A stretch of 64,000 nt of DNA from an uncultured Desulfobacterales bacterium (lineage in GTDB: Bacteria; Desulfobacterota; DSM-4660; Desulfatiglandales; HGW-15): NCBI GenBank assembly GCA_964450535.1, contig CAYVDE010000004.1, positions 9,083 through 73,082 on the forward strand. The letters run 5' to 3'. Positions 1 to 64,000 of this stretch are shown piece after piece. Each line of letters starts with the position of its first letter. The stretch's first letter is position 1. Both the position numbers and the translations under genes were made by a program. A model generated the notes under the pieces. It made no database searches. It was not told the origin of the DNA and worked only from the letters and a program-made list of their open reading frames with translations.

Positions 1-255
1 TCGGGGCTGATGTGTGGAACGGCGGATCGGTATGTTCTGCGAATCGAGTTCCCTTTCGTGCCGGGACCGGCTGTTGCTGTCGCTCAGCACATCGTAGGCT
101 TCGCGGATCTCGCGAAAACGCTCAGCGGTTTCCCTGCCGCCTTCGGCCGTATCCGGATGATAGCGGAAAGCCATTTCCCGGTAAGCCCTCTTGATCTCTT
201 CAGGGCCTGAGTCGCGGGCAATTCCCAGGATGCGGAAATAGTCTTTTTGTGACAT
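1..255 (-). CDS. J-domain (DnaJ-like) protein, partial; the 3' end lies outside the window
   Basis: Not in the ORF track because it runs off the window edge. My minus-strand translation from the ATG at 255 gives MSQKDYFRILGIARDSGPEEIKRAYREMAFRYHPDTAEGGRETAERFREIREAYDVLSD, a J domain with the HPD motif. Confidence 0.8.
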   Translation of the reverse strand, partial: MSQKDYFRILGIARDSGPEEIKRAYREMAFRYHPDTAEGGRETAERFREIREAYDVLSDSNSRSRHERELDSQNIPIRRSTHQPR

Positions 256-371
256 AAGACTACCTTAACTAATAATTTAATAGGAAAAAAATTAGCTATT
301 ATATGCTAATATTTAGTAGTTTTATTAATAATTAATGCAACAAATAGCGTCTTTAATTTTACCAATGCCTC

Positions 372-424
372 CTTCGTGGTGAGACAGATGATATTATACC
401 ACGAAGATCACGAAGTGCACGAAG
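372..424. repeat. Inverted plus triple direct CACGAAG repeat in the divergent J-protein/lon intergenic region
   Basis: CTTCGTGG lies at 372-379 and its inverted partner CCACGAAG at 399-406. Two further CACGAAG copies follow at 409-415 and 418-424, giving 9-bp phasing. Function is unknown; a protein-binding site is possible. Confidence 0.5.
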
Positions 425-876
425 AGGGAGAATAAGAATATGTGATCTTCTTTGTAGAACCATTCACTTAGTCCAGGGCGTTTTTACCGCGTCCAACAAC
501 ACAGCCACGGATACGGATCACGGGTCTCAGTGAGAAGATGTGGCTGTCCCCAGCTCATATCCATTGACCGTATTTTATCTCATTTGTATTCCCGATTCAA
601 TTTATCAAGGCGATCAGACCGCTGAAAACGATGGGTTTGTCTTCTTGAAAGGCCTGCCGGTAAAGGCCTTCGCTTTACAGTAGCCCGACGCTCTACTGCT
701 GATCAGTCTTATGCCGCCTGTGAAACAATACCCAGGTCGAGGCCCTTTACATCGGGGCAAACGTTCTTATTTTTAAGAATGAGTAATTCAACATGCATAA
801 AACAGTCAGGTTACGGCAAGATCAGAAGAAACACACGGAATTTGCCAAAACATATGTCAAAGGAGGCGTAGACCAT

Positions 877-3309
877 ATGGAAGAGCAACGCCATTCAAAT
901 AAAACAGTGGAGATTCCAGGAGAGCTTCCCATCCTGCCCTTGAGGAACATGGTGGGTTATCCGCTTTCGGTGATCCCCCTGCTTGTGGGAATTCCCAGAT
1001 CAGTTAAGTTGTTGGAGGACGCCTTGAGCGGCGACAAACTTGTGGGATTGGTGGGCATGCCTGATTCCTCCGTTGAAACCCCTCAGCCGGGGCAGACTTA
1101 CGAGATAGGGACTGTTGCCAAGGTGGACAGGGTGGTCAAGAGTTCCGACAACACCCTGCAGGTCCTGGTACACGGGCTGGAACGATTCAAAATCACTCAT
1201 TGGATCGAGACAGACCCTTACATGCGTGCCCAGGTGGAGCCCATACCAGACCGGGTGGACAAAGGAGTGGAACTGGACGCGCTTCAAAGGAGCCTGAGGG
1301 AACTGTCAAAAGAGGTGGTCAAGCTTTCCCCGAATCTTCCAGACGAGATCACTGCGTTCCTGGATCAGATTACCGATCCCCTGAACCTGGCCTATGTGGT
1401 GGCGGGTAACGCAGGGCTTGATGTGAAGGAGGCCCAGGAAGTCCTGGCGGCGGATACTGCATCTGAAAAGATGCGAAAGCTCATCAGGCATCTCACCCGG
1501 GAAAAAGAGGTGCTCAACCTCGGCCGGAAGATTGAATCCGAGACCAAGCAGACCATGGACAAGGCCCAGCGCGAGTTCTACCTGCGGCAGCAACTGAAGA
1601 CCATTCAGAAGGAACTGGGCGAGGACGAGGCCGGGTCTTCGGAGGCGGACGTTTACAGGCAGAAGCTGGAGGAGACGGAGCTGCCCGAAGAGGTGCGAAT
1701 GGAAGGCGAGCGGGAACTCAAGCGCATGGCCTCCATGTCCCCGCACTCTCCGGAGTACTCGGTGATTCGAACATATCTGGACTGGATCGTCGAACTCCCC
1801 TGGCAGGAGAGCAGTGAAGACCGGATGGATATTGAAGGCGCCCGGAAGGTCCTGGATGAGGATCATTACGACCTTGAGGATGTCAAGGAGCGCATTATAG
1901 AGTACCTCGCCGTTCGTAAGCTGATACAGGATAGAGGCCTGGATCTGGATAAGGAAGCGGTGGACGACGGGCGTGTACCTGATGCCAAAGGCGCTATCCT
2001 CTGTTTTGTGGGCCCCCCGGGTGTGGGTAAGACCAGCCTGGGCCAGAGTATCGCCAGGGCTTTGGGCCGGAAGTTCACCCGTATGAGCCTGGGCGGGATG
2101 CGAGACGAGGCGGAGATTCGAGGGCACCGGCGCACCTATATCGGGGCCATGCCGGGGAGAATCATTCAGGCCCTTAAGCGGGCCGGGACACGAAACCCGG
2201 TTTTTATGCTGGACGAGGTTGACAAGGTGGGGGCCGACTGGCGGGGCGATCCGAGCAGTGCGCTTCTCGAGGTCCTGGACCCGGCCCAGAATCATGCGTT
2301 TCGAGACCATTACCTTGATCTGGACTTCGACCTGAGCGACGTGATCTTCATCACCACGGCCAACCAATTGGAGACCATCCCGGCGCCTCTTCGCGACCGG
2401 ATGGAGACCCTTCACCTGGAGGGCTATACTGAGCTGGAGAAGCTCCATATCGCCCGGAAGTACCTGGTTCCCAGGCAAGTCAGGGCCAACGGACTCAGAG
2501 TGGATGAGCTCACCTTCTCGGATGAAGCCATTCAGAAAATCATACGGGACTACACCCGGGAAGCGGGTGTGCGGAACCTGGAACGCCAGATAGGGGCTGT
2601 CTGCCGGAAGTGCGCGGTCAAGGTCGCGGGCCAATCACTCAACCACGACCTTGTAACGCCCGATCTGGTGCGGGACTACCTGAAGAAGGAGCGTTTTGAA
2701 TCGGAGAATTCAGAGGAGATAGAAATCCCGGGGATAGCCACGGGTCTTGCCGTTACAGCCGTGGGGGGCGATATCCTGTTCGTAGAGGCCACGGGCATGA
2801 AAGGCAAGGGCCGTCTTACGCTCACGGGCCAGCTGGGGGAAGTCATGCGGGAGAGCGCGCGCATAGCACAGAGTTACGTGCGGTCCAAGGCTGCGCGACT
2901 CAACGTGGACCCGGCTGTGTTCGAACAGACGGACGTGCATGTCCACGTGCCGGCAGGTGCCATCCCCAAGGACGGTCCTTCGGCAGGGCTTCCCATGGTC
3001 CTGGCCATGGCAAGCCTGTTCAGCGGCCGCCCGGTGCGGGGGGACCTGGGAATGACGGGGGAGGTCACCTTGAGGGGCCGTGTGCTTCCTGTGGGCGGCA
3101 TCAAAATGAAGGTGCTGGCGGCACACCGGGCCGGACTCAAGGCGGTCGTCTTGCCCAGGCGTAACGAGCGGGACCTTGAAGATCTGCCGGATGAGGTGAG
3201 AAAGGACATCCGTTTTGTTCCGGTGGATCTCATTGATGAGGCCCTTGGTGAGGCCCTGGGTACTCCGGTGTACGAGGAGGAGGATTCACCTGCCGCTGTG
3301 AACGGTTGA
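877..3309 (+). CDS. lon: ATP-dependent Lon protease
   Basis: The N-terminal domain (IPGELPILPLRNMVGYP), Walker A (GPPGVGKTS) and catalytic-serine motif (PKDGPSAG) are all present. I chose the ATG at 877, preceded by AGGAGG, because it matches Lon N-termini better than the track start at 793. Confidence 0.95.
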   Translation: MEEQRHSNKTVEIPGELPILPLRNMVGYPLSVIPLLVGIPRSVKLLEDALSGDKLVGLVGMPDSSVETPQPGQTYEIGTVAKVDRVVKSSDNTLQVLVHGLERFKITHWIETDPYMRAQVEPIPDRVDKGVELDALQRSLRELSKEVVKLSPNLPDEITAFLDQITDPLNLAYVVAGNAGLDVKEAQEVLAADTASEKMRKLIRHLTREKEVLNLGRKIESETKQTMDKAQREFYLRQQLKTIQKELGEDEAGSSEADVYRQKLEETELPEEVRMEGERELKRMASMSPHSPEYSVIRTYLDWIVELPWQESSEDRMDIEGARKVLDEDHYDLEDVKERIIEYLAVRKLIQDRGLDLDKEAVDDGRVPDAKGAILCFVGPPGVGKTSLGQSIARALGRKFTRMSLGGMRDEAEIRGHRRTYIGAMPGRIIQALKRAGTRNPVFMLDEVDKVGADWRGDPSSALLEVLDPAQNHAFRDHYLDLDFDLSDVIFITTANQLETIPAPLRDRMETLHLEGYTELEKLHIARKYLVPRQVRANGLRVDELTFSDEAIQKIIRDYTREAGVRNLERQIGAVCRKCAVKVAGQSLNHDLVTPDLVRDYLKKERFESENSEEIEIPGIATGLAVTAVGGDILFVEATGMKGKGRLTLTGQLGEVMRESARIAQSYVRSKAARLNVDPAVFEQTDVHVHVPAGAIPKDGPSAGLPMVLAMASLFSGRPVRGDLGMTGEVTLRGRVLPVGGIKMKVLAAHRAGLKAVVLPRRNERDLEDLPDEVRKDIRFVPVDLIDEALGEALGTPVYEEEDSPAAVNG

Positions 3310-3347
3310 TGCTTTCCTGAACCGGCTCCGGCGGTCAGTCATGAAGC

Positions 3348-3379
3348 AAAAAAGGCAGGGCGATTGCCATGCCTTTTTT
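3348..3379. terminator. Bidirectional intrinsic terminator downstream of lon
   Basis: AAAAAAGGCA (3348-3357) pairs with TGCCTTTTTT (3370-3379). This forms a GC-core hairpin flanked by an A-run and a T-run. Confidence 0.7.
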
Positions 3380-3417
3380 GCTGCCTGGAAGGAGGATATG
3401 GTTCTACTCCCATTACT

Positions 3418-3760
3418 TTATCCGGCCTGAGGCGATCTCGCCGTAAAGGCCGGAGCCCACGAGCAGTACAGTGTGTCGAATCCGAAGGCGGACCGGAAGC
3501 CCCCCAAGTCGTTCCAAGCCCCACCTCGCAGGAAGCGATCCCGTTCAAAGGGTTCGCAACACACGGACTGCTCGCAGGGTCTCCGAAAAGTTGTGTGCGC
3601 GATCCGGGTCAGGAGCGGGAATCACTCCGCACCCGCTGATCAGCGCCCTTTTGTGGTCGGCCCATTTCAATCCACTTCCCTGCGAGGCCTTCCAGATGCG
3701 CCCATCTTCTGTAGCAAAGATGATGCCAGGAGGATGTTTTCTGGATAAAGTACGTAATTA
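3418..3760 (-). pseudogene. Decayed FGE-sulfatase (SUMF1/formylglycine-generating enzyme) family gene fragment
   Basis: Start-less minus-strand frames read ...PDPDRAHNFSETLRAVRVLR and then, after a frame change, RGGAWNDLGGFRSAFGF...stop (TAA at 3420-3418). RVLRGGxWN...RSAxR is the typical C-terminal signature of this domain. There is no intact ORF. Confidence 0.3.
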
Positions 3761-4094
3761 CAGGCTGTTGAGAGATGTGGTCTGTTTTTAAGGGGCCCAA
3801 AATATAGAGGATGAAAGGCTTTGCTGTCCGGGATTCAGGCATCAGGGGGTGAAATACACCTATAACCAGCTGTTGAAATTGTAAAATCGGATTGTCTTGG
3901 TGGTGTAGCAGATTCGGACATGTTCGCAGGGAGCACCCTTCTCAGCCTTCACCGCGATAATGATGAGGTTTAGGAAGAGGCGCTTGGAGACGGCGGGCAG
4001 CGATGAACCGGAATAAAGAGGATGAGTGGTCCGTTTCGCAGGAAAGACACCGGAATAATCACGCCCGCCGATGGTGAATCAGGGTGTGTTTTTA

Positions 4095-4595
4095 CTACAT
4101 GCTTCGGACTTTGGTGATCATGGCGTCCGCGAAGTCCCGGGCGTCATCCAGGTCCCCCTGGTCCGGGTGACCTGCCGCACTCTGGGCCTCCAGGGCCCAG
4201 GGCTTGTGCTCCATCTTTTTCATAAGGGCTTCGATGATGGAGCCTTTCACCTTGCCACGGCAACCGAAAGTGCCGAGCGTATTAAGGCGGGAGGCCAGTT
4301 GGGTGGCCTCGTAAAAGGCTGAGATGGCCAGTTCGCCGCCCCGCAGGGAACCATGAGTCGCAAAGAAAGCAATTTTCGTATCCTGAGGCAGGCTCTTGAT
4401 GAACGCGGCAACCTTTGAAGGCACGCTGTGGGCATGTACGGGAAAACCGCAAAAAACCACGTCATACTCATCCACTGGGCCCACATCCGCCAGTGGAATA
4501 ATGTCCTTGGTGGCTTCCTTGATGCCGTCGTAAATCGCTTCAGCAACCATTTTAGTGTTTCCGGTGTCGGAATAGTATGTTACCAGTGCCTTCAT
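4095..4595 (-). CDS. Flavodoxin-family protein
   Basis: The N-terminus MKALVTYYSDTGNTKMVAEAI is the flavodoxin FMN-phosphate loop. It is 166 aa long, and AAGGAGG precedes the ATG. Confidence 0.8.
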   Translation of the reverse strand: MKALVTYYSDTGNTKMVAEAIYDGIKEATKDIIPLADVGPVDEYDVVFCGFPVHAHSVPSKVAAFIKSLPQDTKIAFFATHGSLRGGELAISAFYEATQLASRLNTLGTFGCRGKVKGSIIEALMKKMEHKPWALEAQSAAGHPDQGDLDDARDFADAMITKVRSM

Positions 4596-4739
4596 CGTGT
4601 CCTCCTTGTCAAAATCAATGCCATGGTCTATGTACAGGATTTAGGAAGCCTTGACAAGAAATTTAACCGCGAGATTAAACCGCCTTGCCGAATGAGGCCT
4701 GTGCTTTGGTTTTTTATAAGACGGAGGCAATTACAGATC

Positions 4740-5768
4740 ATGAAAGCAATGGTACTTGAAAGAATCTGCAGTTTGGTGGAGGACACTTCGCCTCTCGAGG
4801 ACCGTGAGGTCCCTGAACCGGTTCCCCGGCAGGGAGAGATCCTGGTGGAGGTGGAAGTATGCGGGGTGTGCCACACCGAACTGGATGAAATCGAAGGCCG
4901 AACACCCCCTCCGATTCTGCCGGTGATCCCCGGTCATCAAGTGGTGGGTCGCGTGGTCGGGTTCGGTCCCGGAGCGGCCGCGTTTCAGACCGGAGACCGG
5001 GTGGGGGTCGCCTGGATCCATTCTTCGTGCGGATCGTGCAGGCACTGCCTCGCCGGCGAAGAGAACCTGTGCCCTGATTTTCGTGCCACAGGCCGCGATG
5101 CGGACGGAGGTTATGCCGAGTACATGACCGTCCCTGAATCATCGGCTTTTGCAATTCCCGGCGTCTTTTCCGAGGTGGAAGCCGCACCGCTTCTGTGTGC
5201 AGGTGCCATCGGATACCGTTCCCTCAGGCTGACAGGCCTCGAGGACGGTTGCGCCCTCGGGCTCACCGGTTTCGGCGCTTCGGCTCACCTGGTCCTCAAG
5301 ATGGTTGGACACCGCTACCCCAACACCCGGGTCTATGTGTTCGCCCGCAGTGAGAGGGAGCGCGCTTTTGCGCTGGAACTCGGGGCGGTTTGGGCCGGAT
5401 CAACGGAGGACCGGGCACCGGAGGAACTGAACTGCATCATTGACACGACCCCGGCTTGGAAGCCCGTGGTAAAGGCCCTTCAAAGCCTAGCACCTGGAGG
5501 ACGGCTGGTGATCAACGCCATTCGCAAGGAGAATGGAGACAAGGCCGAGCTGTTGGGCCTGGTCTACGAGGAGCATCTATGGATGGAAAAGGAAATAAAG
5601 AGCGTGGCCAACGTGGCCCGGCGGGATGTCTCGGAGTTTCTTTCCCTTGCGGCCGAGATTCCGATCCTCCCGGATACCCGGGAGTTCGATCTTGCCGATG
5701 CGAACCGTGCTTTGCTGGAGCTCAAGAATAGAAAGATTCGGGGTGCCAAGGTCCTGCGAATCAAATAG
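4740..5768 (+). CDS. Zinc-dependent alcohol dehydrogenase (MDR family)
   Basis: MKAMVLE...EVCGVCHTELDEIEG (catalytic Zn Cys/His) and a structural-Zn Cys cluster (CGSCRHCLAGEENLC) are present. The start was moved from the track start 4428 to the in-frame ATG at 4740. Confidence 0.85.
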   Translation: MKAMVLERICSLVEDTSPLEDREVPEPVPRQGEILVEVEVCGVCHTELDEIEGRTPPPILPVIPGHQVVGRVVGFGPGAAAFQTGDRVGVAWIHSSCGSCRHCLAGEENLCPDFRATGRDADGGYAEYMTVPESSAFAIPGVFSEVEAAPLLCAGAIGYRSLRLTGLEDGCALGLTGFGASAHLVLKMVGHRYPNTRVYVFARSERERAFALELGAVWAGSTEDRAPEELNCIIDTTPAWKPVVKALQSLAPGGRLVINAIRKENGDKAELLGLVYEEHLWMEKEIKSVANVARRDVSEFLSLAAEIPILPDTREFDLADANRALLELKNRKIRGAKVLRIK

Positions 5769-5784
5769 GAGATCTTGTAATCCC

Positions 5785-5842
5785 TTGATTTCCTTGATCT
5801 TGCAAAAAACATCTCACTTCTGAATTGGAAACTTGCCAGTGC
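5785..5842. repeat. Dispersed ~58-nt repeat, copy A (partner at 63942-64000)
   Basis: CTTGATTTCCTTGATCTTGCAAAAAACATCTCACTTCTGAATTGGAAACTTGCCAGTGC aligns with 63942-64000. By manual alignment there are only a few substitutions and 1-nt indels. Confidence 0.7.
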
Positions 5843-5997
5843 CCGAAAGGCGTTTCTGGATGGGCACTAATTTGCAATTATCCTTGACGATTTTGGCGTC
5901 TTGGCAATAGATGAAAAATAGTTATATTTATTTATACGCGAGGACGACTTCAACTCCGGGCCGGAACACCATATCCGGCCGATAATGGAAAGGGTTC

Positions 5998-7170
5998 ATG
6001 GCAGACGACTTCTACAAGATCCTGGGAGTATCAAAGGACGCATCCCAGGAGGAGGTAAAAAAGGCGTACCGTAAACTGGCCCGAAAGTGGCATCCCGACC
6101 TCAACCCCGGGAATCAGGATGCGGAGCAGAAGTTCAAGGACGTCTCCCGCGCATATGAGGCCTTGGGTAACGAAGACAAACGCAAGCTTTACGACGAGTT
6201 CGGAGAAGAAGGCCTCCAGTCAGGTTTCAATGCGGATCAGGCCAGGGAGTATAGTAAGTGGCGTTCCGCAGGCCAGGGATTCAGCCGCGACACCGGTCGG
6301 GGCTGGGCCGGAGCAGGCGCTTCCGCAGGGGGGTTCGGGCAGTACAGCAGCTATGAAGACATCTTCGGCGATATCTTCGGGTTCGGAGCGGGAGCAGGGA
6401 CAGGCGCGGATTTTGGACGCGAGCATCCGTCCCGTGGAAGAGACCTTGAGCACGAGATGACCATAGACCTCCTCAGTGCGCTCCGCGGCTTTGAGACCGA
6501 ACTTGCCATGGAAAAGCCGGTGAGCTGTTCCAGGTGCGGCGGGGGCGGCCAAGAGCCCGGTTCGACCATGAGACCGTGCCCGGCGTGCGGGGGCTCGGGC
6601 CGGCTCAATGTGGCGGAAGGCCCCATGCAGTTTACCAGAGCCTGCCCTCAGTGCGGTGGACACGGCCAACTGGGAACCCCGTGCTCCAACTGCGGGGGGA
6701 GCGGTCGAGTTCGCGGGAGCGAACGGATCAGGGTAAAAATACCCAAAGGCGTAAGAGAGGGTTCACGTGTGCGGGTGTCGGGCAAGGGTGAACCGGGTGC
6801 CGGGGGCGGCCCGGCCGGAGACCTCTACCTTGTTATTCATATCAAACCGCATCCACTCCTGCGGCGGGAGGGGGACGACCTGCACATGGAGCTTCCACTG
6901 ACCGTTCAGGAGGCGATGGCCGGTGCAAGCATTACCATTCCAACCCCGGATGGGTCCGTAAACGTGAAGGTCCCCCCCAAGAGCCAGAGCGGCCAGACCC
7001 TTAGGCTCAAGGGAAAGGGCGCCTATAACGCCAAGAAAAAGACCGAGGGTGACCTCCTGGTAAAACTGAGTGTAAAGGTTCCCAGAACGGATGATCCTCG
7101 GGCCCTGGAGGCTGCAGGGCGTCTGGAAGAGGAGTACCGGGAGGGCATTCGCAAGGACTTGAGGTTGTAA
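5998..7170 (+). CDS. dnaJ: Molecular chaperone DnaJ (type I: J domain, G/F region, four CxxCxGxG zinc-finger repeats)
   Basis: The J domain reads DFYKILGV...WHPDLNPG. It is followed by a Gly/Phe-rich linker and the zinc-finger repeats [24 protein letters not shown] and CSNCGGSG. Confidence 0.9.
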
Positions 7171-7180
7171 AAGGATCTCC

Positions 7181-7504
7181 TCAACGGTGGTTGCGCTCCT
7201 GAAGCAGCCTTCGGACATTGCCGGCCATGTCCTCGAGAATGTGATCAAATTGGGCCCGCATGTCAAACATGCACTGCCTCATGTGCAGTATGATCTCAAC
7301 ACCGGCCAGGTTGACGCCCATGTCTTCCACGAGCAGCTTTGCCAGCCTCAACCTTTCCAGATCGGCCTCTGAGTAACGCTTTTCGCAATGGTCTCCCGGG
7401 CTGTCCGGACAGACTATTTCCTCTTCTTCGAGTTCGTCCAGAAGCCGGGCTTCCATCTGAAATATTTCTATGATCTCAGTGCTCGTCCAATATTTATCAG
7501 CCAT
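7181..7504 (-). CDS. CbpM/MerR-like chaperone-modulator family protein
   Basis: The protein starts MADKYWTSTEIIEIF...RYSEADLERLRLAKLLVEDMGVNLAGVEIILHM, which resembles CbpM/HspR-type MerR-fold proteins. The start is the ATG at 7504, preceded by GAGGAGG. The gene is convergent with dnaJ. Confidence 0.6.
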   Translation of the reverse strand: MADKYWTSTEIIEIFQMEARLLDELEEEEIVCPDSPGDHCEKRYSEADLERLRLAKLLVEDMGVNLAGVEIILHMRQCMFDMRAQFDHILEDMAGNVRRLLQERNHR

Positions 7505-7521
7505 GACAGGCCTCCTCAGCC

Positions 7522-8361
7522 TCAAAGATTGAACTCCTCCTCTTGGCGGACGGCGGTGCAGCGCATGTCAGAACCTCTGCTGCGAATAATGTCCAGGCAC
7601 CTTTCCACGATTGCGTCCAGCTCTTTGTCCTCACGGTCCTGGTTGTGATGATAGAGCCCGAGGTGACGGACCCCGGCGGCCAGGGCCAGATCCACGGCGT
7701 CGGCATAAGAGGAGTGTCCCCATGTCTTCTTTATTCCGTACTCTTCGGGCGTGAACTCCGCGTCATGGATGAGAAGTTCCGCGCCTTGTGAGAACTCGGC
7801 GTAATCATCGAATATCCTGCCCCCCCGGTGACGATACCCCAGCTCGTTATCGGTCAGGAATACAAAGCTGCGGCCTTTTTCAGTAAACCGGAACCCTAAG
7901 CCGGTATTTGGATGGCTGAGCTGAATGGATTTGATTTCAATGGAGTCTATATAAAACGTCTCACTGCAGTCATTGGCGTAAAGAACAGCAGCCTTGAGCT
8001 TTTCAAACGGGTAAGGGAAATATGGTGCGCTCATGGTCTTGGAGAGCAGTTTCCTTATGTCTCCCTGCGTTGTGGCGCAGCCCATGAGGTGGATAGTAGA
8101 GTGTTCGCTGTAAATGGGTTTGAAAAAGGGGAATCCCAGGATGTGGTCCCAGTGGGAGTGGGTGAATAATATATTATACTCGAAACGGCCCTCCATCAGA
8201 AGATTGTTTCCCAGCCTGCGGATTCCGGACCCTGCATCCACTGCAATGATTGCGTCGTTCTTGCTTCTAATCTCAATGCACGTGGTGTCCCCTCCGTACT
8301 TCAGGTAGCCCTTGCCTGAGACCGGAATGGAGCCGCGAGCCCCGTGGCATCGAATGATCAT
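7522..8361 (-). CDS. MBL-fold metallo-hydrolase
   Basis: It carries the HSHWDHILG (HxHxDH) motif and is 279 aa long. GGGAGGG precedes the ATG. Confidence 0.8.
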   Translation of the reverse strand: MIIRCHGARGSIPVSGKGYLKYGGDTTCIEIRSKNDAIIAVDAGSGIRRLGNNLLMEGRFEYNILFTHSHWDHILGFPFFKPIYSEHSTIHLMGCATTQGDIRKLLSKTMSAPYFPYPFEKLKAAVLYANDCSETFYIDSIEIKSIQLSHPNTGLGFRFTEKGRSFVFLTDNELGYRHRGGRIFDDYAEFSQGAELLIHDAEFTPEEYGIKKTWGHSSYADAVDLALAAGVRHLGLYHHNQDREDKELDAIVERCLDIIRSRGSDMRCTAVRQEEEFNL

Positions 8362-8377
8362 TCAAGCCCTCCCATGG

Positions 8378-10030
8378 TCAATATTTACGGCTTCTCAGGA
8401 TGTTGAACACCAGCCAGAGCCCGAGGATTCCGGAAACCGAGTAGCCCAGTACTCCCAGCAAGGGAAAGCCGAAGAGAAACGGGCCGATGCCTGTGGTGAT
8501 TATCATGGAGGAGCCGATGATCATGGCGCCGATGATGATGCCCAGGGTCAGACGGTTGGAGCTGTTGTCCAGGGTCTTTCTCAGGGAGCCCAGGTTTTCA
8601 TGCTCAAAGCGGATGTGAATTTCTCCGCGGTCTATTTTATCCAGGATGCGGGAGATTCGGAGCGGAAAATCACTTCCCAAGGCCTTGAAGCGGTTCAGGG
8701 TGACCTTAAACTCTCGCCAGGAGGTCTTTGGGCTGTGCCGTCGGGCCGCCAATCGCCTCACATGGCTCTCGGCTTCGGCAACCACGTCCAGTTCCGGGTG
8801 GATCATCCGTGCAGTGCCTTCCGCCGTGACCAGGGACTTTATCATGATAATGAAATCCGAAGGCAGACGAAGGCGGTGCGTGCGCAGCAGGGATGCGATG
8901 CCCAGCAGGATATGCCCCAGGTTCAGCTGCTTCAGGGGGACTGAGTAGAAGTTGTCGAGCAGGTCCAAAAGGTCCCGCTCCAGGCTCGAACGATCAATCC
9001 CTTCATGGCCTGTGGCCAGTTCGAGCAGGCAGTCGCTCAATCTGCGGCTGTCCCTGTTCACAACGGCCTGGATTAAGTCAACGAGCTGGTATCGGTTCTG
9101 GGTGGTGAGGCGTCCCACCATGCCCCAGTCCAGAAGACAGAGGATATTTCCTTCGGTGAGGAGGAGATTGCCTGGATGGGGATCGGCGTGAAAAAAACCG
9201 TCTTCAAGAATCTGTTTGATGGCGAAGCGCAGCCCGTTGCCGGCAATGGTTTCCGGGTGCTCGAGCTCCTGAGGGTCCACTTCTCTGAGACGTTTGCCCG
9301 AGATGAACTCCATTATGAGGAGTTTGTCCGTGCAGTCGTCAATGTGGACCCGGGGAATGCTGATCCCCTTGTCCGGATCCAGGAACGACCGGGCTATCTT
9401 CATGTTCCTGGCTTCCAGCGTAAAATCCAGTTCGCGAAGCAGGAGCCTTCGGGTCACCCGGACGATGTTAGGGAGATCATAGACCTGGACCGTTTCCACT
9501 CGTTCATGAACCTGCCGGGCGAACGCCTCCAGAATGTCAAGGTCAGTCTCGATTACGCCTCGGATGTCCGGGCGCTGCACCTTGACGGCCACAACCAGGC
9601 CACTGTCCTTCATAACCGCCCGGTGCACCTGGCTCAAGGAGGCTGAGGCCGTGGGGGTCTCTTCGAACCGGGAGAAACGATCCTCCACCGGGGCGCCCAG
9701 TTCCTCCTCTATCACCGGGCGAATGCTTGCAAAATCCAGTGTGGTCACCTGATCCTGGAGTTTCTGGAGTTCCAGGATCATGGGGGGGGGAAGGAGATCC
9801 GGCCTAAGACTCATGATTTGGCCGAACTTTACGAAGGTGGGCCCGAGTTCCTCGAGCGCGAGGCGAATTCGCTGATAGACTGTGAGATTGATCTCCTTGG
9901 AGTAGATGCGCCTGACCACACCCATGCCCGGCAATTCCAGCCGCTCGACCATGTCGTGGAAACCATATCGCAGTAGAACGGAGATCAGGTCGCGAAAGCG
10001 TCCCAGCTTGGCAAGGGTCTTAAAATCCAA
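8378..10030 (-). CDS. ABC1/UbiB-family atypical kinase with C-terminal TM helices
   Basis: ABC1 motifs ASASLSQVHRA, VAVKVQRP and HADPHPGNLL are present, and the C-terminus is hydrophobic. The apparent TTG start lies directly after the upstream stop codon. Confidence 0.85.
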   Translation of the reverse strand: MDFKTLAKLGRFRDLISVLLRYGFHDMVERLELPGMGVVRRIYSKEINLTVYQRIRLALEELGPTFVKFGQIMSLRPDLLPPPMILELQKLQDQVTTLDFASIRPVIEEELGAPVEDRFSRFEETPTASASLSQVHRAVMKDSGLVVAVKVQRPDIRGVIETDLDILEAFARQVHERVETVQVYDLPNIVRVTRRLLLRELDFTLEARNMKIARSFLDPDKGISIPRVHIDDCTDKLLIMEFISGKRLREVDPQELEHPETIAGNGLRFAIKQILEDGFFHADPHPGNLLLTEGNILCLLDWGMVGRLTTQNRYQLVDLIQAVVNRDSRRLSDCLLELATGHEGIDRSSLERDLLDLLDNFYSVPLKQLNLGHILLGIASLLRTHRLRLPSDFIIMIKSLVTAEGTARMIHPELDVVAEAESHVRRLAARRHSPKTSWREFKVTLNRFKALGSDFPLRISRILDKIDRGEIHIRFEHENLGSLRKTLDNSSNRLTLGIIIGAMIIGSSMIITTGIGPFLFGFPLLGVLGYSVSGILGLWLVFNILRSRKY

Positions 10031-10360
10031 CTATTCCACTCCGACAGTGGGTTTGGATTCCTCCATCATCTGGAGACGTTTTTCGAGGTTTTCCACCCGG
10101 CCTCGAAGGGCCTCCAGTTCAGACCTCTTTCCTATATCCAGTTTACCAACACCCTTTTTCACAGTTTCCAGGACCCGGTTTTCCAGGTCGGCCCACTGTC
10201 CCTCTCCATCTTTCACCAGGTCGTCAGTGAGGCGTTGCGCGTCCTCTCGGCTCATCTTTGCTTCTTTTACGAGTTTGTCGGTGAATTGTTCGATCTTGTC
10301 CTTGGTAAGCAGGACGGCGCCTATGCCGGCGAAAAAACCTTTTTTCAAGTCATCCAGCAT
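10031..10360 (-). CDS. Phasin-like small coiled-coil protein
   Basis: MLDDLKKGFFAGIGAVLLTKDKIEQFTDKLVKE... is typical of this family, which is often paired with ABC1 kinases. GGGGAGG precedes the ATG. Confidence 0.65.
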   Translation of the reverse strand: MLDDLKKGFFAGIGAVLLTKDKIEQFTDKLVKEAKMSREDAQRLTDDLVKDGEGQWADLENRVLETVKKGVGKLDIGKRSELEALRGRVENLEKRLQMMEESKPTVGVE

Positions 10361-10689
10361 GTGATTACCTCCCCGAGTAACACCGGTTTAAGCCTTTCTT
10401 CCGGCAGTATGTGCATGAAGTCCTTGTCTAGGCCCCTTGAAAACCGGGGGTTTACAAAAGTTAAGTGTACTACCTTCCTCTTTCCGAAATCAACTGTCAA
10501 CAAGGCCTTTATTGATTCAGGATTGAGTTATGCCGTCCTTACCCACCCTGTTGGTTGGTGGCGTGGCCTTGCCGGGTCCCAAACAGAGGAACCCAACGTA
10601 GTTTAAATTTCGCTCATATACGCTGGGACGAAGAGGAAAAAAGAAAAGCAAGTTTCCTTAAGCTGGAAGCAGGAGTTCGTAGCCGGATA

Positions 10690-11319
10690 TCAGTCTTCTC
10701 TCCCCACGACAAGACTTTGTCCCGGTTGAATGACATCGGTTTTTTTTATGCGGTTCAGCGCGCAGAGCTCTTCAACGGTGAGGCCGTACAGCTTGGCAAT
10801 ACTGAAAAGGGTTTCCCCCTGCTTAACCATGTGTGTGGATGCGCTGCCGGCGGCGGGAGGGCTCGTCGGTCCTTGGGCCTGGACCCGTTTTAAGGCCGCT
10901 TCAAGGCGGCGATTCAAGGTCTCAACGCTGGTGTTGAGGGTGCGCCGGTCTTTTTCCAGCTTGGACACTGACTCACCGAGTCCATCGATCCGGCCTACCA
11001 GGCCCGGCACCTGCTTTACCGTTTCTTCAAGCCGATCCAGCCGCATTTCGATTCGATCCAACCGCTCTGCAAGAATACTCAAGGCCTCGTCGCCTTCGCC
11101 CTCCCCGCCCCCGATCAGCAGCAGGACAGCAGCCAGAAGGACCGCCGCTGCAATACCCCCAAAAAGGACGGTACGGCCGGTGCTGGAACCGGTTGACCGG
11201 CCGGTGGTTCTCCTTCGCGTGCCGGCACGGTTTGTGAATCGGCCTTGATCTTCGGCCATTTCCTCGACAATCCCTTTCACGTCATCATCAGAGCGAAGGT
11301 CCGTGGAAATCCGATCCAT
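10690..11319 (-). CDS. LysM-domain membrane protein
   Basis: There is one TM helix (VLFGGIAAAVLLAAVLLLIGG), a coiled-coil region and a C-terminal LysM domain (HMVKQGETLFSIAKLYGLTVEELCALN). Confidence 0.75.
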   Translation of the reverse strand: MDRISTDLRSDDDVKGIVEEMAEDQGRFTNRAGTRRRTTGRSTGSSTGRTVLFGGIAAAVLLAAVLLLIGGGEGEGDEALSILAERLDRIEMRLDRLEETVKQVPGLVGRIDGLGESVSKLEKDRRTLNTSVETLNRRLEAALKRVQAQGPTSPPAAGSASTHMVKQGETLFSIAKLYGLTVEELCALNRIKKTDVIQPGQSLVVGRED

Positions 11320-11348
11320 AATGAGCCTCGCCGCTGTACAGGTAAGGG

Positions 11349-11570
11349 TTAACGTCTCTTTTTAAGACTTTTTACTCCTCTTGCGATGGCATATTTGTAC
11401 TGATACTGCTTCTTTTTGTTGTCGAATTTAATGAGTTGAAATTCATCCGTATCATGGTTGAATGGTTCTTCGAGCGTTTCAATCCACTCGGAAATGCGGC
11501 GGTTTACCTCTTCTATGCGCTTGTCGATCGGCATGTCCTTATCCAATCGTATGGTTGTGAATTCAGGCAT
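11349..11570 (-). CDS. Hypothetical small protein (73 aa)
   Basis: The ORF has a good RBS (AAAGGAG) and is directly upstream of the LysM gene. I recognise no domain. Confidence 0.5.
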   Translation of the reverse strand: MPEFTTIRLDKDMPIDKRIEEVNRRISEWIETLEEPFNHDTDEFQLIKFDNKKKQYQYKYAIARGVKSLKKRR

Positions 11571-11944
11571 GATAACTCCTTTCTAATGCTTCTGGACCCA
11601 TTTGCAAAAAAGCCTCGGTCCGCGTAAATGCCGTCAGGAAAATTCGGCTTTACGCCCCGAGCCGGTTACCGGATACCGTTTTGCCGCGGCCCGGCGCCCT
11701 TTTCGGAAAAAACCCGGCTAAGCAGAAGGACGCCCGCCGGGCGTCCCTTAGGCCTGCTCATGGTCTCCAAAGAAACTGGGAAACTCAATCAGGACAACAA
11801 CTATTATCTTAGTCAATTTACTGTTTCTAATCAAGGACTTTTTTTGAGTGTTCCTTGTCCCTTCCATCCCGACACCGGCCTGAGACGTTTTGCTTCGCTG
11901 TTCATGGATCGCAGTTTAATAAAGCCGGGAAGGCCCTGTATCGC

Positions 11945-12988
11945 TCATCTTTGGTAAATATAATCACCCGTGAATGGGAGTAAAGGCTCAATCCGTTCCA
12001 GGGCTGAGCGAGCTGCTCCAATTAGAGCGGTTTTCTGGTCAAGGACTACCCTGACGGCGATTTTTTCCATGAGCGGCCTGAACCTGCCTTTGTCCATGAA
12101 AGCTTCAAGGAATTGTCCCTCCTTCAGGATCGGCAGAATCCTGGGTGGAATCCCTCCCCCCAGGTATACCCCGCCCGTGGTCATACCCATGAGTGCGACG
12201 TTCCCTGCCGCAGCCCCCAGAATGGATGAGAAGCAGCGCAGGGTTTCGAGACACAGTGGATCGTTTCCCTCGATCGCAGCCCGTGTGATGGCGGCCGGCC
12301 GGTCTCCGTTTTCGATCAGACGCGCGAGCCCTGAAGTTTCGGGGTGCCTCCCGGACTCCCGCAGCCACTCAAAAACATTGACCAGCCCGGGACCGGACAA
12401 TATCCGCTCCAGGCTCACGTGTCCGAACCGTCCTCGAAGATACCGCCACAAAGCGACTTCGTTGTTATTGGAGGGAGCGAAGTCCATGTGACCGCCTTCC
12501 GAAGGCAGGGGCTCAAATCCGTCTTTTCGGTTCAGCATAAGGGACATGCCGAGTCCGGTTCCCGGCGCTAGGAGGGCGCGGTTCAGACCGGGCCTGATTC
12601 CGGTGCGGTTGAGGGCTGCGAATTTTCTGTTTCCAAGTGAGGGAATGCCGTTGGCCATGGCAGTAAGATCGTTGACCAAGAGTACGTGCGGCCACCCAAA
12701 GCGCGATCTCAGTTCATTTTCGGAAACCGTCCAGGGAAGATTGGTGGTGCGGCAGCGGCCCCTGCTCACCGGGCCGGGGACTCCGAAACATGCGGAAGAG
12801 ATAAGGTAAGGGCGCTTCTCGATGAAGCGGGCCAACAGGTCGCCCAGGCTTTTTGCCTCGCGGCTGGGAATGGTGTCGTGCTCCATTAGTTGAAGGCCTT
12901 TTTCTCCATATGTAAAGATCCCGAGGATGGTCTTTGTCCCGCCCACATCTCCTGCAAGCACCAGGTGTTTTTTATCGCCGGTGATCAA
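11945..12988 (-). CDS. glk: Glucokinase
   Basis: It has the ROK/Glk N-terminal ATP motif LAGDVGGTKT and is 347 aa long. The start is TTG with GGAGGA upstream. It is the last gene of zwf-pgl-glk. Confidence 0.85.
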   Translation of the reverse strand: MITGDKKHLVLAGDVGGTKTILGIFTYGEKGLQLMEHDTIPSREAKSLGDLLARFIEKRPYLISSACFGVPGPVSRGRCRTTNLPWTVSENELRSRFGWPHVLLVNDLTAMANGIPSLGNRKFAALNRTGIRPGLNRALLAPGTGLGMSLMLNRKDGFEPLPSEGGHMDFAPSNNNEVALWRYLRGRFGHVSLERILSGPGLVNVFEWLRESGRHPETSGLARLIENGDRPAAITRAAIEGNDPLCLETLRCFSSILGAAAGNVALMGMTTGGVYLGGGIPPRILPILKEGQFLEAFMDKGRFRPLMEKIAVRVVLDQKTALIGAARSALERIEPLLPFTGDYIYQR

Positions 12989-13008
12989 CGTTTATCCTCC
13001 GTTGTAAT

Positions 13009-13737
13009 TCAATTTCCGCTTTTAGTTCCCGTAAGCCTGGAAGCCGCTTCGGCGTCAATGAGCCAGGTTGGGGCCCCGGAGATTTGTGATGCTGGAAGAC
13101 GGGTGTCTTTGGTTTCGAGTACGGCTCGGACCGCGTGCGCCTTTGCCCGGCCTGAGACCCCGAAGACCTTGCTTGCGGCGGAATTCAGCACGGGGAGGGT
13201 GAGTGTAAGCCGGTCGATCCTTGGAACGCCGCCCCTCACAGGGACGACCAGGCGTTCGGACTCGTTGAGTGCCGGATCGCCGGGGAAAAGAGAAGCCGTG
13301 TGCCCGTCGTTTCCAAGGCCCAGAAGTACCAGATCGAATCCTGGAAGGGAACCAGGAGGCAATTCAAAAATGCGGGCCAGCAGCCGCTCATACTCCACAG
13401 CTCCCGAATCCGGAGGTTGTTCGACGGGCATGGGAAAGATATTTTTTCGTGGAATGGGTACCCTGTCAAGGAGGTCCCGGCAGGCGTTACCGTAGTTGCT
13501 GGCCGGATCCTCCGGATTGACGCAGCGTTCGTCCACCCAGAAAACAGAGGTGAACTCCCAGGGGAATGAGGAACAGAAAGGTTCACCTGCCAGTAGCCTG
13601 TGAGCGGCCCGCGGCGTGGAGCCTCCGGAAAGGGCCACTGAGAAAAGGCCCTGTGTGGACACGCAGTGTGAGGCAGTGTGCAGTATGAAGTCCGCCAGGG
13701 CCCGGGAGAGCCCGAATTCATTAGGGAGAATGGTCAC
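13009..13737 (-). CDS. pgl: 6-phosphogluconolactonase
   Basis: The motifs ALSGGSTP and GLGNDGHTASLFPG are present. The start is GTG. Confidence 0.85.
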   Translation of the reverse strand: MTILPNEFGLSRALADFILHTASHCVSTQGLFSVALSGGSTPRAAHRLLAGEPFCSSFPWEFTSVFWVDERCVNPEDPASNYGNACRDLLDRVPIPRKNIFPMPVEQPPDSGAVEYERLLARIFELPPGSLPGFDLVLLGLGNDGHTASLFPGDPALNESERLVVPVRGGVPRIDRLTLTLPVLNSAASKVFGVSGRAKAHAVRAVLETKDTRLPASQISGAPTWLIDAEAASRLTGTKSGN

Positions 13738-13872
13738 GCGAGGTCCAGGGAAAATGCCTTTAATGGAAACGCCTCCACGCGCCGGGAAAGCCGGCGGCTC
13801 TTGACTGTGCCGGTGCTATGATCGCCTTTTCCTTTTCCGCAGTCCGGTCTCCGGCGGACAAGGCCGTGCAGT

Positions 13873-15444
13873 TCAGCCCTGGTCCCGGCCCGGGCTCGGG
13901 CCCCAGGTCCCCGAATCATAGGGATAGAGCAGTTCGTAACCCTTTCCGCAAGTCTCGCACTGCTCGAGAATGGGCGTTAGAAACGCCCAACAGAGTTCGA
14001 CACCGTCCTGCCTCCAGAACAGCATGTGGTCCCCCAGCATGCAGTCCAAAAGAACCTTTTCATAAGCCTCGAGCACAGGACCCGAATAATTCTGGTGGTA
14101 GTGGAAATCCATGGTCACTGTGCGCAGGCAGAGCTTTGCTCCGGGGTTTTTTGTCTGAAATGTCAAAGTTATTTTTTCCTCAGGATAAATCCCTAGGACC
14201 AGTTCGTTCGCCGTGATGTGCTCGCCCAGGGTCCCGCGGAACATGGAGTGTGGGACCTCCTTGAACCGTATGCGAATCTCGGTGAGCTTTGCCGCCAGGC
14301 GCTTACCTGAAACCATGTGGAACGGGACTCCCTGCCACCGCCAGTTGTCAAGGAACACCTTCATGCGGGCGTAGGTGGGGGTCAGTGAATCCGGCGGGAT
14401 ACCCGGTTCGTCACGGTAGGCCGGAACCCTTTTACCTCCCGCGGTTCCGGCCCCGTACTGCCCGAGGACCAGGTACTCCTCGATCCGGTCCAAGGGAAAC
14501 GGGCGCAGTGAACGGTAGACCCGGGTCTTCTCGTCCCGGACCGGGTCAGCCTCGAACAGGGACGGCGGGTCCATGGCCGTGAGAGAAAGTAACTGCATCA
14601 TGTGGTTTTGAAACATGTCCCGCAGGACTCCGGCCCGGTCGTAGTAACCGGCGCGGTGTTCCACCCCCAAGGTTTCGGCCGCCGTGATGTGCACCGATTT
14701 GATGTATCGTCGATTCCAGATAGGTTCGAATATCGAGTTGGCGAACCTGAACATGAGGATGTTCTGAACGGTCTCCTTGGCAAGATAGTGATCAATCCTA
14801 AAAACCTGCCGCTCAAGGAAGGACTCGTGAAGGACGGTGTCCAGTTCGACTGCAGAGGCAAGGTCGTGGCCGAAGGGTTTTTCCACCACTATACGCGACC
14901 ATCCGTTGCCGTCCTTTCCCTCTTCGGCCAGACCCGCCTGCCCGATCATGCGGGCGGATCCAGGGTAAAGGCCGGGAGGGATCGCCAGGTAAAAGACGCG
15001 GTTGCCCTGGGTCCCGCGCGTCCTGTCCAGATCCTTCAGCTCGAGGGCGAGACGGCGGAAACTTTCCGGGTCATCGTAGTCCAAAACCCTGTAAAACAGC
15101 AGGGCGGCGAAGGACTCCCAATCGTATAAATCGGCTTGAAGGTCTTCCTGGACGGCGAGAAGCATTTTTTCACGGAAAGCCTCATCGTTCAAGGGAGACC
15201 GGGCGCACCCCACTACTGAAAACGCCTCTGGCAGGCCCTTGTGCTGGAACAGGCTGTAAAGGGCTGGAACGATCTTTCGCGCTGTGAGGTCTCCTGAGGC
15301 CCCAAGTATCACAAGCGTGCAGGGAGAAGGAGGGGTCTCCAGGATGCAGGATGGATAGGGCACCTTGAGGTCAGGGGCCTCGGTGACGGCCATCGCATCG
15401 GCCCGGGACTCTGCCGCCCAAGAGAAACTCAAGGTGTTTTCCAT
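13873..15444 (-). CDS. zwf: Glucose-6-phosphate 1-dehydrogenase
   Basis: The motifs ILGASGDLTARK, EKPFGHDL and RIDHYLAKE are present. Confidence 0.9.
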   Translation of the reverse strand: MENTLSFSWAAESRADAMAVTEAPDLKVPYPSCILETPPSPCTLVILGASGDLTARKIVPALYSLFQHKGLPEAFSVVGCARSPLNDEAFREKMLLAVQEDLQADLYDWESFAALLFYRVLDYDDPESFRRLALELKDLDRTRGTQGNRVFYLAIPPGLYPGSARMIGQAGLAEEGKDGNGWSRIVVEKPFGHDLASAVELDTVLHESFLERQVFRIDHYLAKETVQNILMFRFANSIFEPIWNRRYIKSVHITAAETLGVEHRAGYYDRAGVLRDMFQNHMMQLLSLTAMDPPSLFEADPVRDEKTRVYRSLRPFPLDRIEEYLVLGQYGAGTAGGKRVPAYRDEPGIPPDSLTPTYARMKVFLDNWRWQGVPFHMVSGKRLAAKLTEIRIRFKEVPHSMFRGTLGEHITANELVLGIYPEEKITLTFQTKNPGAKLCLRTVTMDFHYHQNYSGPVLEAYEKVLLDCMLGDHMLFWRQDGVELCWAFLTPILEQCETCGKGYELLYPYDSGTWGPSPGRDQG

Positions 15445-15577
15445 GGGTTTGACCCTCTACGGAGAAAGGGAGCGGGGGCATGACAAGGCGGCAGACCCCG
15501 GCCTTGAGGTCAGGGGATGCATGGAGACGGTATCAGGCAGGCTGGATCGGCCTGCCGCCGTTGTGTACTAAAGGGCG

Positions 15578-15736
15578 CTATTCCTTTTCGAACTGGTCCT
15601 TGGCTGCCCCGCAGACCGGACATGTCCAGTCGTCCGGGAGATCTTCGAAAGAGGTTCCAGGGTCGATTCCATTGTCCGGATCTCCATCCTCCGGATCATA
15701 AACGTATCCGCACACCGTGCACACGTACTTATCCAT
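15578..15736 (-). CDS. Rubredoxin
   Basis: The sequence is [19 protein letters not shown]...[13 protein letters not shown], with two CxxCG knuckles. I chose the internal ATG at 15736, which gives the canonical ~52 aa. Confidence 0.9.
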
Positions 15737-15949
15737 CTTCACTGCCCTCCTGTCATAGGGTTTGATTTGAAATCGGCCTTCCCTTTCTATTGCATCCGGC
15801 CGTCGCATGTCGGCTTTCCCCGAAGGAAAACAGGACGGAGCGGCAGGACCGAAAACCGGCGGGCTGAAACCATCCGTGCAATATTAACCCGTATGGCGGG
15901 AAAACCTTTAGTGATAAAAAATAGCCGTAGCCTTCGGTTATGTCAAGGG

Positions 15950-16398
15950 CAACAGACCCGGCACATGATGCTCGGCAAGAATAAGGCCAAGATTTCCGTA
16001 CAGGATGAATTGGGGGTCACTTTCGATGATGCCGCATGGTAAAGGAATACGACTTGAGCGAATCGGTGGGCCAGGTGTACTTTGCAAGGGAGAAGAGAGT
16101 GCCTTACCTGAGCACACCCTTGAGCGAGGGGTCTGAGTACAGCCAGAGCACAGCCGAACTCATTGACAACGAGGTGAGGCAAATCATCGCCCGGCAATAT
16201 GAGCAGGCTTCGAACATCTTGCAGGAAAAACGTGCGGTCCTGGAGACCGGAGCCAAGCTGCTCCTCGAGCGGGAAAAGATCGATGGAGAAGAGCCCAAGG
16301 CCTTGATGGGCGAAATTATACAACCACCGGAAGATCCTGCATCCCATATCGGTCAAGAGGTTCAGGGAGCGGAATGCAAACCGGCCCTGCCGGAATAG
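15950..16398 (+). pseudogene. ftsH: ftsH remnant with an internal deletion (pre-AAA linker joined to the C-terminal tail)
   Basis: Frame 1 reads ...MMLGKNKAKISVQDELGVTFDDAAW-stop, which resembles FGKSKAK...VTFxDVAG of FtsH. It overlaps a second frame reading MVKEYDLSESVGQVYFA...AELIDNEVRQIIARQYEQA...LLLEREKIDGEE, the FtsH C-terminal region. The TM, AAA+ and HEXXH parts are absent. Confidence 0.7.
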
Positions 16399-16416
16399 CA
16401 TTGATCCATTAGGGGA

Positions 16417-16878
16417 TTAGTCTCCCTGTTCGGCCATGTAGTCATCGTACATGGTTTCAAGCGCCAGTTTGTGCTTGGCCTCTTCCTGAGAGAGCATCTT
16501 GAAGATACCGAGGACTTCGGTCTCGTCCACGTTTTCCGCCAACTCGTTGTAGAGTCTCAGGGAGGCCTCTTCCCGCTTCATGGCGAGGCGCAAAATATCG
16601 GCGTAGTCCATCCCCTCCTCATAAGCCATGTCAACGATGTAGTTGCTGCGCTTGAGGTCGGGAATCCATTCGAACTGATAATCGCCCGGGGCCTTTTCTT
16701 TTTTCAGGAAGTCCTTCAGCATGGATTCGTGCTTGCGCTCTTCCCGTGCAAAGGATTCAAAGGTCTCCTGCGCACCGGAGAATGTTTCTTTCCGGCTCAG
16801 ATTCTCGTAGAATGCGACGGCTTCCTTTTCCCGGTCAATAGCGAACTGCAAAATCTCATCAAAGGAATCAAAGCTCAT
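16417..16878 (-). CDS. Rubrerythrin/ferritin-like domain protein
   Basis: It has two ExxH-type helices (REERKHESML and QEEAKHKLAL) in a four-helix-bundle-like repeat. It is 153 aa long. Confidence 0.7.
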   Translation of the reverse strand: MSFDSFDEILQFAIDREKEAVAFYENLSRKETFSGAQETFESFAREERKHESMLKDFLKKEKAPGDYQFEWIPDLKRSNYIVDMAYEEGMDYADILRLAMKREEASLRLYNELAENVDETEVLGIFKMLSQEEAKHKLALETMYDDYMAEQGD

Positions 16879-17123
16879 GATACCACCCCCTTATATTGGA
16901 ATGAAACCAGCTTAAGGGAAAACCGCCTCCTTGTCAAAGCCTGCAGGTGTGATAAGGCCTTCTTTTTCTTTGACCCGGGAGGCTTTTTGTTTTATCCTGG
17001 TATCTAAACTGACAGGATGATCGTATAATAAGGATAGCAGGAGCCAAAATTACCGGTTAAAGGGGTTCGGTTCAACACACAGTCCATCAGGGGGCGGCAA
17101 GCTGGTTGCGAAGGGAGGCGGAG

Positions 17124-17354
17124 ATGAAAGAGTTGATCTCACTGATTGCGAAGGCGCTGGTCGATTACCCCGAGCAGGTCAAAGTTACCGAAATCGTAGG
17201 CGAGCAGACTTCTGTTATCGAGTTGCGGGTGGCCAAGGAAGACCTGGGCAAGGTGATTGGTAAGCAGGGAAGGACGGCGAAGGCTATGAGGACTATTCTC
17301 AGCGCCGCATCCGCCAAGATCAGGAAACGCCATGTCCTGGAACTGATTGAGTGA
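17124..17354 (+). CDS. KH-domain RNA-binding protein (YlqC/UPF0109 family)
   Basis: The sequence [21 protein letters not shown]...[15 protein letters not shown] contains the GxxG loop. I chose the ATG at 17124, preceded by GGGAGG. Confidence 0.8.
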
Positions 17355-17703
17355 GACGGGAAGGCGTTTCCCTGCCATCATCTCTCTTTGTTTCAACCAG
17401 CCTCATCACTCGCCCGGGGGCGCCCATGATTCTCGCTTTTCGGGGCCCCGGTGAGTGTCCCGTTTTTCAGCCCCATTCACCGCTTCCCGGCCTAGATGAA
17501 CTCCTTGAGTGAAACCTCAGGCCTGTTTCCTCTCAACACGGGGCGCTTCATGGGACGGCGGCGACAAGGTGTCCCGGCCCTTGAAACACCACATTCATGG
17601 TGGTAGGGTCCGTTTCAGGCAGGCGGATCGCTCGAGAACACGAGGGCGGCTGCGAGCGGTAGAAGCAGGTTTGAGTAAGTGACCCGCAAGGGGGAGTTCT
17701 ATA

Positions 17704-18963
17704 ATGAAGTCATATAAGACGGTGAACCACCGGGATGTTCCTCTGTTCAAGGATGTGCCTGATGAGGATTGGAACGACTGGAAGTGGCAGTTCCGGAATA
17801 CTATTCGAGACCTCAACGCCCTTGAGAAGATCATTCGCATAGATGAGGACGAGGGGCGTGACCTCGAGAGAGTCCTTAAGACCTTCAGAATGAGTATCAC
17901 GCCTTACTATGCCTGCCTGATGGATCGTGAATACAGGCGCGGCTCCGTAAGGCTTCAAGGCGTGCCGAGCATTCACGAACTGGCCTACGATCCCGACGAT
18001 CACGAAGACCCCCTGGATGAGGACGTGGACTCCCCGGTCCCCGGCATCACCCACCGCTATCCCGACAGGGTCCTGTTCCTGGTCACCCGCATCTGCTCCA
18101 TGTACTGCCGTCACTGCACGCGGAGGCGCATGGTCGGTTCACAGGACGAGCATTTGAGCGGCAAGGACATGGAAAGGGCTTTTGCTTACATCGAGGATCA
18201 TTCTGAGATCCGTGACATACTGATTTCAGGAGGGGATCCTCTGGTCCTTGACGACGAGTCCCTTGAGGCAATACTTAAACGCCTGCGCAGGATCGATCAC
18301 GTGGAGATCATACGAATCGGCAGCCGCACGCCGGTGGTCCTGCCCCAGAGGATCACGGAAGACCTGGTAAGCATGCTGCGCAGGTATCATCCTCTATACC
18401 TTAACACGCACTTCAACCACCCGGCCGAGATAACCCGGGAGTCCAGGGACGCCTGTGCACGGCTCGCAGATGCGGGCATTCCCCTGGGCAACCAGACAGT
18501 CCTCTTGAGGGATGTCAACGACTGCCCGTACATTATGAAAAAACTGGTTCACGAACTCCTCATGATCCGCGTGAAGCCTTACTACATTTACCAGTGCGAC
18601 CTTTCCAGGGGCATAGCGCACTTCAGGACGTCCATCACCAAGGGCATGGAGATTATAGAAAACCTGCGCGGTCACACCACGGGCATGGCCGTGCCCACAT
18701 TTGTGGTCGACGCCCCGGGCGGTGGCGGTAAGATTCCTGTCATGCCGAATTATATCCTCTCACAGGGCGACCGCCGTCTCGTGCTTCGCAATTACGAGGG
18801 TGTGATCACGACCTACACGCAGCCTGAGAACGTTTTTTCGGATTGCGGTCATTGTAACATCTGCGAGGATGAACGATATAAGCCCCTGGACGGGGTGGCG
18901 AAACTGCTTGCCGGGGAAAAGCTTTATCTCGAGCCCGCGGAACTCAAAAGGCGCAGGAGATAG
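17704..18963 (+). CDS. kamA: L-lysine 2,3-aminomutase (radical SAM/PLP)
   Basis: The cluster motif CSMYCRHC is at nt 18094-18117. ISGGDPL, the PLP-lysine block VVDAPGGGGK and a C-terminal Zn Cys cluster are also present. Acidic residues sit at both positions I recall as binding the lysine epsilon-amine in LAM (the D in VND and the D in VVDAP). Confidence 0.9.
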   Translation: MKSYKTVNHRDVPLFKDVPDEDWNDWKWQFRNTIRDLNALEKIIRIDEDEGRDLERVLKTFRMSITPYYACLMDREYRRGSVRLQGVPSIHELAYDPDDHEDPLDEDVDSPVPGITHRYPDRVLFLVTRICSMYCRHCTRRRMVGSQDEHLSGKDMERAFAYIEDHSEIRDILISGGDPLVLDDESLEAILKRLRRIDHVEIIRIGSRTPVVLPQRITEDLVSMLRRYHPLYLNTHFNHPAEITRESRDACARLADAGIPLGNQTVLLRDVNDCPYIMKKLVHELLMIRVKPYYIYQCDLSRGIAHFRTSITKGMEIIENLRGHTTGMAVPTFVVDAPGGGGKIPVMPNYILSQGDRRLVLRNYEGVITTYTQPENVFSDCGHCNICEDERYKPLDGVAKLLAGEKLYLEPAELKRRRR

Positions 18964-18985
18964 TGAAAACTGAAAAGGAGTGAAC

Positions 18986-20230
18986 ATGGAGGAAAAACTG
19001 AGGCTGGAAGAATCGGAAAGGCTCTATCATGAGGCCCTCGACCTCGTTCCGGGTGCAATCCTGGGAATTAGAAGACCTTACAATTTTGTGCCCGGCGAGT
19101 ACCCCGTATTTTTCGAATCCGCAAAAGGGGGACGCGTCACGGACGTTGACGGCAATGAGTACATCGACATGCTCTGCGCCTACGGCCCCATCATCATCGG
19201 CCACAGGGAGGAGGAGATCGACAACGCCGTGATCGATCAGATGCGGAACAAAGGGTTCTGTTTTTCCCTGACACAACCCATGCAGAACAACCTGGCGCGG
19301 AAGATGCGCGAGTTGATACCGTCAGCGGAAATGAGCCTTTTTCTCAAGACAGGATCCGACGCGACGACCGCCGCAATCCGGATCGCCCGGGGGCACACGG
19401 AGCGGATGAAGATCGCTCGGTGCGGTTATCACGGGTGGCACGACTGGTGTGTTGAGGTCAAGGGAGGCATCCCTAAGAAGCTCTACGAGGATATCTACGA
19501 ATTTCACTATAATGAGTTGGATGAACTCGAAGACCTCATGAAGGTCCATGGGGACGACATGGCGGCGATAATAGTGACGCCTGTCGGGCACCCGCTGGCC
19601 GAGAAGGTGCAGGAACCGGAACCCGGGTTTCTTGAAGGAGTGAAGACCCTGGCCGAGAAGTACGGGGCGGTCCTGATCTTCGACGAGATTCGAAGCGGGT
19701 TTCGTTTCGGCCTGGGCGGGGCGCAAAAGGAGTACGGCATTACGCCCGACCTTTCCGTGTTCGGCAAGGCCATGGCCAACGGCTATCCTATAAGCGCCGT
19801 CGTGGGCCGAAGGGAGGTCATGATGGCGGCTGCGGACCGGGTTTTTATCAGCTCGACCTTTTTCCCCAACAGCCTGGAGCAGGTGGCCGCCATTAAGACC
19901 ATCGAGATCCTGGAACGGGACCGGATCCTTGAAAAGGTCTGGGAAAAGGGGCGGCGCTTAGGCGAGCAGATCGAACGTATAGTCAAGGACAGCGGGGTGC
20001 CGGTTGAGTTCTCCGGGGCCCCCCTGATGCCATTCATCACGTTCCCGAAAGACAAAGACGGAAGATACAAGCAGCTGAGGACCGAGTTCTACACCAGGGT
20101 CATCCGTCGAGGGGTGTTCCTGCAGCCCTATCACCACGGGTATGTGGCATACCGCCATAAGGATGAGGATCTTGATTATACGGCCTCGGTTATTCGAGAG
20201 TCCCTCGAAGAACTGAGGTCGCTGGCCTGA
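18986..20230 (+). CDS. Class III PLP-dependent aminotransferase/aminomutase (glutamate-1-semialdehyde 2,1-aminomutase-like)
   Basis: DEIRSGFR and the PLP-lysine block SVFGKAMANGYP are present, and the protein is collinear with the GSAM family. The ATG at 18986 is preceded by AAAGGAG. Confidence 0.85.
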   Translation: MEEKLRLEESERLYHEALDLVPGAILGIRRPYNFVPGEYPVFFESAKGGRVTDVDGNEYIDMLCAYGPIIIGHREEEIDNAVIDQMRNKGFCFSLTQPMQNNLARKMRELIPSAEMSLFLKTGSDATTAAIRIARGHTERMKIARCGYHGWHDWCVEVKGGIPKKLYEDIYEFHYNELDELEDLMKVHGDDMAAIIVTPVGHPLAEKVQEPEPGFLEGVKTLAEKYGAVLIFDEIRSGFRFGLGGAQKEYGITPDLSVFGKAMANGYPISAVVGRREVMMAAADRVFISSTFFPNSLEQVAAIKTIEILERDRILEKVWEKGRRLGEQIERIVKDSGVPVEFSGAPLMPFITFPKDKDGRYKQLRTEFYTRVIRRGVFLQPYHHGYVAYRHKDEDLDYTASVIRESLEELRSLA

Positions 20231-20357
20231 TCCAAGAACCCCCGTTACCTAAAATTGCTTTTGGATTGACACATTTGAGCTCCTTAGATAGGTTTCGCCT
20301 TATCCCCCACCTTGCCGGTGGTCCAATGCCGGATTTTTCGAAAGGATTGCTAAGACC

Positions 20358-22808
20358 ATGCAAGACATCGCCTTTGAATCATCCGAGGAACAGGTCGAGG
20401 TGCCTGTGGCTGAACTCGTTGCGGAGGCCCTGGATTTCCTCAACAACTCAGCGGAAAGGCCTTTGGTGCCGGCTGAATTCATGGATCTTGTTGGAGACGG
20501 GGACGGTGGATCCAGGTTCAACCGGCTCCTTGAAGCCGCCGGCTTTGCAGATGACCCGGCCGGTTTCTTTGAATCCCTCATGAGAGCCGTAGCGCGGGGA
20601 GATGCCCGGGGCCGAGGGCCGTTTCAGATCAACGGAGTGGACATCCCCGGCCGGTTCATTGTGGCCCTCCTGGAGCGGACGGAGCCGGGGAATGAGTTCA
20701 TTTCCGTGCGGAATGTTGACCAACTGGAAGACATAGCCAAAATCCATATGGAAGAGGATAGGCGGGATGACATCCAGAAGGTCATAGACCTTTATCCTGT
20801 CAGGCTGTCAAGGCACACAGCCCGCCAGATGATGGTCTCGCGGGACGTGGCCTACCAGTACCTGCCTTTTGTGGAAGAGCTGGATCCTGTGGGACACGTG
20901 AACACCTGGATTGGACAGTTTCACCAGGGACTGCTGGAGCGGATGTATCGCAACCGCGTCATCTTTCTCCTGAACATGACTTGCCCGGTGTATTGCCGGT
21001 TCTGTTTCCGTAAGCACAAGGAGTCGCGAAATGAGACCTCCCCCACCCCGGATGAGGTCAGGGAAGCGGTGGCTTATGTAAATGCCTCGCCCACCATCAA
21101 GGAGATTGTAATCACAGGCGGGGACCCGTTTCTCAATAAAAAGAACATGGAGGTGGCAATCGATGGTCTCAGAGATGTCCCTCACGTCAAGACACTGCGG
21201 CTCGCCACCCGGTCCATTGCATACTACCCGCACCTTTTCCTTTCCAACGACGGTGCCTGGCTCAGCTACCTCAAGCGGAAGAACCTCGAGTTGGAGGAGA
21301 AAGGGAAGCGAATAGAGGTTGCCACCCACTTCATCCATCCGGATGAGGTGTCCCCGGACAGCCTGGAGATCATTTCCGAGCTGGTCCAAAGCGGCATACA
21401 GGTCTACGTGCAGACTCCCTTCCTCAATGACTGCAACGATCGGGGTCCCGAACTCGCTGAACTCTTCAGCAGCTTGAGGGGCGCCGGTGCCGAGATGCAC
21501 TATATCTACATTCCCTGCAGCCCGATTCACGGAAACAGCATTTACTGGGCCCCGCTTTCCAAGGGCATAGAGGCCGGCATTTACCTTAGAGCCCACGTTT
21601 CGGACCGGGCCATTCCAAGGATCTGCACGGCCACGCCCATCGGAAAAATGGACTGGAACAGCAGCGGCTGGGCCGTTGGGCGGGACCGGGAAAACGAGAA
21701 CTTCATATGGATCCGCTCCCCTTACACCCCGGACTACTTCAACGCCTTCGCCCCTGTTGCGAATGAACTGGAGAACGTCCGCGTCAACGACGAAGGGACC
21801 CTCGATGTAAAATACATGGCCCAGATAGGCGACGATGCGCTTTTCGCCGGTTCAAGGGTCCCGAGGCATCCTCTGAACGGAAAGACCGATCCCGGACTCC
21901 TGAATACCGTTCGCGCTGAGGGATTAAAGGACCAGCGATTCGCTCGTCCGGTTGTCTCTTCCGGTGTGCAAGGGGTTGTGCGGGTCCACGAGACACGGGC
22001 GGAGCTGGACATTGACCGCTTTAAGGCCGGAATAGATTATATTCGAAGGAACGGGCACATCACCGACGTGGTTGTTGCGGGGAAGCGGGACGGGATCGAC
22101 AGCTTGAGGGAGGTTCGGGATATTGTCAAGCACCTCCGCGACATTTCCCATGTCAATTCGGTCAGGCTTCGAAGCCTCGCATTCGCCGAAAACCCGAGTG
22201 CTTACACCCGCAGTGTTATCCGCGAACTGGCCGAACTGAACAGATTGACCGTGACAAGGCCCCTCCGGCTCGAGATCGAGACATTGTTTTTTCATGGCGA
22301 CGAATTTCTGGATGAGCACAAGAGGAAGGCCGCCCTGCTGCGAAGAAAAGGCATATCCGTTTACGTTAATACTCCGATTATTTCAGGAGGCAACGACAAT
22401 CCCGAAGAGATCCAGCGGGTGGCTTATTTGTGCAGGGATACAGGTCTTGAATTTCATCACGTTTACGCCTCCGGCCATCCCTTGCAGACGTCCCTGAACG
22501 ACGAGCGCCCCTTGGACGTGGACGATGTCCTGGATATTGCCACACTTGTCAGACGTGACGGCAGTGGCCGGGAGATACCGGCATACATACTGCAGACGGA
22601 GCTGGGCGAGGTGGACTTCGGCCTCTCATCCAGATTTGTTGAACGTGAAGGCGGGCTTTGGGCCCGGTTGCTCCCATATGACCTGGCCTACTTTCGGGCC
22701 ATGGACCCTGAATACAACTGGCCTGAAGGTGTGATAACAGACGAGAACGGCTGTCCGGTGGTTCCGGTGCCGGGTCTCGTTTCCAACACTGGGTTCATGG
22801 TGTCCTGA
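20358..22808 (+). CDS. KamA-family radical-SAM protein, 816 aa, with tandem KamA-fold modules (the second is degenerate)
   Basis: Module 1 has CPVYCRFC (Cys209/213/216, nt 20982-21005), ITGGDPF, HVKTLRLATRS, VATHFIHPDE, VQTPFLNDCND and TPIGK. Module 2 (from about nt 21970) repeats the same block order (ITDVVVAGKRDG, HVNSVRLRSLAF, LEIETLFFHGDE, VNTPIISGGNDN, ILQTELGEVDF). It has no Cys triad and no lysine at the PLP position. Confidence 0.8.
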   Translation: MQDIAFESSEEQVEVPVAELVAEALDFLNNSAERPLVPAEFMDLVGDGDGGSRFNRLLEAAGFADDPAGFFESLMRAVARGDARGRGPFQINGVDIPGRFIVALLERTEPGNEFISVRNVDQLEDIAKIHMEEDRRDDIQKVIDLYPVRLSRHTARQMMVSRDVAYQYLPFVEELDPVGHVNTWIGQFHQGLLERMYRNRVIFLLNMTCPVYCRFCFRKHKESRNETSPTPDEVREAVAYVNASPTIKEIVITGGDPFLNKKNMEVAIDGLRDVPHVKTLRLATRSIAYYPHLFLSNDGAWLSYLKRKNLELEEKGKRIEVATHFIHPDEVSPDSLEIISELVQSGIQVYVQTPFLNDCNDRGPELAELFSSLRGAGAEMHYIYIPCSPIHGNSIYWAPLSKGIEAGIYLRAHVSDRAIPRICTATPIGKMDWNSSGWAVGRDRENENFIWIRSPYTPDYFNAFAPVANELENVRVNDEGTLDVKYMAQIGDDALFAGSRVPRHPLNGKTDPGLLNTVRAEGLKDQRFARPVVSSGVQGVVRVHETRAELDIDRFKAGIDYIRRNGHITDVVVAGKRDGIDSLREVRDIVKHLRDISHVNSVRLRSLAFAENPSAYTRSVIRELAELNRLTVTRPLRLEIETLFFHGDEFLDEHKRKAALLRRKGISVYVNTPIISGGNDNPEEIQRVAYLCRDTGLEFHHVYASGHPLQTSLNDERPLDVDDVLDIATLVRRDGSGREIPAYILQTELGEVDFGLSSRFVEREGGLWARLLPYDLAYFRAMDPEYNWPEGVITDENGCPVVPVPGLVSNTGFMVS

Positions 22809-22858
22809 TTAGAGGGGTGAGGTACGTGTCTCCGTTAGAGTCTTGATTTTTTCTGTTT

Positions 22859-22885
22859 GGCCCCTTCACCCATAGTGAAGGGGCC
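22859..22885. terminator. Strong stem-loop downstream of the KamA-like gene (possible terminator)
   Basis: GGCCCCTTCAC (22859-22869) pairs with GTGAAGGGGCC (22875-22885) around a 5-nt loop. The downstream T-run is only weak. Confidence 0.45.
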
Positions 22886-22965
22886 TGCTCGTTTCGGAGC
22901 GGAATGATCTATAACAACGCCGCTGATTATTCACCACTGAGCGCACGAAGACCAACCTGTCTCAA

Positions 22966-24009
22966 ATGATATCGAACTTCGGCCCTTTCCCGGCCCGCGA
23001 AGACGGGCTCATAACGGTGGACCTGCATGCCGCCGGGGAACCCCTGCGCCTTATGGTGGGCGGTCTGCCCGACATCCCCGGAGGCACCTTGCAGGAGAAG
23101 AGGCTCTACCTCCAGGAAAATCTGGACTGGGTCCGGCTGCTTCTCACCAGGGAGCCTCGAGGCCACCGGGACATGTTCGCGGCTGTGGCCACCGAGCCCG
23201 CCGGCCAAGAGGGGAGCTTCGGAGTCGTGTTCATGGATGCCAGGCGTTATCCCTACATGTGCGGCCATGGTATCATCGCCGCCGTCACGGCTTTCATTGA
23301 GCTGGGCTGGACCAAGCCGCCCGTGAACCCCCCGTTTCTTACGGTGGACACTCCAGCAGGGCCTGTTCGCGCCTTTCCCCGCGTCCTCCGGAATGGAGCG
23401 GGAACGGTTCGCGTGGAATCAGTGGCTGTGGAGCTGGGTCCGGCCTTCGTATTTCAGCAGGAGCAGAAACTTTACCTGCCCGATTATGGGAGCGTCATGG
23501 TTGACGTGGTCTTTGCAGGCGGGTTCTTCGTGCTGGCGTCTGTCGAGCAGCTTGGGTTGACGCTCTCTTACGATCGTTTGCAAGAACTGGCCCGGCTGGG
23601 GATGGCCGTGATCGAGGAAGGGAACCGTAGCCTTAGGGTCAGGCACCCGGTGCTCGATCACATCCGTACTGTTGACGTGGCCGCCTTCTACGATCCGGCC
23701 GGTCATGAGGAGCAGAGAGGTAAAGGATTCGTGGTACTGGGTGAGGGGCATGTTGACCGGTCACCTTGCGGCACCGGGACCTCGGCCAAGATGGCTCTGC
23801 TTCACCGGCAGGGGCTCCTGCCGACAGGGAGTGTGTTCGAGAACTCCGGGCTCACCGGCACGACATTTATGGGGCGGATCGTTCGCGAGACCGAAGTCGG
23901 GGGGATTCCAGCAGTGGTCCCTGAGATTCGGGGGTCGGCCTGGATTACTGGATTTCATCGGTTCGTGACGTCCCCGGACGATCCGTTTCCAGAGGGGTTT
24001 CTGGTATAA
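22966..24009 (+). CDS. Proline racemase superfamily enzyme (Cys/Cys type: proline racemase or 4-hydroxyproline 2-epimerase)
   Basis: The motifs DLHAAGEPLRLMVGG, YPYMCGHG and DRSPCGTGTSA are present. Both catalytic positions are Cys. Confidence 0.85.
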   Translation: MISNFGPFPAREDGLITVDLHAAGEPLRLMVGGLPDIPGGTLQEKRLYLQENLDWVRLLLTREPRGHRDMFAAVATEPAGQEGSFGVVFMDARRYPYMCGHGIIAAVTAFIELGWTKPPVNPPFLTVDTPAGPVRAFPRVLRNGAGTVRVESVAVELGPAFVFQQEQKLYLPDYGSVMVDVVFAGGFFVLASVEQLGLTLSYDRLQELARLGMAVIEEGNRSLRVRHPVLDHIRTVDVAAFYDPAGHEEQRGKGFVVLGEGHVDRSPCGTGTSAKMALLHRQGLLPTGSVFENSGLTGTTFMGRIVRETEVGGIPAVVPEIRGSAWITGFHRFVTSPDDPFPEGFLV

Positions 24010-24011
24010 AA

Positions 24012-25433
24012 ATGAATCTATTGCGTCCATTTCGACGACTTGATGACAGCGACTGCAGCAAGCTTCACGAGGCGTCTCTTCACATTCTGGAGAGGACCGG
24101 GGTCCGGCTTCATCACCCCCCGGCGGTCCGGCTGCTGGAGAAGGCCGGCGCGCGGATATCAGAAGGGAACCGCGCTCGCATCCCATCAGGCCTGGTGGAG
24201 CGGGCCCTTGAGACCGCCCCCTCTACGATCACTCTTTTCAATCGTCATGGTGAGCCGGCTGTTGAGGCAGGCGGCTGTCGTTCGTATTTCGGCACCGGAT
24301 CGGATTGCCTGAACGTGCTTGATCACCGGACCGGAGAACGCCGCCGGGCCCGAATAAAGGACGTAATAGAAGGTGTGACGCTCTGTGACGCGCTTGATAA
24401 CGTAGACTTCGTAATGAGCATGTTCCTTCCTTCTGATGTTCCCCGCATGACGGCGGACCGATTCGCCATGCAGGCCATGCTCGAGCATACGACCAAACCC
24501 CTGGTGTTTGTGACCACGGATCCGGCAGGGTGCGAGGACGCCGTGGCCATGGCTGAAGTCGTGGCAGGAGGAGAGGATGCACTGCGGGAAAGGCCTCTTG
24601 CAGCCTGCTACATCAACGTGACAAACGGGCTGCAGCACAACCGGGAGGCCCTGGAAAAGCTGATGTTCCTCTCCGGCAAAGGCCTTCCCGTGACATACGT
24701 GCCGGTTTCTCTGGGCGGTGCGAGCGCGCCCGTCACAGTGGCCGGCGGCATGGCGTTGTGGAACGCCGGTTGCCTGGCCGGTTTAGTGATCGGGCAGTTG
24801 AACCGGCCCGGGTCCCCCTTCATCACGTCCGGGTGGGGAGCCAGCGCCCTTGACATGCGGACAGGTCTCAGCCCGTATGTGGAGCCTGAAAAGCAGTTCA
24901 TAGCCCAGGAACTGGCCCACTTCTACGGCCTTCCAATGTTCGCGTTCGGCGGCATTTCGGACTCCAAGCAGGTGGACGCGCAGGCGGGTGCCGAGGCTGC
25001 CCTCACTCTCCTTGCGAACGCCCAGGCCGGGAGTCACCTGGTGCACGACATGGGGTATCTCGAGTCTGGTCTCACCGGATCTCAGGCCCAGCTGGTGTTA
25101 TGTGATGAGTTGGTGGGGTGGGTACGCACGGCACTGTCCCCTTTGGAGATCACCGAAGAGACCCTGGCGCTGGATGTGATCGATGAGATCGGACCCGACG
25201 GGCAGTATCTTGACAGCCTGCACACCCTTCATCACTACCGGGACCGCTGGTATCCCGAGGTCATGGACCGGTCCGGGCATGAATCCTGGGTCGCCCGGGG
25301 CGGCAAGGACCTGGGCCGAAGGGCCGCGGAGCGTGTGGAGGCCCTCCTGGCGGAACACAGACCGGAACCCCTTCCGGACCAAGCCGCAGAACACATACAA
25401 GCCATTGTCGATCGCGCGGCAAAGAGATCTTAG
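24012..25433 (+). CDS. MttB-superfamily protein (trimethylamine methyltransferase family, non-pyrrolysine type)
   Basis: This is an uninterrupted 473-aa ORF with a family-typical N-terminus (LHEASLHILERTGVRLHHPPAVRLLEKAGARI) and typical length. It starts 2 nt after the upstream racemase gene. Confidence 0.75.
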   Translation: MNLLRPFRRLDDSDCSKLHEASLHILERTGVRLHHPPAVRLLEKAGARISEGNRARIPSGLVERALETAPSTITLFNRHGEPAVEAGGCRSYFGTGSDCLNVLDHRTGERRRARIKDVIEGVTLCDALDNVDFVMSMFLPSDVPRMTADRFAMQAMLEHTTKPLVFVTTDPAGCEDAVAMAEVVAGGEDALRERPLAACYINVTNGLQHNREALEKLMFLSGKGLPVTYVPVSLGGASAPVTVAGGMALWNAGCLAGLVIGQLNRPGSPFITSGWGASALDMRTGLSPYVEPEKQFIAQELAHFYGLPMFAFGGISDSKQVDAQAGAEAALTLLANAQAGSHLVHDMGYLESGLTGSQAQLVLCDELVGWVRTALSPLEITEETLALDVIDEIGPDGQYLDSLHTLHHYRDRWYPEVMDRSGHESWVARGGKDLGRRAAERVEALLAEHRPEPLPDQAAEHIQAIVDRAAKRS

Positions 25434-27052
25434 CGGCTGAACACCACCCGCCCGTCGAAGATGGTCATGTCCACGGAGGTCTCGATGATCTCCATGGGGT
25501 CCACGGAGAAGATGTCCCTGTCCAGGACGACCATGTCCGCCCGTTTTCCGGGTGAAATTGTTCCCAGTTCACCTGTAACGCCGTTCGCCTCCGCCGGTGC
25601 CAGGGTATAGCCGCGGACCGCTTCCTCCACGCTTATCCTTTCACGGGGGTACCATCCCCCTTCGGGGGAGCCGTCCCGCCGTTGACGGGTGACGGCCGCG
25701 TGGATGCCCACGAGCGGTCGCGGATCACAGACCGGCGAATCAGAGCTTAGCATGAGCGGAATACCGGCATCCAGCATGCTCCGATACGCGTAGGTCCATT
25801 GTCCCATTTCTCCTACGCAACTATCTATCATGTGGATGTCCAGAATCAAGTTATGTGGCTGCACACAACCCACCAGGTTTAGACGCGCCATGCGGTAAAG
25901 GTCCTCAGGCCGAATCATCTGTAGGTGCTCGATTCGGTGTGGGACGGCGGGGCGTGATGCGGGATCAATATCCTCAAAGGCTTTATCCCGTTTCACCGCC
26001 TCGAAAACTGAAATCAATTCCCGGTTGGCCCGGTCTCCTATTGCGTGAACCATGACGGCGAGCCCGGCCCGGTTCGCTTTAGTGATCCGTTCACGTAAGG
26101 CTTCCGGCGGGTAGAGGCTCATGCCCACACCACCATCCAGGTATGGGTCGATCATCCATGCGGTGCGCGCCCCCATTCCGCCGTCCATGAAGTATTTGAG
26201 GTGTCCCAACCTGAGTCTATCGTCTCCTAAGCCTGTGCGGATACCCAGGGCTTCCGCCTCATCCAGGCGTTCACCAGGAAGGCTCACCCAGCACCGCAGG
26301 TCCAGCTTTCCTTGCTCCCTGATCTGCTGCCAGGCGCGAAGGACGGGCGGCCCTTCCAGTCCTCCCATGAGCCGGACGTCGAATATCCCGGTCAACCCAT
26401 AGGAGTGGACTTCGGGAATGCCGTCCAGCATGGCCTCGTATACCCCGGCGGTGCCTGCCCTGTCTATGGCCGCCTTGATCAGGTTGGGAGCCAACTCACG
26501 GAGGATGCCGGTGGCACTTCCCGAGGTGTCCCTTGCAATGACGCCGGCGGGCGGGTCGGGCGTGCTGTCGTCGATGCCGGCCTCCTTCAGAGCGACTGAG
26601 TTGACCGTGGCCAGGTGAAGGTCACATCGCCAGAGCGCCACGGGGTGATCCGGCGCTACTCGGTCCAGGTCATGGCGTTCGGGCATGTGTTCGACTTCCC
26701 AGTCCGACTCGTTCCAGCCCTGTCCCACGATCCAGGCTCCCTGTGGAAGGTTGCGGGCGGCCTCCGCTACACGGTTTAAGAGGTCCTCCAGCGAGACCGT
26801 GTCGGCCAGGTTGAGCTGCTTCCGTCCCATGGACCAATCATAATAGTGGAAGTGGCTGTCCGTGAAGCCGGGCAGGACAAGCCTTCCTTCTAAGTCCTGG
26901 GTCTTGGTTCCGGATCGGGAGAGCGACGCTATTTCAGAGTTATCTCCTACGGCCAGGATCCGGCCGTTGCCCATGGCCACTGCCTGGGCCAGGGGGCGGG
27001 AAGGGTCCATGGTTCGAATGACTGCGTTTTGGAAGATGCGTTCCGGTTTCAT
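25430..27052 (-). CDS. Amidohydrolase (amidohydrolase-3 / YtcJ-like metal-dependent hydrolase)
   Basis: The N-terminal metal motif PGFTDSHFHY is present. It is 540 aa long with family-typical architecture. Confidence 0.8.
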   Translation of the reverse strand: MKPERIFQNAVIRTMDPSRPLAQAVAMGNGRILAVGDNSEIASLSRSGTKTQDLEGRLVLPGFTDSHFHYYDWSMGRKQLNLADTVSLEDLLNRVAEAARNLPQGAWIVGQGWNESDWEVEHMPERHDLDRVAPDHPVALWRCDLHLATVNSVALKEAGIDDSTPDPPAGVIARDTSGSATGILRELAPNLIKAAIDRAGTAGVYEAMLDGIPEVHSYGLTGIFDVRLMGGLEGPPVLRAWQQIREQGKLDLRCWVSLPGERLDEAEALGIRTGLGDDRLRLGHLKYFMDGGMGARTAWMIDPYLDGGVGMSLYPPEALRERITKANRAGLAVMVHAIGDRANRELISVFEAVKRDKAFEDIDPASRPAVPHRIEHLQMIRPEDLYRMARLNLVGCVQPHNLILDIHMIDSCVGEMGQWTYAYRSMLDAGIPLMLSSDSPVCDPRPLVGIHAAVTRQRRDGSPEGGWYPRERISVEEAVRGYTLAPAEANGVTGELGTISPGKRADMVVLDRDIFSVDPMEIIETSVDMTIFDGRVVFSR

Positions 27053-28086
27053 GGAAGAAAGCCTCCGGGAAAGGGATCGTCGGGTTCGATGTAAAAGGAG
27101 TGTAGGCCTGTTATGTGTGCGCTTCCACGGATTTCGATCACCACAGCAGGCACACCTCCTACATCTGTTTCAGTGACAATGCGCGCCTTGAACACTGTCC
27201 CGAGCGGGCTCGTGTTTTCGTAGATCCGGTCGATCCCGATTTTACCCCGCTGGTATAAAAGCGTCAGCTTGGCAGCCGTACCCGTCCCGCAAGGTGACCT
27301 GTCCATATGTCGTTCGCCGTATATCACCATGCTTTTCCCGCAAAGTGGACGCTCTGAATCTTCCTCGTAGAACTCCACCACATCCACCGTTGATACCTCA
27401 GGCCGCGTCGGATGGTGAACCTCCAGTTGTTGATCGGCGCTTTCAATGATAGTCATGCCCAGGTCTACGAGCCGCCTCGTGTTTTCCGGGGTGAGTGAAA
27501 GGCCTGTTCGTCGGATCGGGACCATCACGAAAAATCCACCCACGCAGACCGTGTCCACTTCTATACTCCCGAGACCCGGTACATCCAGAGTTTGGTCCAG
27601 GCCGTAAACGAATGACGGCACAGCCTGAATGGCAACCGACTCCACTTGCCCTTCACGGATACGAGCAAGGGCATCCATCGGACCGGAGGGAGTGTCTATG
27701 GTAATCGCGGTTTCGGGATCGCGCCGGTCGATGACCTCCGTGTCGAGAAGAGTGGTGACCGCGCCGATGGTGGCGTGCCCGCAGAGATACGGATAGCGCC
27801 GGGCGTCCATGTATATGAGACCGAAGGACGCCCCATCGGTCACCGGGTCTGTGATGGCGGCGGCTATCATGTCCCGGTGCCCTCTTGGTTCCCGCGTGAG
27901 CAGGAGACGCACATGGTCCAGGTTTTCCATGAAGTAGCGTCGTTTCTCCGCCATTGTGGAACCGGGTACTTCGCCGAATCCGCCCACAATAAGCCGGGTC
28001 GGTTCACCGGCGGTGTGGGAGTCAATGGTCACAAAAGGTTCGGGGAACCTTCGGGCCAGGGTCAGCCTTGCGCGATTGATATCCAT
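27049..28086 (-). CDS. Proline racemase superfamily enzyme (Cys/Cys type), paralog of 22966-24009
   Basis: The motifs DSHTAGEPTRLIVGG, YPYLCGHA and DRSPCGTGTAA are present. The shared block LLLTREPRGHRDM and the C-terminus DDPFPxGFL match the paralog. Confidence 0.85.
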   Translation of the reverse strand: MDINRARLTLARRFPEPFVTIDSHTAGEPTRLIVGGFGEVPGSTMAEKRRYFMENLDHVRLLLTREPRGHRDMIAAAITDPVTDGASFGLIYMDARRYPYLCGHATIGAVTTLLDTEVIDRRDPETAITIDTPSGPMDALARIREGQVESVAIQAVPSFVYGLDQTLDVPGLGSIEVDTVCVGGFFVMVPIRRTGLSLTPENTRRLVDLGMTIIESADQQLEVHHPTRPEVSTVDVVEFYEEDSERPLCGKSMVIYGERHMDRSPCGTGTAAKLTLLYQRGKIGIDRIYENTSPLGTVFKARIVTETDVGGVPAVVIEIRGSAHITGLHSFYIEPDDPFPGGFLP

Positions 28087-28293
28087 GCATTGAACCTTCC
28101 GGGGCCGCCTGCCCGGCTTTTAGGCGGCAAAAGCGGGTTGCAGTGACAAACGTCTATAAAAACCGGCTTCATATGTCGAGAGAATATGCCTTTCCGAAGG
28201 GCATTATGGGCGGTCATGGTCCATACGGTTTGGGACCCCCGGGAAGGAATGTGCTGCCTCAAAGAGAGGAGACGCGGGGATGTCGCGGGCTAA

Positions 28294-29406
28294 TTACCTT
28301 GTGGCGTTATCTCGGTGCAAAAGACCGCAGTCAATGGGAGGCGCGTGAATCAGGACGGAATCGCCCCGGCGGAACGGCTTGGAGCTGATTATGCTGATGG
28401 CGTGAAGTACGGTCCCGTTTTCAAGTTCCACGAAGTAGCTTACTTCACCCCCCATGTAACTGCGATCTTTGATTATGGCCTTGAAAGAGTTGATTTCAGG
28501 GGCCGAAGCGCCCTCCTTGTCCGGAAGGATGTCGAATTTCTGGGCGCGTATGACCAGTTCTACGGGCTCCCCCTGTTTCCACTCTTCAAGGTTAAGGGTG
28601 TAGAACTCGTTGCCGTCCTGGACTCGTACCTTGATGTAGTCCCCGTCGCGGCCCAGCACCTCGCCGTCCATGAAGTTGGAGTGTCCCAGAAAATCGGCTA
28701 CAAAGTGGTTCACCGGCTTGTTGTATACCTCCTCGGGATTCCCTTCCTGCTGCTTTCGCCCGTCCTTCATGACCACGATCTTATCGGACATGGACAGGGC
28801 CTCGCGCTGGTCATGCGTCACAAAGATGGTAGTCACGCCGAGTAACTGCTGTAGATTGTCCACCTCACGGCGCATCTCCTCACGAAGGTTCTCGTCCAGC
28901 GCGGAAAGCGGTTCGTCCATGAGCAGGACCACAGGCTCGATGACAATGGCGCGGGCCAGGGCTATCCGCTGCTGCTGACCTCCTGAAAGCTGGGAAGGCA
29001 TCCGGTTTTCCACGCCGGGCAGCCGCACCATTTCCAGGGCGCGCTGAACACGTTCCCGGGTCTCCTGCTTGGGTACGTTACGGTACTTGAGGCCGAACGC
29101 CACATTCTCGAAAATGTTCTTGTGGGGAAAAAGCGCGTAGTTCTGGAATATCATCCCCAGGTTCCGCTTGTGGATGGGGGTGTCGTTCACACGCTTTCCC
29201 TTTATGAAGATATCCCCTTCGGTCGGTGTCTCCAGCCCGGCGATCATACGCAGGATGGTGGTCTTGCCGCAGCCCGAAGGCCCGAGGAGTGTGACGAGTG
29301 ATCCCTCCTCGAACTCGAGGTTCATCCGCTCCACCGCCACAACCTTGTCGAAACGCTTGTAGACCCCCTTGAGCTCAACCGCTAGGGACTTGCCTTGGTT
29401 ATTCAC
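28294..29406 (-). CDS. ABC transporter ATP-binding protein (PotA-like, with a C-terminal TOBE-like domain)
   Basis: Walker A (GPSGCGKTT), signature (LSGGQQQR) and Walker B (LLMDEPLSALD) are present. The start is GTG, preceded by AGGAGAG. Confidence 0.9.
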   Translation of the reverse strand: MNNQGKSLAVELKGVYKRFDKVVAVERMNLEFEEGSLVTLLGPSGCGKTTILRMIAGLETPTEGDIFIKGKRVNDTPIHKRNLGMIFQNYALFPHKNIFENVAFGLKYRNVPKQETRERVQRALEMVRLPGVENRMPSQLSGGQQQRIALARAIVIEPVVLLMDEPLSALDENLREEMRREVDNLQQLLGVTTIFVTHDQREALSMSDKIVVMKDGRKQQEGNPEEVYNKPVNHFVADFLGHSNFMDGEVLGRDGDYIKVRVQDGNEFYTLNLEEWKQGEPVELVIRAQKFDILPDKEGASAPEINSFKAIIKDRSYMGGEVSYFVELENGTVLHAISIISSKPFRRGDSVLIHAPPIDCGLLHRDNATR

Positions 29407-29535
29407 CTCTCACCGCTCTCCTGATCGGCGTTGGTCGGGAGTGCCGTCCCGATCCGCCGGTAGGGAAGGGGACGGCACAGGTTTCACGAACTGTCCAGGC
29501 TATGCCGTAAGGCCCTGCCTGGACAGTTCCTTATA

Positions 29536-30696
29536 TCAGCCTACTCTGATCCGGTCCCATTTCTCCGTCCACTCGAGCTCGTGCTTGTTCCAGTATTCGG
29601 GTTTGGCGAACAGGTAGCCCTCGAGCGTGCCTGTGGGATCAAAGGCAGGCATCTTCTGTACCTCAGGGGGCATCTCCACTTTGGTGGGGTCCAGGCTCGG
29701 CGGGTAGCCCTGGGCCTTGGCAACAGCGATGGCCGCCTCGGGTTCCAGCATGAAGTTGAGCAGCTTCTGGGCCACTTCCAGGTCTGTTCCCTTGAGCACG
29801 AACATGTACTCCATCCAGGAATAGGTGCCCTTGGGGGACAGGTAGCCTATGGGGTGGCCTTCCTGCTGCAGCGCGCCGACGCGGCCGGACCAGGCCACCG
29901 TGGCATAGATCTCATCGCCGGCCAGAAGGCTCATGAGTTCGGCGCCGGATTCCCAGTACTTTTTCATCAGCCCCCGCTGTTCCGTCAGTGCGTCCCACAC
30001 CGCGTCTAGGTCGGTGATGTTGTTGGGGCTCTGTCCCGTGTGAAGGGCCGCATACCACATGTTGGTCCTGTAATCCGCCCCCCAGCTTCCCAGCTTACCT
30101 TTGAGGTCCTTGTCCCAGAGCAGAGCCACTCCCAGTTTCTCGGCCTTTTCCTTTGAGATGTGCTTGGTGTTGTAAGCTATTCCGGTCTGGCCCAGGTCGT
30201 AGGGAACGGCTGAAAGCTTGCCGTCGCTCAGCCCACGGAGGGCGTTTATCATGGGTAGCATAACCTTCTCAAGGTTGGGGATCTTGGCCTCATCAAGGAC
30301 AACCCCGAAACCCAGGCCCATGTACCGGGCATAGTCGAACACTGCGCTCAGGTGGGCTATGTTGAACTCACCACCCGGCGGGTAGGAGGCCTTGACCTGG
30401 GTCAGAAAGGCGTCCATGCCCGTAAAGGCTGCGTCGACCACCTCGATACCGGTTTCCTTGGTAAAGGGCTCGAATGCATACTTGCGAAGGGCCTCCGAAG
30501 TGGTGCCGCCCCAGGAATCCACCCGGATTGACTTGGAGGCACGAGCGCTGCGGGTCAGCATGCCGAACGGTCCTCCCACCAGCCCGGCCGCGGCCCCGGC
30601 GATACCGAGGTACTTGATGAAGTCGCGGCGGGTGATCTCGCCGTCCCTGTAAAGCGCTGCCACGGTTTCCAGTTGTTCGTTCAAATCCCTGCTCAT
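29536..30696 (-). CDS. ABC substrate-binding protein (PotD/PotF-type) with a Tat signal
   Basis: A twin-arginine signal (ITRRDFIKYLGIAGAAAGL) is present, and the length and composition resemble SBP_bac_8. GGGAGG precedes the ATG. Confidence 0.8.
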   Translation of the reverse strand: MSRDLNEQLETVAALYRDGEITRRDFIKYLGIAGAAAGLVGGPFGMLTRSARASKSIRVDSWGGTTSEALRKYAFEPFTKETGIEVVDAAFTGMDAFLTQVKASYPPGGEFNIAHLSAVFDYARYMGLGFGVVLDEAKIPNLEKVMLPMINALRGLSDGKLSAVPYDLGQTGIAYNTKHISKEKAEKLGVALLWDKDLKGKLGSWGADYRTNMWYAALHTGQSPNNITDLDAVWDALTEQRGLMKKYWESGAELMSLLAGDEIYATVAWSGRVGALQQEGHPIGYLSPKGTYSWMEYMFVLKGTDLEVAQKLLNFMLEPEAAIAVAKAQGYPPSLDPTKVEMPPEVQKMPAFDPTGTLEGYLFAKPEYWNKHELEWTEKWDRIRVG

Positions 30697-30813
30697 GGCT
30701 TACCTCCCTTTCATACAGTAAAGTTGGCGATCGACAGGAGTTATGCGCCCACCGGTTCTCCGGCACCGGATAGCCTCCGTACGGCGTGTGTCCTGTCAGG
30801 GTTAATGTATCAA

Positions 30814-31605
30814 CTATTTTCCCCTGGCGAAGCGACGAGAGAGGTACCCCGCGAGCAGGGGTGTTGAGATTGTCAATATAATCATTACGGTCCCCAGGGC
30901 GTTGATCTCAGGGCTTATAGAGGTGCGCAGCATGCTGAAGATCTTTACCGGGACCGTCTGATTCTGGGCCGTGGCCCAAAAAAGTGTGGCCGTTACGTCA
31001 TCGAATGAGATGGTGAAAGAAAACAGCATCCCCGCCAGTATGGCAGGCATAAGCAGCGGCAGCGTGATCTCTTTGAAGGCCTGGAAGGGGTTTGCGCCGA
31101 GGCTCATGGCGGCCTCCTCATAAACGCGCTTTATGCCCACCAGCCTGGCCTGAACCACCAGCAGGACATAGGGCAGGGTGAGGACCACGTGTCCGATGAG
31201 CAGCAACGCAAAGCTCTTGGGCTGCTGGAGCCACCGGATGAACAGTAGGAGGGCCACGCCCAGCACCACCTCCGGGATCATGATCGGGGCCAGGAGCAAG
31301 GTGTTCAGGCTGTTCTTGCCGGGAAACTCGTAACGCACAAAGGCCATTGCCGCAGGAATCGCAATGGTGGTGGTCATTACGGCCGTCAGAGACCCCAAGA
31401 CGAGGCTGTTCTTGAAGGCGTTTATAATGGTCTCGTTCTGGGCGAGCTTGATGTACCATCGGAGGCTGAGTCCCTCCATGGGGAAGGACCCGAACTGCTG
31501 CGGGTTGAAAGACAGTATGACCACCGCCACAATGGGGGCGAACATCCAGATGTAGACCATGATCGTGAAGAGGCGTATCAGTGACCAGCCCGTTATTCTT
31601 GGCAT
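30814..31605 (-). CDS. ABC transporter permease (PotC-like)
   Basis: It is a multi-TM protein with the EAA loop EEAAMSLGANPFQAFKEITLP. Confidence 0.85.
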   Translation of the reverse strand: MPRITGWSLIRLFTIMVYIWMFAPIVAVVILSFNPQQFGSFPMEGLSLRWYIKLAQNETIINAFKNSLVLGSLTAVMTTTIAIPAAMAFVRYEFPGKNSLNTLLLAPIMIPEVVLGVALLLFIRWLQQPKSFALLLIGHVVLTLPYVLLVVQARLVGIKRVYEEAAMSLGANPFQAFKEITLPLLMPAILAGMLFSFTISFDDVTATLFWATAQNQTVPVKIFSMLRTSISPEINALGTVMIILTISTPLLAGYLSRRFARGK

Positions 31606-31615
31606 TGTGAATAAC

Positions 31616-32476
31616 TCACTGCAGGCTCTTGAAGATCTGGTTGATCCCCAGGTAGCGGTTATAGGTGTACACGATTACGCCCAGCAGTGCCAGGAGGATC
31701 GTGCTGATGGCCGAACCAAAGGGCCAGTCAAGGGTCCCTACGACCCGTTTGAAGATCAGGTTGGCGATCATGTCGTTCCCCGGACCTCCCAGAATCATGG
31801 GTGGAAGGTATGTGCCGGATGTCAGGACAAAGACCAGGAGGCAGCCTGCGCTCACCCCCGGGAGGCTGAGGGGCAGGGTGACCTCGCGGAACGCCTGCCA
31901 CTCCGTGCATCCAAGGCTTCTCGCCGCCTCGAGTAGGTTCTTGTCTATCCCTTCCAGGCTCACATAGATGTTGAGGATCATGAACGGGAGCAGGTACTGA
32001 ATCAGGCCCATCAGAACTGCACCCTCATTGTAGAGCATGGCCAGGGGCCTGTCCATGAATCCGATTCGCATGAGAACGTGGTTGATCAGGCCGGTGTCAC
32101 CCAGGATGTTGATCCAGCTCAGGGTACGGATGATGAAGCTGATCCAGAAGGGAAGCATCACCAGGATCAGTAGAAACGGTTTGTACCTGCTCTCCGTTCG
32201 GTAGAAGAAGTACGCGGGGATGTACCCCATGACCAGGCAGAGAACGACCGTCTCGAGGGACACGCGTATGGTTCGAATCAAGAGGGAGGGGTAAAAAAAA
32301 TCTTCGAAGAACTTGGCGTAGTTCCCGAACTGAAACGCCGGAATGTCAGCCCCGCTCGGCGCCCTGAGCCAGAAGCTGTAGACCACTATGAAGCAGACAG
32401 GAATCACAAGCAGGAAAAAGATGGCACTCAGGGCAGGAGAAAGAAGAGCGGCGGGTTTCCAGAGCTTGTTTTCCAT
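31616..32476 (-). CDS. ABC transporter permease (PotB-like)
   Basis: It has the EAA loop EAARSLGCTEWQAFREVTLP. I chose the start at MENKLWKPAALLSPAL (ATG at 32476) instead of the track start at 32632. Confidence 0.85.
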   Translation of the reverse strand: MENKLWKPAALLSPALSAIFFLLVIPVCFIVVYSFWLRAPSGADIPAFQFGNYAKFFEDFFYPSLLIRTIRVSLETVVLCLVMGYIPAYFFYRTESRYKPFLLILVMLPFWISFIIRTLSWINILGDTGLINHVLMRIGFMDRPLAMLYNEGAVLMGLIQYLLPFMILNIYVSLEGIDKNLLEAARSLGCTEWQAFREVTLPLSLPGVSAGCLLVFVLTSGTYLPPMILGGPGNDMIANLIFKRVVGTLDWPFGSAISTILLALLGVIVYTYNRYLGINQIFKSLQ

Positions 32477-32808
32477 GTCTCGCCGAAGGTGTATCGGGTT
32501 CCTGTTAGAAAAGGATGCCGGCGCTGCCGAATTCGAGCGCCGTTTGAGGAGGCTAAAACCATGCCTGACTCCTGTCAGGCTTGAAAGACCGTCCACACTA
32601 CGCTGAACCGGTCCCGGCGCGCACCTGGTCACCCATTGCCGCCTTAGACGTAATCATATAGTGGACATAACGCCAAGAGTCAAGGACAATTGAGGCTCTT
32701 CCAGGCATCGCTCTTGTCCAGAAAGCCTGTCCCGGTTCAAGATCGCCGTATTTTTGTAGTGCAGGGAGATAAACCACCCCCTCGATGCGGACTCTGGTTA
32801 CCTCTGCC

Positions 32809-34620
32809 CTACCTTCCCAGAATCCGCTTCCCCAGAGCTGAGTAAATGAATCGCCGGAGTTTTTCCCTGTCCCTTCGCCCCGGCGGCTTGGTCCCTGAAA
32901 TATCGAGAGTTCGGAGAAGGCCGGAAGCGGCGATCATTTCCATTGCATGGTGGCTTTCCCTGTTTGTAAGGCCGTCCCTGCCGTTGTCGGCGGCCGCCGG
33001 GTTGAAGCGGACGTAAACGCCCCGGTTCCCGGAAGCCGCCCTGCGTAAGGCCCGGCGGGTCACCTCCCGGATACCCAGGAGATCCACATCCTCCATAGTG
33101 TACGATTCTATTCTGAACCTGCGGATGATTTCCGCGTCCTTTTCCTCCGCGTCCCGCAGGCAGAGAAATATCAGGCTTTCCGGTGAAACGCGTGCGAACG
33201 GCTTATGTTCTGATGGTTCCGATGAAGCCGTCGTGCTCGAGGGAGGGGCCAGGTCCTCCCGGCCCAAAAGGTCGAATGGAAAGTCGGGGAAGGGGCTGAT
33301 CCAGATCATCCCCGGCGGGTCGCCTGCAGCGGCCATGGCTGCATACAGGGGTTTTGTAAGAGGTTCGGTGCCGCCGGCGATTATGCAGTCCTTGTCCGGC
33401 CGCAACTCGGGTATTTCCGGTTTGAGCGCTTTAATAAAAATTCGTTCCGCGTAGCCGAGCTTCTCCAGTTCGTTCCACTTTTCCTGATTCCTGAACAGAG
33501 GATCGTCCCCCAGAAAAACGATGCGCACCCCGTGGGGGGAAAAGCGGTCGCCACCAACAGGGCGCTTTTCCACATACGACGAGGTCATGGCCGATAGAAG
33601 AGCCGAGTAGGAGAGGTTGAAGGTAATGACGTCTCCCAGATCCAGCTCTCCCGGATATTCAGTCACATCGAGGATCAGGTGGTCACTCGAGGCGCCCAGA
33701 ACGGAAATCCCCGGCTCCGCCGGTTCGAGCCCGCTTACATCCACATCTTCCCGCCCGATATTGAGAATCGCCCGGAGCATCTCCCCTTTGTCAGAAAATT
33801 CGGGTGTTCCGCCGAATGCGTCCTGGCCTGTCTCGCCGATCGGCATCGACGGTTTCCTTTTCAGTTCGATGACTTCCCCGGAGAGGAGAAACGCATCCTG
33901 GACCGTTCCCGGCCAGCATGTCCTGTTGATGGTCTCACGCCCCAGAAGGATGGCCTCGCCTATCCGGAGATGATTTATTTCCGGGGGCATTCTTCCGGAA
34001 GCAAGAAGCGGCAGGGATGAGGAGTTTCCGCCTGAAATAGTTTCGATCGGGATTCCGAACGTGTCCTCTATCCTGCGGGCCCAGTCGACCAGTTCCTGCA
34101 TGTTTTTTCGCGTCGGAATTACCCCGCCGTAACAGGTGAGGTTCGTGCCGATTCCCTGGATCCTGACGCCGGGAAGGTCGATGATCTCACGCACGGCCGC
34201 CATCAGGTCATCGGGCCAGAAACCTTCCCTCAGGTCCCCCAGGTCCAGCATCAGGATGATCCTGTGAATGATGCCGCGTTCTTCCGCCGCCTGGGAGAGG
34301 GCCCGGATAGCCGGGAGTTCCGAATTGAGGCTCACGTCAACCGAATTGACGATCTCTTCGGCCGCGGATACAGGCGGAATACGCAGAAGCATGATCGGCT
34401 CCAGAATTCCTCCCGCCCGGAGCCGGTGGATGTTTTCCATCCTGGATTCCCCGATCCCCGAGACTCCGCCCATGATCAGCGCTTTCGCGACTTGCGGCAT
34501 GCCGCAAGTCACTTTGGTCACGCCGGTTACCGTGACTCCATAACCAGCGCAGAGATTAGTGACCGCACGTGCGTTCGAGATAATTTTTTCAAGATCGATG
34601 GTCACGGCCGGTCCGGACAT
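32809..34620 (-). CDS. orr: Ornithine/alanine racemase-fold PLP enzyme fused to a degenerate arginase-fold C-terminal domain
   Basis: The N-terminal ~355 aa is an alanine-racemase-fold protein (VTGVTKVTCG lysine block). It sits in the position that orr occupies in the conserved ornithine cluster. The C-terminal ~245 aa is collinear with arginase/agmatinase blocks, but the Mn-ligand residues are replaced. Confidence 0.75.
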   Translation of the reverse strand: MSGPAVTIDLEKIISNARAVTNLCAGYGVTVTGVTKVTCGMPQVAKALIMGGVSGIGESRMENIHRLRAGGILEPIMLLRIPPVSAAEEIVNSVDVSLNSELPAIRALSQAAEERGIIHRIILMLDLGDLREGFWPDDLMAAVREIIDLPGVRIQGIGTNLTCYGGVIPTRKNMQELVDWARRIEDTFGIPIETISGGNSSSLPLLASGRMPPEINHLRIGEAILLGRETINRTCWPGTVQDAFLLSGEVIELKRKPSMPIGETGQDAFGGTPEFSDKGEMLRAILNIGREDVDVSGLEPAEPGISVLGASSDHLILDVTEYPGELDLGDVITFNLSYSALLSAMTSSYVEKRPVGGDRFSPHGVRIVFLGDDPLFRNQEKWNELEKLGYAERIFIKALKPEIPELRPDKDCIIAGGTEPLTKPLYAAMAAAGDPPGMIWISPFPDFPFDLLGREDLAPPSSTTASSEPSEHKPFARVSPESLIFLCLRDAEEKDAEIIRRFRIESYTMEDVDLLGIREVTRRALRRAASGNRGVYVRFNPAAADNGRDGLTNRESHHAMEMIAASGLLRTLDISGTKPPGRRDREKLRRFIYSALGKRILGR

Positions 34621-36044
34621 TATGTTTTCTCCGGGATGGTGCTTATGCGCAGGCTGCTTTTAAGAAGGGTGAGCGCGGCTTCAGGAAATTCCGCGGACAT
34701 CGCTCCCAGGCAGGCCATGGAGTAGTCTGTGTCGATAAGGACTCCGGCGTCTCCCGGCGGTGTCAGGGAATTGCCGGAGTTTTCCGAAAGGATCCTGCAC
34801 AGGATGTCCCTCCCGCCGGGAAGACGGGTCAGGGCGCCTCCGGTCCCGATCACGGTCTTTACCGCGGTCAGGTCTTTGCCCTCCACAACCCTTGTCCTTC
34901 CGGACGGACCGTACAGGTCCCGCCATACTCCCGCATGGCGGAGGAGCGCGGTCCGGGCTGCAACAAAGGTGAGTTCCTCCATCAGCCGGACTTCTTCAGC
35001 GGTTTCAGGGATCAGACCAACGGTTTCCAGGAGTTCGGCTATACGCGCGGCCGTTGTCCCGCACCTGGAGGCGAGCTCCTCCGGTGCCGAAAGCGCCGAC
35101 ACGTTGTTCCGGTTTATGAAAAGGCCGAGATCTCCTTCCACGGTCCGTTTCGCTTTGGGCTCAGGGGCCGTCTGCATCCGGGTGATTTCCTCGTTTCCCG
35201 AGGTGACCGAGTGGACGTCCGTTGTCGCACCCCCGACGTCTATGACCAGAAGATCGCCCATGTCCTCTGCAAGGAGTTCCGCTGCGAGCATCACCGCCCC
35301 GGGGGTCGGAATTATGGGTCCGTTCACCACCTCCCGGATGTGCTCCATACCCGGCGCGCGGGTGATATGTTCCTCGAAGAGCATGCGGATTACCTTCCTG
35401 GCCGGTTCCACGTTCAGCTCGTCGATGCGCGGATAGACGTTATCTATACAGCTTACCTTGATGGCGGCTTTCGTGAAGACCCTTTCAATCTCTTCCCTGT
35501 TTTCGACATTGCCGCCGTAGATGACAGGGGGTGCAAGCCCGGCTTCCTTCAGGGCCTGGGCGATGAGCCGGCTGTTTTCTAGGGCGGTTTCCCGTTCCCC
35601 GTAATCCACGCCGCCAGCAATGAGGATTATGTTAGGCCGTATTTTTATCAGGGTCTTCAGGTCCGACGGGCGGATGATGCCCGCGGTGACTTGGTGGATG
35701 TTGGCGCCCGCTCCCAGCGCGGCCTCGCGGGCGGCACGGACCGTCATATCATAGGCAAGACCGTGGACCGTCATCCTCAACCCCCCGGCGGCGCTGGAGG
35801 TGGCGAGGAACCGGCCGGCCGGCCCGGGAAGGCTCCCGTCGGGAACCGCTGTTCCAAGGGCCCTCATGCAGGCTTCCATCGCCCGGTTCAGACCGGTCCG
35901 GACATCTCCCGAATCCAGCGACGTGGGGGCATAGCCCTGTCCGAGGAACCCAGGGCCCCCGTTCGAAACCGGATCAATGCCGCATGCGTTCACTATGGTG
36001 GTCGTGCTGCCGATCTCGGCGATCAGGACGTCGAAGCGGCTCAT
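34620..36044 (-). CDS. GlmL/MutL-like ASKHA-fold protein (putative aminomutase reactivase)
   Basis: Two phosphate motifs are present (LIAEIGSTTT and VIDVGGATTDVHS). It lies between oraE and orr. Its stop overlaps the orr start (TAATG), and its start overlaps the oraE stop. Confidence 0.7.
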   Translation of the reverse strand: MSRFDVLIAEIGSTTTIVNACGIDPVSNGGPGFLGQGYAPTSLDSGDVRTGLNRAMEACMRALGTAVPDGSLPGPAGRFLATSSAAGGLRMTVHGLAYDMTVRAAREAALGAGANIHQVTAGIIRPSDLKTLIKIRPNIILIAGGVDYGERETALENSRLIAQALKEAGLAPPVIYGGNVENREEIERVFTKAAIKVSCIDNVYPRIDELNVEPARKVIRMLFEEHITRAPGMEHIREVVNGPIIPTPGAVMLAAELLAEDMGDLLVIDVGGATTDVHSVTSGNEEITRMQTAPEPKAKRTVEGDLGLFINRNNVSALSAPEELASRCGTTAARIAELLETVGLIPETAEEVRLMEELTFVAARTALLRHAGVWRDLYGPSGRTRVVEGKDLTAVKTVIGTGGALTRLPGGRDILCRILSENSGNSLTPPGDAGVLIDTDYSMACLGAMSAEFPEAALTLLKSSLRISTIPEKT

Positions 36045-38281
36045 TGTATTTTTTCACGCCGTTTTTTGACAAGAAACGTCGCCACATGGATCCCCTTCGT
36101 GCCGCGGCCGAACCCGGCGTCTACTCCCTGCCTGACCGCCGCTTCGGGGGAGACCTGCGTCCCTCCGCAGACGAGGATCAGCTGGTTCCTGACCCCCTTT
36201 TCCACGGCGATATCATGGAGGCGGCGCATGTTCTTGTAGTGAATATCGTCATGGCTTATGATCGTGGAGGCGAGGACCGCGTCCGCCTTCAGTTCCACAG
36301 CGGAGTCGATGAGCTTTTCCAGCGGAACCGATGTCCCGAGGTAATGGCATTCGATCCCCAAGCCCTCGATGCCGCCGTGCTTGATGTCGATCACTTCACG
36401 CAGCCCCACTGAATGTTCGTCGCTTCCCACTGTCCCTGCGACTATTTTCATCGGGCTTTTCCTTATTTCGGCCCGGATCTCCTCTTCGGTCATCACGTCA
36501 GGTTCCGGTGGGATGGTGAGGTCGGCAAGGTCTATGACGTGCTCGAAGCGTCCCTTGATTTCAACGCGAGTCCCCTCGGCTGGATGCATTACCTCGGTGT
36601 GTATCACCTCGGTTTCGCGCAGCCCCATGCGCGCCCCGATCTCCAGGGCCGCGGCCGAAGCTGCCCGCCTGCCGGCGGGTAGAAAGACAGTCACGTGGAC
36701 GACACCATCGCCCTGCCACTCCATCTCAGGCCTGATTTTTGTGCCCCCCCGCAGGTCCCGGGTCTCCTCCATGCGAAGGTACACATTGTCGTTCTCATCC
36801 AGCTCATCGATATAGACGATCATCTCAGGGTTTTCGAACGTGCAGCCGCCGATAAGCGAAGACGGCCCAGCGGTCCCGTTATCGCCGGCAACATCGCCCG
36901 GATCGTTTTGTGCGGGCAAACCGTACTGCGCGGTGTTGTTGTAGCCGAAATGGGCGGTTACAGGCGCCAGGTAGTCGGGATCGCGGGTGAAAATGGTGTC
37001 GGAGCCTATTCCCCCGTCAGCCTTCCGGATGATTCCGTCGCCGTTACGCCCGGGGTAGAGGCCGGAATCGACGAACATCCCTTTCTCGACCGCGGCGAAG
37101 TATCCTCCCGTTTCTATCATCTCCTCCAGGAAGAGTACCGCCCGTTCCTTCAGTTCGCGTATGGTCCCGGCCATGGGCTCATCGTGCCTGCGCAGGTTCA
37201 CGAGTTCCTTCAAGCCGTCCATGCCGTTGAAGGCCTGCCTGGCCGTGTCGGTCCCTTCAATGTTGTAGATGTGCCAGGGGACGTTACGCCCCTCATCCGG
37301 GGTTATGGTGGACTGGATGTCCGCTGATGTGAGTTCGGAGATGAGCAGATTGAGCGTATGGGTGACCGTGGCCTCCCGGGTGGAACTCGTCATGTACTTG
37401 GTGTTCTGCTGCGCCCGCATCTTGTAATCTCGGAAAAGCTCCCGCAGCGCCACAGCGTAAGGGAGGTCCAGCCGCATGCAGGGAGCGGGGGGAGCGGTAG
37501 GAGGAACCGTGGACAGGCAGATATCCTCCTTTTTCATGCCGGCCTTCACGGAAAAAGAGCAGTTCACCGCGTGCTGAACGAGAAGTTCCGGCATCACCTT
37601 CCACGCCTCCCGGGCGGTGGCGTTTGCGTTATGGGCCCCGTCGATCTGCGCCATACCGGACCAGGTCATGATCTTTTTCGCTTCGGCGGCGTCAACGAAG
37701 CTTCGAACCATGTTGACGTTCCGGTAGAGTACGTTGTACTGCGGGTCCTGGTGTGCCCCGTTTACTCCCTCCTCGGCAAAAAGCACTGCAATCTCCGGCC
37801 CGGCGACACCGCTCACGTAGGAGTGGTAGTTGATCGGCCTGCCGATCTCCTCCTCGATCAGATCGAGCGCCTTCCGCTGGGCCCGGACCTGCTTCCGTGT
37901 GATCGGAACGCCGCCGATCCCCTGCGGGGTCCCTTCCATGAGCCCGTCGATGTGGCTCTGCCCCACGGTACGGATGACCATCAGGTGGTCCGCGCCGTGC
38001 CACGCCGCCATCCGCATCCTTCGGATATCGTCTTCGAACCTGCCGGAGGCTATCTCCGTCGTTATGGTGGCGGCCGGCTGGACGTCGATGTCGCTGAAGT
38101 AGTGCGCAGCGGGCAGCGGTACGGAGTTCTCAAGGGGCTCGGAGCACTCGATATACTCGAAAGCGCCGGCGCGCAGCTTTTCTCCTTTTCCTGCGCGCCA
38201 GGTCCAGCCCCGCCGTTTCGGGCGGTAGTTTTCGAGTCCTTTGAGGATTCCTTCTATGTCGATTTTTTCTTCGGGCTTCAT
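36041..38281 (-). CDS. oraE: D-ornithine 4,5-aminomutase, large (beta) subunit, B12/PLP-dependent
   Basis: It is 746 aa long, and the N-terminus MKPEEKIDIEGILKGLENYRPKRRGWTWR is typical of OraE. The C-terminal cobalamin-binding domain carries the SDEHSVG (DxHxxG-type) motif. Confidence 0.9.
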   Translation of the reverse strand: MKPEEKIDIEGILKGLENYRPKRRGWTWRAGKGEKLRAGAFEYIECSEPLENSVPLPAAHYFSDIDVQPAATITTEIASGRFEDDIRRMRMAAWHGADHLMVIRTVGQSHIDGLMEGTPQGIGGVPITRKQVRAQRKALDLIEEEIGRPINYHSYVSGVAGPEIAVLFAEEGVNGAHQDPQYNVLYRNVNMVRSFVDAAEAKKIMTWSGMAQIDGAHNANATAREAWKVMPELLVQHAVNCSFSVKAGMKKEDICLSTVPPTAPPAPCMRLDLPYAVALRELFRDYKMRAQQNTKYMTSSTREATVTHTLNLLISELTSADIQSTITPDEGRNVPWHIYNIEGTDTARQAFNGMDGLKELVNLRRHDEPMAGTIRELKERAVLFLEEMIETGGYFAAVEKGMFVDSGLYPGRNGDGIIRKADGGIGSDTIFTRDPDYLAPVTAHFGYNNTAQYGLPAQNDPGDVAGDNGTAGPSSLIGGCTFENPEMIVYIDELDENDNVYLRMEETRDLRGGTKIRPEMEWQGDGVVHVTVFLPAGRRAASAAALEIGARMGLRETEVIHTEVMHPAEGTRVEIKGRFEHVIDLADLTIPPEPDVMTEEEIRAEIRKSPMKIVAGTVGSDEHSVGLREVIDIKHGGIEGLGIECHYLGTSVPLEKLIDSAVELKADAVLASTIISHDDIHYKNMRRLHDIAVEKGVRNQLILVCGGTQVSPEAAVRQGVDAGFGRGTKGIHVATFLVKKRREKIQ

Positions 38282-38673
38282 GGGATGTGCCTCCCTGATG
38301 AGGCTTCAGCCGTTACAAAGGACGACTCGACCTCCTCCCAGAGCTCACCCGCGGCGAGTTTCAGCCCGGCCTCGCGCAACGGGGTCTTCGTCAAAAGCGA
38401 TGCCCGGTAGACTACGTGGCCTGCTCCTTTACCTATGAGCGACCGGCCGATGCATCCGTCCACGATCGCCTTGGCCTCCATACTTGAAAACCCCATCCTC
38501 AAGAGCACCGACCGCTCGATGGAGGGCGTCGTGTGGTCCCTGGCAAGCTCGATGAGGGGGTCGGTGAGCTTATTGGACAATTCCCAGAAGCGGGCCTCCA
38601 GTTCCTCTTCTGAAAGCCGGGCGAGATGCGCGCGCCGTTTCTGAAAATCATCTCTTCTCTCGATGCCTCTCAT
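38278..38673 (-). CDS. oraS: D-ornithine 4,5-aminomutase, small (alpha) subunit
   Basis: It is 131 aa long, with RRDDFQKRRAHLARLSEEELEARFWEL...ERSVLLRMGFS. It shows 4-nt overlaps with both neighbours. Confidence 0.85.
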   Translation of the reverse strand: MRGIERRDDFQKRRAHLARLSEEELEARFWELSNKLTDPLIELARDHTTPSIERSVLLRMGFSSMEAKAIVDGCIGRSLIGKGAGHVVYRASLLTKTPLREAGLKLAAGELWEEVESSFVTAEASSGRHIP

Positions 38674-40100
38674 TGCAGTTTCTCCTTGAAGATCGAATCT
38701 AGGGCCGATTCCACAAACCTTTCGTCTCGTTTGGTTTCCTGCACGAGGAAGGCCATTGTCTCCCGGCGGGCACGGGCGGCATTGTCAAGTCCGGCAAGCT
38801 CCGGTTCAAACCCGGCCACCGCGTGGCGAATCCTCGATATCCTCAGTGGGTCCATGGACAGGTCTTTCGGGGTGATCAGGTCAGGCGACGCCGGCAGGAC
38901 CACCGATTCTCCCGGGATTTCTTCGGCCGGGTCGCCGATCCGGACATCGATACCGTTCTCCCGGGCGAACGAGAGCTGCGGCTGAACATGTTTTCCCGCT
39001 CCCGTGTACTCGCTCTCCTGGACTACGATGACCTGATCCCGGTCCATCTCCCTGGCCAGAGCGAACGCCGCCGCCAGGGAGATGTTGCCTGCGGGTCCCC
39101 GCTCGAGCCCTTCGAGCCTTGCAAGCGCTTCGGTCATCGCGAAGACCGGTCCCTGGGGCACGGTCAGGTACCGGTCCAGGTAACGCAGAGGGCGCGCGGC
39201 GCTGCGGGGAACATCGGAACGGTCCGGCATGACCGCGAAGGGTACGCCGAACCCGGTGTGGCCGGTAGTAAAGGACTTCCTGTTGAAGTGGGCGTCGTTC
39301 GCCATGTGAAGGCCGGTCAGGTTCACGCTTGCTCCTACGATCAGGGTATCGGAGGCGCCCGCCTTTATCAGCCCCCGTGCGGTTCCGGTAACGTTGCCGC
39401 CGCCGGCGTTGGTGACGACCACCGCATCGGGGAAGCGCCCTGTCCGCTCCCGGACCTGGCCCGCGACCTCCCCTCCGAGCGTCTCTATGCCGGCAATCCC
39501 GTACGGGGTGTAAAGGGATGCGTTGAAGTATCCTGTTTCCTCCAAGAGGGAAAGAAAGACCAGGAAAAGCTCGGGACCGACGGATAGCTGTATCACCTCG
39601 GCGCCGTATGCCTCACAAGCACGCGCCTTTTCGATGATCTCCGGCTGGCCGATGCCCTTTGAATCGTAGCACTCCTGCACGACGATGCACGAAAGACCCC
39701 GTATGGCGGCCTGACTCGCAACGGCGGCGCCGTAGTTGCCGCTGGTCGCGGCCATGACTCCCGGAAACCCTAAATCCTTCGCCTTCTTAACCGACACCGA
39801 CGCGCGCCGCGCCTTGAAGCTTCCCGACGGGTTGGCCGCCTCGTCCTTCAGGAAGATGCGGGCACCTTTCCCCCGGGGAGAATACTTCCGGGCGAGTTCG
39901 GTCAGGTTGCGCAGTTCCAGCAGGGGGGTATTGCCGACGCCTGTCTCCGCCTGAAGCTTCGAGGTCTCTTTGATATCACCTCCCGCCTCCGACATCATTC
40001 GTTCGTAGTCAAAGGCGATAAAGCCCGATTCATAGCGGGAATAATCGATGCCCACCGATCTTTTCATGATTTCGTTTTTTCGATCGAGGATGGCTTTCAT
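38670..40100 (-). CDS. ortB: 2-amino-4-ketopentanoate thiolase, beta subunit (PLP, Trp-synthase-beta fold)
   Basis: The PLP-lysine block NPSGSFKARRA is present. I chose the start at MKAILDRKNE (ATG at 40100), which overlaps the ortA stop by 4 nt. Confidence 0.85.
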   Translation of the reverse strand: MKAILDRKNEIMKRSVGIDYSRYESGFIAFDYERMMSEAGGDIKETSKLQAETGVGNTPLLELRNLTELARKYSPRGKGARIFLKDEAANPSGSFKARRASVSVKKAKDLGFPGVMAATSGNYGAAVASQAAIRGLSCIVVQECYDSKGIGQPEIIEKARACEAYGAEVIQLSVGPELFLVFLSLLEETGYFNASLYTPYGIAGIETLGGEVAGQVRERTGRFPDAVVVTNAGGGNVTGTARGLIKAGASDTLIVGASVNLTGLHMANDAHFNRKSFTTGHTGFGVPFAVMPDRSDVPRSAARPLRYLDRYLTVPQGPVFAMTEALARLEGLERGPAGNISLAAAFALAREMDRDQVIVVQESEYTGAGKHVQPQLSFARENGIDVRIGDPAEEIPGESVVLPASPDLITPKDLSMDPLRISRIRHAVAGFEPELAGLDNAARARRETMAFLVQETKRDERFVESALDSIFKEKLQ

Positions 40101-40402
40101 CTTGCATCCTCCCTGTACCGCCGCCCGATCTCTTGGAGTTCCGGTACGAACGCTCCGAACCCGTGTTCCCACGTCGGTTCTATTTCGGTGAGTGTACCCC
40201 TGAGCCTGCGGCCGGTGACCGTCTCGATATCCACCTCTTCCCCCGCCGCGGCAATATCCGATATCAGGTACCCTTTGACACGCATCGTGAGCGGAGTCCG
40301 GGCGGTCTCGGGGGGAAGCTGCGAGGTGCGTTCATCCGGTTCAAGTACGGTGCGGCTTATCAGCACCCAGTCCCCTTGGCGTGCGGATGTTTTCTTTGTC
40401 AT
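40097..40402 (-). CDS. ortA: 2-amino-4-ketopentanoate thiolase, alpha subunit
   Basis: It is a 101-aa protein (MTKKTSARQGDWVLISRTVLEP...) in the conserved position between ord and ortB. I chose the internal ATG at 40402 rather than the track start at 40708. Confidence 0.8.
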   Translation of the reverse strand: MTKKTSARQGDWVLISRTVLEPDERTSQLPPETARTPLTMRVKGYLISDIAAAGEEVDIETVTGRRLRGTLTEIEPTWEHGFGAFVPELQEIGRRYREDAR

Positions 40403-40413
40403 TTTCAGGCCTC

Positions 40414-41487
40414 CTATCGGAGCATGTCCCGCATATCCCCCATGACCGCGCGCGGCACCGGAAGATCCAGCATGGTCTTGAGCCCCGGTTCCGCGTTGAT
40501 GATCTGGGGGATCATGTTGACGCACATGGCGATAGTCCCGATGCCGCCCGGGACTTCCGGCTTGATGGAAAGGGATATTTCGGGATCGCCCGAGATGGTG
40601 ATGTAATCTCCGGTCTCCGTTCCTTCGGCTTCGGGTTCGATCTGCTGGGGGTGCTCCATCGTTATCTTTCTCTCGCCTTCCACATACCCTAAACCCTTCA
40701 TGTCGCATCCGGCGACCATCCCCGGTTTCACCACAGCATAGGGGCTCTGCCGCCTGATGGTGGTGATGATCGGCTTCATCGCCTGTTTCACCGCCTGCCC
40801 GCCGGGGGGCGCGTCGAGCTTCCAGCCGATACCGTCACAGATCATATGAATAGATTCGGCGAACCCCACATGTCCTGCAAGGGTTCCGGACGCCGCCTGT
40901 TTTTCAAACTCCTCGGGCGAAAGCCCGACTCCCTGCTCTTCCATGACAGCCGGTCCGAAAGGGGAGAGGCTGTTGACCCTTCGCACCTCGATTTCGTCGA
41001 CCCGTGCGCATGCCCCTGTCAATAGTACGACGAGCAGGTCCATGATTAGCCCCGGGTTGATGCCCGTTCCCAGCACCGAAACGCCGTTTTGTTTGGCAGT
41101 CTCATCGAGCTTTTGGGCCAGTTCCGGCTCCGAGGCCTTTGGGTATGCCATCTGTTCAGCTGTCGATATCACGTTGATTCGGTTTTCCAGAAGCAGGACC
41201 AGCTTATCGAAGGTCTTAGCAGTGAAAGAATCGGTGGCTACCAGGGCGATATCGGCGCATCCCGGGGAAACAACCGCCTCTATCTTCTCCTGGACGATCA
41301 GGTCCGGCCGGCCGCTGCGTTTGACACCAAGGAGTTCGAAGAGGCTTTTCCCCGCGCGGTCCGGATGAATATCGCATATTCCTGTAAGCTCGACGCCCTT
41401 TTTCTCGAGCAGCAGGCGCGCCATGCCGCTCCCCATGGCCCCGAAACCCCATATGATCACTCTGACGGGAGGCCTCTCGTGTTTCAT
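40414..41487 (-). CDS. ord: 2,4-diaminopentanoate dehydrogenase
   Basis: It has a Rossmann N-terminus (VRVIIWGFGAMGSGMARLL) and a DapB-like fold of appropriate length. It is the first gene of the ornithine operon. Confidence 0.85.
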   Translation of the reverse strand: MKHERPPVRVIIWGFGAMGSGMARLLLEKKGVELTGICDIHPDRAGKSLFELLGVKRSGRPDLIVQEKIEAVVSPGCADIALVATDSFTAKTFDKLVLLLENRINVISTAEQMAYPKASEPELAQKLDETAKQNGVSVLGTGINPGLIMDLLVVLLTGACARVDEIEVRRVNSLSPFGPAVMEEQGVGLSPEEFEKQAASGTLAGHVGFAESIHMICDGIGWKLDAPPGGQAVKQAMKPIITTIRRQSPYAVVKPGMVAGCDMKGLGYVEGERKITMEHPQQIEPEAEGTETGDYITISGDPEISLSIKPEVPGGIGTIAMCVNMIPQIINAEPGLKTMLDLPVPRAVMGDMRDMLR

Positions 41488-41510
41488 TGGGGGTTGCTCC
41501 TTATACTCAT

Positions 41511-41539
41511 ATAATAAGAATTTACTATTGCAGTAGTAA
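41511..41539 (-). promoter_or_regulatory. Candidate sigma70-type promoter of the ornithine operon, overlapped by a 16-bp palindrome
   Basis: Read on the minus strand, the sequence is TTACTA, then 17 nt, then TATTAT, ending 24 nt upstream of the ord ATG. The palindrome TACTAtTGCAgTAGTA (41523-41538) covers the -35 element and the spacer. Confidence 0.35.
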
Positions 41540-41689
41540 TTGTAGCCTGTGGGGCAGTGATGTCAAGCCGCGATTACGTAGGGTTTTGCTTTTCCATAAG
41601 ACCATGCGTGAATGATCGGAATGGAGGAGAGACGCGTATGGCCTGTGAAAAAGGCCCAGTCCGGTTTCGATAAAACAACGGGGATGGAG

Positions 41690-42487
41690 TTACTGAAATT
41701 TCCGACGCAGTTTTACAAGGTTCGGACCGTATAGTTCCGTGAGCTGCCTGCCGAAGTGGCGGTGAACCTCCGCCAGATATAGATCATGACAGATGTAGCT
41801 TTCGATTGATTGCACCAGGCCGCGGTTTTTCGTCCACACCACCTGGCAAGGGTAAGTCCCTCCGAGGGTTCCGGTGACGCAGAGCGTGGAGTCTACGACG
41901 CAGTCGAGCGTTCTTCCAAGCTCCCCGACAACCGGCATGTTCTCCGTACTGTGGAAATAGACCTCTCCGAAATCGAGTTGGGTGGTGCCGTAGAGCAGGA
42001 TAACGACCCTCGCCCCCTTCGTGTGAGCCCTTCTCAAGGGCTCTTTTAATACTTCCAACTCCTCTTCCCACAGACCGATGTAAACGGCGAGCTCCGCATT
42101 TTCTATCAGGCCGGCGGTCGTTTTCAGAGCTTCTTCGGGGTTCGGCAGATTCCAGACCGGGTCGAAATCCGAGACGAAGTTTCTCTGCTTGAGCCGTTTT
42201 TCCAGTTCCTCGGTAAACTTGTTATAATCGCGCCTCAGCTTTTCCAGCAGGTTTTTCGGAGAAAGCGGGCTGAATAGTTCGGGCTTGGTCCCGCTCGAGA
42301 TGGCAACTCCTCGCTTGATGAGTCTTCTCGTGACATCGTAAACCCGGGAATGAGGGACGCCCGAATGCCGGGAAATGGTGTAGGCGCTCGCAGGATGAAG
42401 GGAGAGGAGCGAGAGATAGACTTTCGCTTCGTATTCGGTGAACCCCATCTCCTTGAAATAATAAAGGGTTTCTTCCACATTATTCAT
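41690..42487 (-). CDS. TrmB-family transcriptional regulator
   Basis: The winged-helix N-terminus reads FTEYEAKVYLSLLSLHPASAYTISRHSGVPHSRVYDVTRRL. The start is at MNNVEE (ATG at 42487). The gene is divergent from kamD. Confidence 0.8.
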   Translation of the reverse strand: MNNVEETLYYFKEMGFTEYEAKVYLSLLSLHPASAYTISRHSGVPHSRVYDVTRRLIKRGVAISSGTKPELFSPLSPKNLLEKLRRDYNKFTEELEKRLKQRNFVSDFDPVWNLPNPEEALKTTAGLIENAELAVYIGLWEEELEVLKEPLRRAHTKGARVVILLYGTTQLDFGEVYFHSTENMPVVGELGRTLDCVVDSTLCVTGTLGGTYPCQVVWTKNRGLVQSIESYICHDLYLAEVHRHFGRQLTELYGPNLVKLRRKFQ

Positions 42488-42759
42488 AATGATCCGCCTT
42501 TTGGAATAACGGATTGTTAGATGAATCAATTATTCTCCGGTGAAGAGGGTATGTCAAGAAGACGCGGTTGCCCCTGCGCCCTTGACAGTGGTCGATGGGC
42601 CCTGGTAGAAACCACCTTATAATAGGTACAATCCCCCGTTTACAGCCCACCTGGCGCCGGCCGGGAGAAATGTCCTGGAAACCGAAGTCGAAGCTCTCTC
42701 ATTGCGGATCTAAGCGCGTTAACGGGACCTGGAAACTTTTCAGGGCAAGGAAGAACAGT

Positions 42760-44319
42760 ATGTTTGAATTGAATCTGGAAAAGGCGAAGATTGACCGGGC
42801 GCGTGAGGCCGCTGCTCGAATTGCGGCCGAAACCCTGGCGGAGATCGACGGCAAGACCACGGTTACGGTGGAACGAGCGGTCCTTCGGCTCCTGGGAGTG
42901 GAAGGGGTCACCGAGGATGGTGTGCCCTGGGTGAATGTGATTGTGGACGAACTCCTTTCCCGGGGCCTTCTGGGCAGAGGAGCCGCGGCCCCGTTCGTGA
43001 GCGCCCTCCTGGCCGAAGGAGTCTCACCGGGGGAGACTGCAGAGCGGATGGTTGAAGGAAGGATGGACCCTGGAGCTGTTCCGGCGGCCGATCCGGAAAG
43101 GCTTAGGGAGCGTATGCTTTCCCTTGCCCGCGAAGGGCTTTCGCGCATCGACCGGGCCCGCATGGACCGCGAGGAGAGGCTGGCGCGCCTGGGCCGGGGC
43201 CGGGAACCGTTGCGATACCTTATAGTGGCCACCGGGGACATACACGAAGATGCGGTCCAGGCCGGGGCGGCCGCGCGCGGAGGAGCGGACATCATCGCCG
43301 TGATCCGCCACACGGCCCAGAGCCTCCTCGATTATGTTCCGGAAGACGGGAGCATCGAGGGGGTCGGGGGAACCATCGCCAACCGTGAAAACTTCCGGGT
43401 CATGCGCGAGGCCCTGGACGAGGTCTCGGAGGAGCTGGGAAGGTATGTTTACCTGACCAACTACTGCTCGGGCCTGTGCATGCCCGAGATGGCCGTGCTG
43501 GGGGCCCAGGAACGGCTGGACGTGATGCTCAACGACTCCATGTACGGCGTGATCTTCCGGGACATCAACATGGTCAGGACGTTTATCGATCAGCATTTCT
43601 CCCGCGCCCTGCTGGCCAGGGCCGGCATGATGATCAACACGGGAGAGGACAACTACCTCACCACCTCCGATGCGTTCGAAAAGGCCCATACCGTTCTGGC
43701 GAGCCAGTTTATCAACGAGCAGTTCGCCCTCAAGAGCGGTCTTGCGCCCCGGCAGATCGGCCTGGGCCATGCCTTCGAGATTTCGCCCAAGCTCGAAGAC
43801 AGCTTCCTGTACGAGCTGGCCCAGGCCATGATGGTGCGCCGGATCTTCGCCGATTGCCCGGTCAAGTACATGCCGCCCACCAAGTACATGACCGGTAACA
43901 TCTTTCAGGGCAACGTGCAGAACGCCTTGTTCAACGCGGTCTCCGTGCTTACGGATCAGAGCGTGCATCTTCTGGGCATGCCCACCGAGGCAATTCACAC
44001 GCCGCACGTGCATGACCGTCACCTGAGCCTCGAGAACGTGGATTACGTCTTCAGGGCCATGAGGCACCTGGGCGAGGACATCATGTTCCGGCCGGGAGGG
44101 CGGGTGGAGTCCCGTGCCCGCAAGGTCCTCGCCGATGCGGTGGCCATGCTCGAGGACGTTGCCGGGATGGGCCTGATGGAGGCCATCTCCAAGGCCATGT
44201 TCGCGGACATCGCAAGGACCCGCGAAGGCGGCAAGGGGCTCGAGGGCGTGGTGTCCAAGGCCGATGGTTACTGTAATCCTGTTTCAGACCTCCTTGAGGA
44301 GGAAAGGGCTGCGTCATGA
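42760..44319 (+). CDS. kamD: Lysine 5,6-aminomutase, alpha subunit
   Basis: It is about 519 aa long, starting MFELNLEKAKIDRAREAAARIA (ATG at 42760), and is typical of the family. It shows a 4-nt ATGA overlap with kamE. Confidence 0.9.
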   Translation: MFELNLEKAKIDRAREAAARIAAETLAEIDGKTTVTVERAVLRLLGVEGVTEDGVPWVNVIVDELLSRGLLGRGAAAPFVSALLAEGVSPGETAERMVEGRMDPGAVPAADPERLRERMLSLAREGLSRIDRARMDREERLARLGRGREPLRYLIVATGDIHEDAVQAGAAARGGADIIAVIRHTAQSLLDYVPEDGSIEGVGGTIANRENFRVMREALDEVSEELGRYVYLTNYCSGLCMPEMAVLGAQERLDVMLNDSMYGVIFRDINMVRTFIDQHFSRALLARAGMMINTGEDNYLTTSDAFEKAHTVLASQFINEQFALKSGLAPRQIGLGHAFEISPKLEDSFLYELAQAMMVRRIFADCPVKYMPPTKYMTGNIFQGNVQNALFNAVSVLTDQSVHLLGMPTEAIHTPHVHDRHLSLENVDYVFRAMRHLGEDIMFRPGGRVESRARKVLADAVAMLEDVAGMGLMEAISKAMFADIARTREGGKGLEGVVSKADGYCNPVSDLLEEERAAS

Positions 44320-45062
44320 ATGAGCGGATTGACCCGGTTACGCCTTACGGAGATACGCGCGGGGACGGCGCGGTCCAGCTTTCCTTCACCCTTCCCGTAC
44401 CGTCCGGGGAAAAGGCCAGGCAGGCCGCCCTTATACTCGCAGCCAAGATGGGTCTGCAGGAAGCCAGGGTGGTATTGATGGATCCCATTGATCCGGCTTT
44501 CACCTATTTTATCCTGTACGGGCGCACTCGGGAGTCCGTGGACTTTTCTTCTATTCAGGTTCACGAGGCGGCTTACGAGGTAATGGCGCCGGATGAAATC
44601 AACCGGTTTATTCACGAGACATTCGGAAGAAAGCTCGTGGTGATCGGGGCGTGCATCGGGAGCGACGCACACACCGTGGGAATCGACGCCATCATGAACA
44701 TGAAGGGTTATGACATGCACAAAGGCCTGGAGAGCTACCCCCGGATCCGGGCCCTCAACCTGGGCGCTCAGGTGCCCTGCGAGACGCTTGTGGCCAGGGC
44801 CATGGAGGAGAATGCCGACGCTGTGCTGGTTTCACAGGTGGTCACGCAGAAAAACGCCCACCTGAAGAATCTCACGCGCCTTATAGAGATCCTGGAGGCG
44901 GAGAACGTAGCCGAGGAGATGGTACTGGTTGTCGGAGGGCCCCAGGTGACGCAGGAGCTGGCAAAAGAACTGGGATACGACGCAGGCTTCGGAAGGGGTA
45001 CCCACCCTGAGCATGTGGCCTCTTTTCTGGTCCAGGAGCTTGCCAGGCGGAAGAAGGGATAA
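44316..45062 (+). CDS. kamE: Lysine 5,6-aminomutase, beta subunit (cobalamin/PLP-binding)
   Basis: The B12-binding motif GSDAHTVG is present, in a Rossmann-like domain. It is 248 aa long. Confidence 0.9.
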   Translation: MNERIDPVTPYGDTRGDGAVQLSFTLPVPSGEKARQAALILAAKMGLQEARVVLMDPIDPAFTYFILYGRTRESVDFSSIQVHEAAYEVMAPDEINRFIHETFGRKLVVIGACIGSDAHTVGIDAIMNMKGYDMHKGLESYPRIRALNLGAQVPCETLVARAMEENADAVLVSQVVTQKNAHLKNLTRLIEILEAENVAEEMVLVVGGPQVTQELAKELGYDAGFGRGTHPEHVASFLVQELARRKKG

Positions 45063-45064
45063 AC

Positions 45065-45880
45065 ATGGAAAAACTGATCATCACCGCGGCTTTGGTGGGA
45101 GCTGAACTCACCCGCAGTGACACGCCCTATCTTCCGCTGACGCCTGCGGAGATAGCCGAGGAGGCCTCTCGGGCCTGCAACGCCGGGGCGTCCGTATTGC
45201 ACCTTCACGCCCGGGACGGGGAGGGGAATCCCACCCAGGACAGGGAGGCATACCGGGAGATAATCAACAGGGTAAGGGAACGCTGCGATGCAGTGATCCA
45301 AGTCTCCACGGGCGGAGCTGTGGGCATGAGCCCGGAGGAGCGGCTTCAACCGGTCTCCCTCGGTCCTGAGATGGCCAGCCTGACAGCCGGAACGGTGAAC
45401 TTCGGGGACGAGGTCTTCCACAACCCGCGGGACCTCATGGTCCGCTTTGCCGAGGCCATGCGTGAGCACGGGGTGAAACCGGAGATCGAGATATTCGACG
45501 CAGGCATGGTGGCCAATGCCTTGTGGCTGCTTCGAAAAGGGCTTGTGGATGAACCCCTCCACTTTGATTTCGTGCTGGGCGTGCCGGGGGCGCTTCCCGG
45601 GAGCATGAAGAACCTTCTCTATCTTTCGGAATCCATACCTCCGGGTTCCACCTGGTCCGTGGCCGGAATAGGCCCGAACCAGCTTCCCATGGCCGCGGCC
45701 GCGGTCATAATGGGCGGGCACGCCAGGGTAGGGCTGGAGGACAACATTTTTTACAGGAAGGGTGAGAAGTCAGAGGGAAACGCTCCGCTGGTGGAACGTG
45801 TCGTCCGCATCGCACGGGAACTCGAGCGGGAAGTGGCCTTACCGCAAGAGGCGCGGGCGATTCTGGGAATCGGTAGATGA
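45065..45880 (+). CDS. kce: 3-keto-5-aminohexanoate cleavage enzyme (BKACE/DUF849 family)
   Basis: The sequence MEKLIITAALVGAELTRSDTPYLPLTPAEIAEEA...LHLHARD is present, at family-typical length (271 aa). Confidence 0.85.
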   Translation: MEKLIITAALVGAELTRSDTPYLPLTPAEIAEEASRACNAGASVLHLHARDGEGNPTQDREAYREIINRVRERCDAVIQVSTGGAVGMSPEERLQPVSLGPEMASLTAGTVNFGDEVFHNPRDLMVRFAEAMREHGVKPEIEIFDAGMVANALWLLRKGLVDEPLHFDFVLGVPGALPGSMKNLLYLSESIPPGSTWSVAGIGPNQLPMAAAAVIMGGHARVGLEDNIFYRKGEKSEGNAPLVERVVRIARELEREVALPQEARAILGIGR

Positions 45881-46887
45881 GCCTGTGGGACGCGGTCCGT
45901 CGGAGCGGGTGCCGTTCTGTGGCCGTTTTCGGCATGGCCAAGAACGCGGGTAAGACCGTGGCCCTCAACCACCTGGTCGACGCCGCCGGCAGGGAAGGGG
46001 TCTCCCTGGGCCTGACCTCGATCGGCAGGGACGGTGAGGCGTGGGACGTGCTCATTCACCGCCGGAAGCCGTCGATTCATGTGGCTGAAGGTACCCTGCT
46101 GGCCACGGCCGAGGCATGCCTGAAGGCTGGAACGGCCCGGCTCGAGACCCTGGAGACATCCGATATCGCCACACCGCTGGGGCCTGTTCACATAGCCAGG
46201 GTTGAACAATCCGGCCGCGTGGAGGCGGCTGGACCCAGCCGGGTTGAACAGCTTCGCAAAATGGTGGGACGGCTCTTCCACCTCGGCGCGTCATTGGTCC
46301 TGGTGGACGGCGCCATTGACCGGAGGGGTCCAGCTTCCCCGCGGGTGACCGAGGGATGCATCCTGGCCACAGGGGCGATCCTGAGCGAGGACCAAGGTGA
46401 GGCGCTCCGCCTCACAGTGGAGCGCGTCAGGCAGATTACCCTGCCCCTGGCCTCCGAGGAAGACCGTCTGCAGTGGAAGGCGGGCCGTCTTGTGGTGAGG
46501 ATGGGCGGGCGGACTGAATCCTTTGCCGCTTCCGAGGCCCTGAAGGAGGATTCGGAAATCCGATCCATGATTCGAGGCTCCGAGGTCAAGGTCCTGGCAG
46601 GGGGGGCACTGACGGATCATCTCCTGAGAGGGTTCGTCGGAGAGCGCGCCCGGATCGTGGTTCGTGACCCGACATGTGTCTTTGTGGATGATCGACTTCT
46701 CCGGCGATTCGTAAAGGCCGGAGGGCGCGTCGAGGTGCTTGAACCTCTCAATCTCATTGCCGTCACCGTGAATCCCGTATCTTTGGAGGGATGGTCATTC
46801 GACGCGGAGAGTTTTTTCAGGGCCTTCAGGGACGCCCTTCCCGGAGTCCCGGTGTTTGATGTGACGGCCGGCCTGGGGCCGGATTGA
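45877..46887 (+). CDS. Uncharacterised protein with a BioD/CobQ-like (SIMIBI-type) P-loop, embedded in the lysine operon
   Basis: The N-terminal sequence VAVFGMAKNAGKTVALNHL follows the GxxxxxGKT spacing seen in BioD/CobB-type loops. Its start overlaps the kce stop by 4 nt. I recognise no other domain. Confidence 0.6.
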   Translation: MSLWDAVRRSGCRSVAVFGMAKNAGKTVALNHLVDAAGREGVSLGLTSIGRDGEAWDVLIHRRKPSIHVAEGTLLATAEACLKAGTARLETLETSDIATPLGPVHIARVEQSGRVEAAGPSRVEQLRKMVGRLFHLGASLVLVDGAIDRRGPASPRVTEGCILATGAILSEDQGEALRLTVERVRQITLPLASEEDRLQWKAGRLVVRMGGRTESFAASEALKEDSEIRSMIRGSEVKVLAGGALTDHLLRGFVGERARIVVRDPTCVFVDDRLLRRFVKAGGRVEVLEPLNLIAVTVNPVSLEGWSFDAESFFRAFRDALPGVPVFDVTAGLGPD

Positions 46888-46909
46888 AGACCCAAGGAGG
46901 AAAAAGACA

Positions 46910-47926
46910 GTGGAAACGAGGAAAAATGGATGCCCGTTCGGATCTCATCGCGTGCTGGAGCCCAAAGGGACACTACCCCAGGCGGCGTGGAAACTGGACA
47001 ACACCATGGAGCCGTGGGACAATGAACTTCTTATCGACGTGGACAAGCTGAACATCGATGCAGCGAGTTTCAGGCAGATCAGGGAAGAAGCGGGCGGTGA
47101 TACGGAAAAGATCAAGGAGACCATCCTCAAGACCGTGGCGGAGCGTGGTAAACAGCACAACCCCGTGACCGGCTCGGGAGGCATGCTGCTGGGGTCCGTG
47201 AACCGTGCAGGGGAAAACTTTCCCGGCAAGGTCACCCCGGGAGAGCGGATCGCCACGCTGGTATCTCTCAGCCTGACACCCCTGCGAATCGACCGTATTC
47301 TCGAAGTGGACGAGGAACGCGACCAGGTAAGGGTCGAAGGCCTGGCCATCCTTTTTGAAAGCGGCATTTTTGCCTCTATCCCGTCGGATCTTCCCGAGGA
47401 CTTCGCCCTGGCCATGCTGGATGTGGCCGGAGCTCCGGCTCAGACGGCAAAGCTGGTCAGCCCCGGACAGACCGTGCTCGTTATCGGAGGCGGCGGAAAG
47501 TCGGGTCTCCTGTGCATGTACGAAGCCCGGAGAAGGACCGGCGTGACCGGGCGGGTTGTGGGCGTTTCCTACAGTGAGAGGGGTTGCGGCCGGATCAGGG
47601 AGTCGGGGTTCGCGGACGTGGTCCTTCAGGCGGACGCCACCCGTCCCCTGGACTTTTTTCATGCCGTCTCCGGCGCATTGAACGGGGACTTGGCGGACAT
47701 AACCATCAACTGCGTGGACGTCCCCGGCACTGAGATGGCCTCGATCCTTGCGACCAGGGAGGGGGGTACCATTTACTTCTTCAGCATGGCCACCAACTTC
47801 ACCTCGGCCGCCCTGGGCGCGGAGGGGGTGGGTAAAGACGTGCGGATGCTCATCGGCAACGGGTACACCCGAGGCCACACGGAAATAGTCTTGGACATCG
47901 CCCGAAAGGTCCGGCACATCTTCTGA
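46910..47926 (+). CDS. kdd: L-erythro-3,5-diaminohexanoate dehydrogenase
   Basis: The N-terminus reads GCPFGSHRVLEPKGTLPQAAWKLDN...NPVTGSGGMLLGSV, and a GGGGKSG nucleotide loop is present. The start is GTG at 46910, preceded by AAGGAGG. Confidence 0.8.
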   Translation: METRKNGCPFGSHRVLEPKGTLPQAAWKLDNTMEPWDNELLIDVDKLNIDAASFRQIREEAGGDTEKIKETILKTVAERGKQHNPVTGSGGMLLGSVNRAGENFPGKVTPGERIATLVSLSLTPLRIDRILEVDEERDQVRVEGLAILFESGIFASIPSDLPEDFALAMLDVAGAPAQTAKLVSPGQTVLVIGGGGKSGLLCMYEARRRTGVTGRVVGVSYSERGCGRIRESGFADVVLQADATRPLDFFHAVSGALNGDLADITINCVDVPGTEMASILATREGGTIYFFSMATNFTSAALGAEGVGKDVRMLIGNGYTRGHTEIVLDIARKVRHIF

Positions 47927-48155
47927 TTCGAGGGCGCCTTGACAGGTTATCCGTTAGTATGATATTTCAGCTCACCGGCGTCACCGGTGAAAGCCTATTT
48001 GCGTGCGCTACGATCCATTAACGTATTACTTTTCTTGCCCCGACCAGGATCCGGATTGTTGTGTCTTTCGCCTCGTTGTAAAACACGTTTGATGGAACCT
48101 TGCCGGCCTGAAGACTCAGGAACGAGGTTCCGTTCAGTACCAGACAGGTGGATCC

Positions 48156-48932
48156 ATGGACAAGAGCGCATCCTCTGCTCTAATCGCTGAAGACATTCAC
48201 AAGCGTTTCGGTTCCTTGGAAGTATTGAAGGGGGTCACCGTCAGTGCCGACGAGGGGGATGTCATCGCACTGATCGGGTCGAGCGGCTCAGGGAAAAGCA
48301 CGTTTCTGAGGTGTATCAATCTCCTGGAAACGCCCGACTCGGGCAGGATTTACTTGAGTGGTGAACTGGTGAGAATGAAAAAGAACCGTCGGGGAGAATC
48401 GGTCCCGGAGGACTCAAAACAAGTGGATCGCATCCGGACGAAGCTTGGTATGGTATTCCAGCACTTCAACCTTTGGACTCACATGACGGTCCTTCAAAAC
48501 GTGATCGAGGCCCCGGTTCATGTACTGCACAAGCCCAAAAAGGAAGCGATTCAAAAGGCCCTCGAGTTCCTGGAGAAGGTGGGGATTGTAGAGAAGGCAC
48601 ATCATTACCCCTCCCAGCTCTCCGGAGGACAACAGCAGCGTGCCGCAATCGCCCGAGCGCTCGCCATCGAGCCGGACGTTCTCCTTTTTGACGAACCCAC
48701 GTCCGCCCTGGATCCCGAGCTGGTGGGCGAGGTGCTCCGCGTAATGCGGCAGCTTGCCGAGGAAGGGCGTACCATGCTGGTTGCAACCCATGAAATGGGG
48801 TTCGCAAAAGAAGTGGCCTCAAATGTGGTCTTCCTCCACGACGGCTGTGTCGAGGAGCAGGGTCCGCCCGAAAAGATGTTCGGAGATCCGTCCTCGCCGA
48901 GATGCCGTCAGTTTCTGGCGTCTTTTCTCTAA
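48156..48932 (+). CDS. Polar amino-acid ABC transporter ATP-binding protein (HisP-like)
   Basis: The motifs GSSGSGKST, LSGGQQQR and LLFDEPTSALD are present. Confidence 0.9.
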   Translation: MDKSASSALIAEDIHKRFGSLEVLKGVTVSADEGDVIALIGSSGSGKSTFLRCINLLETPDSGRIYLSGELVRMKKNRRGESVPEDSKQVDRIRTKLGMVFQHFNLWTHMTVLQNVIEAPVHVLHKPKKEAIQKALEFLEKVGIVEKAHHYPSQLSGGQQQRAAIARALAIEPDVLLFDEPTSALDPELVGEVLRVMRQLAEEGRTMLVATHEMGFAKEVASNVVFLHDGCVEEQGPPEKMFGDPSSPRCRQFLASFL

Positions 48933-49033
48933 ACCCATGAGCTGCGGGCCGCATACAAGGTCCTGTTGTGTCTTGAAGTACCAAGAGGATTCGGGTTAAA
49001 TCTTATTTTTTCACCAATGAAGGGAGGGGGAGT

Positions 49034-49825
49034 ATGAAGAGATTTGTCAGAGTTTGGAAGTGTATGATTGTTCTGGCCGTGGCAGTCATTTTTGCGGGGA
49101 CGGCTGGAGCCGGGGAATGGGAAAAGGTTAGGATCGGGACGGAAGGGGCCTATCCTCCGTTCAACTACATGGACAAGGACGGCAACCCCAGGGGTTTCGA
49201 CGTTGAGATCGCCAAGGCCCTTTGCGAGGAAATGGGCGTTGAGTGCGAGTTCGTAATTCAGGACTGGGACGGGATTATTCCCGGACTTCTGGCCAAGAAG
49301 TACGATGCGATAATCGCCTCCATGTCCATCACGGAGGAACGCAAGCAGAAGGTGGACTTCACCGAGAAGTACTACCTGACTCCGGCCCGTTTCGTGGCCA
49401 AGAAGGGCGCCGGCATCGAGATCTCCAAGGAAGGGCTCAAGGGCAAGACCGTAGGTGTCCAGCGCGCCACGATCCATGAGAACTTTCTCAGGGACAACTT
49501 CGGGGACGCGGTTTCGATCAAGTCATACGCCACCCAGGACGAAGCCAACATGGACCTGGCCTCCGGGCGCGTCGACCTCGTGATCGCTGACGCCACGGTG
49601 CTGCTGGGCGGTTTCCTGGAAACCGACGCCGGCAAGGACTACGAGTTTGTGGGTCCCGGTTTTACGGATGAGGAGTGGTTCGGCGAGGGCATCGGAATCG
49701 CTGTCCGCAAGGGGGACGATGAGCTGCGGAAAATGTTCAACGATGCGATCAAGGGCATCCGGGAGAAGGGCGTCTACCAGGAAATAAACGCCCGGTACTT
49801 TGACTTTGACGTGTACGGGGACTAG
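49034..49825 (+). CDS. Periplasmic basic amino-acid binding protein (HisJ/ArgT-like Lys/Arg/Orn family)
   Basis: It has a Sec signal (MKRFVRVWKCMIVLAVAVIFAGTAGA), family-3 SBP blocks (GTEGAYPPFNY, DAIIASMSIT) and a length of 263 aa. Confidence 0.85.
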   Translation: MKRFVRVWKCMIVLAVAVIFAGTAGAGEWEKVRIGTEGAYPPFNYMDKDGNPRGFDVEIAKALCEEMGVECEFVIQDWDGIIPGLLAKKYDAIIASMSITEERKQKVDFTEKYYLTPARFVAKKGAGIEISKEGLKGKTVGVQRATIHENFLRDNFGDAVSIKSYATQDEANMDLASGRVDLVIADATVLLGGFLETDAGKDYEFVGPGFTDEEWFGEGIGIAVRKGDDELRKMFNDAIKGIREKGVYQEINARYFDFDVYGD

Positions 49826-49945
49826 GTTAAACGGCCTCTTGCCCTGTCATGGCATTTGGGGCGGTCACGCGTGGCAGGCGGCCGCGCGTGACCGTGGTGA
49901 TCACCTGAACGCAAGCCGCACCGCCGGTATGAAACGGAGGCGCGA

Positions 49946-50635
49946 TTGATCGATCTGCAAGGCTACGGCTGGCTTCTCCTCAAAGGACTGCAGCTTACCA
50001 TCCTTGTCGGTCTCGTTTCCATGGTGATCGCCATCTTCCTCGGCCTGATCGGCGCCTGGGGAAAGCTGTCCGGTGGGCGGATCCCTCAAATGGCGGCCGG
50101 AACCTACACCACCGTCATTCGCGGAATCCCTGAACTCGTCCTCATCCTGCTTGTCTACTACGGTGTCCCCACCCTGATCCAGGACATAACCGCTGCGGCC
50201 GGTCATGGGGTCATAGTCGACCTGAATCCCTTCACAGCCGGAGTCGCAACCATCGGGTTCATTTACGGGGCCTTTGCCACGGAGGTCTTTCGAGGGGCCT
50301 ACATGGCGGTTCCAAAGGGGCAGATGGAGGCCGCCCGTGCCATGGGCATGAGCCCGGCCCTGACATTTCGCCGGGTCACCCTCCCGCAGATGTGGCGTTT
50401 CGCTCTGCCGGGCCTGGGCAACGTATGGATGGTCCTGATCAAGGCCACGGCCCTGATCTCCGTGATTCAGCTTCCTGAACTCATGCGAAACGCGGACATC
50501 GCATCACGGGCCACACGTATGCCCTTCACCTTCTACTTTGCTGCGTCTCTCCTCTACCTGGCGATCACCATAGCATCCATGATCCTTCAGCAGAAGGCTG
50601 AGGCCTGGGCCAACCGCGGCGTGAGGAGGGCCTAG
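49946..50635 (+). CDS. Amino-acid ABC permease (HisQ-like)
   Basis: It is a multi-TM protein with the EAA-type loop QMEAARAMGMSPALTFRRVTLPQ. The apparent start is TTG. Confidence 0.85.
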   Translation: MIDLQGYGWLLLKGLQLTILVGLVSMVIAIFLGLIGAWGKLSGGRIPQMAAGTYTTVIRGIPELVLILLVYYGVPTLIQDITAAAGHGVIVDLNPFTAGVATIGFIYGAFATEVFRGAYMAVPKGQMEAARAMGMSPALTFRRVTLPQMWRFALPGLGNVWMVLIKATALISVIQLPELMRNADIASRATRMPFTFYFAASLLYLAITIASMILQQKAEAWANRGVRRA

Positions 50636-50638
50636 GCC

Positions 50639-51358
50639 ATGGCGTTTGACATCATCCTGGACAGCCTGCCGCGACTCCTCAGCGGGACTTGGGTCACCAT
50701 CCAGATCACAGGGCTGAGCGTTATCATAGGGCTGTGCCTGGCCGTACCACTGGCACTCTTGCGTGTGTCCCCGAACCCTATCTGCTGGGTTCCCGTGTAC
50801 GGGTTTATCTTCTATTTCCGAGGGACACCGCTCCTGGTTCAGATCTTTCTTATCTATTACGGCAGCGGGCAGTTCCAGGAGTTCCTCAGCCATATCGGAC
50901 TCTGGACCTTTTTCAGGGAGGCCTATTTCTGCGCCGTACTGTCGCTTACCCTTAACACGGCCGCATACACGGCCGAGATCCTCCGCGGTGCCATCCAGGG
51001 TGTTGCCTGGGGCGAGATAGAGGCTGCCAGAGCCTGCGGCATGTCCGGTTCCCTGCTCTACCGCAGGATCATTCTTCCCAAGGCGTTTCGCCTGGCCTGG
51101 CCCGCCTACACCAACGAGGTGGTGTTTCTCCTTCAGGCCTCCTCCCTGGTTTCCATCATAACGCTGATGGACATCACGGGCGTGGCCCGGGTTATTGCGG
51201 CCCGCACCTTCGCCTTCTACGAGCTGTTCCTGACGGCGGCCGCCATCTACCTTGTCCTCGTCTACGGCCTGATCTGGGTCTTTCGCAAGATTGAGCACCG
51301 AATCTCCGGTCACCTCAGGGCGGCACCGGAGCCCTCCGACGCCACCGCCGGCATGTAA
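50639..51358 (+). CDS. Amino-acid ABC permease (HisM-like)
   Basis: It is a multi-TM protein with the loop EIEAARACGMSGSLLYRRIILPK. Confidence 0.85.
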   Translation: MAFDIILDSLPRLLSGTWVTIQITGLSVIIGLCLAVPLALLRVSPNPICWVPVYGFIFYFRGTPLLVQIFLIYYGSGQFQEFLSHIGLWTFFREAYFCAVLSLTLNTAAYTAEILRGAIQGVAWGEIEAARACGMSGSLLYRRIILPKAFRLAWPAYTNEVVFLLQASSLVSIITLMDITGVARVIAARTFAFYELFLTAAAIYLVLVYGLIWVFRKIEHRISGHLRAAPEPSDATAGM

Positions 51359-51434
51359 CAACCCTTTTCCCCTGGATTATGTCGTTACTTGTTCAGAAGA
51401 ATGCCCGGACCGATAATGCTGTCACCGAATTTCT

Positions 51435-52574
51435 CTACACCACTTCCGTAATGTACTTTGTCTTCAGCAATCTCCAGAACACCACGGCAAAGGCGGTCAG
51501 CGGAATGGCAAGCATCATTCCGAGGATCCCGCCGAGGGCGACGCCCCAGAAGAAGACCGCGAAGATGATCAGAGCGGGATGCAAACCTGTGCGGTCTCCC
51601 ATGATTTTGGGGGTGAGAAGATAGCCCTCGATCAGCTGCACCGCTCCGAACACGATCAGCACCAGTAGCAGCAGCGATATGCCGCCCCCATGGCCGAAAT
51701 AGGCCAGAGGCAGCGCGACGGCCAGGCCCGCTATGCTCCCCAGGTAGGGGATGATGTTGAGGAGTCCCAGGATCATGCCGATGAAAACGCCGTAGGGCAG
51801 CCCCACGAGGGCAAAACCAATCGCAAAGAGGATGCCTTGGGCAAGGGCGATGATTATCTGGCCGCGGAAAAACGTCAGGAGGATTGTGACGAACTGATCG
51901 AACAGATAGATGACGTCTTCCCTGGTTTCCTTCTTCAAAAACGGCAGGTATTCGCCGATCCGCCTGGGTTCGAAGGGCTTTGCCATGAGAAAGAAGGCGA
52001 GATAGACCGGGAGCACCGCCCAGGCGAACAGGCCCACTGCGGACTGAAACATCCCGGCGGCGGACTGCGAAATCCGCTCTCCCAAAGCCCGGAGCGCTTT
52101 GGCCACTATTTCCCCGGGGTTCTCCAGCAGTTTTCCGAACTCGGACATCAGTTCGTACTTCTCCAGGAGTGCGGCGACAGGCGGCCAATGCGATCGGCCC
52201 GCCTCCACCATTGCATTGATCATGGACGGCAATTCTTCGAAAAGCTGAATCAGTTGATTGGCGGCAAAGACCGCGGCGAACCAGATAAAGACTCCCAGCG
52301 GAACGAGCGCGGAGAGAAAAAACAAGACAAGGCCCGCAGCCCGGGACCCGCGGCAGACCTTGAGCAGCCAGTTGTAATAAGGACGCAAAAGCATCACAAG
52401 GATGCCCGCCACCACTGGCGGCAGCAGCACATTCTTGAAGGTGCCAACAAAGCGGGCCAGCCCCCACACGGTCGCGCTGAAAACCAGCACAAGCAGCAGC
52501 GCCGCCCCCAACGTCATCGCGGCGGCAACGGTCGCGCGTTGCCTGGGCCCCAGTTCCAGTTCTTTGAACATCAT
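51435..52574 (-). CDS. AI-2E family transporter (PerM/YhhT-like)
   Basis: It is a 379-aa polytopic membrane protein with the family-typical C-terminal block LGMMLAIPLTA. The competing same-strand ORF at 51385-52467 is Arg/Pro-rich and is rejected. Confidence 0.8.
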   Translation of the reverse strand: MMFKELELGPRQRATVAAAMTLGAALLLVLVFSATVWGLARFVGTFKNVLLPPVVAGILVMLLRPYYNWLLKVCRGSRAAGLVLFFLSALVPLGVFIWFAAVFAANQLIQLFEELPSMINAMVEAGRSHWPPVAALLEKYELMSEFGKLLENPGEIVAKALRALGERISQSAAGMFQSAVGLFAWAVLPVYLAFFLMAKPFEPRRIGEYLPFLKKETREDVIYLFDQFVTILLTFFRGQIIIALAQGILFAIGFALVGLPYGVFIGMILGLLNIIPYLGSIAGLAVALPLAYFGHGGGISLLLLVLIVFGAVQLIEGYLLTPKIMGDRTGLHPALIIFAVFFWGVALGGILGMMLAIPLTAFAVVFWRLLKTKYITEVV

Positions 52575-52768
52575 GCCTCCCGGTGCTGTTCCCTGTTGAA
52601 GTTCATCTTATCCGATAACGCTTGGGATGACCAGCTTTACCCCTTGCACCGATTCTTACAGGCTGCTGTTTTCTGTTATTATTGTTTATCTTTTACATGG
52701 TCCACAACTATAAATCCCTGCGCCTTTGCTTTCCTTCCGGCCCCGGTGTCTCCAGCAATTTCCGGATT

Positions 52769-54151
52769 TCACGAATCATGTCCATATCCCGCGGTTTGCC
52801 CCTGCAGTGCGATTTTTCGGCCCACCATTCTCCTTGCATAAAAAAGCGTGATCGCCGCGGCACTCCAGGTAATGGCGAAAATGCCCCACCAGATCCCCAG
52901 CAGGCCGAAGGGAAGGATACGTGTAAGAACCCAGAAGATGGCGATCGGTGCAGCAATCTGCCGGTATATGCCGATCCAGACGGCGAACATGGGTTTTTTC
53001 ATGCCCTGGAGGGCCGCCACATGTACAAAGAGAAGCACGTAGGCGTAAAGCACCAGGGCGTCGATTCGCAGATATGTGGTGCCGATGTTGATAACGGTTT
53101 CGTCCTCGGTGAAGAGCCCCATGAGGACCCGCGCTGAAGCCAGGATAACCACCGAACCGCCGGCCATGATCCAGGCCCCGTATTTGAGGCATTTCCGAAG
53201 GGTTTCCTGCACCCTGTCATAAAGTCCGGCCCCGTTATTCTGGGCCACAAGTGTCAGTGCGGCGATATTCAGGCCGATTGTGGGCACAAGAACGATCTGC
53301 TCGACACGCATGGCAATGCCGTAGGCGGCCACCGCCTCCTTGCCGAACCAGCTCACAAAATAGGTGATGACAAAGATGCCCATTCCCACAGTGAGCATAT
53401 TGAAGCTCGCAGGAAATCCTTGCCTGGCTATCTCCTTGAAGGGCCCCGGCTTCGGCAGAATATCCCTTACCGTGTAATTCGCAATAAGCCCTGTCCTGTA
53501 AACCTTGTACCCGAGGTATATGCAGCCGATTCCCTGAATTACCACGGTTGCCAGGGCGATGCCGAAGATGCCCATGGCGGGTAAGCCGAGTCCTCCATAT
53601 ATGAACCAAGGGTCCAGCGCGAGATTCAGCAGGAAGCCAGTGATCAGGAAGTTCCTGAAAGGCCTTGTTTCTCCCATCCCGTTCAACACTGAATTGAACA
53701 TGTAAAGAAGCATGAAAAGGATGGTGCCCAAAAAGATGGTGTTTATGTAGGTTACAGCCATCACGAGATAATCATCAGAGGCGCCCAGCATACTGAGTAA
53801 GAATGGTGAGCCGTAGATGCCGACCGCAGTGAGCGCGATGCCGGTCAGGTTGCCGAAGGTGATGCCCTGCACGGCATAGAGCCTGGCTTCCCCGGTTCGG
53901 CCCGCGCCCAGGGCGTTGGCCATGAGAGCCGTAGTCCCCGTGGAGATGCCTGTTCCCATGGCGATAATGATGAAAAAAACAGGGAAGGAAAGGGACAGGG
54001 AAGCCAGGGCCTGGGTGGATATGAGGCCGCCGAAAAAGGTGTCCACCGCGTTGTACAGGGTGTTGAAAAGGAAACCCACACTGGCGGGCACGGTGATGTC
54101 GCGTATCAGTTTGGGAATCGGTTCCGCTATCAGCCGGCTCTTTTCCACCAT
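52769..54151 (-). CDS. MATE family efflux transporter
   Basis: It is a 12-TM-like protein with the N-terminal block PASVGFLFNTLYNAVDTFFGG. I chose the start at MVEKSRL (ATG at 54151). Confidence 0.85.
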   Translation of the reverse strand: MVEKSRLIAEPIPKLIRDITVPASVGFLFNTLYNAVDTFFGGLISTQALASLSLSFPVFFIIIAMGTGISTGTTALMANALGAGRTGEARLYAVQGITFGNLTGIALTAVGIYGSPFLLSMLGASDDYLVMAVTYINTIFLGTILFMLLYMFNSVLNGMGETRPFRNFLITGFLLNLALDPWFIYGGLGLPAMGIFGIALATVVIQGIGCIYLGYKVYRTGLIANYTVRDILPKPGPFKEIARQGFPASFNMLTVGMGIFVITYFVSWFGKEAVAAYGIAMRVEQIVLVPTIGLNIAALTLVAQNNGAGLYDRVQETLRKCLKYGAWIMAGGSVVILASARVLMGLFTEDETVINIGTTYLRIDALVLYAYVLLFVHVAALQGMKKPMFAVWIGIYRQIAAPIAIFWVLTRILPFGLLGIWWGIFAITWSAAAITLFYARRMVGRKIALQGQTAGYGHDS

Positions 54152-54293
54152 GACGCCGCTATTGGCTTTACTCCTTCCGGGGGGGCATTCAAGGACGCAA
54201 TTCCGTTGCGTGACCTTTATTCTACACGGAGGCGGTATATTTGAGCCCATCAGTTTCTGGCAACTGAAGTTGAAGCGTTTTTTTGTTTATCTT

Positions 54294-55217
54294 TTATCGA
54301 CGCTTCTCAGATCGGTTGATGGTACTGTGATTAATCTGCAAATTAGTTTTTTCCGTAAGATAATCAGCAATTATTTTTGCTCTATCATTAGATAGTTCTT
54401 CAGTGTTGTCGCTATTCCAAATATATCCATCATTAAATAATATCTTGATTGACATATCTGTTTTAAATTGATTTTTAATATCTGTTACAAAATCAATAGA
54501 CTTAATATCGGAGTATTGATAAGTTCTTTTGTTTAAACTCATCAATGAACTGGATTGAATATTTTCATAAGATAGTATCATGTAGTTATTAATTGTCAAG
54601 ATAGTAGCAATAAAACATAAAATAAATAACACAAAAAGCATTGATCTGAGCAATCTAATTACATTTATGCCTAATTTCAGGCTTCCATAACATGCGAATT
54701 CCGCAAATTGAGATTTGAGAAATATTCTATACAGGATTAATGTGCCGGCGCCGCCCACAAAAATCGCACCCGGCACCGCAGGTAAAAGGCAAATTTCATG
54801 TCTTGGAAACAGCAGGTGTTCACCGACAAAAAAACCAGCTCTCCACGAGCACAATGCACGGCAAAGTTCCCAGGTTACATAACCCCCTGCAAAACCCAAG
54901 AATATTACAAATAGTCCTCCAAGCAAATCCCACTTGCGATATTTAGACTCTAATTCACTGGAGATGGGCATTAATTCTTTACATTTTTGGGGAACAGGCC
55001 AATGACGTCGCAAAAAGCGGAAAAAAAATACAAAACAAACGGGAGCAATAATAACAAATAAAAGTAGGGCTAATAATTTAGACAAGCCTATTTGCATTAA
55101 TAGACCCAGCATTTTAAATGTATTGTCATCAATTGTAGTCGCAATTTTGATGGAGTTGTAATAAGCCGAGACCTCGAGATTTGCCTCTAACGATTCCAGT
55201 GACTTAAGCGTAGCCAA
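54294..55217 (-). CDS. Hypothetical membrane protein in an AT-rich island
   Basis: This 307-aa ORF has about four hydrophobic helices and an Asn/Ile/Lys-rich soluble C-terminus. Its composition is strikingly AT-rich relative to the flanks. The start codon is uncertain (TTG at 55217, or ATG at 55112). I recognise no domain. Confidence 0.5.
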   Translation of the reverse strand: MATLKSLESLEANLEVSAYYNSIKIATTIDDNTFKMLGLLMQIGLSKLLALLLFVIIAPVCFVFFFRFLRRHWPVPQKCKELMPISSELESKYRKWDLLGGLFVIFLGFAGGYVTWELCRALCSWRAGFFVGEHLLFPRHEICLLPAVPGAIFVGGAGTLILYRIFLKSQFAEFACYGSLKLGINVIRLLRSMLFVLFILCFIATILTINNYMILSYENIQSSSLMSLNKRTYQYSDIKSIDFVTDIKNQFKTDMSIKILFNDGYIWNSDNTEELSNDRAKIIADYLTEKTNLQINHSTINRSEKRR

Positions 55218-55537
55218 CAGGCGGCCGAGCGGGTTTTTGCGAGACCGTCAATTTTTGAAGTCGCCGTATTCATCACCTCTAAGTATGACAACAATATATC
55301 ATACCAAGGCCCGTTTCCAGTTTAATATGTCCGGCGGTTAATCCACCGCCTCTAAGGCTACCGATGGTCCCGACTCTAGCCCGGGAGTGGTGGGACGATA
55401 CTAATCAATGATTTGTTGAATGTCATGTGATAGGTCTTGGTCTCAAGCAATCAGAGCAGGGGCACCTTTAAATTGTGGATTATAGGTGCTCACCTCAAAT
55501 CGATCAGGCCATCGCACCGACCAGGCACAGGAGGAGT

Positions 55538-57229
55538 ATGAAAAACCCGTCGAAAGAAAACGCCTTCACGTTAGCGATCATCGGGGGCGGCCTGACCGGT
55601 ACATCCATGCTCTGCCAGTTTGTCGGGCGTATGCAGGCATTGCTGGCCCAAGGAAATGCGGCCCCTGCACCCATCGACATGCACGTGATTGAAAAACAGG
55701 ATTTTTTCGGGCCTGGATTTCCGCACAGCGATCAGAATTCCATGCCGTTCCATCTCATCAACATGTGCGCCCGGGACATGAGCATCCTTTCAGCTGAGCC
55801 GGACGACTTTCAGGATTGGGTGAACCATCATATCCATGAGATGGAGGAGCAATTTCCAGGAGTGGCAGGCAACGAGGGAAGTCCTGACCCGAAGTGCCAT
55901 CATTTTCCCCGCCCTGTCATGGGCGAATACCTGAAAGCCCGTTTTCACGGAGCGGTCCTTGAAGCGAAAAGGATCGGCATCAGAGTTCATCTTCACCCGG
56001 GTTGTGAGGCAATCGATATGTCGGAAGGCGAAGATGACCAGGTCCGGGTTTCCATTATGGATCGGCAATCGCGGACTGAAGTTGTCCTCCATGCGGATCG
56101 TGTCCTTCTGGCCACCGGACACTGGTTTGGCGAGGAAAGGAGGGATGGATACTTCCCTTCGCCCTGGCCGCCCAGGTCCCTTCAGGAGAATATACCAGAA
56201 GGGGTGGAGGTGGGAATTATCGGTACCAGCCTGAGTGCCGTAGACGCCGTCCTTACCCTGACTGCCAATGGGTGCTTTTTGCGCTCACCTTCCGGTGAAC
56301 TCCTGTATGAGCCCCCCAGCAAACCCAGACGACTGGCCCTTTATTCGAGGAGGGCCCTCCTGCCCACGGTGCGCGGCCGCATCGGGCCCTACAAAAACCA
56401 ATTCACGTTCCCCGGAAAAATTCAAGCCCTGGTCGACGAAAAGGGACATCTGTCACTGGAAGACCTGTTTGACTTGCTGGATAGGGACCTGAAAAAGGCC
56501 TATGGTCATCCCTTTCCGTGGAAGGAAGTGACAAGCCCTGAGGGGACGGCGAAGTCGCTTCTTGAAAAACATATCAGTTATGCCAGATATGGAGACGGCC
56601 CCCATGGCGAAATCGTCTGGCAAACTGTCCTGCAACAGATTTTCCCTATGGCGCGCAATATGTACCTGTCGCTATCCCCAGACGAAAGGATTCGGCTGGA
56701 CAAGGACTTCAATACCCTCTTTTTCATCTATGCCGCCCCTATGCCCATGATCAACGCGGAAAAGCTTCTTGCACTCATGAATGCCGGTATGGTTGTGGTC
56801 AGAAAACTGACGGGGGAGTCTGCTTTTCGAGCAACAGAGGCCCCCTTCACTTTTACCTTCCAAGGCCCCGGCGGCAAAGAGATGGAAGCGACCCACCCCT
56901 ATGTAGTGGACGCCAGAGGACAAAGCCCTTTTTACAATAAAAACAAGCATATGCTGGCAGTCAATCTCCTTCGCTCAGGAACCGTGGAGGTTGAACCGCT
57001 TCCTATGAAATCCTCGATGGTTGGTGAGAGGATGGGAGGACTCTGGATTGAGCCGCATACCCATCGAATTCGCCGTACCCGATCCGATGGAAACGTCGCC
57101 GTCTCGGAAAGGATCACCGCAGTGGGGGCCATGACCAGAGGTCAGATCATCGATGCAAGCATGGCCCACGGCAGCGCCGTGTCTACGGAAACCATCGCCC
57201 GAGATTGGGCAGACTACGTGTTCTCTTAA
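55538..57229 (+). CDS. FAD/NAD(P)-binding domain protein
   Basis: The N-terminal dinucleotide loop FTLAIIGGGLTGTS is present. I chose the ATG at 55538, preceded by GGAGGAG. The rest of the protein is unassigned. Confidence 0.7.
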   Translation: MKNPSKENAFTLAIIGGGLTGTSMLCQFVGRMQALLAQGNAAPAPIDMHVIEKQDFFGPGFPHSDQNSMPFHLINMCARDMSILSAEPDDFQDWVNHHIHEMEEQFPGVAGNEGSPDPKCHHFPRPVMGEYLKARFHGAVLEAKRIGIRVHLHPGCEAIDMSEGEDDQVRVSIMDRQSRTEVVLHADRVLLATGHWFGEERRDGYFPSPWPPRSLQENIPEGVEVGIIGTSLSAVDAVLTLTANGCFLRSPSGELLYEPPSKPRRLALYSRRALLPTVRGRIGPYKNQFTFPGKIQALVDEKGHLSLEDLFDLLDRDLKKAYGHPFPWKEVTSPEGTAKSLLEKHISYARYGDGPHGEIVWQTVLQQIFPMARNMYLSLSPDERIRLDKDFNTLFFIYAAPMPMINAEKLLALMNAGMVVVRKLTGESAFRATEAPFTFTFQGPGGKEMEATHPYVVDARGQSPFYNKNKHMLAVNLLRSGTVEVEPLPMKSSMVGERMGGLWIEPHTHRIRRTRSDGNVAVSERITAVGAMTRGQIIDASMAHGSAVSTETIARDWADYVFS

Positions 57230-57324
57230 GGGTTTAATGTTTCCCGGGAAAAGGGCGGGTTCTCCAATGCCGTCCGGCGCGTTGCTAGGGAGAGATACCC
57301 GGCCTTTCAATACCCCTTCGCAGT

Positions 57325-57648
57325 TCAGGAGGAGTTCCAGAGGAGCTGAACGAGCTCAACCAGCAGCTTTTCCTGCTCTTCCCGGGGTGCTCCGGCCATG
57401 GCCTTCTCCAGCGCCAGATTGACTGTGTTCCGGTACCGTACCTCCCTTTTTCGCAGCTCACTGCTCAGGACGGGGCCTTCCCCGAGTTCGTCGGCAAGCT
57501 GTACGAAAAAGCGGTTCAGCACGAATGCGGAAAGCAGCCTATCAGGGCGGCTTTCCTCCCTGCAGTGGGCTGCCATCGCCACCAGGTTTTCATAGTAAAA
57601 CCCGTTGATGGTCAGGTCCCGGGCCTTCTTCAGCGCGTTCTCACTCAT
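57325..57648 (-). CDS. Hypothetical protein (107 aa)
   Basis: The ORF has a plausible RBS (ACGGAG). I recognise no domain. Confidence 0.45.
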   Translation of the reverse strand: MSENALKKARDLTINGFYYENLVAMAAHCREESRPDRLLSAFVLNRFFVQLADELGEGPVLSSELRKREVRYRNTVNLALEKAMAGAPREEQEKLLVELVQLLWNSS

Positions 57649-57758
57649 GATCGACTCCGTTTTACCACCCTCATTTTTTTATGTGGGTCTGCCGAACGGT
57701 CTAGATGACCGGGGCTGCAGGATAAGTTGGATTTTAAGAGAAAGCCGTTGTTTGCGCA

Positions 57759-58907
57759 TCAATGGCCGATTTCGGTATCCGTCATCTGAAGCAACCTGTG
57801 AACAGCAGCCGTCCTGTTGGAGACACCCAGTTTCCGGTAGATGGATTTGAGGTGGTTTTCCACCGTGTACTCGCTGATAAAGAGCTTCTCGGCAATGTCC
57901 GCATTCCTGGCCCCCCTGGCAAGAATCTCAACGACCTCCACCTCCCGCCGGGTGAGGCCCCTATCCCTCAAGAAACGCATCGTGAAGCTGATCTGTTCCT
58001 CGCCACCCAGGAACAGCAGAAACAGAGGTCCGCTTTTCTGGTTGTCTGCGAGGCGAATCCGGACAAGGATCTTCCTGCCGGAGCAGTCTGATCCAAGATC
58101 GACCCGGCGTGCCCGCTCCAGGGGTTCTAAGGGGTTGTTTCCCCGGGCCGCGAGCGCCTCTTTGCAGGCCCCTGAAACGGCCTTTTGAAAGCCCCCGAAA
58201 CCGGGGTCGATATTCGGGGTTGTCAGGCCGGACAGGAGGCGCATTGCCCGCTCATTCGTGTAAACAGGATTCAGGAATCGGTCGAGAATCACGAGCCCGT
58301 CGCGCGGCTGTTCCCGGATGATCGCCGGCAAAGCCGACTCGAGGGCATGGCTTATTTCCGAAGCCAGGGCCATTTTCAAGGCGCCCGAAAGATAGGGCGC
58401 AACGGCGAGGGCCCTGCACTTGTTGCGCACCGAGAAGCCGCCCGCCCGACGGCTTCGAAAAAGGGCCACGACCCCCAGCAGCTGCCTGCCTGATTTCAGG
58501 TGGATCGTCATCTGGTGGTGTATGGATTGAGGCTTAAGAAAGTCGTTGTAGTATTCCGTGCGTGTCAAATCCCTGAAGGAAACGATGTCTTCCGTGGTCA
58601 GGACGTCGAAAGCCCCCTCCGGTATCTGTTCCGCAAAGTTCAGGTAAAAGGGATCCAGCTTCCAGTAGTAACTGCGATAATTACGAAGGGCCCGGTCCTC
58701 TATGCCCCTTTTTACGATCCTCATGAAACTCACGGGCCTGTCCGGGGCCTCGGCCATGAAGAAGTTTCCCTTCTCCGCACCCAAATGCGTCTCGAAAAAG
58801 GCCAGGGTTTCATGCCGCATCTCATCCACGTCATTGAGTGTGAAGAGGCCCCCGCAGAATGCGTGAATGATCCGGTGATCTCCGGCTGTCAGGTTCGAAG
58901 AGATCAT
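57759..58907 (-). CDS. LuxR-family transcriptional regulator
   Basis: The C-terminal HTH reads LTRREVEVVEILARGARNADIAEKLFISEYTVENHLKSIYRKLGV. The N-terminal sensor-like domain is unassigned. I prefer the ATG at 58907 (MISSNL, with an AAAGGA RBS) over 58964. Confidence 0.8.
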   Translation of the reverse strand: MISSNLTAGDHRIIHAFCGGLFTLNDVDEMRHETLAFFETHLGAEKGNFFMAEAPDRPVSFMRIVKRGIEDRALRNYRSYYWKLDPFYLNFAEQIPEGAFDVLTTEDIVSFRDLTRTEYYNDFLKPQSIHHQMTIHLKSGRQLLGVVALFRSRRAGGFSVRNKCRALAVAPYLSGALKMALASEISHALESALPAIIREQPRDGLVILDRFLNPVYTNERAMRLLSGLTTPNIDPGFGGFQKAVSGACKEALAARGNNPLEPLERARRVDLGSDCSGRKILVRIRLADNQKSGPLFLLFLGGEEQISFTMRFLRDRGLTRREVEVVEILARGARNADIAEKLFISEYTVENHLKSIYRKLGVSNRTAAVHRLLQMTDTEIGH

Positions 58908-59095
58908 GACGCAGTTCCTTTCCCCATCGGTCAGTACCCTTACAAGTGAACACAACCATAACACAGTTTTCAGGGTTTTAAAAAAAATGACGGATTCCAG
59001 TCATTGTCTATCTGCGGGAAATCTGGTTTACCTGCTTTTGAGAAACTGACAGAGACGGTTTTTGAACAAAACACAAGACGAAAAGGAGGGGGGAG

Positions 59096-60070
59096 ATGAG
59101 TGGCCGGAACGACATCCTCAAGGAGTTGTATCGCCGCATGATCCTCGTGCGGTTCATGGAGGAAACCCATGACAGTCTTCTCAAGGAGGGGAAAATCCAA
59201 CTGATGGGCCATTTCGGAACCGGCCAGGAGGCGGTGGCCATCGGGGTGACCGGCCCCCTCAGACAAGAGGACATATTGTTCGGGACCCACAGGGGGGTGG
59301 GCGAATTCATCGGAAAAGGAATGACCCCCAGGGACATCTGGCTGGAGTACATGGGCAAGAAGGACAGCCCGTGCCATGGAAAAGGCGCACTGCACCTGTG
59401 TGACAAGGGGCGGAACATCCCGGGCCTCGTCGCCACCCTGGGTTCGGATTTTTCCATAGCCGTGGGAACGGCCCTGGCCTCCAAGATGAAGAAGACCGAC
59501 CAGGTGACCCTGTACTTCGTGGGCGAGGGCACCTGCAACCAGGCGGACGCCCACCCGTCCATGTGCATGGCTGCCCTTTGGAAGCTTCCCATTGTCTTCG
59601 CGGTTTGCACCAACCAGTTCTGCGAGCTTTCCTACATGTGCGATCACTACCCCACAAAGGATGTCGCGCCGCGGGCCGCAGCCTATGATATCCCGTTCAA
59701 CATCGTGGACGGACAGGATATTGAAAAGGCCTATGAGGCCACCCGAACAGCGGTGGAGCACGCGCGCAGCGGCAACGGCCCCTACCTGGTGGAGTACAAG
59801 ACCTATCGCATGGCCACGCACTTTTCCGGGGACCCGGGCACATACGTCAACAGGGATGAACTCGAAGAGTGGGCTCAAAGGGACCCCATCGCCCTGTGCA
59901 GGGAAAAGCTCATGGAGCGTGGTCTTTTGTCCGAGCAGGAGGACCGGGAGCTGCGGAACGGGATCCAGGCGGAGGTGGACGACGCTGTGGCGGCCGCCCT
60001 GGCCGCCCCCGACCCCACAATCGAAGATCTGTTCAAGGACGTTTACTCAGGAGAGGGGGTGATCCAATGA
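59096..60070 (+). CDS. acoA: TPP-dependent dehydrogenase E1 alpha subunit (acetoin dehydrogenase-like)
   Basis: The TPP motif VGEGTCNQ is present. YRMATHFSGDPGTY resembles the AcoA-type GHFxGD block rather than the GHSxSD block of PDH. GGGGGAG precedes the ATG. Confidence 0.8.
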   Translation: MSGRNDILKELYRRMILVRFMEETHDSLLKEGKIQLMGHFGTGQEAVAIGVTGPLRQEDILFGTHRGVGEFIGKGMTPRDIWLEYMGKKDSPCHGKGALHLCDKGRNIPGLVATLGSDFSIAVGTALASKMKKTDQVTLYFVGEGTCNQADAHPSMCMAALWKLPIVFAVCTNQFCELSYMCDHYPTKDVAPRAAAYDIPFNIVDGQDIEKAYEATRTAVEHARSGNGPYLVEYKTYRMATHFSGDPGTYVNRDELEEWAQRDPIALCREKLMERGLLSEQEDRELRNGIQAEVDDAVAAALAAPDPTIEDLFKDVYSGEGVIQ

Positions 60071-61041
60071 GCAGGACCATAACGTTTTCTCAGGCCCTCA
60101 ACGAGGCCATGGCCGAAGAGATGAGGCGGGACCCCGGTATCTTTATAATGGGGGAAGACGTACGGGTCAGTCCCTTCGGGCAGACCGCCGGGCTGGTGGA
60201 CGAGTTCGGAGAAGAGCGTGTGCTCAACACGCCCATCGCCGAAAACGCCATCACAGGTGCGGCCATGGGAGCCGCCATGAGCGGCATGCGGCCCGTCCTG
60301 GAACTCATGTTCATGGACTTCACCATGCTGGCCATGGATCAGCTCTGCAACAACCTGGGACAGTGGAGATACATCACCGGCGGGCAGTACAACATCCCCA
60401 TCACCATCCGGACCGCCTGCGGCGCCGGAATGAGAATGGGCTATGGCCACTCCCAGTGCCTCCAGTCCCAGTTGATCCAGGCCCCGGGGCTGATAATCGT
60501 GGAGCCTTCCACCCCGTACGACGCCAAGGGACTTCTCAAGGCCGCCATCCGTTCCGACGATCCGGTCATCGTAGTGGAGTCCAAAAAGCTCATCTTCGGC
60601 GGCGTGGAGGGTGAGGTGCCGGAAGAGGACTATACCCTGCCCTTTGGAGAGGCGGCCGTCCGAAAAGAGGGAAAGGACGCAACCGTAGTGGCGGTGGGGT
60701 TCATGACCTACGAGGTACTGGGCGCGGCAGCGGAGCTTGCCGGGGAGGGAGTCGACATCGAGGTGATCGATCTCCGGTCTATCGTGCCCATGGACAAGGA
60801 CACCATCTTCAAGTCGGTGGAAAAGACAGGACGCCTCATCACCGTGGAGGAAGGCCGCATCCGCGGGGGGATCGGGGCCGAGATCGCGGCCCTGGCAGCA
60901 GGGGAGTACTTCTCCCTCCTGAAGGCCCCCATACAGCGAGTGGCCGCGCCCATGGTGCCCATACCGGGGAGTCCGGCCCTGGAGGACCTCTACCTGCCGA
61001 ACAAGGACACCATTGTCAGGGCCGTCAAGCGGACCCTCTGA
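60067..61041 (+). CDS. acoB: Dehydrogenase E1 beta subunit (transketolase-like)
   Basis: The sequence MSRTITFSQALNEAMAEEMRRDPGIFIMGEDV is present. The ATG at 60067 overlaps the acoA stop (ATGA). Confidence 0.85.
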   Translation: MSRTITFSQALNEAMAEEMRRDPGIFIMGEDVRVSPFGQTAGLVDEFGEERVLNTPIAENAITGAAMGAAMSGMRPVLELMFMDFTMLAMDQLCNNLGQWRYITGGQYNIPITIRTACGAGMRMGYGHSQCLQSQLIQAPGLIIVEPSTPYDAKGLLKAAIRSDDPVIVVESKKLIFGGVEGEVPEEDYTLPFGEAAVRKEGKDATVVAVGFMTYEVLGAAAELAGEGVDIEVIDLRSIVPMDKDTIFKSVEKTGRLITVEEGRIRGGIGAEIAALAAGEYFSLLKAPIQRVAAPMVPIPGSPALEDLYLPNKDTIVRAVKRTL

Positions 61042-61157
61042 CCGAAACACCCCGCCCTGCGGGCCCCGCCGGCCGGGGCTTGCAGGGCGGGCCCATGCGC
61101 GCCGGTACCGGCTCGGGAGAATCGTTCCCTCCGGGACCAGGGAGGTCGTCGAACGAC

Positions 61158-62294
61158 ATGGCATCGGAGATTCGTGTGCCCAAGCTGGGCATGGTTCAGA
61201 CCGACATCACCGTGATCGAGCTTTCCAGGAACGACGGAGACGCAGTCGAAGAGGACGAAAAAGTTGCGGTCATAGAGACGACCAAGGTGTCCTACGACAT
61301 CTACGCCCCGGCCGCTGGAATGGTCTTTTACCTGAAGAGGGTCAAGGACAAGGTGTCTTCGGGGGACCTCATGGGCGTTGTGGTCGAAAGCCGCGAGGCA
61401 TTCGAGCTGTTCATGACCGGGCGCCCGCCCCAGGAAAAGGGGCATCCGGGCGTGGTCACGCCCGTGGAGCAGGAGGGGGACCAAGAGGAGTGGGGGGTCC
61501 GCCTTTCTTTTGAAGAGGAAGTCCCCCCGGACCCGGCGGCACTCGGAAGTACGGCCACAGCTCCTTCGCCCGCACTGCCCCGGGTGAATCTCGAGGGAAG
61601 AAAGATCCTGAAGCGCATCCCCTTCCTGGGCATGCGACGGGCCATTGCAGACAACCTGGTCGCCAGTCTTCAGACCGGCGCCCAGCTGACCATTGTATCC
61701 AAGACGGACATGACCGGGCTCGAGGCTTTCAGAAAAGAACTCCTCCTGGACTACCCGGACACCAAGATCACCTACGTAGACATGCTGGTCAAGATCCTGG
61801 CCGTTGCCTTGAAGGACTACCCCATTGTCAACGCGACCCTGGTGGAAGACGAGATCGTCTGCTGGGACGAGGTCCACATGGGGGTGGCCGTGGCACTGGA
61901 GGAAGGGCTGGTGGTCCCGGTGTTGAGAAATGCGGACAAAAAGGGCCTTGCAGCGGTGAGCCGGGAGATCAAGATGCTGTCTCGAAAGGCCCGTCAGAAC
62001 CAGCTCGGACCCGAGGATTATCAGGGGGGGACCTTCACCCTGACCAGCGGCGGCAAGGTGGAAACAGACATCATCACCCCCATCATCAACCCCCCTCAGA
62101 GCGCCATTCTGGCCGTGGGGAAAATCGCTCCCCAGCCGGCCGTGCATAAGGGCGAACTCTCTATCAGGACTCTGACCCACCTCTGCCTGACGCATGACCA
62201 CCGGATCATCGACGGGGTGCCGGCCTCCCTTTTTCTGGGACGGGTGAAGGAGATCATCGAGTCCCCGGAACTCTTCAGGAAAGTGCTGCGATAG
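61158..62294 (+). CDS. acoC: Dihydrolipoamide acyltransferase E2 (a single lipoyl domain plus the catalytic domain)
   Basis: The lipoyl-lysine context VIETTKVSYDIYAP and the catalytic motif DHRIIDG are present. The ATG at 61158 is preceded by GGAGG. Confidence 0.85.
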   Translation: MASEIRVPKLGMVQTDITVIELSRNDGDAVEEDEKVAVIETTKVSYDIYAPAAGMVFYLKRVKDKVSSGDLMGVVVESREAFELFMTGRPPQEKGHPGVVTPVEQEGDQEEWGVRLSFEEEVPPDPAALGSTATAPSPALPRVNLEGRKILKRIPFLGMRRAIADNLVASLQTGAQLTIVSKTDMTGLEAFRKELLLDYPDTKITYVDMLVKILAVALKDYPIVNATLVEDEIVCWDEVHMGVAVALEEGLVVPVLRNADKKGLAAVSREIKMLSRKARQNQLGPEDYQGGTFTLTSGGKVETDIITPIINPPQSAILAVGKIAPQPAVHKGELSIRTLTHLCLTHDHRIIDGVPASLFLGRVKEIIESPELFRKVLR

Positions 62295-62345
62295 GACCGG
62301 ATCATGGCTCGGGCGCGGACCGCGGCACGAGGAGAAAGATCTCCA

Positions 62346-63737
62346 ATGAAAAATGACACATGTGATCTGCTGGTTGTGGGCGGAGGGCCGGGCGGCTATA
62401 CCGCCGCCATGAGAGGGGCGGTCAAGGGCCTTCGCGTAATCCTCGCAGAAAAAGGCCGCATGGGCGGCACCTGCCTCAACCGGGGCTGCCTGCCCACCAA
62501 GACCCTGCTGGATGACACGCTCACGATCGACCGGTTGAGGAACGCCCGTTTTCTCAAGGGCGACCTCAAGATCAACCGTGAGCGCATCCTCGAGAGAAAG
62601 GCCGCACTGGTGGAGGAATCCGTGGCAGGCGTGACGCAGACCGCCCTGGAAAAGGGGGTGACCATCATAAAGGGGGAGGCCTCTTTTGCGGGCCCCGGGA
62701 GGATGGTCCTGAGTCGCCCCGGAGAGGAGACCCTGGAGATCCAGGCGGAACACATACTTCTCGCCACCGGCTCCAAGCCTGAGTATGGGCCCGGGTTCAC
62801 GATCGACGGCCTGAGGGTCCTGGATACGGATGCGGCCCTTGCCATGGAATCCATCCCCCGATCCATGGCGATCGTGGGTTCAGGCAACAGAGGTGCGGAA
62901 TTCGCAGTCCTCTACTCAAACCTCGGGGTCCGGGTGACCCTGATCGAAAAAGAGAAGCGGATCCTCCCCAGGGAGCATCGTTGGATTTCCGGGCGGTACA
63001 GGCAATCGTTGGGGCTCCGCCGCGTGCAGGTCCTGACTCAGACCGAGGCCGTTGCCGCCGGGCACACCAGGGGCGGGGGCGTTCGCCTGGCTCTCGTGTC
63101 CCAAAACGGCGGTGAAGAACGCCTGGAGACAGACCAGGTTCTGCTGACAGGATCTCGGCGGCCATCCTTTCAAGGGTTGAACCTGGATGCGGCCGGACTG
63201 GCCTTGCGTGACGGGCTCCTCGAACACGGCCCCACCCTGGAGACCGGTCAAAAGGGCATCTATGTGGCAGGCGACGCCGCCGGCGCCCCCTTCCTTGCCC
63301 ATAAGGCCATTGCCCAGGCCATGTTGGCGGTGGACGGGATTCTGGGCGAAGGGGTCTCCGCCGAATCCCTGGTTATTCCCAACTGCATCTACGGCGACCC
63401 GGAGGTCGGCTCCGTGGGCCTCAAGGACTACGAGGCCAAAAAGATCGGACACGCCGTCAGGCTTGGGGAGTTCTATTTCGCCCGCAACGGGCGCGCAGGA
63501 AGCATGGGAAAAAACGAGGGGCTCGTGCTCGTTGTGAGCAGCGAGGACACGGGCAAGGTCCTGGGAATGCACATCATGGGCCCGTCTGCGACCGAACTTA
63601 TCGCCCTGGGCGTCCTGGCAATGCGAAACGGGCTCACCGTCGGGGACCTGAAAAAGACCGTCCTCCCGCACATGACCCTCTCGGAGGCGGTTTTCGAGGC
63701 GGCCGCCGCCACGGACGGAGAGGCCGTCCACCAGTAA
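62346..63737 (+). CDS. acoL: Dihydrolipoyl dehydrogenase E3
   Basis: It has the FAD loop VVGGGPGGYTAA, the redox disulfide GGTCLNRGCLPTK and a C-terminal interface domain. Confidence 0.9.
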   Translation: MKNDTCDLLVVGGGPGGYTAAMRGAVKGLRVILAEKGRMGGTCLNRGCLPTKTLLDDTLTIDRLRNARFLKGDLKINRERILERKAALVEESVAGVTQTALEKGVTIIKGEASFAGPGRMVLSRPGEETLEIQAEHILLATGSKPEYGPGFTIDGLRVLDTDAALAMESIPRSMAIVGSGNRGAEFAVLYSNLGVRVTLIEKEKRILPREHRWISGRYRQSLGLRRVQVLTQTEAVAAGHTRGGGVRLALVSQNGGEERLETDQVLLTGSRRPSFQGLNLDAAGLALRDGLLEHGPTLETGQKGIYVAGDAAGAPFLAHKAIAQAMLAVDGILGEGVSAESLVIPNCIYGDPEVGSVGLKDYEAKKIGHAVRLGEFYFARNGRAGSMGKNEGLVLVVSSEDTGKVLGMHIMGPSATELIALGVLAMRNGLTVGDLKKTVLPHMTLSEAVFEAAAATDGEAVHQ

Positions 63738-63897
63738 GCCGTACAAGAGATCATAACGAGAATATCACGGCCTTTGGCGTTTCCACGATTGCCTTTTCCA
63801 GCCATCCTGCCTGGGTGCCAACCCAGAGAGACGACCAGGGCCGTTGATAGTTTCCATCCAGAAATGGTCCTTTTTGCCAATCTCGGCGTCAATCTGC

Positions 63898-63942
63898 GAG
63901 GTTGCTTGTGCGGCGTACTTCAGTACGCCTCCGCGCAACCTC
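63898..63942. other. Composite stem-loop downstream of the E3 gene, abutting repeat copy B
   Basis: The outer arms are GAGGTTGC (63898-63905) and GCAACCTC (63935-63942). The inner perfect hairpin is GGCGTAC-ttca-GTACGCC (63912-63929). No T-run follows, so a terminator role is uncertain. Confidence 0.4.
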
Positions 63943-64000
63943 TTGATCTCCTTGATCTTGACAAAAAACCCTCATTTCTGAATTGGAAACTTGCCAGTGC
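63942..64000. repeat. Dispersed ~58-nt repeat, copy B (partner at 5785-5842), truncated by the window end
   Basis: CTTGATCTCCTTGATCTTGACAAAAAACCCTCATTTCTGAATTGGAAACTTGCCAGTGC aligns with copy A. The last 27 nt are identical. Confidence 0.7.

Follow-up and report, generated by a model that had tools for sequence, protein, structure and literature searches.

The 336-aa protein encoded inside the lysine 5,6-aminomutase (KamDE) operon of this window, by which we mean the whole 64-kb stretch of DNA that was analysed, is KamB, an ordinary member of its family in a setting that lacks KamC. From bacteria to Asgard archaea, KamB is the partner that remains with kamDE. We consider it probable that it is a conserved accessory protein that maintains the B12 cofactor on KamDE in a nucleotide-dependent manner.

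A P-loop gene inside the kam operon

The genes of the locus that bear on this reading are as follows.

17704..18963, plus strand: kamA, lysine 2,3-aminomutase (TIGR03820, 600 bits, cutoff 525)
34620..36044, minus strand: GlmL-related ornithine degradation protein (NF040744, 600.4 bits, cutoff 600)
41690..42529, minus strand: TrmB-like regulator, divergent from kamD (TrmB-family matches sub-threshold)
42760..44319, plus strand: kamD (NF052384, 780 bits; PF09043)
44316..45062, plus strand: kamE, lysine 5,6-aminomutase beta (B12-binding) subunit (NF052385, 374 bits; PF02310, B12-binding)
45065..45880, plus strand: kce (NF052387, 426 bits)
45877..46887, plus strand: kamB, 336-aa P-loop accessory protein of lysine 5,6-aminomutase (NF052386 match, AF2 model, kamDE synteny)
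46910..47926, plus strand: kdd, L-erythro-3,5-diaminohexanoate dehydrogenase (NF052381, 259 bits)

The order kamD-kamE-kce-kamB-kdd forms a compact operon, with kamB two genes downstream of kamE and with KamD, KamE, Kce and Kdd each scoring above its own NCBIfam equivalog cutoff. A 4-nt overlap joins kamD to kamE, 2 nt separate kamE from kce, kce and kamB again overlap by 4 nt, and 22 nt lie between kamB and kdd, with GGAGG 8 nt ahead of the kdd GTG start. At the kce/kamB junction, which reads ...GGT AGA TGA GCC..., the kamB ATG at 45877 overlaps the kce TGA at 45878-45880. Thus, the coordinates and the reading of this junction confirm what an earlier note on this DNA had described, a 336-aa frame that starts in an ATGA overlap with the kce stop and is followed by kdd. 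The small gaps and overlaps, together with neighbours that pass their NCBIfam cutoffs, likewise bear out its view of the gene as an integral member of the operon. No convincing internal promoter or terminator divides the kam operon, and the terminator-like sites within it occur at chance level.

The probable start of kamD is M56 of the open reading frame beginning at 42595, in which the NF052384 alignment begins at residue 59. Promoter-like sites are present in the intergenic region at 42529-42595, between kamD and the TrmB-like gene, whose product is a possible regulator of the kam operon. The first step of the pathway is represented by kamA, 27 kb upstream. The GlmL-like protein that the earlier note had placed in the ornithine operon is indeed encoded there, and it is a putative accessory factor on the ornithine side.

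KamB matches the NCBIfam equivalog NF052386 over the full profile (positions 1-326 of 326) with 326 bits, against a cutoff of 210, and an E value of 2e-97. Because this family is named 'lysine 5,6-aminomutase reactivase subunit KamB', a score above its cutoff means that the idea of a reactivase, which the earlier note had reached from the letters, agrees with existing curated annotation; the idea is correct but already known. The 'reactivase' name is traceable only to NCBIfam curation, and our search of the open-access literature found no experimental work on KamB. Perret 2011 labelled the two cluster genes, those of KamB and KamC, merely 'HP' and 'mutS'. Literature matches to the names KamB and KamC were to 16S rRNA methyltransferases or to Kamchatka. 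Pfam holds no model for KamB, the UniProt entries of its relatives are uncharacterised, and no family with an established unrelated role in either NCBIfam or Pfam matches it.

One search returned 512 homologues at E<=1e-3, an exhaustive search returned 2364 clusters at 50% identity, and relatives occur in at least 593 species genomes, indicating that kamB is coding rather than a chance frame. The best 150 of the 2364 cluster representatives are single full-length matches of 276-386 aa, with no fusion to KamC, KamD or KamE among them, and there were no fusions among the best 120 of the 512 homologues either.

Linkage to kamDE and the missing KamC

Linkage of kamB to kamDE is nearly obligate. 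When loci were seeded with KamB, kamD was adjacent in 78 of 79 informative cases, drawn from Desulfobacterota, Clostridia and Promethearchaeota; when metagenome loci were seeded with KamD, kamB lay within 10 kb in 29 of 35 informative cases. The co-occurrence that the earlier note had proposed looking for is therefore seen from both sides. The other 6 of the 35 kamDE loci have neither kamB nor kamC in their flanks, and three of these are complete kce-kdd-kamA-kamD-kamE clusters, indicating that some KamDE systems either do without KamB or have its gene at another site.

The usual partner of KamB is KamC (NF052383), a MutS2-like ATPase. In the 64-kb window, tblastn gave no KamC match at E<=1e-5 and only chance-level matches (<=30 bits) at E<=10, and the KamC HMM found nothing in a six-frame translation. 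KamC could be encoded elsewhere in the source genome, beyond the 64 kb searched. It is also absent from Desulfobacterota loci, Asgard loci and a few Firmicutes loci, and the KamC-less setting of KamB is the new point of this analysis. Position 62 of KamB follows the partner: it is T in 84 of 87 loci with KamC and in 1 of 39 loci without, and it is R in the window. Two further candidates for KamC-linked positions were less consistent in an independent set, where V59 replicated in part, R171 failed to replicate, and T62 alone held. A search for a substitute ATPase in KamC-less loci was also unproductive, since the ORF in the Asgard kamA-kamB gap encodes a TPR protein and the other candidates were unrelated.

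The nucleotide site and predicted fold of KamB

Four features of the protein are referred to below.

45931..45957, plus strand: Walker A loop, G19-M-A-K22-N23-A-G25-K26-T27 (G-x5-GKT), with residues invariant in the alignments
46024..46071, plus strand: loop after strand 2, G50-R-D52-G-E54...D57...R62...K64-P65, with invariant residues and with position 62 covarying with KamC
46294..46323, plus strand: Walker-B-like strand, L-V-L-V-D144-G-A-I-D-R149, with D144, G145 and R149 invariant
46432..46887, plus strand: C-terminal alpha/beta domain, residues ~186-336, with D264, T266 and N299 invariant and no recognisable solved relative

The earlier note had read the N-terminal loop VAVFGMAKNAGKTVALNHL, residues 15-33, as having G-x5-GKT spacing, and this holds (G19-x5-G25-K26-T27). 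Its statement that the loop is the only recognisable feature does not, because further invariant motifs are present: G50-R-D52-G-E54, D57, K64-P65, hhhV-D144-G-A-x-D-R149, G166 and N299. One set of 81 sequences shares G19, K22, N23, K26 and T27 throughout. Conservation of the P-loop, a point on which the earlier note had let its proposal depend, extends further, since none of K26, T27, D52, E54, D144 and R149 varies among 128 sequences (81 plus 47), whether KamC is present or not. The acidic residues of the 50-65 loop are candidates for binding Mg or water.

The AF2 model of KamB is confident overall (pLDDT 91.3, pTM 0.89), except for residues 149-153, in the loop after the Walker-B-like strand, where pLDDT falls below 50. 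In the model the chain folds into two domains. The N-terminal one is a SIMIBI-like P-loop NTPase domain into which a beta-rich segment is inserted; the C-terminal one is of the alpha/beta kind. Modelled alone, the latter reached a pLDDT of 89.3, and its best Foldseek match in the PDB had an E value of 0.065 and a TM score below 0.4. We also considered whether the C-terminal domain mimics a domain of KamDE, in the way that DdrB imitates a subunit of diol dehydratase; there was no meaningful PDB, B12-binding or flavodoxin-like match, and mimicry was rejected for want of support.

The PDB resemblances of the whole model are to SIMIBI NTPases only (Wzc/Etk, MinD, MobB, SRP54/FtsY, CbiA, ParA and Get3). 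None of these matches is strong, and they scatter across many SIMIBI families (best E 8e-3, TM ~0.3, alignments covering ~200 of 336 residues), and no close solved structure was found. The CbiA structure 5ihp ranked 37th, with an E value of 0.11. Searching PDB sequences with a profile brought up no significant match (MobB, E 0.67), and a Pfam scan of 40 KamB members at E<=1 found MobB weakly in four, DUF1611 in three and CbiA in none; neither the window protein nor any of the 40 members matched CbiA or DTBS. Given this weak, scattered resemblance, the label 'BioD/CobQ-type' that the earlier note had applied is true for the loop spacing only. Its suggested structural comparison with SIMIBI NTPases and B12-enzyme chaperones yielded a weak SIMIBI likeness and, among the top 50 fold matches, nothing of the MeaB type (ArgK/CobW) or of the ASKHA class. 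KamB also has no match to the GlmL-family model, and its fold matches are all P-loop NTPases, not actin/Hsp70-like proteins.

Proposed cofactor maintenance and the E2 activating protein

Previous work has shown that KamDE needs no other protein for activity but undergoes suicide inactivation that ends in cob(III)alamin (PMC3958899, PMC9081730). An activating protein, E2, of the Clostridium sticklandii beta-lysine/D-lysine mutase was reported by Baker, van der Drift and Stadtman in 1973 (summarised in PMC3958899, PMC9081730); it is an ~80-kDa ATP-dependent protein with dAdoCbl synthetase activity, and the 2014 and 2022 reviews give it no gene (PMC3958899, PMC9081730).

KamDE, which depends on adenosylcobalamin and PLP, inactivates itself in turnover, and the cofactor stays on the enzyme as oxidised cobalamin. 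In our model KamB, which is probably dimeric, would bind ATP (or GTP) at K26, T27, D52, E54 and D144 and, driven by the nucleotide, would either release and exchange the damaged cobalamin or re-adenosylate it, thereby returning KamDE to activity. The NF052386 name, the synteny and the conserved P-loop support the earlier note's proposal of a lysine-side reactivase, a function that we infer, as we do the hydrolysis of NTP, the dimer, the contact between KamB and KamDE and the chemistry of reactivation.

E2 may correspond to KamB, KamC or both, and KamB would be its core. The computed mass of a KamB dimer, ~72-76 kDa, is compatible with the ~80 kDa of E2. E2 was also called a 'sulfhydryl protein' (PMC9081730); the alignments contain no invariant cysteine in either KamB or KamC, which counts against the identity. 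We put forward only tentatively, as a possibility less likely than not, that KamB rather than the MutS-like KamC is the catalytic core of the reactivase (E2), a self-sufficient dimeric P-loop NTPase that needs no partner ATPase in Desulfobacterota, Asgard archaea and some Firmicutes; KamC would then be an addition confined to certain lineages and would dock near residue 62. In most Clostridia, KamB would work with a tightly coupled KamC, an ABC ATPase of the MutS2-like type; in this Desulfobacterota lineage it presumably acts without it.

Could KamB instead be an enzyme resembling ATP:cobalamin adenosyltransferases, one that uses ATP and reduced cobalamin to rebuild AdoCbl for KamDE, or directly on it, without release and exchange? 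Cofactor maintenance would still be its task, but by another chemistry. The invariant P-loop fits it, as does the mass of E2 when set against a KamB dimer of ~76 kDa, and the adenosyltransferase class CobA/BtuR is a dimeric P-loop protein too. However, the 40 KamB members have no CobA/CobO/BtuR (CobA_CobO_BtuR) match in Pfam at E<=1, CobA is absent from the top 50 PDB fold matches, no corrin-binding motif is evident in KamB, and the E2 prepared in the early studies may not have been pure. We regard this alternative as unlikely.

Less likely again is a cofactor-loading or assembly chaperone, comparable to MeaB/MMAA, which would gate the first insertion of AdoCbl (or PLP) into new KamDE and perform no repair. 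KamB is a P-loop protein that may belong to the same broad SIMIBI class as MeaB, and its gene is tightly linked to those of a B12 enzyme. However, recombinant KamDE binds its cofactors and is active without an accessory protein (PMC3958899). KamB, moreover, lacks NKxD, its Walker B has Asp and not the Glu of ExxG, and ArgK and CobW are found neither in the Pfam scan of 40 members nor among the top 50 fold matches.

The G-x5-GKT spacing is also similar to the one in dethiobiotin synthetase and comparable ligases. Outside cofactor maintenance, KamB might sense ATP and regulate KamDE allosterically, or it might phosphorylate or ligate a small-molecule intermediate of the lysine pathway in the manner of BioD/CobQ-type P-loop enzymes. 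Such a role draws on this spacing and on the ATP-regulated mutase complex of early work (Morley and Stadtman 1970, cited in PMC3958899), but is very improbable, since that regulation has been ascribed to OraS, a subunit that binds KamDE (Tseng 2007, cited in PMC9081730), the catalytic steps of the lysine pathway in the locus all have other genes, leaving none for KamB, and no ligase or kinase family model matches the window protein or the 40 members.

If KamB is indeed the self-sufficient catalytic core, it would make up a class of B12-enzyme repair factors with a new structure, unlike both ASKHA reactivases and G3E chaperones, and a minimal reactivase system would be at hand for study. KamB (with KamC) is the obvious genetic candidate for the ATP-dependent E2 factor of the 1970s, and the KamC-less lineages point to a two-component system, KamB plus KamDE, in which exchange and re-adenosylation could be told apart. 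Such a system would be useful for engineering lysine aminomutases, for which a short working lifetime is a known limitation.

Compared with the canonical Clostridial kdd-kamA-kamB-kamC-kamD-kamE clusters, the window has the same NF052386 family, invariant motifs and linkage to kamDE, but differs in gene order, in the absence of KamC and in the change of T62 to R. The E2 of C. sticklandii resembles the role proposed for KamB in being an ATP-dependent auxiliary factor of the same enzyme with a similar mass. MeaB/MMAA, the G3E-family GTPase chaperone of methylmalonyl-CoA mutase, resembles KamB in its P-loop, probably of the SIMIBI class in both, and in its dedication to a B12-dependent isomerase, and the logic of nucleotide-gated cofactor handling is probably analogous; in contrast to MeaB/MMAA, KamB belongs to another family, with neither NKxD nor ExxG, a Walker B of the form VDGAxDR, an extra beta-insertion and an unrelated C-terminal domain.

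MobB, MinD/ParA, BY-kinases and BioD/CobQ/CbiA provide the best yet weak fold matches, with no sequence-model membership (MobB and DUF1611 being weak in a few). An extended G-x5-GK[ST] P-loop is typical of BioD/CobQ/CbiA-type enzymes (PF13500, PF01656), and KamB has the same loop, one residue longer than usual; as in the BY-kinases Wzc/Etk, one acidic strand resembles Walker A' and the Walker B motif reads hhhhD. Finally, the DdrAB/GdrAB, EutA and GlmL reactivases (of diol/glycerol dehydratase, ethanolamine ammonia-lyase and glutamate mutase) have the same role as that proposed here, ATP-dependent rescue of an AdoCbl enzyme. These reactivases are actin/Hsp70-like (ASKHA) ATPases, whereas KamB is a P-loop protein.

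The kamB operon and family

Between kce and kdd lies the gene considered here:

45877..46887, + strand, kamB, 336 aa

As the earlier note had claimed, kamB is an integral member of the operon. Its ATG overlaps the TGA of kce, and five genes are packed into one unit by overlaps or short gaps (kamD/kamE overlap, 4 nt; kamE-kce gap, 2 nt; kce/kamB overlap, 4 nt; kamB-kdd gap, 22 nt, containing GGAGG). We looked for an internal promoter or terminator that would split kamD-kamE-kce-kamB-kdd and found none that was convincing. KamD (780 bits), KamE (374 bits), Kce (426 bits), and Kdd (259 bits) all score above the curated cutoffs of their NCBIfam equivalog models; KamD translation probably begins at M56 of its ORF, position 42760.

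KamB matches the NCBIfam equivalog NF052386, "lysine 5,6-aminomutase reactivase subunit KamB", over the full profile, with 326 bits vs a cutoff of 210. The earlier proposal of an aminomutase reactivase therefore coincides with an existing curated name; the interpretation is supported, but that name already captures it, with reactivation as the inferred function. In most databases the family still counts as unknown. The exact KamB sequence of the window is present in NCBI on an 86-kb contig, and its nearest named relatives, at 83% identity, come from Desulfatiglandales/Thermodesulfobacteriota MAGs and are annotated "hypothetical protein"; one Fusibacter sequence is KamB in RefSeq and "Uncharacterized protein" in UniRef. 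Searches with the window protein and 40 diverse family members found no Pfam model for KamB, with sub-threshold matches among the 40 to MobB (4/40) and the DUF1611 P-loop (3/40). We regard the window KamB as an ordinary representative of a family that is known but has been little studied. The letters B and C most plausibly derive from the Clostridial gene order kamA-B-C-D-E.

The catalytic steps of the pathway are all assigned to other genes of the window, namely KamA (17704), KamDE, Kdd, Kce, and a probable Kat aminotransferase (18980), indicating that KamB is an accessory factor rather than a pathway enzyme. The Kat-like gene (18980-20230, +; PF00202, class III) begins 17 nt after kamA. Its product resembles glutamate-1-semialdehyde aminomutase below cutoff (285 bits vs 486) and fits the HemL-like Kat (3-aminobutyryl-CoA aminotransferase) of an alternative lysine fermentation route (Perret 2011, PMC3149608). 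The window showed no kal gene.

Other genes in the window were also observed. Closely following kamA and the Kat-like gene, 20358-22808 (+) encodes an 816-aa protein. Its radical SAM core (residues ~116-434) is of the KamA family but scores below threshold for every named aminomutase, and another ~380 residues have no Pfam match. Within 22966-25433 (+) and 25430-28086 (-), two proline-racemase-like paralogues, sub-threshold for every named subfamily, flank an amidohydrolase-like gene and a methyltransferase-like gene of the MttB superfamily, which scores 372 bits where the cutoff for trimethylamine methyltransferase is 525; this group of genes may serve the catabolism of betaine or proline derivatives. 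The 603-aa product of 32809-34620 (-) has an N-terminal ornithine racemase (Orr)-like part (437 bits, just under the cutoff of 480) and a weak arginase-like C-terminal segment (residues 477-579), and may be a fusion that supplies the neighbouring ornithine aminomutase operon with arginine or ornithine.

Nucleotide site and fold

The P-loop quoted in the earlier note is present at KamB residues 15-33 with the G-x5-GKT spacing described there, one residue longer than a classical Walker A. Across 40 homologues, the most distant at 33% identity, the Walker A (G19-x2-K22-N23-x-G25-K26-T27-V28), G50-x-D52-G53-E54, D57, K64-P65, the Walker-B-like strand hhhV-D144-G145-A-x-D-R149, G166, and N299 are invariant. 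The motif residues, K26 and T27 of the P-loop included, are also invariant in 81 sequences from genome loci, as are K26, T27, D52, E54, D144, and R149 in 47 more from metagenome loci. Judged by this conservation, KamB looks built for binding, and probably for hydrolysing, a nucleotide. The invariant site is worth noting given that the curated names label only KamC, the MutS2-like partner, "ATPase".

An AlphaFold2 model built from the 40-sequence alignment was confident (mean pLDDT 91.3, pTM 0.89), with pLDDT <50 only at residues 149-153, directly after the Walker-B strand. All Foldseek matches in the PDB were SIMIBI-class P-loop NTPases (Wzc/Etk BY-kinases, MinD, MobB, SRP54/FtsY, ParA, CbiA, Get3) and all were weak (best E 7.9e-3, TM ~0.2-0.3 over ~200 aligned columns), with no match at E<=1e-3; a profile search of PDB sequences gave nothing significant. 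A separate model of the last 150 residues (pLDDT 89.3) matched no solved structure in a meaningful way and did not resemble a B12-binding domain. We conclude that KamB forms a family of its own, in the SIMIBI class or close to it. The label "BioD/CobQ-type" holds for the loop spacing, but the weak fold matches and the missing Pfam model do not extend it further; the structural comparison that the earlier note had in view yields a weak SIMIBI resemblance and no MeaB-like or EutA/DdrA-like protein. Unlike G3E (MeaB-like) proteins, KamB has neither NKxD nor ExxG, which rules out that class. Nor is KamB a reactivase of the ASKHA type, such as DdrA, EutA, or GlmL.

Linkage to kamDE and kamC

KamB relatives occur in at least 593 species genomes. 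Synteny was scored by tblastn in the best 80 of these loci plus the window, spanning Desulfobacterales, many Clostridia, and 14 Promethearchaeota (Asgard) MAGs. The co-occurrence with kamDE at issue in the earlier note is borne out: kamD/kamE adjoin kamB in 78/79 loci with flank sufficient for judgement, the sole exception (L051) having kdd-kamA-kamB followed by unrelated opposite-strand genes. In the reverse direction, 35 KamD-seeded metagenome loci had >=3.5 kb upstream and >=4 kb downstream, and kamB was present in 29 of them (23 with kamC, 6 without). Profile HMMs on six-frame translations found neither gene within the fetched flank of the other 6 (L100, L111, L145, L085, L116, and L128), three of which are otherwise complete kce-kdd-kamA-kamD-kamE clusters; there the accessory genes are either elsewhere in the genome or dispensable. 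The kamB-kamDE linkage is very strong, not absolute.

The 14 Promethearchaeota MAGs (L035, L040, L041, L043, L046, L049, L050, L052, L056, L060, L061, L069, L079, and L080) carry lysine-fermentation clusters with up to kce, kdd, kamA, kamB, kamD, and kamE, or part only on shorter contigs. In the KamB tree their proteins form one clade, sister to a Clostridium group.

In the typical Clostridial order, kdd-kamA-kamB-kamC-kamD-kamE, KamC is a 541-aa MutS2-like protein (NF052383, 636 bits) in which the motifs of a MutS-type ABC ATPase are intact (Walker A TGxNMGGKT, DE...GTNPxEG, H459). In most loci kamB and kamC are 0-10 nt apart or overlap, as expected for a complex. Three Clostridium loci (L062, L068, L077) have KamC-like frames of 491-505 aa ~600 nt after kamB, which match canonical KamC only in the C-terminal ATPase half (query residues ~256-539), the N-terminal half having diverged past tblastn detection.

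KamC had no tblastn match in the window at E<=1e-5 (at E<=10, only chance-level matches of <=30 bits), and its profile found nothing in the six frames of the 64-kb window or in any large ORF. The seven other loci of Desulfobacterota type (kamD-kamE-kce-kamB-kdd) and the 14 Asgard loci (kamA-kamB-kamD-kamE) all lack it too, as do three Firmicutes loci, giving 25/79 loci at >=5 separate positions in the KamB tree, with no substitute ATPase near kamB. KamB position 62 (window 46060-46062) is Thr in 54/54 genome and 30/33 metagenome loci with kamC vs 1/25 and 0/14 without (pooled, 84/87 vs 1/39, counts that are not phylogenetically independent). Instead, Desulfobacterota have R/K (R in the window), Asgard loci L/F, and other lineages I/L. 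This parallel loss nevertheless suggests that KamC is really absent from these lineages and that it acts, where present, at the conserved 57-65 loop beside the nucleotide site; residue 62 is a candidate marker of the KamB-KamC interface.

E2 and the proposed role of KamB

A literature search turned up no open-access experiments on KamB or KamC as aminomutase factors; in a 2011 paper on lysine-fermentation clusters (PMC3149608), the pair appears under the labels "HP" and "mutS". According to a 2014 review, recombinant KamDE is active alone, but suicide-inactivates, forming cob(III)alamin (PMC3958899). E2, the activating protein of the C. sticklandii mutase, is described as ATP-dependent, ~80 kDa in mass, and active as a dAdoCbl synthetase (PMC3958899; PMC9081730). 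A 2022 review still calls E2 "another protein" and a "sulfhydryl protein", and assigns to it both reactivation and ATP regulation, the latter attributed partly to OraS (PMC9081730). By calculated mass, the KamB dimer (~72-76 kDa) is the best match to E2, compared with KamC (~62 kDa) and KamB+KamC (~100 kDa). SIMIBI NTPases commonly work as dimers. However, neither KamB nor KamC has an invariant cysteine in the aligned locus sequences, which counts against a simple equation with E2.

OraS reportedly binds KamDE and confers ATP regulation (Tseng 2007, cited in PMC9081730). The putative OraS of the window (38278-38673, -; 131 aa), identified by its position upstream of oraE and matching no NCBIfam model, lies in the divergently oriented ornithine operon ~4 kb from kamDE (42760-45062, +). 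Both aminomutase systems and their accessory proteins are therefore clustered in the window.

The best-supported reading, which we consider fairly probable, is that KamB maintains the B12 cofactor on KamDE in a nucleotide-dependent manner; we infer every step of this role that goes further than the conserved nucleotide site and the genetic linkage. That KamB alone constitutes the reactivase core is a more tentative proposition, which we somewhat doubt. A pure loading chaperone is less likely, as is an allosteric or ligase role. The new points are modest (the KamC-less context, an invariant site in a supposedly non-ATPase subunit, and the T62-KamC covariation), and they put the old E2 question within easier reach of experiment. 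If KamB does maintain the cofactor, cobalamin might be re-adenosylated in place, as the old E2 data hint; alternatively, damaged cobalamin might be released and exchanged, in which case KamB would resemble DdrAB and EutA in its mode of action.
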